From the NCBI GenBank assembly GCA_023818895.1, contig JAMWCX010000001.1:299789-331788 (forward strand): DNA of 32,000 bases, given 5' to 3'. This document shows positions 1-32,000 of the stretch, in pieces; position 1 is the stretch's first letter; each line of letters opens with the position of its first letter. A program made the position numbers and the translations under genes. The notes beneath the pieces were generated by a model, which made no database searches, was not told where the DNA came from, and saw only the letters and a list, made by a program, of their open reading frames with translations. The DNA is from Candidatus Omnitrophota bacterium. GTDB lineage: Bacteria > Omnitrophota > Gorgyraeia > 2-01-FULL-45-10.

Positions 1-137
1 GATTTCTTGAAGCGCCAATTTGCGCCCACCTTAAAACACGGAAGTTTGCCTGCTTTGGCATGTTTGTATATAGTAACAGGCTTCATCCGGAGATAAGCGG
101 CAAGCTCCTGAACAGTAAATACTATGTCTTCTGCCAT
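1..137 (-). CDS. Excisionase-family helix-turn-helix DNA-binding protein, 5' part only (continues past window start)
   Basis: ATG at 137..135 lies 2 nt downstream of GGAGGT (138..143 on the minus strand). My translation is MAEDIVFTVQELAAYLRMKPVTIYKHAKAGKLPCFKVGANWRFKK, which fits the HTH_17/excisionase pattern (T..ELA.YL......IY......G.LP..K.G..WRF). The ORF is too short or truncated to appear in the ORF track. Confidence 0.6.
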   Translation of the reverse strand, partial: MAEDIVFTVQELAAYLRMKPVTIYKHAKAGKLPCFKVGANWRFKK

Positions 138-262
138 ACCTCCCCCTCTTCCTAATGATTCGGATCTGCTTGTCATAAGTAACAAGCTATATTTTGTTTA
201 AAAAACAGTCATCTCTAATTAATGGCTTGTATTGTTTTATACGCTTTAGCATAGACTAATAC

Positions 263-288
263 GCCCTTACACAACTTTGTATAAGGGC
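263..288. repeat. Near-perfect 26-nt palindrome/hairpin in the AT-rich intergenic region
   Basis: GCCCTTACACAACTTTGTATAAGGGC pairs at 11 of 12 positions around a 2-nt centre. There is no flanking T-run on either strand, so it is not a clear intrinsic terminator. Confidence 0.4.
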
Positions 289-455
289 ACATAGGTTAGC
301 TTAGGGTGCTACAAAGTATACACCATAATCTTTAAATGTCAAGCGTTAGGAACTGATTATTTTAAAATAAATTTAATAAGATACTGATAATAAAGAGGTT
401 AGAAAAAATAATTTTTTGTATTTTGATTTGAAAATCGGTGGGTTTTTATAAAATA

Positions 456-1058
456 CTATACTTTATACCAATCCAGTTCGTGCGCTAGGTCCTTAATCTC
501 TTTTTGCAAACGGTCAATATTGTTATCGAACTGACTGATATCTGCGGGCTTCGAATCAGCAAGTTTTTTTAGGTTTTCCAGCTCAATAAGGACTTTGGTA
601 AGGCTTGCCTTTTGGCGTCCTATCGTTTGCTTCATACTATCAGACAAAAGATTAATTTTATCAGCGATTGAACCTAATTCATCGCCTTTTCTAAGGCTAA
701 GGCGCGAGGTAAGGTTGCCGCCTGCCATATCCTCCAAAAATCTCTCCATCCTATATATAGGACCAGCTATCTTATGTGATAGGTATATACCTATATACGC
801 GACAAAAGGCATAAGGAGTACAATGCTCAACAAAACCCTGAAATTAACCGTTTTTATTATTGCTATCAGCCTACCTTGTGGATAAACATTCGCGAGCTTT
901 TCTGCAAGAAGTATCATGCTTGAATAATATACAACATACGAGCACACAATAGCGGTTATAAACATCAAAAGCAAGATTAACCCTACATATTTGAGTTGAA
1001 ATTTCGCCGAGACAAATAGTTGCTTTCTTTTGAATCTGGTCTTGTTATTAGCTATCAT
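456..1058 (-). CDS. Two-TM HAMP-domain protein with C-terminal coiled coil and no output domain
   Basis: 200 aa. It has two hydrophobic helices (YVGLILLLMFITAIVCSYVVYY and VLLSIVLLMPFVAYIGIYL). A HAMP-like segment follows (SHKIAGPIYRMERFLEDMAGGNLTSRLSLRKGDELGSIADKINLLSD), then heptad-rich sequence. The ATG start overlaps the upstream stop as ATGA. Confidence 0.75.
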   Translation of the reverse strand: MIANNKTRFKRKQLFVSAKFQLKYVGLILLLMFITAIVCSYVVYYSSMILLAEKLANVYPQGRLIAIIKTVNFRVLLSIVLLMPFVAYIGIYLSHKIAGPIYRMERFLEDMAGGNLTSRLSLRKGDELGSIADKINLLSDSMKQTIGRQKASLTKVLIELENLKKLADSKPADISQFDNNIDRLQKEIKDLAHELDWYKV

Positions 1059-2038
1059 ATTTCGCTTAACCTCCAGATAATTACGCTTCGACGCAATGTT
1101 AGCTTAATGCTGCCAAATTTCGAATTAGATATAAGCTCTACCGCTTTTTTAAGCGGCATATACCTCGTCTGCTCGCCACCAATAGCAGTAATAAGATCTC
1201 CCTCTTCCAATCCCTTCGCTGGTTCTCTCACGGACCCAACCGTAAGACCATCGAGCTCCATGGTTAAACTTGCCCCTATCGCAGCCTCAGTACCGCCGCC
1301 TATCAGCCGGCCAGTGTTTAGCGGAACGTCGATCGTGCGCTCTATCGTGCACCTAATCTCCAAAGCGGATTTTTTCAATAACGCATCCAATATCTCGTTA
1401 AGCGACATATACCCTGTAAGCCTGCCCCAGATAGCGACAATGAAATCTCCTTTTCTCACACCGGCATCGTATGCCGGCGATCCTATCTTTACGCTTGTGA
1501 CCTGAGGGAAGTTATCGGTTACGGCTATAGTCATGCCGGTGGTCTTTTCAAGAATAGCCTGCTGGTCTTCGGATCCCTTAGCCTTCGAAATAGCGCTGCC
1601 GTAACGCTCCAGATCCGCCTGCTTTCTTATATCCTCCTCTTTTTTCATCTCTTGTTGACGCAAAATGTAACTTTGAAGATATGCCATTCCGTTCTTCGCC
1701 GCTTTGGATTCAGGGTTAATCTTGAGTGCCCTTTCGTAATAGGACAGGGCTCTGGCATAGTCACGCCGGTCCATAGCCTGGTCTCCGAGCCTTATAAGGT
1801 TTTCCTCCTCGCTGTCAAAGCTCAGTTCCCTTATATCCGACTTGAACACCGTGATCTCGCCGTCAGCGGTTGACAGGACAAGCCTGTCCTTATATTCCTC
1901 GACGACAATGCCTTTTATCTCTCTTCCGTCATTGGTATAGATGATATCGGCCGGGGAGCGTGTTATGAAGAATGCGCCGATTAATATTACGCCGACCGCA
2001 ACGATGACTGATGAGATAAAACCTATCCTATTTTTCAT
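1055..2038 (-). CDS. Membrane-anchored TPR plus tandem PDZ domain protein
   Basis: I chose ATG at 2038 (MKNRIGF...). It sits 1 nt after the larC stop with GAGGA about 9 nt upstream. The ORF-track start at 2086 and the ATG at 2053 would overlap larC. The protein has an N-terminal TM helix (ISSVIVAVGVILIGAFFI), a TPR-like segment (DYARALSYYERALKINPES) and two PDZ-like segments (GSPAYDAGVRKGDFIVAI and PAKGLEEGDLITAIGG). Confidence 0.7.
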   Translation of the reverse strand: MKNRIGFISSVIVAVGVILIGAFFITRSPADIIYTNDGREIKGIVVEEYKDRLVLSTADGEITVFKSDIRELSFDSEEENLIRLGDQAMDRRDYARALSYYERALKINPESKAAKNGMAYLQSYILRQQEMKKEEDIRKQADLERYGSAISKAKGSEDQQAILEKTTGMTIAVTDNFPQVTSVKIGSPAYDAGVRKGDFIVAIWGRLTGYMSLNEILDALLKKSALEIRCTIERTIDVPLNTGRLIGGGTEAAIGASLTMELDGLTVGSVREPAKGLEEGDLITAIGGEQTRYMPLKKAVELISNSKFGSIKLTLRRSVIIWRLSEI

Positions 2039-2039
2039 T

Positions 2040-3218
2040 TTATTCGTCCTCATGCCTAAATGCCGCTCTGGCCTCCTCGCAGACAAGGCTCAGAGGAACA
2101 TTATTTTCTCTGGCCAGCCTGACGCAATCGTCGTATTCCGGCGCGATTTTATATATACCTCCTGGGCCGATAGCGATCTTCAGAGCCACCTTGCCGTATC
2201 TGGTATTCGCCTTACGAATCTTTCTGGCGAGACGGTATCTTCCCGCTTCATGAAATCTGAGGCCGGTTGTGGTCGTCTCTCTGAATATTGTATCTGCGAT
2301 TCGGTCAAGACAGCGCATATCGCATATCACCGTGAGCTTGAAGGCAGGCCGCGTCTTCTTCATCTGTATGGCTGAGGCATATACATCCAACGCGCCGTCC
2401 TTAAAAAGCTTTTCAAAAAGGTAATCAAAGTGCTGCGGACTCATGTCATCTATATTGCTTTCGACCACAAGAACCCTGTCCCTTCCAAAGGAAGGCACCG
2501 TCTCTCCAATCACCACGCGAAGCATATTGGGCATCTCATCGATATGCCTTGAGCCCGCGCCATATCCTATGCTCAATATCTTCATCGATGGCATTGAGCC
2601 GAATCCTTCGGCGAGGGTCTTCAATATGGCGGCACCCGTCGGAGTCACAAGCTCGGCATCTATGCTTGAGATGAAAACGGGCGCCCCTTTTAAAAGCTCC
2701 AGCGACGCTGGGCCCGGTATCGGAAGGCCGCCATGCCTGCATCGAGCAGTGGTCCTGCCCATCGTTATGCTTGAGGAATAGACCTCATCTATGCCAAGCT
2801 TGTCGATCGCTATCCCAACACCTACTATATCGATTACAGAATCCAACTCTCCAAGCTCATGCAAAAATACCGAATCACTCTTCAGACAACCATGTATCTT
2901 TGATTCCGCTTGCGCTATATTCGCGAATACGGCCTTAGAGATCTCCTTTGCCCTGCCGCTTATATTCGATCGGTCAATCATATTTAAAATGTCTTTGACG
3001 GGCCTATGGGAATGCGCCTTTTCTGAAACGATGCAGTCAAACTTGGTGCCAACGATCGAGCCACGCCTAGTCTTGCTTGCTCTTAAGGTATAGCCGCTGA
3101 TCTTTAGCTTCTTAAGTTCGGCTTTCAATGAATCGAAATCAAGCCCGGCGTCCAAAAAAGCGGCGATAGCCATGTCACCGCTTATTCCGCTAAAGCAATC
3201 AAAATACGCTACTTTCAT
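2040..3218 (-). CDS. larC: LarC, nickel-insertion (cyclometallase) protein of nickel-pincer nucleotide cofactor biosynthesis (DUF111 family)
   Basis: 392 aa. The N-terminus YFDCFSGISGDMAIAAFLDAGLD is the characteristic LarC/DUF111 opening motif. It is a full-length single ORF, not split into larC1/larC2. Confidence 0.85.
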   Translation of the reverse strand: MKVAYFDCFSGISGDMAIAAFLDAGLDFDSLKAELKKLKISGYTLRASKTRRGSIVGTKFDCIVSEKAHSHRPVKDILNMIDRSNISGRAKEISKAVFANIAQAESKIHGCLKSDSVFLHELGELDSVIDIVGVGIAIDKLGIDEVYSSSITMGRTTARCRHGGLPIPGPASLELLKGAPVFISSIDAELVTPTGAAILKTLAEGFGSMPSMKILSIGYGAGSRHIDEMPNMLRVVIGETVPSFGRDRVLVVESNIDDMSPQHFDYLFEKLFKDGALDVYASAIQMKKTRPAFKLTVICDMRCLDRIADTIFRETTTTGLRFHEAGRYRLARKIRKANTRYGKVALKIAIGPGGIYKIAPEYDDCVRLARENNVPLSLVCEEARAAFRHEDE

Positions 3219-3232
3219 AATAATCTGATTTC

Positions 3233-3973
3233 CTAACTATTGATCAGAGACGCGAAATATGCGGCCCCGAATCCATTATCTATATTCACAACAGCAACGC
3301 CAGGAGAACACGAGTTCATCATTGTAAGAAGCGGGGCTATGCCTCCAAAACTGGCGCCGTAGCCTACACTCGTCGGAACAGCTATAACGGGCCTTGATAC
3401 TAGTCCGCTTACCACACTCGCAAGCGCGCCTTCCATTCCAGCAATCACTATTATAACGTTTGCCTTATCAAGAAGGTGCTTCATATTAAGTATCCTGTGA
3501 ATCCCCGCCACACCAACATCACAGAGCATCTCAACATAATTACCCATCAGCTCAAGCGTGGCGCGCGCCTCTTCGGCAACCGGTATATCAGCGGTCCCTG
3601 CCGTTATTATCAGCACCAGACCCTTTTTCATGACAGGCGAACTCTTTCGGTAGCTTATTATCCCTGCCCTCTTGTTATATTTGACGGCCGGGTAAAGTTT
3701 CTTCAGTTTTTTGAAAGCCTCTTCGGGCGCTTTTGTGACCAACAAAAGACGCTCGCGCGCTATAATTCGCTTGGAAATAGAAACTATCTGGTCCACTGTT
3801 TTTCCTTTACCGAAGACGACTTCCGGAAACCCTCTGCGCAACGCCCTGTGATTGTCTATCTTGGCGAAACCGATGTCCTTAAATGGCAAATCCCGTAACA
3901 ATCGCAGAGCGTCAGCCACATCAATCCTGCCCGACTTAAAATCCCTCAATACTTTAACTATACGCTCAACCAT
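3233..3973 (-). CDS. larB: LarB, pyridinium-3,5-biscarboxylic acid mononucleotide synthase (PurE-like)
   Basis: 246 aa. It has a PurE-like core with TAGTADIPVAEEA and IAGMEGALASVVSGLV motifs and a typical LarB N-terminal extension. It lies immediately upstream of larC. Confidence 0.85.
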   Translation of the reverse strand: MVERIVKVLRDFKSGRIDVADALRLLRDLPFKDIGFAKIDNHRALRRGFPEVVFGKGKTVDQIVSISKRIIARERLLLVTKAPEEAFKKLKKLYPAVKYNKRAGIISYRKSSPVMKKGLVLIITAGTADIPVAEEARATLELMGNYVEMLCDVGVAGIHRILNMKHLLDKANVIIVIAGMEGALASVVSGLVSRPVIAVPTSVGYGASFGGIAPLLTMMNSCSPGVAVVNIDNGFGAAYFASLINS

Positions 3974-3975
3974 AT

Positions 3976-4371
3976 CTACCTAAAAATCAGATAAAGAAGC
4001 ACGCCTATTATGAAAAGCGATAATATATAAAAATCATTAAAATAGAAAAAGTCGCGGATCTTTTCAGCCGTCGAATAATCATACTGGCGCGTGTGGGGCT
4101 CCTTCCGCTTAATGTCCCTTTCAAGGTCAGTGTAAGGATGGGTAGGCCGGCCCTTTCTGTCAAGATGCGGCTTTACCTTATCCGGCGATTTCTCTTCAAA
4201 ATCGAATATCTCGGACCGTATGGCATCTATCTGTTCTTTGCGAAACCTCAGGAAGGAGCCTCCTATCCTGTAGGCGGGTATTTCGCCCATATCAACAAGT
4301 CTCTTGACCTCTTCTTCCGATATCTTGAGATATGCCGCAACTTCGGCTATCGTCAGTAATTTTTCAGCCAT
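3976..4371 (-). CDS. Excisionase-type HTH protein with C-terminal transmembrane anchor
   Basis: 131 aa. The N-terminus is LTIAEVAAYLKISEEEVKRLVDMGEIPAYRIGGSFLRFRKEQID (HTH_17-like). A charged linker follows, then a single C-terminal hydrophobic helix FYILSLFIIGVLLYLIF. Confidence 0.65.
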   Translation of the reverse strand: MAEKLLTIAEVAAYLKISEEEVKRLVDMGEIPAYRIGGSFLRFRKEQIDAIRSEIFDFEEKSPDKVKPHLDRKGRPTHPYTDLERDIKRKEPHTRQYDYSTAEKIRDFFYFNDFYILSLFIIGVLLYLIFR

Positions 4372-4394
4372 CGATTATCTCTACCTTTTAATAG

Positions 4395-4934
4395 TTACCG
4401 TATCTTCCCCGCGGCGACCCACTCATCGATCTTCGCGCGGTCAAATTTCCAGACATCCCCATCCTTGAATCCCGGAAGCTTTCCTGAGCTAACCCATTCA
4501 AGGATCATCGCTGAATCTACTTCCAGGTATTTAGCGACATCTTCGGGCGTCATCAAACCCGAAGACGGATGATGATCCTGGCCGGCTTTTGGCCTCATCC
4601 TGCAATTGCCGTCAAAAATCGCCCCATCAGCTATAGTCAGGCGAGGCGTCCTTATATCACCGGTTATCTGGGCCGGCTTAATAATCTTGAGCTCTTTAAG
4701 AGCGTGGATATTACCGTTCACTTTTCCAGCTATGACTATAGTCTCTCCTGTTATGTCCGCGTTCACCACCGCATGTTCGCCTATCGTCAGATCTCCTCTC
4801 GTATTCAAAGTGCCTTCGAACCTGCCGTTGATCCTCAGGCTTACCGGATCTTTAAATACGAGAGACCCCTGCATAGAGGCGTCCACATCCAACACCCTTG
4901 CCGCATCATGGTTTTTGTGCCTTTTCCCTATCAT
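4395..4934 (-). CDS. Bactofilin (DUF583) domain fused to a C-terminal excisionase-type HTH
   Basis: 179 aa. A bactofilin beta-helix repeat pattern runs through residues about 20-112 (SLRINGRFEGTLNTRGDLTIGEHAVVNADITGETIVIAGKVNGNI...ITGDIRTPRLTIADGAIFDGNCRM). After a short linker comes MTPEDVAKYLEVDSAMILEWVSSGKLPGFKDGDVWKFDRAKIDEWV. The SD is GGAGGTGGGGT directly before the ATG. Confidence 0.75.
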   Translation of the reverse strand: MIGKRHKNHDAARVLDVDASMQGSLVFKDPVSLRINGRFEGTLNTRGDLTIGEHAVVNADITGETIVIAGKVNGNIHALKELKIIKPAQITGDIRTPRLTIADGAIFDGNCRMRPKAGQDHHPSSGLMTPEDVAKYLEVDSAMILEWVSSGKLPGFKDGDVWKFDRAKIDEWVAAGKIR

Positions 4935-4983
4935 ACCCCACCTCCGCGTTTCTTTCTAGTCTTATATGGTGTGAAATTTGTCC

Positions 4984-5008
4984 CAAACGCTGCGACAAAG
5001 GGCAGCGT
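4984..5008 (-). terminator. Possible intrinsic terminator after mgtC
   Basis: Minus strand ACGCTGC-CCTTTGTC-GCAGCGT gives a 7-bp stem, followed by TTTGGG. The U-tract is short, so this call is weak. Confidence 0.3.
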
Positions 5009-5070
5009 CTCTAGGGACTGCCCATAAAAGATTTATCCTTCGGAAACCACTGCCGGGGTATTGCCCGAAT

Positions 5071-5739
5071 CTATTGCACCTCCCATTTTGCGTGTTTGAC
5101 ACCATCCAGCCGGCCTATATCTGCAATCAGTTGGTCGGAATACTTGGGAGAAAACAAGCGCAACCCAAGCTTAAGTATCATGCCGCCGGTCTTTGCCCTG
5201 TCAACCTCAAAATCAGTTATCTCTGCCCTCCCTTCAATAATCTTTTCTCTAATCGCTTTTAGCTGTTCGATGCTGTCAGACGCTTCCACCACAACCGTTC
5301 GATACCAATATTTCCTTATCATCGCATGTTCGATTTTTGAAAACATCATAAGTACCACAACGGTGAGCACCGTGGTTATTATCGATCCAAAATAGAGGCC
5401 CGATCCGACCGCCAGGCCCAATCCGGCAACAACCCATAAACTGGCGGCAGTCGTAAGGCCTCTGACAGAAGAATGCGAATGCATAATCGTGCCGGCGCCA
5501 AGAAACCCTATGCCGGTTATAACACCGGCCGCAATCCTTGCCGGATCGACAGACACCCTTCCATAGTAAATGTCAAATATGTGCATGGAGGTAAGCATTA
5601 TCAGGCACGAGCCTATGCATAACAATATATGCGTCCTGAAGCCCGCGGCCCGGCCGTGAAACTCCCTTTCAAATCCTATCAGACCACTCAATACCGCTGC
5701 CAAAATAAGACGGAATACTATAAGCCATCCGTTTATCAT
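5071..5739 (-). CDS. mgtC: MgtC/SapB family membrane protein
   Basis: 222 aa. It has the motif LSGLIGFEREFHGRAAGFRTHILLCIGS, multiple TM helices and a soluble ACT-like C-terminal domain. Confidence 0.85.
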   Translation of the reverse strand: MINGWLIVFRLILAAVLSGLIGFEREFHGRAAGFRTHILLCIGSCLIMLTSMHIFDIYYGRVSVDPARIAAGVITGIGFLGAGTIMHSHSSVRGLTTAASLWVVAGLGLAVGSGLYFGSIITTVLTVVVLMMFSKIEHAMIRKYWYRTVVVEASDSIEQLKAIREKIIEGRAEITDFEVDRAKTGGMILKLGLRLFSPKYSDQLIADIGRLDGVKHAKWEVQ

Positions 5740-5768
5740 CAGATCCTCCTCGGTATAGCTATATAATA

Positions 5769-6791
5769 TCAGCGCGGTCCCAGATTGGGTTCTGCCGTTA
5801 AATACATGTTTGATCTCTGTCCCCGCGCATACAACTGCTCTCCTAAAAATGATACCATCGCGGCGTTGTCAAGGCAATACTCCATCTTGGGAAAATGGAC
5901 AGCTATGCCATTAAGGGCCGCCGCTTCATACAACTTCTCACGGAGCCTTGAATTAGCGGCAACGCCGCCACCCACCACAATACGGCGACACCTCCTCATC
6001 GCGCATGCCAGGCATGCTTTTTCCACCAGCGCATCCGTTGCCGCTTCCTGAAAAGCATAGCATATATCAGCGACCAGGCTCTTATCCAACTTTTGATCTT
6101 CAGTATTGGCTTTAGTTACCCGCTGCACGTAATATAAAACCGCTGTTTTTATTCCGCTGAAGCTGAAATCAAGCGAATGTTTGCCCAGATAGCTTTTAGG
6201 AAAAATTATCTTATTTAGCCGTTTTGCCGACCGTGCCATTTTGTCAACGATAGGCCCACCGGGGTAGCCGAGACCCAACAATTTCGCAACCTTGTCATAG
6301 GCCTCGCCGACAGCGTCATCTTGCGTCTGGCCGAGAAGCTTATATCGAACCGTGTCCTCACAGTAAAACAACACCGTGTGCCCGCCTGATACCACAAGGC
6401 CTACGAACGGAAATCTTACGCCGCCATTACCAAGGAAAGAGCTGTATAGATGCGCGAGAATGTGATTAACGCCAATAAGAGGGACGCCGAGGCTGTAACT
6501 AAGCGCCTTCGCCACCGATATGCCTGTAAGTAGAGCTCCTACAAGGCCCGGGCCGTTCGTAACCGCCACGAGCCTGATATCTTTCAGGTTCTTTCCGGAA
6601 ATCGCGATCGCCTTCTTCATCATCTCTACTATATATTCGACGTGAAATCTGGAGGCTATCTCAGGGACAACTCCGCCGTACTTTTTATGCAGATGAACAC
6701 TTGAAGACACTACGTTAGCGAGCACTTTTCTACCGTCTGTTACGGAAACGCCCGTTTCATCACAAGAAGTCTCTATGCCTAAAGTGATCAC
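5769..6791 (-). CDS. tsaD: tRNA N6-adenosine threonylcarbamoyltransferase TsaD
   Basis: 340 aa. Motifs are ILGIETSCDETGV-type N-terminus (here TLGIETSCDETGVSV), GVNHILAH and VVSGGHT. The GTG start overlaps the upstream stop as GTGA. Confidence 0.95.
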   Translation of the reverse strand: MITLGIETSCDETGVSVTDGRKVLANVVSSSVHLHKKYGGVVPEIASRFHVEYIVEMMKKAIAISGKNLKDIRLVAVTNGPGLVGALLTGISVAKALSYSLGVPLIGVNHILAHLYSSFLGNGGVRFPFVGLVVSGGHTVLFYCEDTVRYKLLGQTQDDAVGEAYDKVAKLLGLGYPGGPIVDKMARSAKRLNKIIFPKSYLGKHSLDFSFSGIKTAVLYYVQRVTKANTEDQKLDKSLVADICYAFQEAATDALVEKACLACAMRRCRRIVVGGGVAANSRLREKLYEAAALNGIAVHFPKMEYCLDNAAMVSFLGEQLYARGQRSNMYLTAEPNLGPR

Positions 6792-7915
6792 TTCCCCACC
6801 AACTCGTGAAGATACACAAACCTGATGCCTTCCTTAGCCATCTGCGGCATCACCTTCGCAAGCACCATAACCGTATTCTTCCGATCATGGCATATAGCGA
6901 TCGCCCTCCCCTGGGAAAACGCCAAATCTTTTGTCTCCTTAAGCTGTTTTTCTATGTAGGCGGGGTCAGACGAATTATCGAGAAATATATCACGCCTGGC
7001 GCACTTGATACCGTGTTTGGCCGCCACCTCAGAGCAGACAGAATTTTCCGATGTAAGACTGTCGAAGAAGTATAGGCCCCTTTCTTTGAGATAACCCATT
7101 ATCAACGACATCAGGGCTCTGTCTTCCGTGGCCTTTGAACCCTGGTGATTAGACACGCCATCGGCCTCCGGCACCGTATCGAGATCTTTCTTCAGGCGGG
7201 CAATTATATCCTTTTCGCTCATAGCCGACCGTATCGTATTGGTCTCTTCGGGCGCGTCTTTTTTGCGCGACTCTAATGGGAGGTGAAGGATGACCTCATA
7301 GCCCCGCGCTTTAGCCTCCGCGGATATCTCTTTAGAGTAGCGCTGGGCGGGTAAAATTGAAAATGTTATCGGCTGGCCGATGCCGAATATTTTATCAAGA
7401 TTCCTCTTGGAATAGCCGAGATCATCTATGACTATCGCGACTTTTGGCTCCTCCCCTGTTCTCGTCGCCACCGGCATCTCTTCTTTTTTCCTTAAGATGG
7501 CCGCCGCCTTTTTAAGACGATTGACTTTCACGCTAAGTATATCATACTTTCCCCTGCTTACCGTAAAGCCATAAACTGTGACATTCTTCTTGTATATCTG
7601 CTCGAAGGCCGTAATCCTGAAGCCCGCTCTCGTAATGGTACTTTTAAGCGATTTCTCAAAATCTTCCCATGAAAAAGACGAGGGAACATTATATTCCAAG
7701 TATGTGTGCAGATATCTGCGCCTGCCGGCTTTCTTCTCCTCAACCGACTTATGGGCCAGATTATCGTCGACAAGGCCAGCCTTCAAAAAAACGGCGGTGG
7801 CGCACTTTTCAAAGCGGCCGGACCAGTCATAAACAACCGTTCCGGCGCGCCATATCATAAAACCGGCAAAAACTACAATAATAGCGATGATAGCTGTTAA
7901 TATTCTGGCTCGCAT
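6788..7915 (-). CDS. Divergent polysaccharide deacetylase family protein (YibQ-like) with N-terminal TM anchor
   Basis: 375 aa. Motifs typical of the YibQ family: VAIVIDDLGYS, ILHLPLE, SNHQGS. Confidence 0.8.
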   Translation of the reverse strand: MRARILTAIIAIIVVFAGFMIWRAGTVVYDWSGRFEKCATAVFLKAGLVDDNLAHKSVEEKKAGRRRYLHTYLEYNVPSSFSWEDFEKSLKSTITRAGFRITAFEQIYKKNVTVYGFTVSRGKYDILSVKVNRLKKAAAILRKKEEMPVATRTGEEPKVAIVIDDLGYSKRNLDKIFGIGQPITFSILPAQRYSKEISAEAKARGYEVILHLPLESRKKDAPEETNTIRSAMSEKDIIARLKKDLDTVPEADGVSNHQGSKATEDRALMSLIMGYLKERGLYFFDSLTSENSVCSEVAAKHGIKCARRDIFLDNSSDPAYIEKQLKETKDLAFSQGRAIAICHDRKNTVMVLAKVMPQMAKEGIRFVYLHELVGK

Positions 7916-7922
7916 TATTCCT

Positions 7923-9212
7923 TTATGTCTTCTCCGATTTATATACCTTTATCGCCTTCATAAGGTTTACAGCGGCATCAAGCTGATTATCCTTCTGTTC
8001 TTCCAATATAGCCTTTTGTTCCTGCGGCCTCTTCGAATCGATCTGCTCAACCTCCTCGAATATATCAACAACGTCTTTCTTCTTTGTTTCGGACCTATCT
8101 CGTTCAACCACCACGTCAGGCATTATGCCCTCATTTTTTATCAGCTTACCGGAGGGGGTAAGGTATGAGGCGGTGGTGAAGCGAAGCGCCGAGCCATCCT
8201 TCAGGGGTATGACAGTCTGTACGGATGCTTTGCCGAACGTCTTTGTGCCGATAACAATACCGCGCTTATTGTCTTTTATCGCGCCGGCGACTATCTCGGA
8301 TGCGCTGGCCGACCCCTCGTTCACGATTACAATCAGCGGATAATCGCCACGGTTAAACCTTCCGCTGGACTTAAAAATGGCGTTTTCCGACGGAACTCTT
8401 GCCTTTATCGATACTATGACCTTGTCTTTCGGAAGGAATCTTTCAGCTACATCAACAGCCCCTTCCAGAAGCCCTCCGGGATTATTCCTTAGGTCCAATA
8501 TAAGCGAATCCATGCCCTGGGATTCCAGCTTCCTAAGCGAAGCATCCAGGTCGCGGGTGGTGTTTTCCTGGAACTCGACCATCTTAATATAACCTATCTT
8601 GTCCTCTATGAAATCGGCTTTCTTGATGCTGGTGACCTTTACCAGCGCCCTTTTTATCGGCACGTCAAAAATATTCCGTTCCCCTTCGCGCCATATGGTC
8701 AATGTCACCATAGTGCCGGGTTTGCCCCGCATAAGCTTAACCGCCTCACTCAACGTCATCTTCTTGGTTATCTTTCCATCTATTTTGACAATCTTGTCAC
8801 CGGCTTTTATGCCGGCCGCCTCAGCGGGGGTGCCAGCTATTGGCGATACCACAGTAAGTATGCCGTCCCTTAGAGATATCTCGACCCCCACGCCTCCGAA
8901 TTCGCCCCTGGTCTCTACCTTTATCTCGTCATATTCATCCGGCTCCATGAACTGGCTGTAATCGTCAAGCGACGAAAGCATCCCTTTCAACGCGCCGTAT
9001 ATCAGTTTTTTTGAATCAACCTCATCAACATAATCGCTGCGCACTATGCTTATAGCGTCCGCCAAAAGTTCGACCTGCTGATATAGATTATCTTTCGACT
9101 TGGCCTTCTCTCTATCCTTGTCCGCCGCTGTCTTCTCAAACCCTCCCATTGCCACTGACGCGACAAGTATTATCGTAGTTATCGCAAGAGCACCCTTGAT
9201 ACACTTTTTCAT
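7923..9212 (-). CDS. ctpA: Carboxy-terminal processing protease (peptidase S41, CtpA/Prc type)
   Basis: It has a PDZ segment (GIKAGDKIVKIDG), the catalytic Ser motif NEGSASASEIVAGA and the Lys motif GTKTFGKASVQ. I prefer ATG at 9212 over the TTG at 9215 given in the ORF track. Confidence 0.9.
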   Translation of the reverse strand: MKKCIKGALAITTIILVASVAMGGFEKTAADKDREKAKSKDNLYQQVELLADAISIVRSDYVDEVDSKKLIYGALKGMLSSLDDYSQFMEPDEYDEIKVETRGEFGGVGVEISLRDGILTVVSPIAGTPAEAAGIKAGDKIVKIDGKITKKMTLSEAVKLMRGKPGTMVTLTIWREGERNIFDVPIKRALVKVTSIKKADFIEDKIGYIKMVEFQENTTRDLDASLRKLESQGMDSLILDLRNNPGGLLEGAVDVAERFLPKDKVIVSIKARVPSENAIFKSSGRFNRGDYPLIVIVNEGSASASEIVAGAIKDNKRGIVIGTKTFGKASVQTVIPLKDGSALRFTTASYLTPSGKLIKNEGIMPDVVVERDRSETKKKDVVDIFEEVEQIDSKRPQEQKAILEEQKDNQLDAAVNLMKAIKVYKSEKT

Positions 9213-9216
9213 CAAC

Positions 9217-10668
9217 TTAATCCCCCAATCGTCTTTTAAGGATCACGTTCACCAAAGCCGGATTGGCTGTCCCGTTGGTATCTTTCATTACCTGTCCAAT
9301 CAAGTATGTAAGGGCGTTTTTCTTCCCTTTCCTGTAATCGTCGACCGACTTTTCGTTTCTTGCTAAAACCGCATCCACCACCCTTTCAAGTGCCGCTGTG
9401 TCGCTTATCTGCGACAGACCTCTTCTTTCCACTATCTCAGCCGGCTTTATACCTTTTTTCATCGCCTCAATAAGAACTTCTTTAGCCATCTTGCCGCTTA
9501 TGGTTCCTTCGTCTATCATATTGAAAAGACCGACAAGGTCCGACGGAGAAAGACCTATTTGTTTTATGGTCAAATTTTCCGCGTTAAGATACGCGGTTAT
9601 GTCGCCCATCAGCCAGTTGGCGATGGTCTTCCTGTTTTGATATATCTTGGCGCACTCCTCAAAATAATCCGCCATCTCAAGTTGCCCTGTAATGACATTG
9701 GCGTCATATTCAGATAGTCCATACTCACTTGAGAATCTCTTCGCCTTGGCCTCGGGCAGCTCCGGCAACTCTCGCCTTATTTTTTCTATCACCGCCTTAT
9801 CGACCTGAAATGGGACAAGGTCAGGTTCAGGGAAATATCTGTAATCCATCGCTTCTTCTTTGGTGCGCATGGGTGTGGTTAAGGATTTTTCGGCGTCCCA
9901 GAGACGGGTTTCCTGCGTTATCTTTTCGCCCTCCTCAACCAAAGCGATCTGTCGCTTGGCCTCATATTCAAGTGCAAGTCTCACACCCTTAAAAGTATTC
10001 ATATTCTTAAGCTCTACCTTCGTGCCCAGTTTGTCGGTACCGGCAACCCTGATGGAAATATTCGCGTCACATCGCAAAGAACCTTTTTCCATATCGCAAT
10101 CCGAGACCTTCAGGTACTCCAGTATAGCCTTCAGTCGCGTCAGATAATCATACGCCTCCTGCGGAGAGTTTATATCAGGCTCTGTCACTATCTCAAGAAG
10201 CGGTATGCCGGCCCTGTTATAATCAACCAGGCTGTAATTTGCGCCTTCCGGATGGAGGAGTTTACCCGCATCCTCTTCCAAATGCACTCTCTTGATTCTT
10301 ATCTTCTTACGGCCCTTTTCCGGCCCTGAGGTTATATAAATAGCGCCATCATATGATAAGGGCATATCGTATTGGGAGATCTGAAAATTCTTCGGCAGAT
10401 CCGGATAGTAATAGTTCTTCCTATCGAATTTGATAAGGTCTTGTATTTTGCAGTTAAGCGCTAGCGCTACCTTCACAGCGGAATAAAACGCTTCTTCGTT
10501 CAGTACGGGAAGGCTTCCCGGGAAGCCGAGGCAAACGGGGCATGTCTGGCTGTTCGGCTTCTGGCCAAACAGTGTCGAGCATCCGCAGAACGCCTTAGTG
10601 TTGGCCTTCAGCTGAAGATGCACCTCCAGGCCTATCACGGTTTCGTATCTATTTTCGTCTTCACGCAT
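9217..10668 (-). CDS. gatB: Asp/Glu-tRNA amidotransferase subunit B
   Basis: It shows YETVIGLEVHLQL and full-length GatB similarity by eye. I prefer ATG at 10668 over the upstream TTG at 10683, but the start is uncertain. Confidence 0.95.
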   Translation of the reverse strand: MREDENRYETVIGLEVHLQLKANTKAFCGCSTLFGQKPNSQTCPVCLGFPGSLPVLNEEAFYSAVKVALALNCKIQDLIKFDRKNYYYPDLPKNFQISQYDMPLSYDGAIYITSGPEKGRKKIRIKRVHLEEDAGKLLHPEGANYSLVDYNRAGIPLLEIVTEPDINSPQEAYDYLTRLKAILEYLKVSDCDMEKGSLRCDANISIRVAGTDKLGTKVELKNMNTFKGVRLALEYEAKRQIALVEEGEKITQETRLWDAEKSLTTPMRTKEEAMDYRYFPEPDLVPFQVDKAVIEKIRRELPELPEAKAKRFSSEYGLSEYDANVITGQLEMADYFEECAKIYQNRKTIANWLMGDITAYLNAENLTIKQIGLSPSDLVGLFNMIDEGTISGKMAKEVLIEAMKKGIKPAEIVERRGLSQISDTAALERVVDAVLARNEKSVDDYRKGKKNALTYLIGQVMKDTNGTANPALVNVILKRRLGD

Positions 10669-10689
10669 AAAATGTCTTCTCAACGCCTC

Positions 10690-12123
10690 TCAGAGCATCG
10701 GCTTTCTCTTGTGCCAATCGGTGGCCTGCTCAAAAGTATATGCTACCCTGAAAATCGTCTCCTCATCAAATGGCTTTGCCATTATCTGAAGACCTATCGG
10801 AAGGCCCTCGGAGGAAAAACCGCACGGCACAGAAATCGCGGGCAACCCCGCCAGATTCGCTGGTATTGTATATACATCCGAAAGATACATAGAAAGCGGG
10901 TCGCCAGTCTTTTCGCCTATCTTGAACGCCGGTGTCGGCGATGTCGGCGTAATTATGCAATCGCAAGACCTGAAAGCCTCGTCAAAATCCTCTTTTATCT
11001 TCGTCCTTACCTTCAGGGCTTTAAGATAATACGCGTCATAATATCCAGAGGACAGGCAATAAGTTCCCAATAGTATCCTGCGCTTCGCTTCAGCGCCGAA
11101 TCCCTTTGATCGTGTCCGAACATACATGTCTATAATATTGTCGGCGTCCTTGTCGCGGTATCCGTACTGTACGCCATCAAATCTGGCAAGATTAGAGCTT
11201 GCCTCCGCTGGTCCGATTATATAATAGGTGCTTACGGCATACTCCGTATGCGGAAGGTGTATTTCTGAAACTTTAGCGCCTAGCTCTTTTAGAACTTCTA
11301 TGCCCCGCCTTACCGCCTCTTCAACCTCCGGATCTATGCCTTTGACAAAGTACTCGCGAGGAACGCCTATGCGTAAACCCTTCACATCTTTCTGAAGCGA
11401 TCTCGTATAATCCGGCACAGGCACATCAACTGAGGTCGAATCCATCTCGTCATATCCGGCAATCACCCCCAGAAGAAGGGCGGCGTCTTCAACATCCTTA
11501 GTGATTGGGCCGATCTGATCGAGACTGGACGCAAACGCTATCAGTCCATATCGAGAAACGCGGCCATAAGTTGGCTTTAGACCCACCACCCCGCAGAGCG
11601 CGGCCGGTTGCCGTATTGAGCCGCCGGTGTCTGAACCAAGGGCCATAATTGTTTCGTCGGCCGCCACAGCGGCCGCAGAACCGCCGCTCGAACCACCAGG
11701 TATCCTTTCGAGATCCCATGGGTTCCTGGTAGGACCATAGCATGAAGTCTCGCAAGACGACCCAAACGCGAACTCATCCATATTGGCCTTCCCTATAAGA
11801 AGTGCCCCTTCGTCTTTGAGTTTCTTCACGACAGTGGCATCGTACGGCGGCCTGAAACCTTCCAATATCCTTGAGGAGCAAGTCGTCTCTTCGCCTTTAA
11901 CGCAGATATTATCTTTCACAAGAACTGGTATGCCAGCCAGCCTGCCCGTTTTGGGAGCAATATCGCTTTGTTGCCTGTTTACCTTTACAACCGCGTTTAC
12001 CTTAGTATCAACCCTATCTATACGCGCGAATACTGAATCCAGTATCGAAGAACTGGCAACCTCCCCCCTCTCTATCCTTCGGAGCAGGTCGTGTCCTGTC
12101 AAAGAAAAAAGCTCTGCCATCAT
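10690..12123 (-). CDS. gatA: Glu-tRNA(Gln) amidotransferase subunit A
   Basis: 477 aa with the amidase signature [12 protein letters not shown]. It has an ATGA overlap with gatC. Confidence 0.95.
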
Positions 12124-12419
12124 TTACCCTCGATCACTTGAGGCACTTTAAAAAAATTATCGTATCTGGCGGGAGCGTTACTGAGGACATCTTTTATATC
12201 AAGAGACTGTCTCAGCACATCTTTTCGGAAAACATTTTTGAGATTGGAGGCGGCGTGACTTGTCGGTGGGACATTCGTTGTGTCTATTTCATTTAATTTT
12301 GATATATATCCAATAATAGACGCTAATTGCGAGCTATAAAGCTCGAGCTCCCTATCATTAAGCTCAAGCCTTGAGAGCAAAGCAACGTGTTTGACAATCC
12401 TTTTATCTATTAAAGGCAT
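12120..12419 (-). CDS. gatC: Asp/Glu-tRNA amidotransferase subunit C
   Basis: 99 aa. Its position directly upstream of gatA and the sequence [18 protein letters not shown] are typical of GatC. Confidence 0.9.
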
Positions 12420-12440
12420 TATAAGTCCTTGTTTTGATAA

Positions 12441-12469
12441 AGGTTACCACAAGATTCGACTTTTGTCAA
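12441..12469 (-). promoter_or_regulatory. Candidate sigma70-type promoter for gatCAB
   Basis: The minus strand reads TTGACA, a 17-nt spacer, then TGG-TAACCT (a TG-extended but weak -10). It lies about 20 nt upstream of the gatC SD (AAGGA). Confidence 0.3.
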
Positions 12470-12488
12470 ACCCACCTTTTTAATTATT

Positions 12489-13340
12489 TTAACAGCGGGC
12501 AGATATGGAATTGGCGATTTTGGCAAAATCGGCCAGAGAGATAGTTTCTGGGCGTTGGGCAGGATCTATTTTTATCCTATCCAGCAAAGCCGCCAGATCG
12601 CCCTTGGGTAGGTTCAAAGCCCCTTCGCGTGAAAGTGAATTTATTATGGATTTGCGCCTCTGGTTGAATGAGCTCCTTATGATTCTAAAGAGCATATCCT
12701 CATCTTTAACGGCAACTGACGGCCTGGCCAGCATATCAAGCCGGACGAGACTTGAATCAACTTCAGGTTCCGGATAGAACGATGTCCTCTTTACCGTATA
12801 GAGATATTCGCCGCGGGTATAATACTGAACGAAGCAGGTTAAAGCGCTGTACTCTTTTGAACCCGGGGAAGCAAGCAAACGGTTGGCGACCTCACGCTGT
12901 ACCGTAATCAGCGCAAATTCAATACGCGCCCTGCTTTTAATAAGAAACTCTATTATAGGCGTCGTAATATAATATGGCAGATTCCCTATCACCTTGATTT
13001 TCCTCGGTGTATTTATGCTGCCTATGTCAAATTTCAGAATATCCCCGCAAACAAGCCGAAGGTTGGTCAGTTTTTTTTCGGCTACCATCCGCCGAAGAAT
13101 TGAAAAAGCCTTTTTATCTTTTTCTACCCCTATGACGCTGGCGCCTGTTTCTGCGATATCTATGGTAAGGGCGCCGAGGCCCGGCCCTATTTCAAGAACC
13201 GTGTCTGCCTCCTTTAGTGAAGCGTAACTAATTATTTTGTCCTTGATATTTGAATCGATAAGATAATTCTCGCCGAGCTTCTTGAGAGGGCGGAAATCAT
13301 AACGGCGGAACATCTCTTTAAGCTCGCTTATGGTAAGCAT
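12489..13340 (-). CDS. rsmA: 16S rRNA (adenine1518/1519-N6)-dimethyltransferase
   Basis: 283 aa. It has the SAM motif VLEIGPGLGALT and the NLPYYITTPII motif. Confidence 0.95.
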   Translation of the reverse strand: MLTISELKEMFRRYDFRPLKKLGENYLIDSNIKDKIISYASLKEADTVLEIGPGLGALTIDIAETGASVIGVEKDKKAFSILRRMVAEKKLTNLRLVCGDILKFDIGSINTPRKIKVIGNLPYYITTPIIEFLIKSRARIEFALITVQREVANRLLASPGSKEYSALTCFVQYYTRGEYLYTVKRTSFYPEPEVDSSLVRLDMLARPSVAVKDEDMLFRIIRSSFNQRRKSIINSLSREGALNLPKGDLAALLDRIKIDPAQRPETISLADFAKIANSISARC

Positions 13341-13343
13341 GTT

Positions 13344-14291
13344 TTAACCCTTGCGACTTAGGCGGCAGGCAAGCTTGATGGCTTCTACCATAGACGAAGG
13401 ATCGGCTGTAAATTTACCCGCGATGTCAAAAGCGGTGCCATGATCGGGGGATGTCCGGATGAAAGGAAGACCAATGGTAAGATTGACGCCTCTGTCAAAA
13501 TAGAGAAGCTTAAAAGGTATGAGCGCCTGGTCATGATACATTGCTACAACGGCGTCGAACCTGCCTTCAAAAGCGTCATGAAATATAATATCGGGCGGGA
13601 GCGGACCAATTACATATCTTATCTTTTTTTGGGCCAACTCAACGGCCGGCGCTATCACTGACTTCTCTTCGTTCCCGAAAGCGCCACTTTCACCCGCATG
13701 CGGATTAAGGCCCGCGACCCCTATACGAGGATGGCGCACCCCAAAATATTCTCTTAGATATTTGTCCGTCAGTTCGATGGCGCTTCTTATAGATGCCGAG
13801 GTAAGTTTGCGCGATACATCCTTAAGGGCAATATGGCGAGTCACAAGAGTTACTTTAAGCGCCTTGCCGACGAACATCATAGCGAACTTCACTGATCCGG
13901 TATTACTGGCGAGATATTCGGTATGCCCCAGGAAACCTCTAACGCCCGCCAGGTGTATCGAGGATTTGTTAACTGGCGCTGTTACCAAGGCATCGGCCTT
14001 GCCGGATTTAAGTAGGCGGATCGCCTCGTCAAGATATTCTACAGAGGCCCTTCCGAACGAGGCGCTTACCTTTCCGTACGAAAAATGGCGTCGAGGGACA
14101 TTGCGAAGATCTCTTAGTTCGGCTCTCAGTTTGAGGGATGTCTTTCGGCAGACATTATCGATTACAAATCCGTCACCTATAACCAAGAAATCGGCAAGTC
14201 CAGCAACTTTAGGACTTGCCAGAGATTTAAGCGTAACTTCAGGCCCTACGCCGGAAGGGTCGCCTATGGTCACCAAAACCCTTGGTTTCAC
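13344..14291 (-). CDS. pdxA: 4-hydroxythreonine-4-phosphate dehydrogenase
   Basis: 315 aa. Motifs are TIGDPSGVGPE, GHTEYL and SPDHGTAFDIAGK. It has a GTG start. Confidence 0.9.
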   Translation of the reverse strand: MKPRVLVTIGDPSGVGPEVTLKSLASPKVAGLADFLVIGDGFVIDNVCRKTSLKLRAELRDLRNVPRRHFSYGKVSASFGRASVEYLDEAIRLLKSGKADALVTAPVNKSSIHLAGVRGFLGHTEYLASNTGSVKFAMMFVGKALKVTLVTRHIALKDVSRKLTSASIRSAIELTDKYLREYFGVRHPRIGVAGLNPHAGESGAFGNEEKSVIAPAVELAQKKIRYVIGPLPPDIIFHDAFEGRFDAVVAMYHDQALIPFKLLYFDRGVNLTIGLPFIRTSPDHGTAFDIAGKFTADPSSMVEAIKLACRLSRKG

Positions 14292-14311
14292 GCCGTAAGA
14301 CCTTTCTTTGA

Positions 14312-15268
14312 TTATTTGAACGCGATATAGGCGGATCTCTTAAGGCCCTCTACCCAACCCTTCATCTTTTCTTTGGCCCTCTCGAGAAATATCGCGTCTT
14401 CTATCATCTTTCTGGCCTCAGCGAGGCTAAGCGTCTTTTGCTCGTGTTTTTCCTCCACCTTGAAAAAATGGTATCCGATACTGGAGCGTATCACCCCAGA
14501 AATTTCCCCCTGCTTGAGGCTAAATACCACATCTTCTAGGTCCGGCATTAGATCGCCTCTTCTTACAAATCCCATCAATCCGCCATCCGAAGCCCCTGGC
14601 CCTTGAGAATATAGCTTTGCGAGTTCCGCGAAGTCGCCCCCTTCTTTTAGACGGGTATCTATCTCTTTCACGCGCTCAAGCACCTTCTGCTCGTCCGTAT
14701 CGGGGCCTGTTTTTATCAATATGTTGCGCACTTTCACTTCTTCCGGCTGGGTGAACTCGCTGGCATGCTTCTCATAGTAGCTACTCACATCGCCAGGAGT
14801 TATTATGATAGTCGCGCCAACCTTGGCATCGACAAGCTTTCGGGACATGATCTGTTCTTTAAAACGCTCTCTCAACTCTTTAAGTGTCATGTGCTGTTCC
14901 GCCAGAGCTTGCTCAAACATCTGCGGCGACGCAAAACGCTTCTGGACTTCCTCTATTTTGGCGTCTATCTCTTTTTCAGTTACCTCTATCTTCATCTTCT
15001 TTGCCTCACCGAGGATAAGCTTGTCGTTTATAAGCTGAGCTATGATGGCCTGTCGCGCATCATCCAGCTTCTTGACCAGCTTATCTGCCGGGTAGAGGCT
15101 CTTGTACTGATGATATAGCGGCGCGAGCATCCTGTCTATCTCGCTCTGCGTTATAACCTCATTATTTACCACCACCACTATCCGATCCACAACCTCGCCG
15201 GCTGCGCGCATCACAAATGTGAGCGCAATTATTACCACGATGCTCAAATACAATATTCTTCTTTTCAT
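14312..15268 (-). CDS. surA: SurA-like periplasmic chaperone with one parvulin PPIase domain
   Basis: 318 aa. It has a signal-like N-terminus, a SurA_N-like helical region and a parvulin segment (VRNILIK...GGLMGFVRRGDLMPDLEDVVFSLKQGEISGVIRSSIGYHFFKV). The symbol is by analogy only. Confidence 0.75.
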   Translation of the reverse strand: MKRRILYLSIVVIIALTFVMRAAGEVVDRIVVVVNNEVITQSEIDRMLAPLYHQYKSLYPADKLVKKLDDARQAIIAQLINDKLILGEAKKMKIEVTEKEIDAKIEEVQKRFASPQMFEQALAEQHMTLKELRERFKEQIMSRKLVDAKVGATIIITPGDVSSYYEKHASEFTQPEEVKVRNILIKTGPDTDEQKVLERVKEIDTRLKEGGDFAELAKLYSQGPGASDGGLMGFVRRGDLMPDLEDVVFSLKQGEISGVIRSSIGYHFFKVEEKHEQKTLSLAEARKMIEDAIFLERAKEKMKGWVEGLKRSAYIAFK

Positions 15269-16149
15269 AACTGCTTGCCTGAGGCGTCTTCAGCAGAGGT
15301 TTGCGACTCAAGCGATTTCAAAACCTCTTCCTGTATCTCCACCCCATATTTTTTCTTAAGTCTATCCACCAACTGGTCGAAAAGAGCCCGCCGACTCGCC
15401 TTCTTGAGCTCGAGCTCTATGGCCTGGCGGGCGCTCTCATACGTTTCTAAGCCGCCGCTTTTCTTGTCGGTCAATTTTACTATATGATAGCCGAACTGCG
15501 TATGTATGACATCGCTTATCTCTCCGACATTGAGCTTTAGGCATGCCTTCTCAAAATCGGGGATCAGCTGGCCGGTCTTGAAATAACCAATATCTCCGCC
15601 CCGCGATGCGGTCGCATCCATCGACTTCTGGCGGGCAAGGTCTTCAAACTTTGCGCCTTTGGAAAGTTCCTCGAGGATGCTCTTGGCTTCCGCCTCAGAG
15701 CTAACAAGTATATGAGAGGCGCGCCACATTTCAGGGGATCTGAAATCTTCCTTGTGCAGCTCATAGAATTTCTTCATATCCTCCTCGGATACGGAAGCCT
15801 TATCATCGACTTGTGTCTTTATAAATTTGGCTATAATTATCTTCTTCTTCGCCTCTTCGATAATCTCGAGCACTTCCTTATCCTTATTAATCCCTTCCCT
15901 AAGGGCCTCTTCATAGAATAACCGTTCGGCGATCATCTCATCGAGGTATCTGCGCTTGTTCTTATCCACCACGCTCTGGTAATAAGACGGCATCCTGTCC
16001 ACCCTGGCCCGGAAGTCGCTTACGGTTATATAATGATTGCCGGCCCGCGCAAGTATCCTGCCATCTGGCGCGCTTTTTTTGGAGCATCCAAAAAAGAATT
16101 GCGCGCAAAGAAGCAAGAAGATAAAAAGAATGATATATTTTCTGCTCAT
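15265..16149 (-). CDS. PrsA-like lipoprotein parvulin PPIase
   Basis: 294 aa. It has a lipobox-like LLCAQFFFGC and a parvulin segment (ASHILV...GGDIGYFKTGQLIPDFEKACLKLNVGEISDVIHTQFGYHIVKL). It has an ATGA overlap with the downstream gene. Confidence 0.8.
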   Translation of the reverse strand: MSRKYIILFIFLLLCAQFFFGCSKKSAPDGRILARAGNHYITVSDFRARVDRMPSYYQSVVDKNKRRYLDEMIAERLFYEEALREGINKDKEVLEIIEEAKKKIIIAKFIKTQVDDKASVSEEDMKKFYELHKEDFRSPEMWRASHILVSSEAEAKSILEELSKGAKFEDLARQKSMDATASRGGDIGYFKTGQLIPDFEKACLKLNVGEISDVIHTQFGYHIVKLTDKKSGGLETYESARQAIELELKKASRRALFDQLVDRLKKKYGVEIQEEVLKSLESQTSAEDASGKQL

Positions 16150-16192
16150 ATGGTTAATATATTATCACATAAGGTGAGCTACTTCAAGATAG

Positions 16193-18109
16193 TTATTTGC
16201 CCGCCGCCAGACGACTTTGACTTTGTCGATAAGAATCTATAGCGGCTTTGAGAAGCCGACAGTACATGTCAAAACCGACGGCGTTTATATAACCGTGCTG
16301 TTCTACTCCCAACAAGTTGCCGGCCCCTCTTATCTGGAGGTCCTCCATCGCGAGCTTGAACCCGCTTCCGAGCTCTTGAAACTTTTTTATGGCCGCCAAC
16401 CTTTTTTGAGACTCGGAGGTCAGTACGAAGTTTTTGGGCACCAATAGATACGCAAACGCCGCTCTGCTAAAACGTCCCACCCTGCCACGTAGTTGATACA
16501 GCTCGGAAAGACCGAAAGTGTCAGCCCTGTTTATTATTATAGTATTGGCGTTGGGTATATCAATCCCCGACTCTATTATAGTCGTCGAAACCAGGCAATC
16601 TATCTGGCCGTGTATAAATTTTATCATCGTGTCCTCAAGCATCCTCTCAGACATCCTGCCGTGCGCGACCACAACGCTTACTCCCGGCACCAGCGACGAT
16701 ATCCTCCTGGCGATCTTTTCGATCCCCTCGATCCTGTTGTGCACAAAAAACACCTGACCGCCCCGTGATTTTTCCCTGAGTATCGCTTCTTTTATAAGAG
16801 CCTCGTCATAATAAGCTACCTTTGTTTCCACCGGAAGCCTCTCCGAAGGAGGAGTATTAATTATCGATATATCACGGCCGCCCATAAGGGCAAGGTAAAG
16901 AGTGCGCGGTATAGGGGTCGCGGTGAGAGTCAACACGTCCGTCGAAACACGGATCTTCCTTAGGTGCTCCTTGTGCCGCACGCCAAAACGCTGCTCCTCG
17001 TCTATTATGACAAGGCCCAGGTCTTTAAATTTTATGTCGTCCGAAAGAAGTCTATGTGTTCCGATTATGATATCGATCCTGCCCGAGGCGAGGTCCTTTA
17101 TTATTTTCGCCTGTTCTTCCGCTGTCCTGAAACGGGAAAGCATTTCCACCGCCACGGGAAAATTTTTCATCCGCAGCGAAAAAGTATTGAAGTGTTGTTC
17201 TGCGAGAATGGTCGTTGGAACAAGGATGGCCACCTGTTTATTGTCCATCACAGCCTTGAAGGCCGCCCTGAGCGCCACCTCCGTCTTGCCGTAACCAACG
17301 TCTCCGCACAGCAGTCTGTCCATAGGAATGGGCCGTTCCATGTCCTTTTTTACCTCCTGAGTCGTACGAACCTGATCAGGGGTCTCCTTATACGGAAACT
17401 CCTCCTCAAGTTTTTTCTGCCATTCCGTGTCGGCGGAAAATTTGAATCCCTCGGCGGTGGCGCGCTTCGCCTGAAGATCCAGAAGCTCGACAGCCACCTT
17501 GTAAACTCCCTTTCCGGCCCTCTCCTTTGCCGCCTTCCATATTCTAGAACCAAGCTTGTGCAGCTTCGGCGGTCTCTTCTCAAAACCGAGATACTTCTGC
17601 ACCTTGTCCAGGTCGACGAATGGAACATAAAGCTTTTCACCACCGGCATACTCAATCACCAGATGCTCGATGTAACTCTTATCTATCTTAAGCTTCTCCA
17701 CGCCCTGATATTTGCCGATACCGTGGTCTGTATGAACAACGTAATCACCGGGCGATATATCGACAAAATTGTCAATAGGAGAGGCTTCTCCAATCAGCGC
17801 TTCCTTGCGCCGGATCCTTCTTCGCGAGATACCTTTTATCGGTATTATTATCGCTACATTATGTTCCTGAACGCAATCATAGGTGATGGGATCGAGACTC
17901 TGTATCCGTGTTACTCTGTCATGAAGCGTCTCGATCCGAAGAGGGTATTCGAATGTGGCGGGATATATCGTTATCGTGTCGCCGAGCCGGGAGAAGTCGC
18001 CTTCCTCGGCGACCCTCTTAACGACGCGGTAGCCATACTCGACGAGTTTAGAGGCAAGGTTCTCTACGTCTAGCTCTTCGTTAACGTATATTTTTATGGA
18101 CTCGAACAC
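16193..18109 (-). CDS. mfd: Transcription-repair coupling factor, unusually short form (UvrB-interaction domain, RID and translocase only)
   Basis: 638 aa.
- N-terminus: UvrB/Mfd D2-type sequence (GDFSRLGDTITIYPATFEYPLRIETLHDRVTRIQSLD).
- CarD/RID: GDYVVHTDHGIGKYQGVEKL...KLYVPFVDLDKVQKY.
- Walker A: GDVGYGKTEVA.
- Other helicase motifs: IIDEEQRFG and motif VI QLRGRVGR.
- TRG-like: GSGFKLAMEDLQIRGAGNLLGVEQHG.
The GTG start lies 1 nt after the argS stop. Confidence 0.85.
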   Translation of the reverse strand: MFESIKIYVNEELDVENLASKLVEYGYRVVKRVAEEGDFSRLGDTITIYPATFEYPLRIETLHDRVTRIQSLDPITYDCVQEHNVAIIIPIKGISRRRIRRKEALIGEASPIDNFVDISPGDYVVHTDHGIGKYQGVEKLKIDKSYIEHLVIEYAGGEKLYVPFVDLDKVQKYLGFEKRPPKLHKLGSRIWKAAKERAGKGVYKVAVELLDLQAKRATAEGFKFSADTEWQKKLEEEFPYKETPDQVRTTQEVKKDMERPIPMDRLLCGDVGYGKTEVALRAAFKAVMDNKQVAILVPTTILAEQHFNTFSLRMKNFPVAVEMLSRFRTAEEQAKIIKDLASGRIDIIIGTHRLLSDDIKFKDLGLVIIDEEQRFGVRHKEHLRKIRVSTDVLTLTATPIPRTLYLALMGGRDISIINTPPSERLPVETKVAYYDEALIKEAILREKSRGGQVFFVHNRIEGIEKIARRISSLVPGVSVVVAHGRMSERMLEDTMIKFIHGQIDCLVSTTIIESGIDIPNANTIIINRADTFGLSELYQLRGRVGRFSRAAFAYLLVPKNFVLTSESQKRLAAIKKFQELGSGFKLAMEDLQIRGAGNLLGVEQHGYINAVGFDMYCRLLKAAIDSYRQSQSRLAAGK

Positions 18110-18110
18110 G

Positions 18111-19796
18111 TTACATCTTCTTCGGAAGCGATACTCCCAGCAAGCGCAAGCCGTTGGCGAGAACTATGCGTACGCAATCCACCAGAATTATGCGCGCCTT
18201 TGTAAGAGAAGGGTCGGAACTCACCACGCGATGCTTGACGTAAAAGGAATGAAAGGCGGCGGCCAGATCCTGGAGATATTGCAATATCACGTAAGGCTCG
18301 AGCGCTTTGCCGCTGGCGGCGACTATCATCGGAAACTGGCGAAGCATTCTCATGAGATCAATCTCTTCCTCCTCTCCAAGAAGGGTCGGATCAAATTTCG
18401 CGCCTATATGGGCATTCTTGCTGTATTCCAATATAGACCATATCCGCGCGTGGGCGTACTGGATGTAATAGACAGGGTTCTCCATCGACTGCTTCTTCAC
18501 AACCTCAAGATCGAAGTCCAGATGGCTGGATATCCTTCTCATCAGGAAACAGAAGCGCGCGACGTCCTTACCGACCTCGTCCATCACCTCGCGCAAAGTA
18601 ACAAACTCTCCGGCCCTGGTAGACATCGAAACAACCTGGCCGCCCCGGTATAGCGTGGCCAGCTGAACGATAAGAACGGATAAAGACTCTTCCGAATACC
18701 CCAGCGCTTTTACCGCCGCCTTCATCCTCGGGATATAGCCGTGATGGTCGGGCCCCCATATATCGATAAGTCGCGAAAATCCTCTGCGGTATTTTTCGCG
18801 ATGGTACGCTATATCGGGCGTAAGATATGTCGCGCTGCCATCCGACTTATATACAACCCTGTCTTTATCGTCGCCAAAAGATGTGGACTTAAACCATGTG
18901 GCTCCGTCCTGCTGAAATATGTAGCCCTTGTCTTTTAAAAACGCGATGGTTTTTTCTACCTTCCCGGATTTGCGCAGGGACCTCTGGCTGTACCATACAT
19001 CGAATTTAACACCGAAATCTTTAAGATCTTTTTTAATATCGGATAGGATCCATCTGAGGCCAAACTCTCTAAAAACACCCACGTCGGTCGTGTCAATAAA
19101 CCGCTTGCCATATCTCGCTTTGAAGGCAGCCGCTATCTCGTTGATATAGGAGCCCTTGTAATGATCGGCTGGAAATTCTTCCTTTATACCACAGGCCTCT
19201 CTGTAGCGCGCCCTTATAGAGCTTCCGAGAATGTTCATCTGGTTGCCTTCGTCGTTCAGGTAATATTCACGCGTTAAGCGGTATCCCAGATATGTCAGGA
19301 TGTTAGCCAGGCTATCGCCTATCGCCGCCTGTCGTCCATGGGCTATGGTAAGCGGTCCGGTCGGATTCGCGCTTACAAATTCGATATTGAGCCGCTGTCC
19401 TCTCCCTGCCGAGGAGGCGCCGTAATCGTTCTTGAAGCGTTGTATTTTAAGAAGGACGCTGGCAAGATGGCTTTTGGAAAGGAAAAAATTTATAAAGCCC
19501 GGCGGTTTTACCTCTACCCGTTCTACAGAATCTTTGATAGGTGAGTTGGAGATGTCGTCCATTACCCGCCCTCTGAGAGCGGTTGCCAATTCAAGCGGCG
19601 ACCTCGAAGCGTATTTGGCCATCTTCATGGCGATGTTGGTCGCTATATCACCGTGTCTTTTTTCTCTGGGTATCTCCAGCTCTATCTTATCATTCTCTGG
19701 CGAGGTATGCTGAGGTATGCCAAGATCCGAACAGAGCCCTTTCAAGGACCTCTCTAAGGCAGGTATAATATCTTTCTCGATTCCGCCATAATGCAT
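18111..19796 (-). CDS. argS: Arginine--tRNA ligase
   Basis: 561 aa. It has a class I signature SANPTGPLTIAHGR, a MSTRAG (KMSKS-like) motif and a DALR-type anticodon-binding C-terminus. Confidence 0.95.
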   Translation of the reverse strand: MHYGGIEKDIIPALERSLKGLCSDLGIPQHTSPENDKIELEIPREKRHGDIATNIAMKMAKYASRSPLELATALRGRVMDDISNSPIKDSVERVEVKPPGFINFFLSKSHLASVLLKIQRFKNDYGASSAGRGQRLNIEFVSANPTGPLTIAHGRQAAIGDSLANILTYLGYRLTREYYLNDEGNQMNILGSSIRARYREACGIKEEFPADHYKGSYINEIAAAFKARYGKRFIDTTDVGVFREFGLRWILSDIKKDLKDFGVKFDVWYSQRSLRKSGKVEKTIAFLKDKGYIFQQDGATWFKSTSFGDDKDRVVYKSDGSATYLTPDIAYHREKYRRGFSRLIDIWGPDHHGYIPRMKAAVKALGYSEESLSVLIVQLATLYRGGQVVSMSTRAGEFVTLREVMDEVGKDVARFCFLMRRISSHLDFDLEVVKKQSMENPVYYIQYAHARIWSILEYSKNAHIGAKFDPTLLGEEEEIDLMRMLRQFPMIVAASGKALEPYVILQYLQDLAAAFHSFYVKHRVVSSDPSLTKARIILVDCVRIVLANGLRLLGVSLPKKM

Positions 19797-19805
19797 TTTA
19801 CAGAC

Positions 19806-20219
19806 TTACCGCTTCCTGGAGCTTCTTCGCGCGGCTTTGTGGCGTTTTTTGAAGGCTTTAGGCCGGGTCTTGCTCTTCTTTTTTGCATAACGGCCTGTTT
19901 CCCTTAACGACTCTTGCGGGCAATCAGCCCATAAGCGTTCCAGGTCATAAAACCGCCGCGTCTGCTCATAAAATATATGAGCCACAACATCGCCGTAATC
20001 AAGAAGAACCCATAAGCCTTCCCGCTCACCTTCCTTATGCCATAACCGCTCCCGCTTCTCCCTGAGCTTCTCGCCTATGTGGTCGGCTATGGCCCTGACC
20101 TGCGTGGTGGACGTGCCGCTGGCTATTACGAAATACTTGCAAACGCTCGGCACCTTCCGCATATCTATCATGACGATGTCGAGCGCTTTCTTATCTGAAG
20201 AAGCCTTAGCGATCGCCAA
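19806..20219 (-). CDS. rsfS: Ribosome silencing factor RsfS with polybasic C-terminal tail
   Basis: 137 aa. The core is KKALDIVMIDMRKV...YFVIASGTSTTQVRAIADHI...WVLLDYGDVVAHIF. The first in-frame start is TTG at 20219, and a stop lies 13 codons upstream. Confidence 0.85.
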   Translation of the reverse strand: MAIAKASSDKKALDIVMIDMRKVPSVCKYFVIASGTSTTQVRAIADHIGEKLREKRERLWHKEGEREGLWVLLDYGDVVAHIFYEQTRRFYDLERLWADCPQESLRETGRYAKKKSKTRPKAFKKRHKAARRSSRKR

Positions 20220-20272
20220 GGCCTTTTCTCTTGCTTCTATGGCTAGCTCCTGTTTTTAAAATCACTGCTTCC

Positions 20273-20359
20273 AAAAAAAGATTACACAGATCAAATTTAA
20301 TATTTCACGGCCGATCCTTTATGGCTAAGTCGTGTAATTTATCTTCAACCTGTGTAATC
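20273..20359 (-). terminator. Long-range stem plus U7 tract: probable terminator or structured RNA after the mini-gene
   Basis: On the minus strand, GATTACACAG (20359..20350) is perfectly complementary to CTGTGTAATC (20289..20280). TTTTTTT (20279..20273) follows immediately. A third partial copy, AATTACACGA, lies at 20339..20330 inside the 60-nt loop. Confidence 0.4.
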
Positions 20360-20366
20360 GTAATCT

Positions 20367-20510
20367 CTACTTCAGTATCTTATACATTCCGGTGCCGCAG
20401 GTCACGCACTTGCCCTTCATAGCCTGCCTCTTGTTTTTCATGGTGACCTTCTGAGTATCCTTCATCTCTTTTTTGGATTTGCACTTCACGCAATATCCTA
20501 ATTCTGCCAT
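20367..20510 (-). CDS. 47-aa CxxC...CxxC zinc-ribbon protein (DUF5679-like)
   Basis: It is absent from the ORF track because it is under 60 aa. The start context is GGAGGTGAGAGATAATG. My translation is MAELGYCVKCKSKKEMKDTQKVTMKNKRQAMKGKCVTCGTGMYKILK. The pattern C.KCK...M......TMKN.R.A..G.C..CGT.M.KI matches my recollection of DUF5679. Confidence 0.7.
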   Translation of the reverse strand: MAELGYCVKCKSKKEMKDTQKVTMKNKRQAMKGKCVTCGTGMYKILK

Positions 20511-20560
20511 TATCTCTCACCTCCTAACTGAATATATCGACATACTGAAAAATTTGTTCA

Positions 20561-20589
20561 ATTATACACTACATATAGTCCATCGTCAA
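20561..20589 (-). promoter_or_regulatory. Near-consensus sigma70 promoter for the mini-gene
   Basis: The minus strand reads TTGACG (20589..20584), exactly 17 nt of spacer, then TATAAT (20566..20561). It lies about 50 nt upstream of the ATG at 20510. Confidence 0.55.
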
Positions 20590-20610
20590 GGGTATAACTT
20601 AGGCTCATAC

Positions 20611-21180
20611 TTAAGTATAGAGCTTATTGGCGATTATATACTCGCGCACTTTGTCCGGAACAAGGTATCTTATGGACCGACCTGATTTAAGACGCCTACG
20701 GATGTCTTCGGAAGACACTTCTATAGGAGTTATAACAACCGTCTCCACCTCTTTAGGCACCTCCTGAACTGGATATCCCGGCCTGTTTGCGACTATGAAT
20801 TTCGACATCTTGAATATATCATTGACATTCTTCCAGGAGAAAAGGTCCTTAAGAAGGTCTGATCCTGTTATGAAGTAAAGCTGCGCGTCTTCGCCATACC
20901 GCCTTCTGAACTCCTTTAGAGTATCTACGGAGTATGATGTCTTCCTGGAGTTGATTTCAAAATCGGACACCTCAAAGGCCGCGTTATCCGCTACCGCAAG
21001 TTCTGTCATCTTTAAACGATCTTCAGGCTTCACGTTGCCCTCGAGCGCCTTATGCGGCGGGATATAGGTCGGAACAAAAACCACTTTGTCAAGCCTCAGC
21101 TTAGCAAGCGCTTCCTCCGCCAGTATGAGGTGCCCTATATGTATAGGATTGAAAGTGCCGCCGAGTATACCTATCCTCAT
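20611..21180 (-). CDS. nadD: Nicotinate-nucleotide adenylyltransferase
   Basis: It opens MRIGILGGTFNPIHIGHL ((T/H)xGH motif). I prefer ATG at 21180 to the GTG at 21183 in the ORF track. Confidence 0.9.
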   Translation of the reverse strand: MRIGILGGTFNPIHIGHLILAEEALAKLRLDKVVFVPTYIPPHKALEGNVKPEDRLKMTELAVADNAAFEVSDFEINSRKTSYSVDTLKEFRRRYGEDAQLYFITGSDLLKDLFSWKNVNDIFKMSKFIVANRPGYPVQEVPKEVETVVITPIEVSSEDIRRRLKSGRSIRYLVPDKVREYIIANKLYT

Positions 21181-21184
21181 CACC

Positions 21185-22428
21185 CTATTTCCTTATCTGC
21201 CCTTTACCATATATTAGATACTTGTACGACGTAAGCTCCTCCAGGCCCATCGGCCCCCTGGCATGGAGTTTGTCGGTAGATATTCCTATTTCGGCGCCTT
21301 TGCCGAACTCTCCGCCGTCCGTGAAGCGAGTCGAGGCGTTAACGTAGACGCATGCCGAATCCACTTCAGCAAGAAACTTCGCAGCGTTAGCCCTATTTCG
21401 CGTTACGATAGCGTCGGAATGATATGAGCCATACTTCATTATATGGTCGATCGCTTGATCTACATCTCTGACGACCTTCACCGAAAGTATAAGGTCCAGA
21501 TATTCCGTGCTCCAGTCGCTTTCTGTGGCGGCCTTGATGCCGGTAACTATCCTGCGAGTCAAGCCGCATCCCCTGATCTCGACGCCAGCGTCCCGGAATC
21601 TCTGTATCATGCGAGGCAGAAACTGATGCGCCACCTTGACGTTCACGAGCATGGTCTCCATCGCGTTACATACGCCCGGTCTCTGCACTTTCGCATTGAA
21701 ACATATATCTTCAGCCATCTCCAAGTCAGCCGAATCATCAACGTAAGTATGGCAAACCCCTTTGTAGTGCTTGATAACGGGTATCCGGGAGCGCTTAGCG
21801 ACCTGTCGTATAAGGGATTCGCCCCCTCTGGGCATGACCAGGTCTATCAGCCCCTCTTGGATGAGCAACTCGTCCACAATGCGTCTGTCTGTGTTTTTTA
21901 TAAATGCCAAGGAATTCGGCGGGATACCATGTTCGATGGCGGCCTTGTTAAGAACATCGAATATCGCGATATTCGAATTTATAGCCTCGCTCCCGCCGCG
22001 CAATATAATAGCGTTGGAAGATTTAAGGCAAAGACCGACGCAATCGCTTGTCACATTAGGCCTTGATTCGTAAATTATGAGGATAGAGCCTATGGGAACG
22101 CGTACCTTTTCTATGATCAGGCCGTTAGGCCTCCTTGTCTTTTCGATAATCTCGCCTACCGGATCCCGTAACTTCGCTATCTGACACAGAGATTCCGCCA
22201 TAGACTCGATCCTGGTCTCGGTAAGCGTCAATCTGTCTATAAGAGCGGCGCCCAGATGATTACGTTTGGCATTCCGCAGGTCTTTTTCATTATTTCGCAT
22301 GATGGCGTCGGCGTTTTTAATGAGGGCCTTTGACATCGCGACCAAAACCTTATTTTTGGTCTTCGCGTCGACAAGCGCCAACCTTCGCGACGCCTTCTTA
22401 ACCTTTAGGCACAAATCCTTCACATCTA

Positions 22429-22432
<4 letters not shown>
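21185..22432 (-). CDS. proA: Gamma-glutamyl phosphate reductase
   Basis: 415 aa of the aldehyde dehydrogenase superfamily, with a typical ProA C-terminus (ASTRFTDGGEFGKGAEIGISTDKLHARGPMGLEELT). It has an ATGA overlap with proB. Confidence 0.95.
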
Positions 22433-24723
<2,291 letters not shown>

Positions 24724-24729
24724 TTTGAA

Positions 24730-25050
24730 TTATCCTTTCGCGACTTCTATCTCTTTTACCCTCAGTCTCGTTACATCACGGCGGTGGCCAATCTTCTTCT
24801 TCTCGCTTTTACGCCTTTTGTATTTGTAGGCTATTACCTTGGGCTCTCTTTCCTGTCCGAGCACCTCGCAGACAACCTGCGACCCCTTAAGATAGGGGCT
24901 TCCTATATGCACAGAATTACCGTCCTTGGCTAGAAGCACTTTCGTTATCTTGAACTCCGAGCCGCTTTTTGCGTTAATTTTTTCCACCGTAAACACGGTA
25001 TTTTTCTCGACCTTATACTGCTTGCCACCCGATTCAATCACAGCGTACAT
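24730..25050 (-). CDS. rplU: 50S ribosomal protein L21
   Basis: MYAVIESGGKQYKV is the canonical L21 N-terminus. GGAGG lies 7 nt upstream of ATG 25050. The ORF-track start at 25098 would lie upstream of the predicted -10 element. Confidence 0.9.
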   Translation of the reverse strand: MYAVIESGGKQYKVEKNTVFTVEKINAKSGSEFKITKVLLAKDGNSVHIGSPYLKGSQVVCEVLGQEREPKVIAYKYKRRKSEKKKIGHRRDVTRLRVKEIEVAKG

Positions 25051-25088
25051 CGCGCAACCTCCGATTCTAATAGATTTAATAGGATGAT

Positions 25089-25117
25089 ATAGTATCATTA
25101 GGAAAGATTTTTGTCAA
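25089..25117 (-). promoter_or_regulatory. Near-consensus sigma70 promoter for the rplU-rpmA-obg operon
   Basis: The minus strand reads TTGACA (25117..25112), exactly 17 nt of spacer, then TACTAT (25094..25089). It lies about 40 nt upstream of the rplU ATG. Confidence 0.55.
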
Positions 25118-25180
25118 CCTAACAATATGCTTGAATCTTTGTTGATTTCGCGTATCGGTCTGCGATATCGATAAACGCAT

Positions 25181-25254
25181 AAATAAGACGACGGGCCGCG
25201 GGAGGCGCCCAAGCCGACGCGAGTAAGCCTGCGGCGATTCATCCCACAGCCCGT
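25181..25254 (-). terminator. GC-rich structured element with U-rich tail after the giant ORF (probable terminator)
   Basis: On the minus strand, ACGGGCTGTGGG ... CCCGCGGCCCGT forms a 12-bp outer stem including 2 G-U pairs. It encloses a GC-rich interior and is followed by CGTCTTATTTAT. It stands out against AT-rich flanks. Confidence 0.35.
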
Positions 25255-25258
25255 AAAA

Positions 25259-28200
25259 TTAAGCGGCGGTCAATACCTCCTTAAGAGTTCGATCCCTTCT
25301 GTGCATCTCCGCGTTTATGTCGATCCTCGTTATCTTCTTGAGCGTAAGAATAATTCCGGAAACAAATAGATTATTAAAATCGGCCTTTAAAAGATCGAGA
25401 TCCTTTCTACCGTTATCCACCATCTTTTCTATTATATCCATAAGCCTGGCCCTATGATCGGGATCGGCCGAATTTTTCACATAATCAAGGACAGGCAATC
25501 CGAACATCACATGCATAAATATCTCTTCGACGGGTACATCCCCTGTTGGCATATCTTCGCTTAACCATTTAAATCGGGCGTGCGTCTTATTATGCTCTAT
25601 AACGGCATCTTTCGATATCATGTTGGCATCAACATAGGCAAGGGCAAGAGTAGCGGGATCGTCCAAATCACCATTCGGCCTACCGGATTCCCTCACAACC
25701 GCCTCATTAAGCCCTCTTTCAGTGCCATCATAAAATATGATTTTTACATTACTGAATCCCTCCTTTCTAAGAGCATAAAGAATATCTGCGCGGGCAGTAT
25801 GACGCGGCGCCAGGTTATCACTTTTCGAAGGTATAAAAAAGACCCTTTTTTCTGCCGGCGCGCGGACTGTCTCCAATAGCCTTATTAGCGATTGGGCTAA
25901 TTCCTCACCGCCAAGACCTGCATCAATTGTCGCTGCATCTAAATCTTTTTCAGTCGTAGCACTGCTATCAGCAGGAACCTGGGCAGTGTCATCGCTGGCA
26001 TTCGTCCTCAAAAGCACTTTCAGCTTCGCGGCGACCTTATCCGTTATCTGCTTAGCCAACGCAGGGTTCGATAAGACCTGCTTGTACTTATAAATGTTGA
26101 GATCATCGACGGTAGCCAATATCGTCTTTACTACCACGGCAAGGAACAACGGCACATCCAAGACGCTAACGTTCAGCCCGAGCTCATTAATCTTTTTTTC
26201 CATTAAATCATTTTTAAGATGCGGGAATCTTTCTTTTGCTTTTTCATATGATAGGAATGTCATTATCCGCGCCAGGATCTCTTCTTCTGTTTTAGTCATC
26301 AGAAGCTGCTCGCTCTCATGGCCGCTCCGCAAGGCGCTCCTTGAGGCTTCTTCAAACTCAGGAAACCGCGCCCGCAAAAACATATGCCCCAGTACTTCAT
26401 GAAGGATCTCAAATTTTTTGATATCTTCCCTAACCGACCAGACACCATCGTCGTTAAGGACCAGGGCGCTTTTGTCCACAAGGAGCATCGTCTCTGGTTC
26501 TCCCCAATGTAGTTTTACCTTAAAGTGGGGGAAAGAATCTCCTGCCATCTGCGAAGCCATGTCAACAAATACTATCCGCGGCAAGATCTCATGCCCATAA
26601 CCCAGCGCGTCAAGATAGGCGCCGACATAGTTTCTTAAATCTCGTTCGGCATCTGGGAAACTCAGTCCTTTCTTGCGCGCATCTTCTATAGCCTCCTTCT
26701 CCAGTCTTGCCCTTCCCGTGATGGACAATGCCGACAACCTGCCTTTTAAAACAGCCGGCTTCATCGGTTTTTTATCAATCTCTCGGGCGGTCGCCAAAAC
26801 CTCCTCTATGACATCAACATATAGCAGCGATTCCGCGGCTAACAAGGCATCCTTATTACCAAAGCCACCTTCCCTTAAGGCGTATTCAATGTTGGCCTTT
26901 CCCATCACGTTTTGGGGGGAGTCGACAAATATCGGTTTTGCGCTATTCTTCCTTGAAGGTAGCCAATGAGTGATATCATGTGTGGTAAGAATGCTGGTTG
27001 GCTTATCGTAAACGCCGCTTGCAAGATGGCTTAGGCCCGTATCCGGCGTCAGCACCCAGTCCGCAATGGAAATTATAGATGTTATCGCCGGATAAAGCTC
27101 CTGCCTTGGCAAAAGTATTCTGTTTGGATTATGATTATCCACCATATTCAATATAGCATCTATCATATTAACATCTTGGTCCATCTTTCCGCCGTGAGTA
27201 AAGACGAGGTAGGCATCTGTCTCCTTAAGAAGCCTCGATATAATGGTAGCCCACGCCCGCTTTGATATTATATCCGGGTGGCTCACCCCATAGACGTTTA
27301 TGATGAATACCTTCTTAAGAGGATCGAATGGCGTAGTGCCATCCGAAGCCTTATCGTGCCACCTCTTGAGGATAGTCAACGCGGCATTTCGCTCTTTAAG
27401 AGTGGGCTCAAGAACGCCAAGACTAGAGACATCCACATTGAGCCCGATATTATGACATAGCAGTATTGAGAAACGCCATATGCTCGCGTCGTCTACTAAG
27501 CCATTCTTGGTAATATCGCTGACGGCCTCTTCGGTTCCCGAGACGATATACGTTTTTCCATCCCTGTCGGTAAATAGCGGCTCCGCCATCTTGCCAGTAG
27601 CGGTAGATAGACTATTTTTCCGAGTGCCGGAAAATAACTTTGTTACGGGGAACAATTTGATCAAATACGGGAGTTTTCCGCCTTCAAACATCTCAGATTT
27701 AATATTATCAAAAACCGATCCCAACCGACGGCTAGTAACATTCTGGTAAAGATCAAAGACAAGGTCAATCTTCTTTTCCTTAATAAATTCTAGGGCTATT
27801 AGCGGATTTTTCATCGTCTCCACGGTGTAGTTTTCCCACTCCGCTAAATCATATTTCCCCCACCTATTGTCGCCCTCCGCCTGCAATCGCCAAATGTATT
27901 CGGTAGGTACGGGTGTTACCTTCCCCTGAAAATGTTCCGAGAAATATATATCGGGAAAATCGGTTGCCACATAAATACGGGCTTGCGGATATTGCTCTGC
28001 CAAAGATACCATAAGAGGCCAGGCGTTTATTATGGCCTCGCCCAGTTTTGGCCCAACTAATCCTTCCTCAGGCGCAAAAACCAGAATATTCTTTATATGC
28101 CGCGGATCCACGATCTTTGTATCGGCGAGCGGCCGGAAAATATAGCTATTTTTATTGATGGGGGCATCTGGCTGGGTTGCCTGCGACTGTGTGGGCATGG

Positions 28201-31200
28201 ACATCCGCACATCCATGTCTTTTTGGTTGGTCTTTAGCTGCATCGTCAGAGCCATGTTATAAAGGCCGACTAGTTCTTGCTGGATCACCCGTAAGGTATA
28301 ATGGCGTTCATCCTCCGCGCTAAGGCCAGCTCTCGGCTCGGCATTTTTTGCGTCCCACCACCATTCATTATCAAAAAGGAAAGCGGTAGAACGCGCGATC
28401 GGAAGCTTATATGCAGGCTCGTTACCGCCGCGTACATACGCGATACCATTTCTTATGCCTACCTTCAGATCGCCTTTAGCCGCAAAATATTCTCCCAGTT
28501 CATGCAACAGGGCGACTGGATTTTTTTCGATGGATTCGTGCAATGCTATGGCTTCGTGACGAGAAGATGAGACGCCATGTAGGTCATCTATGAGTTCGTC
28601 ATAGATATAGAGGCGCGGAGGAGACTTTTCGAATAGCCTCAGCATCAAAAGCAGGATATCCAGGTGACCGGCGCCAAAATTCGGAACATATTCAACCAAC
28701 GCTCTTACAGTATCGATATTAACGCGGCCCCTATCTTTAAGCGATAGGATATGCTTTTCTCCCTTTGAATCTGTTGCTCGCAGCGTGTATCTTCCGTCTT
28801 CATCCCGCGTTATCTCGCCCTTAGCGCGCTTGCCGATACGGCCGTCAGGCCTTGACGGCTCGAAGACGAACGTAAAGGTGGTGCCTGCGCCCTGTTCGGT
28901 CTCCACCCGCATCCGGCCTTTAGACATCTCCATTATCTTGGCGGCGGCCCAAATACCAAATCCATCGCCCTGCGGCTCATCTTCTCCCAACAATCTCATT
29001 GAATAGCTGTCGTCTTTTGTCGTCAGCCCTTTTTCGGAAAGGACTAGCATTATATATTTCTTATCGAGCGCCTCCACTCTACCGGCATCTATTTCATCCA
29101 TTTTATAATAACCGGCATGAATATTCTTTAGGATCACGTCCCGTAGCTTCTCGAAATCAATGCCGGGGCCGTTATCGCTTATTGACATGGCCGGCCTTCC
29201 ATCGTCGGTCATAAAAGTCCTGAAAGTCACCCTGAAACCTTCCCTGTCTTTATAATGCAGCGCGTTAGCGAGGATAGCCCTTATCAGACGCATTACGTTA
29301 TGATGCGCCTCTTCCGCCGATCCCATGGTATCGGAAAAATTCCTGCCCGCCCAGACAAGAGCCTTCGGCGCGCCCGGCGCGTCCAACTCTTTGTCTGCAT
29401 AAAATCTGACGGCATCGCCATGCTCCAGCTCAATAGTCATCTGTGCCCTGTTCACGAACGTGTTGAGGCTCACCGCCTCCCGCGGAAAGTCCGCAGCGTT
29501 TTTGTAGCCGAAATCGAAAGTGGTCTCAAGGCGATTTTCGCCATCTGTGTCCGGCAGGACGTTTTCCATTGTATCGACATCCCCTCTCGCTTCCGCATCC
29601 CCATCCTGCGTCTCCTGCGTCGGTGGTTCATCCGTCCGCGGAACAAGCCTCTTATACTCTTTCCTCCCTTCCAGCACCTCGTTAATATCACCTGGGATGT
29701 CGTATTCCGGCATACCTTTCTCAATCATATCGGCGAATTCACTGCCTGCGACAATCTTGAAATCGATATCGGAATAGGCCTCATCTATCAGTATCTTAAG
29801 CCTGCCCGGAAGATCGTCCGCATTTTCCGCATATTGTTTACTGATCCACCATTTACGCTTGCCGTTATTATCCGTCCATACCTCCACACGGTCGCAATTA
29901 CGCCACTGGTGTGCCTCCTGTAATCCCATTTCGCCGGTATGGCTTCTCGAAATATAGAACATAAAAACCTTGCCCTGCCATCTGGCGAATATTATCTTCT
30001 CACCGGGTATCGACGTGCCCCGCCATGCAGCCATGGCAAATCCCAGATCATCCAGGATCATCGTATCCGGGTCTGACCAGGCCGGATCGCGCGGATTTTG
30101 TCTCATGGCGTCATCAACGACTATAACTCTTTTTATCAATCGGCCTTTATCCGCCAGAAGAACCTGTTTCGCCTGCGGATTTTCTTTTCGTAACTTTTTA
30201 AGGAGAAAACTCCTGTAGCTCAAGAGCCGCTTATAGAATCCTGTCTCAGGCTCCGGCATATTACGGTTTGCGTATAACTGATACATATCTTCAATGTACT
30301 GGCGCACAAAATGTTCCGGGTCGATACGGTCGGCCGACTGGTATCTGTTATGCGCCTTTACCCGATGGAAGTCCGACAGGGCGTCATAGGTAAGCACCCT
30401 TTCATAATTATCGGCAAGAAAAGCCGCCAACCTCCCATTATCACTTATTATGCGTTCTATCGTATTCAGGTATTCTACTACTATACTGTCAACTATGGTC
30501 GGCTCATAAAATTCATGATTCCGCTCGGCATAATAACCGTGTTTATTCTTTAAGACCTTTATAACTGGAACATCATCGCGAAGCTTTTCTAAAAGCTCTA
30601 TTCGATCGATATCGTACCCTTCAAAAGTACGCGAACCTGCCTCCCAATCAGCTGAGGCATACGTAGTATCTTCTTCGTCCTTTTCCTCGCCGAAAGACGC
30701 GAACCCATATCGGCTTTCCGCCCTCCCGCTTTCATTCGCCAGCATAACCACAAAATTAATCGCGAAATGAAACGCCGCCATTATCGCAAGGTATACTTGC
30801 TGATCCATCATCGCAATCGGCAGAAGAGCCAATGAGGATACGGTAAGCAAAACCGGAGCGCGCATCCATTTTGATTCCTTGTCATAATGCAAAGCGATAA
30901 ATACCAACCCCCAAATAAGGTATGACAATGTTATGCTGCCAAATAGGCCGGCCGTGAAATTAGGCAAAAGCCATCTGAAAATTGGTTCTTCAACAAGCGG
31001 CGCAATGAAAAGAGCCCTGATACGTTTACGCAAACCATGACTCATATTCGGTGTCAACAATTTAAGAAGTCTTGTTACCCCTGGACTGAAGGGCTTCGAA
31101 AATACGCTGTTTTTAGTCAGCAGACTCTTTAGCCAATCTAACCCCGCAACTATCTGCCCCCTTTCCAACATGTTTGTCAGAACGGCGGCATTATTTACAA

Positions 31201-31999
31201 TATGAAGCACATATCTGGCGGTATTCGACCGGTCGCCGTACACAGCCGAAAAAGAATTTATCCGTTCTCGATTGCTCAAGGCATTTCTTATGTCATTGTT
31301 GACTTTTACCGGTCCCTTTAAATATGCGGCAAGAGCAAATTTCAGTCGCTCAGAACGATCAGTTATCTTAGAGCTATAATTTTCAAATAACTTCAGCAGG
31401 TATGCACTGCCTGCCCCTACATTCTTCTCCGGCACAAAACGCTCGTCGAATTCCGCGACCCACTTCTTGTAATCCGCCGGATCATATCTAGAGCTATCAA
31501 GACCGTATTTCTTAACAAAATTCCTAGCGGCAAGCCGAAGGGCTTTCTCACCGTCACGGCCCGGCTTCCATTCGCGCTTTCCCTCCTTTATATTGTTGTA
31601 CCTGACTACCCTGACGGCGTGTTCCAGCTGGGCCTGCCAGCGCCTGTCTACGCTAAGCCCCATCTCTACAGCAGCAGGCCCGAGAAGCTGCATGAGTCCA
31701 ACTGCGCCGACTGAAGATACAGCGAAGGGATTGCCATTCGATTCGCGCCGTATGTGGGCAAGCACAAGAGCTATATCCGATATTTCAGGAGCGAAAGTCT
31801 TTTCATATCTTTCTTTTTGGGGTTCGACCTGTTCTCTTTCGGTCTTTTCAGGCAGGATTTCTGCCGGCCGATTTTGATCCGTAGCATTCTCTTTCTGCTC
31901 TATACCTACAGGTTCTATTTCATCATCAGGCGGGTTTATTATCCTCAGCGACATCTTCGGCAAAGTAAATGACATCATTACCAACCCTATTAGCGCCAT
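25259..31999 (-). CDS. Giant multidomain protein (at least 2246 aa): SLT lytic transglycosylase, CPBP/Abi-like TM domain, HK-type GHKL ATPase and GT9-like glycosyltransferase, plus large unassigned regions
   Basis: It is one uninterrupted ORF of 6741 nt. Recognisable catalytic motifs occur in four separate segments (see the domain features). The ATG at 31999 is the first full codon of the window and is followed by only about 10 hydrophobic residues, so the true 5' end may lie outside the window. Confidence 0.85.
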   Translation of the reverse strand: MALIGLVMMSFTLPKMSLRIINPPDDEIEPVGIEQKENATDQNRPAEILPEKTEREQVEPQKERYEKTFAPEISDIALVLAHIRRESNGNPFAVSSVGAVGLMQLLGPAAVEMGLSVDRRWQAQLEHAVRVVRYNNIKEGKREWKPGRDGEKALRLAARNFVKKYGLDSSRYDPADYKKWVAEFDERFVPEKNVGAGSAYLLKLFENYSSKITDRSERLKFALAAYLKGPVKVNNDIRNALSNRERINSFSAVYGDRSNTARYVLHIVNNAAVLTNMLERGQIVAGLDWLKSLLTKNSVFSKPFSPGVTRLLKLLTPNMSHGLRKRIRALFIAPLVEEPIFRWLLPNFTAGLFGSITLSYLIWGLVFIALHYDKESKWMRAPVLLTVSSLALLPIAMMDQQVYLAIMAAFHFAINFVVMLANESGRAESRYGFASFGEEKDEEDTTYASADWEAGSRTFEGYDIDRIELLEKLRDDVPVIKVLKNKHGYYAERNHEFYEPTIVDSIVVEYLNTIERIISDNGRLAAFLADNYERVLTYDALSDFHRVKAHNRYQSADRIDPEHFVRQYIEDMYQLYANRNMPEPETGFYKRLLSYRSFLLKKLRKENPQAKQVLLADKGRLIKRVIVVDDAMRQNPRDPAWSDPDTMILDDLGFAMAAWRGTSIPGEKIIFARWQGKVFMFYISRSHTGEMGLQEAHQWRNCDRVEVWTDNNGKRKWWISKQYAENADDLPGRLKILIDEAYSDIDFKIVAGSEFADMIEKGMPEYDIPGDINEVLEGRKEYKRLVPRTDEPPTQETQDGDAEARGDVDTMENVLPDTDGENRLETTFDFGYKNAADFPREAVSLNTFVNRAQMTIELEHGDAVRFYADKELDAPGAPKALVWAGRNFSDTMGSAEEAHHNVMRLIRAILANALHYKDREGFRVTFRTFMTDDGRPAMSISDNGPGIDFEKLRDVILKNIHAGYYKMDEIDAGRVEALDKKYIMLVLSEKGLTTKDDSYSMRLLGEDEPQGDGFGIWAAAKIMEMSKGRMRVETEQGAGTTFTFVFEPSRPDGRIGKRAKGEITRDEDGRYTLRATDSKGEKHILSLKDRGRVNIDTVRALVEYVPNFGAGHLDILLLMLRLFEKSPPRLYIYDELIDDLHGVSSSRHEAIALHESIEKNPVALLHELGEYFAAKGDLKVGIRNGIAYVRGGNEPAYKLPIARSTAFLFDNEWWWDAKNAEPRAGLSAEDERHYTLRVIQQELVGLYNMALTMQLKTNQKDMDVRMSMPTQSQATQPDAPINKNSYIFRPLADTKIVDPRHIKNILVFAPEEGLVGPKLGEAIINAWPLMVSLAEQYPQARIYVATDFPDIYFSEHFQGKVTPVPTEYIWRLQAEGDNRWGKYDLAEWENYTVETMKNPLIALEFIKEKKIDLVFDLYQNVTSRRLGSVFDNIKSEMFEGGKLPYLIKLFPVTKLFSGTRKNSLSTATGKMAEPLFTDRDGKTYIVSGTEEAVSDITKNGLVDDASIWRFSILLCHNIGLNVDVSSLGVLEPTLKERNAALTILKRWHDKASDGTTPFDPLKKVFIINVYGVSHPDIISKRAWATIISRLLKETDAYLVFTHGGKMDQDVNMIDAILNMVDNHNPNRILLPRQELYPAITSIISIADWVLTPDTGLSHLASGVYDKPTSILTTHDITHWLPSRKNSAKPIFVDSPQNVMGKANIEYALREGGFGNKDALLAAESLLYVDVIEEVLATAREIDKKPMKPAVLKGRLSALSITGRARLEKEAIEDARKKGLSFPDAERDLRNYVGAYLDALGYGHEILPRIVFVDMASQMAGDSFPHFKVKLHWGEPETMLLVDKSALVLNDDGVWSVREDIKKFEILHEVLGHMFLRARFPEFEEASRSALRSGHESEQLLMTKTEEEILARIMTFLSYEKAKERFPHLKNDLMEKKINELGLNVSVLDVPLFLAVVVKTILATVDDLNIYKYKQVLSNPALAKQITDKVAAKLKVLLRTNASDDTAQVPADSSATTEKDLDAATIDAGLGGEELAQSLIRLLETVRAPAEKRVFFIPSKSDNLAPRHTARADILYALRKEGFSNVKIIFYDGTERGLNEAVVRESGRPNGDLDDPATLALAYVDANMISKDAVIEHNKTHARFKWLSEDMPTGDVPVEEIFMHVMFGLPVLDYVKNSADPDHRARLMDIIEKMVDNGRKDLDLLKADFNNLFVSGIILTLKKITRIDINAEMHRRDRTLKEVLTAA
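26960..28102 (-). other. Domain: GT9 (ADP-heptose:LPS heptosyltransferase-like) GT-B module (aa about 1300-1680)
   Basis: The N-terminal half is IKNILVFAP...LGEAIINAWPLMVSLAEQYPQARIYVAT. The C-terminal half is KKVFIINVYGVSHPDIISKRAW..IISRLL...YLVFTHGG and SIADWVLTPDTGLSHLASGVYDKPTSILTT. These match by eye the GT9 patterns ILI....LGD......P....LK...P.A.I..L, K.WP and D.V...DSGP.HLAAA.G.P...LFG. Confidence 0.6.
28859..29317 (-). other. Domain: histidine-kinase-type GHKL ATPase (HATPase_c, aa about 895-1047)
   Basis: It has an N-box RAILANALHY, G1 ISDNGPGID, G2 GDGFGIWAAAKIME and a closing GAGTTFTFVFEP. I see no recognisable HisKA/H-box dimerisation domain upstream. Confidence 0.75.
30725..31027 (-). 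other. Domain: CPBP (CAAX protease/Abi) type intramembrane metalloprotease-like helices (aa about 325-425)
   Basis: Three ordered signature motifs sit on consecutive hydrophobic helices: EEPIFR (EExxxR, aa 337-342), FIALH (FxxxH, 367-371) and HFAIN (HxxxN, 411-415). Confidence 0.65.
31190..31786 (-). other. Domain: SLT-family lytic transglycosylase (aa about 72-270)
   Basis: Motifs are AHIRRESNGNPFAVSSVGAVGLMQLL (catalytic Glu86, codon GAA 31744..31742), PEKNVGAGSAYLLKLFENY and ALAAYLKGPVKV. These correspond to the ES..NP.A.S..GA.GLMQ, N...G..YL and AAYNAGP motifs of Slt70-type enzymes. Confidence 0.8.
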
Positions 32000-32000
32000 A

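Follow-up and report, generated by a model that had tools for sequence, protein, structure and literature searches.

Omnitrophota giants are among the largest and least understood bacterial gene products, and their descriptions so far are Pfam catalogues on unwieldy proteins. Glycosyltransferase, methylase, HATPase_c, peptidase and SLT domains occur in them together with many transmembrane (TM) segments (10.1101/2023.11.21.568195). Most giants are targeted to the membrane, and PF02518, PF08241, GNAT, HAD and HD domains co-occur as a single module (10.64898/2026.06.07.730766). In gigantic Omnitrophota proteins, enzymes of polysaccharides are also joined with kinase-relay domains, metallopeptidases and methylases (PMC12419801).

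The window analysed here, a stretch of 32,000 nt in its full length, contains an ORF whose architecture is one case of the described Omnitrophota multi-enzyme, TM-threaded giants (10.1101/2023.11.21.568195; 10.64898/2026.06.07.730766; PMC12419801). Our preferred reading, to which we give a probability of roughly 0.6, is that this ORF is the 3' 6.7 kb of one long Omnitrophota gene for a membrane-threaded, multi-enzyme envelope giant belonging to a family with a fixed plan. The original prediction knew of no characterised match for the architecture; no characterised protein indeed matches it, but the class of giants was already described.

Archaeovorin-type giants (West-Roberts et al. 2023, 10.1101/2023.11.21.568195; class 1 of 10.64898/2026.06.07.730766) come from the same phylum and are likewise encoded by a single very long, TM-threaded ORF. 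Both mix glycosyltransferase, HATPase_c, peptidase-like and SLT domains amid unannotated sequence, and the TM regions between the enzyme domains of the Archaeovorin type are matched here by hydrophobic segments and by glycosyltransferase, peptidase-like and ATPase modules. Both have sequence-unique members, and by analogy the proposed role in envelope or prey-wall attack may be common to them. However, the studies of those giants set a minimum of 10,000 or 30,000 aa, whereas members of the present family have between 1,025 and about 7,700 aa. Because the closest homologue has 5,935 aa, the full gene is probably shorter than the >90 kb (>30,000 aa) of the Archaeovorin type.

SecA_DEAD and C39 domains with type II secretion genes alongside have been described for the largest giants, and the Archaeovorin type has a divergent SecA_DEAD domain, an N-terminal C39/S8 peptidase and type II secretion or sugar-import genes nearby. 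Against the preferred reading, SecA_DEAD, C39 and S8 domains were not found in the fragment or in residues 636-5935 of the closest homologue, P0002/L001, and neither the fragment nor L001 contains HEAT/TPR or dockerin domains. No secretion genes, type II included, and no sugar-import genes were present among the neighbours examined, which for the present gene are those on its downstream side. Modules A and B2 and the conserved caps at the two termini, all presented below, do not appear in the Omnitrophota giant-protein studies that were searched.

SLT domains inside very large multi-enzyme proteins are typical of the polyvalent proteins of phages and conjugative elements, which Iyer et al. are said to have described in 2017. 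Polyvalent proteins resemble the present protein in their very large size and in joining a lytic transglycosylase to peptidases and other unrelated enzymes. Unlike them, it is encoded on the chromosome among housekeeping genes and has many TM segments; it shows no domains for DNA processing, and viral contigs contained no relatives.

Extent and coding quality of the giant gene

The prediction of a single giant ORF cut by the window was borne out, with 2,246 stop-free codons (6.7 kb) running open into the window edge (Table 1). The ATG at 31999 happens to be the window's first in-frame codon and is not a demonstrated start. At 47% GC, the probability of such a run arising by chance is negligible. 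GC1>GC3>GC2 periodicity was observed in all six ORF segments, as in the flanking housekeeping genes, and the codon usage of the segments was close to that of the flanking genes (cosine 0.84-0.94, compared with 0.72-0.75 out of frame).

Table 1. Features of the giant gene fragment and of its 3' flank
Feature	Residues (aa)	Position	Strand	Basis or remark
3' part of giant gene	1-2246	25259..31999	(-)	2,246 codons + stop; 5' end beyond window
Hydrophobic segment	3-22	31934..31993	(-)	KD hydropathy 1.51
SLT-type lytic transglycosylase module	49-296	31112..31855	(-)	Pfam PF01464, 1.9e-13
CPBP/Rce1-like glutamic intramembrane protease core	327-424	30728..31021	(-)	Pfam PF02517
Orphan region X1	446-890	29330..30664	(-)	Between acidic linkers
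GHKL (HATPase_c) ATP-binding domain	902-1047	28859..29296	(-)	Pfam PF02518, 2.2e-9
Module A, alpha/beta	~1054-1267	28199..28840	(-)	Recurrence in relatives, AF2
Module B1, GT9-like GT-B	1283-1700	26900..28153	(-)	Pfam PF01075, 3.2e-5; AF2
Module B2, mostly helical with small sheet	1701-1995	26015..26899	(-)	AF2 secondary structure
Module C, C-terminal cap	~2030-2246	25262..25912	(-)	Rossmann-like alpha/beta (AF2); ends ...EVLTAA
GC-rich hairpin with U-rich tract, terminator-like		25191..25254	(-)	Begins 5 nt past stop codon
Promoter-like TTGACA-17-TACTAT with TG		25117..25089	(-)	For rplU-rpmA-obg; outside giant gene

Domain composition of the fragment

The four domains called beforehand (SLT, Rce1-like/CPBP, HATPase_c and GT9) all exceeded the curated Pfam gathering scores, and the proposed acidic linkers are present in the translated sequence at the expected places. 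The hydrophobic segment at the beginning of the fragment is probably a TM helix ahead of the SLT module, and P0002 has a TM segment in the equivalent place (3887-3912). For the SLT module, PF01464 (SLT, GH23) scored 50.4 bits against a cut-off of 21.3 over aa 77-118 and a second stretch, with an insertion of ~70 aa interrupting the module. Its motifs are intact, namely the catalytic E86-S87, then G101LMQ and A224AYLKG. E-S, GLMQ and AYxxG, the motifs of family-1 lytic transglycosylases, are common to this module and to Slt70, MltC and MltE/EmtA. Unlike Slt70, MltC and EmtA, however, the SLT here lies inside a giant polytopic protein, between a TM helix and the CPBP core. NCBIfam MltC, MltF and EmtA models match it in part, whereas full-length equivalog scores are far under the NCBIfam cut-offs. 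The module is 50% identical to residues 3955-4206 of P0002. It is predicted to be muralytic with access to periplasmic peptidoglycan, its sidedness being ambiguous from hydropathy.

The match of the CPBP core to PF02517 was marginal (aa 327-417; 24.1 bits against a cut-off of 22.4; profile positions 9-93 of 93). The motifs EExxxR (E337E338PIFR342), FxxxH (F367IALH371) and HxxxN (H411FAIN415) were all identified, and P0002 carries the same three, with 64% identity to the core over its residues 4847-4989. As in Rce1, the bacterial Abi/CPBP proteases and MrtJ-type sorting proteases, these motifs lie within ~100 hydrophobic residues; in contrast to CPBP proteases, only the minimal core is present here, inside a giant protein. 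The MrtJ model gave only an E-value of 0.11, and no substrate gene or C-terminal sorting signal was identifiable near the giant gene.

The GHKL domain scored 38.2 bits with PF02518 (cut-off 26.4) and shows an N box (N912), a G1 box (D942-N-G-P-G) and a G2 box (G1011-D-G-F-G) with a long ATP-lid insertion. It matched the histidine kinase of PDB entry 8f71 with an E-value of 0.009, and the partial matches to NCBIfam histidine-kinase models covered their C-terminal catalytic part only. A kinase-class ATP-binding domain had been predicted, of which the HATPase_c match stands. Histidine kinase identity is ruled out because the DHp/HisKA phospho-acceptor domain is absent upstream, where no HisKA-type Pfam match was found at E<=1, and the domain is therefore regarded as a GHKL ATPase.

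More than 1,200 aa had been left without a recognised motif. These resolve into module A, a helical HExxGH domain (B2), the C-terminal cap and one stretch that is still an orphan, X1. Sequence searches gave no homologue and Pfam no match for X1, its AF2 confidence was low, and only P0079 aligns, from aa ~816 onward. Its codon usage is native.

In module B1, PF01075 covered aa 1583-1685 (23.8 bits against a cut-off of 22) and only profile positions 126-223 of 247, and TIGR02193 (E 0.0014) was far under its cut-off. The AF2 model (pLDDT 84) is a complete GT-B fold with both Rossmann halves. This modelled fold is closest to GT9 structures, with Foldseek placing 3tov (E 4.5e-7, TM 0.62) and 1psw (TM 0.60) ahead of UDP-GlcNAc 2-epimerases. 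The two-Rossmann GT-B fold is common to B1 and the GT9 heptosyltransferases WaaC/WaaF (1psw, 2gt1 and 3tov; TM ~0.6), whereas the sequence identity is ~13%, B1 has several long insertions (418 aa against ~330), and G-E apparently stands at the base position instead of G-D. Two motifs were recognised, K1318LGE (with Glu instead of the catalytic Asp of the N-terminal G-D motif) and D1653TGLSHLA; judged by eye against the GT9 consensus, they presumably occupy the G-D and the donor-site positions, respectively. Unlike GT9 enzymes, B1 is fused to the HExxGH domain. The B module is 60% identical to P0002. ADP-heptose-dependent transfer to a lipid A-Kdo acceptor is a putative activity of B1.

Acidic linker 3 (aa 2002-2031), the sole long disordered stretch in the AF2 model, precedes module C. 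For this cap, Pfam gave no match and the PDB only one weak local match. It is 47-78% identical to segments of P0005, P0018, P0027 and P0030. The module here ends at the stop codon, and in 26 of the 27 proteins bearing it, it ends no more than 6 residues from the C terminus.

A family with fixed ends and variable cassettes

An exhaustive search of 1.84 billion representatives found 134 relatives, almost all of them large or giant hypothetical proteins; 62 have at least 2,000 aa, and the longest has 7,703 aa. All taxon-labelled relatives belong to the PVC group, mostly to Omnitrophota, and when ten clusters were looked up, seven members, from five of these clusters, bore the name hypothetical protein of Ca. 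Omnitrophota (Omnitrophica).

An orthologue search and comparison of domain order had been suggested, and P0002 (5,935 aa), from an independent MAG, keeps the order SLT (at residue ~3,955), CPBP, GT9 module and C-terminal domain, colinear with this ORF. P0002 has no counterpart of our aa 445-1282 and carries ~640 other residues between its SLT and CPBP. The extra cassette of the present ORF is in frame and exactly at a linker, and homologues of its HATPase+A part occur in other giants (P0079). Because the 5' part lies beyond the window, the length and N-terminal domain of the giant are extrapolated from this one homologue; the fragment would make up roughly the C-terminal third of a much longer protein, and the full gene probably comprises ~5-6 thousand codons.

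The N domain (~570 aa, signal-anchored, with the motifs IHIQDAHCNY...TGGFH...SIMPNF) starts within the first 100 residues of 28 relatives, P0002 and 27 others. Nine relatives, with lengths from 1,025 to 5,935 aa, carry both N and C domains. The family plan consists of this signal-anchored N domain, variable enzyme cassettes and an invariant C domain of ~230 aa. The loci of the relatives have housekeeping surroundings that are not conserved, and no integrase, secretion or phage genes were found nearby; because of these contexts, the giant gene is considered a stand-alone gene.

The family is a tractable relative of the Omnitrophota giants, extending from ~1,000 aa (N-cap and C-cap only) to at least 5,900 aa (7,700 in related giants), and its members grow by enzyme cassettes added at linkers. 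This size series, together with a colinear pair differing by clean cassette indels, provides a natural experiment on giant-gene construction. Moreover, small expressible pieces are available, including the C-cap, module A, an Auribacterota stand-alone GT9+HExxGH protein, and the SLT and CPBP modules.

Membrane topology and proposed mode of action

The ORF, its domain identities, the family plan, the cassette indels and the taxonomy are shown directly; sidedness, substrates and biological role are what we infer from these features. On the preferred reading, a polypeptide with the cassette order TM helix, SLT, CPBP, orphan X1, GHKL ATPase, domain A, GT9-like module, HExxGH domain and C-terminal cap would be held in the cytoplasmic membrane by the N-terminal anchor and internal TM bundles. 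Its enzymes would act on the envelope as a tethered battery, most likely all exposed at the extracytoplasmic face. Local opening of peptidoglycan by the SLT would affect either the cell's own sacculus or the wall of a host or prey cell. Substrates of the three protease-like modules would be the giant itself, envelope proteins or proteins of the prey, and the GT9-like module would bind or transfer a heptose-type sugar.

The original prediction instead placed the SLT outside, at the N terminus, and 1,800 aa inside. A protein of this kind, with a periplasmic SLT, CPBP in the membrane and ~1,800 cytoplasmic aa, would tie wall cleavage to ATP and nucleotide-sugar chemistry; we consider it unlikely, though deserving of serious attention. 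It needs an odd number of membrane passes between the SLT and the rest. Five hydrophobic segments were detected in the whole 2,246-aa fragment, and the CPBP core has four, with the catalytic motifs on segments 1, 2 and 4. An odd count is possible in that just three of the four are strongly hydrophobic (KD >=1.5, peaks 1.7-2.1; aa 327-347 weaker), but the whole Rce1-like core is matched, and the position of the motifs suggests four passes, which would leave the two flanks on one side of the membrane. Behind the first hydrophobic segment, the linker (aa 23-70) is strongly acidic, with 4 K/R against 12 D/E, as in exported segments, whereas the 30 residues ahead of CPBP segment 1 contain 6 K/R and zero D/E, which conflicts with an SLT outside.

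From established enzymology, SLT needs peptidoglycan, and GHKL and GT-B enzymes need cytoplasmic cofactors, which argues for opposite sides. However, stand-alone homologues of the GT9 module begin with Sec-type signal peptides, unlike cytoplasmic LPS-core enzymes, and P0031, a minimal family member, has only an N-terminal anchor. Furthermore, P0002 has at least 10 TM clusters spread throughout, and its SLT lies ~3,950 residues from the N terminus, after many more TM clusters; the apparent N-terminal, outside position of SLT is therefore an artefact of the window edge. Considering the four CPBP segments, the Sec-type signals and the single anchor of P0031, we find it more likely, on hydropathy, that the SLT and the C-terminal 1,800 aa lie on the same side of the membrane.

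Extracytoplasmic placement would leave an ATPase and an NDP-sugar-type glycosyltransferase without obvious cofactors. This sharpens the paradox of ATP- and nucleotide-sugar-type domains apparently on the exported side, and its resolution bears on a possible delivery of enzymes by these bacteria into host cells or onto them. Taken as a whole, the original interpretation agrees with our results in its ORF, domains, linkers, terminator and promoter, and taxon, but not in its N-terminal SLT, topology and kinase class.

Possible self-processing

Alternatively, the ORF might encode a polyprotein precursor that is cut after insertion by its own CPBP core, HExxE module A and HExxGH module B2, the fusion being a delivery form. 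Three protease-like motif sets do occur within 2,246 aa, and cleavage of giant proteins by C39/S8 domains has been speculated in the literature. We nevertheless regard this as decidedly unlikely, as a cleavage-site pattern was not recognised, and neither module A nor B2 has a significant sequence or fold match to peptidases.

Module A occurs in 114 copies in 73 of the 134 relatives, with up to four per protein, and comes after different enzymes (HATPase in this ORF, a methyltransferase in P0004 and a HAD hydrolase in P0070), which speaks for the polyprotein reading. Across 111 copies, H-E-x-x-E/H (E in 90, H in 14) and H-Y-x-x-R are nearly invariant; the residues here are D1139, H1166-E1167-x-x-E1170 and H1233-Y-x-x-R1237, but this copy has N in place of the nearly invariant D1248. 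AF2 modelled the module at a pLDDT of ~90 or above, with a zincin-like secondary-structure order in which a sheet is followed by the helix bearing HE. The BFVD gave a weak match to an SprT-like protein (E 0.02), with no significant fold match in the PDB or BFVD and no sequence match in Pfam or the PDB. Module A is possibly a divergent zincin. More doubtful than self-cleavage as such is the specific proposal that module A is a new-fold zincin-like metalloprotease which, with CPBP and the HExxGH domain, makes the giants self-processing polyproteins. If this were true, one gene would export and then release customised envelope- or prey-attacking enzymes from between fixed N- and C-terminal chassis.

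Zincins of the M49/DPP III type carry HExxGH on a helix, and their EExR(K)AE(D) motif gives the third ligand. Module B2 has H1867-E-V-L-G-H1872 on a helix and E1905-E-E-I-L-A-R on a later helix, and both motifs recur in homologue segments. Although HExxGH is present in B2, EEEILAR differs from the M49 pattern. For B2, neither Pfam nor the PDB gave a match, and there was no sequence or fold match to any peptidase.

Integrity and genomic context of the gene

The source is a MAG, the orphan X1 has no homologue, the giant protein itself is absent from a word-index protein search whose collection contains the proteins of its neighbours, and the source record may mark the giant gene as a pseudogene. 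A chimeric assembly, several ordinary genes merged through sequencing errors or a pseudogene in decay is nonetheless very improbable, given that a single ORF of an independent MAG keeps the order SLT, CPBP, B and C and that the extra cassette, with its P0079-like HATPase+A part, joins in frame at a linker. In addition, native codon usage and periodicity are uniform in every segment, and 6.7 kb without stops retain the catalytic motifs of SLT, CPBP and GHKL.

It is barely credible that the gene belongs to a phage, conjugative element or secretion system, encodes a polyvalent or polymorphic effector and happens to be integrated beside rplU: an SLT in a huge multi-enzyme protein and PHROG endolysin and lytic tail protein matches over the SLT part point that way, but PHROG matches are confined to the SLT and HATPase stretches, IMG/VR has no relative, the relatives likewise sit among housekeeping genes, and the entire 25 kb downstream consists of core housekeeping genes that share strand bias and composition.

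The guess that the DNA comes from Omnitrophota proved right, because the neighbouring proteins match a Ca. Omnitrophica MAG exactly; eight of them are identical to NCBI 'Candidatus Omnitrophica bacterium' entries MCM87903xx-904xx. Downstream of the giant gene, L21, L27 and Obg were identified in the rplU-rpmA-obg cluster. As had been proposed, the giant gene has its own terminator-like element after the stop codon and the cluster a separate promoter-like element ahead of rplU. The hairpin folds at -42 kcal/mol (z -3.51 against shuffles) and was not flagged by a simple terminator scan. Beyond the promoter-like element, the RBS GGAGG at 25058-25062 is followed by the true rplU start, ATG at 25050.

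Coding quality and domain content of the giant ORF

On the minus strand, a single ORF of 2,246 codons ends with TAA and stays open at the window edge, as stated in the original prediction of one giant ORF truncated by the window; the ATG at 31999 is no more than the first codon that the window shows in this frame. Each of the six ORF segments resembles the adjacent housekeeping genes in codon usage and in GC content by codon position, with cosines to housekeeping codon usage of 0.84-0.94 for the ORF segments vs 0.72-0.75 in wrong frames. Because codon usage was housekeeping-like in every segment, including the homologue-free stretch, the whole ORF was taken to be native coding sequence, and an assembly or pseudogene artefact is highly improbable. 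A search for internal repeats within the ORF found none.

All four modules named from the sequence were recovered by Pfam, and the catalytic signatures of the lytic transglycosylase (SLT; E86-S87, GLMQ and AAYLKG), the Rce1-like glutamic intramembrane protease core (CPBP; EEPIFR, FIALH and HFAIN) and the HATPase_c ATP-binding domain (GHKL; N912, DNGPG and GDGFG) were intact. No DHp/HisKA partner of the kinase-class domain was detected in the ORF with Pfam or NCBIfam, so that a histidine kinase was ruled out and the domain is a GHKL ATPase module. The initial observation was thus confirmed, and its interpretation was supported in part.

Coordinates of the ORF, its modules and flanking features (aa, residues of the visible ORF counted from the window edge; other positions, window nucleotides)
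Feature	Position	Strand	Remarks
Giant ORF	25259..31999	minus	open at window edge
SLT	aa 77-118 and a second stretch	minus	Pfam, above curated gathering score
Rce1-like/CPBP	aa 327-417	minus	Pfam, above curated gathering score
HATPase_c	aa 902-1047	minus	Pfam, above curated gathering score
Glyco_transf_9	aa 1583-1685	minus	Pfam, above curated gathering score
Module A	aa ~1054-1267		114 copies in 73 proteins, up to four per protein
Module C	aa ~2030-2246		Rossmann-like; ends at most 6 residues from the C terminus in 26 of 27 proteins carrying it
SLT alignment	aa 49-296		P0002 3955-4206, 50% identity
CPBP alignment	aa 302-444		P0002 4847-4989, 64% identity
C-terminal alignment	aa 1283-2246		P0002 4988-5935, 60% identity
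Promoter-like site TTGACA-17-TACTAT	25117..25089	minus	between hairpin and rplU
rplU RBS GGAGG	25058-25062	minus
rplU (L21)	24730-25098	minus	mechanical ORF
rpmA (L27)	24493-24723	minus	76 aa
Mfd-like protein	16193-18109	minus	638 aa
SurA-like pair	14312-16149	minus	318 and 294 aa
Bactofilin-HTH_17 protein	4395-4934	minus
Small HTH_17 protein	3976-4371	minus
HAMP-domain ORF	456-1058

Relatives of the ORF

An exhaustive HMMER search of 1.84 billion representative proteins (query aa 1047-2246) returned 134 matches, 62 of at least 2,000 aa and the longest of 7,703 aa, and local iterative searches on these matches set the module boundaries in seemingly motif-less sequence. A word-index protein search with the whole ORF retrieved only P0001, and SLT plus CPBP retrieved one 245-aa SLT protein. 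Such negatives are weak for giant proteins, since the closest homologue, P0002, was missed although it is in the collection and shares 50-64% identity over ~1,360 aligned residues. Region X1 (aa 446-890) had no relatives detectable by word index, Pfam or a search against the family relatives. Pfam searches of the unannotated segments and ~15 relatives gave no family for modules A, B2 and C, X1 or the conserved N-terminal domain (N-cap).

Five of the ten relative clusters looked up hold NCBI-named hypothetical proteins of Ca. Omnitrophota, and module B occurs as a stand-alone protein of 808 aa in Ca. Ancaeobacter aquaticus (phylum Auribacterota, PVC group). The gene neighbourhoods of four relatives consist of housekeeping genes that differ from one another, and no relatives were found in viral contigs (IMG/VR); the gene thus stands alone in the chromosome, outside any operon or mobile element. 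On the same evidence, a polyvalent effector of a mobile element is hardly credible.

In the scan of species-representative genomes, one real relative was found, in a MAG labelled Planctomycetia; the other match, from a Thermotogaceae MAG, was an unrelated SLT. Scanning metagenomes twice, with the first 450 aa and the last 965 aa of the ORF, gave no matches. The Planctomycetia locus is open over its entire length and corresponds to P0002, of 5,935 aa. Domain order proved colinear between the two proteins for SLT, CPBP and the C-terminal part. Relative to P0002, aa 445-1282 (the orphan region, GHKL and module A) are inserted at a linker, cleanly and in frame, and ~640 different residues separate SLT from CPBP in P0002, which also has a signal-anchor-like start and at least 10 further hydrophobic clusters ahead of SLT. 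By analogy, the full gene in the window probably has 5-6 thousand codons. CPBP was ruled out as the universal family core, being present, among the relatives, in P0002 alone, with a degenerate look-alike in P0004.

P0002 residues ~1150-1300 and ~2850-3000 are a near-identical internal duplication, with an HEFFH motif and then a TM cluster (VLMAAPVGMALSAML...) in each copy. Other membrane-adjacent HExxH motifs are HELGH, HESTH and HEIVH. These sequence patterns suggest several membrane-embedded metalloprotease-like modules.

Conserved caps and modules A and B

The N-cap, of ~570 aa, is common to 28 relatives (P0031, P0032, P0047 and 25 others; residues 1-~590), always starts inside the first 100 residues and has a signal anchor ahead of IHIQDAHCNYAAQ ... 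NLEGG(xGDYD) ... TGGFH ... SIMPNF. It had no Pfam match and no PDB sequence match; its DxH / GD / GGFH pattern, we presume, loosely recalls metallophosphoesterase or TraB/erythromycin-esterase-like enzymes. Together with the C-cap, the C-terminal domain corresponding to module C, it occurs in nine proteins ranging from 1,025 aa (P0031, caps alone) to 5,935 aa. Homology of the C-cap to proline dehydrogenase (E 2e-4) was rejected, the match covering a 53-aa beta-alpha-beta stretch alone with a per-domain E of 0.04.

The enzymes preceding module A vary: GHKL in the window ORF, a methyltransferase in P0004 and a HAD hydrolase in P0070. Nearly invariant in module A are D1139, H1166-E1167-x-x-[E in 90 copies, H in 14], H1233-Y-x-x-R1237 and D1248, the last replaced by N in the window copy. 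Its AlphaFold model reached a pLDDT of ~90 or above; a fold search of PDB and BFVD gave no match at E<=0.001, and its sequence matched neither Pfam nor PDB. In the 574-aa P0061, module A (aa 208-433) is joined to an XRE-type HTH (HTH_31/HTH_3) at the C terminus, a layout resembling the pairing of ImmA/IrrE protease with HTH and fitting a peptidase-like role for A. The small-to-giant family series and this fold-orphan module are useful handles on the open problem of giant proteins.

In AlphaFold models, B1 is a complete GT-B fold whose nearest structures are of GT9 (3tov, E 4.5e-7, TM 0.62; 1psw, TM 0.60), and B2 is a helical domain with a small sheet, then an HEVLGH helix and later an EEEILAR helix, both motifs recurring in homologue segments. 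The modelled B2 layout appears zincin-like, a resemblance unsupported by Pfam, profile-vs-PDB and B+C fold searches; its HExxGH motif presumably recalls M49 peptidases. B2 and C could not be separated in the B+C fold search, as the listed matches were nearly all GT-B enzymes. Profile-vs-PDB searches for A, B2, C, N-cap and C-cap gave nothing convincing.

Membrane topology and overall reading

The CPBP core has one weak (aa 327-347) and three strong hydrophobic segments (aa 348-372, 379-400 and 401-424), with motifs 1, 2 and 3 on segments 1, 2 and 4. Four passes would place both flanks on the same side of the membrane. Stand-alone B homologues (P0007, P0012, P0014, P0016 and P0017) start with Sec-type signal peptides, and the minimal member P0031 has its N-terminal anchor as the sole membrane segment. 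The charge signal is mixed, with an acidic linker after the first hydrophobic segment and strongly basic character in the 30 residues before CPBP. Judged by hydropathy alone, the modules of the fragment most likely all share one face of the membrane, probably its extracytoplasmic side, in agreement with reports for many giants (10.1101/2023.11.21.568195; 10.64898/2026.06.07.730766). With such a placement, the ATPase and the GT-B domain would have no obvious cofactors.

We favour, with a probability of roughly 0.6, the reading that the ORF makes up about the C-terminal third of an envelope protein that carries several enzymes, is threaded through the membrane and belongs to a family from the PVC group (mostly Omnitrophota) with an N-cap/cargo/C-cap plan. 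The protein would present a tethered enzyme battery of SLT, three protease-like modules, the GHKL ATPase and the GT9-like domain. The original proposal of a trans-envelope coupler, with SLT outside and ~1,800 aa inside, works only if the number of passes between the two is odd; the four CPBP segments, the Sec signals of the B homologues and the lone P0031 anchor speak against it, and it is unlikely. A self-processing polyprotein, which would be compatible with the tethered battery, is slightly less likely still.

Comparison with known Omnitrophota giants

West-Roberts et al. described Omnitrophota giants with numerous TM regions, GT, methylase, peptidase, HATPase_c and occasional SLT domains, and proposed a role in prey-wall attack (10.1101/2023.11.21.568195). 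PF02518, PF08241, GNAT, HAD and HD co-occur in giants, of which >90% are membrane-targeted (2026 preprint, 10.64898/2026.06.07.730766), and gigantic Omnitrophota proteins join polysaccharide enzymes, kinase-relay domains, metallopeptidases and methylases (Burroughs and Aravind, PMC12419801). The window ORF is a further example of such proteins, and one more multi-domain giant in Omnitrophota would not surprise a specialist. It differs from the described giants in its smaller size class, in the absence of SecA_DEAD, C39, dockerin and HEAT domains and in the lack of secretion genes among the visible neighbouring genes. Its family is also set apart by the N-cap/C-cap plan and by modules A, B2 and C, none of which was found described in the papers searched.

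Genomic context

The genes that follow downstream, in the same orientation, are rplU, rpmA, obg, proB, proA, nadD, rsfS, argS and an Mfd-like helicase gene, followed by genes for two SurA-like proteins, pdxA, rsmA, gatCAB and other core genes. Eight downstream proteins were identical to 'Candidatus Omnitrophica bacterium' MAG entries within MCM8790388-MCM8790406, which bears out the suspected Omnitrophota origin. A GC-rich hairpin with a U-rich tail (-42 kcal/mol, z -3.5), unflagged by a simple terminator scan, lies 3' of the giant-gene stop codon. This terminator-like element, the promoter-like site, the RBS and the rplU start at 25050 together separate the giant gene from the ribosomal cluster, as had been proposed.

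The mechanical L21 ORF begins at 25098; the true start codon is the ATG at position 25050 (MYAVIESGGK). The L27 ORF, between rplU and obg, falls below the 80-aa cut-off of the first ORF list. The Mfd-like protein, with UvrB-interaction, CarD/TRCF RID and helicase domains, is far shorter than canonical Mfd (~1,150 aa); its GTG start may be miscalled, or it may be a reduced form. The tandem SurA-like PPIase paralogues adjoin pdxA and rsmA in the classical diderm surA-pdxA-ksgA layout, with surA duplicated. One protein joins a bactofilin domain to an HTH_17 DNA-binding domain at its C terminus, so that a cytoskeletal polymer is, unusually, paired with an HTH; a second, small HTH_17 protein comes next. 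In the first 1000 nt of the window, a region holding the HAMP-domain ORF, GC falls to 0.37 vs ~0.48 elsewhere.
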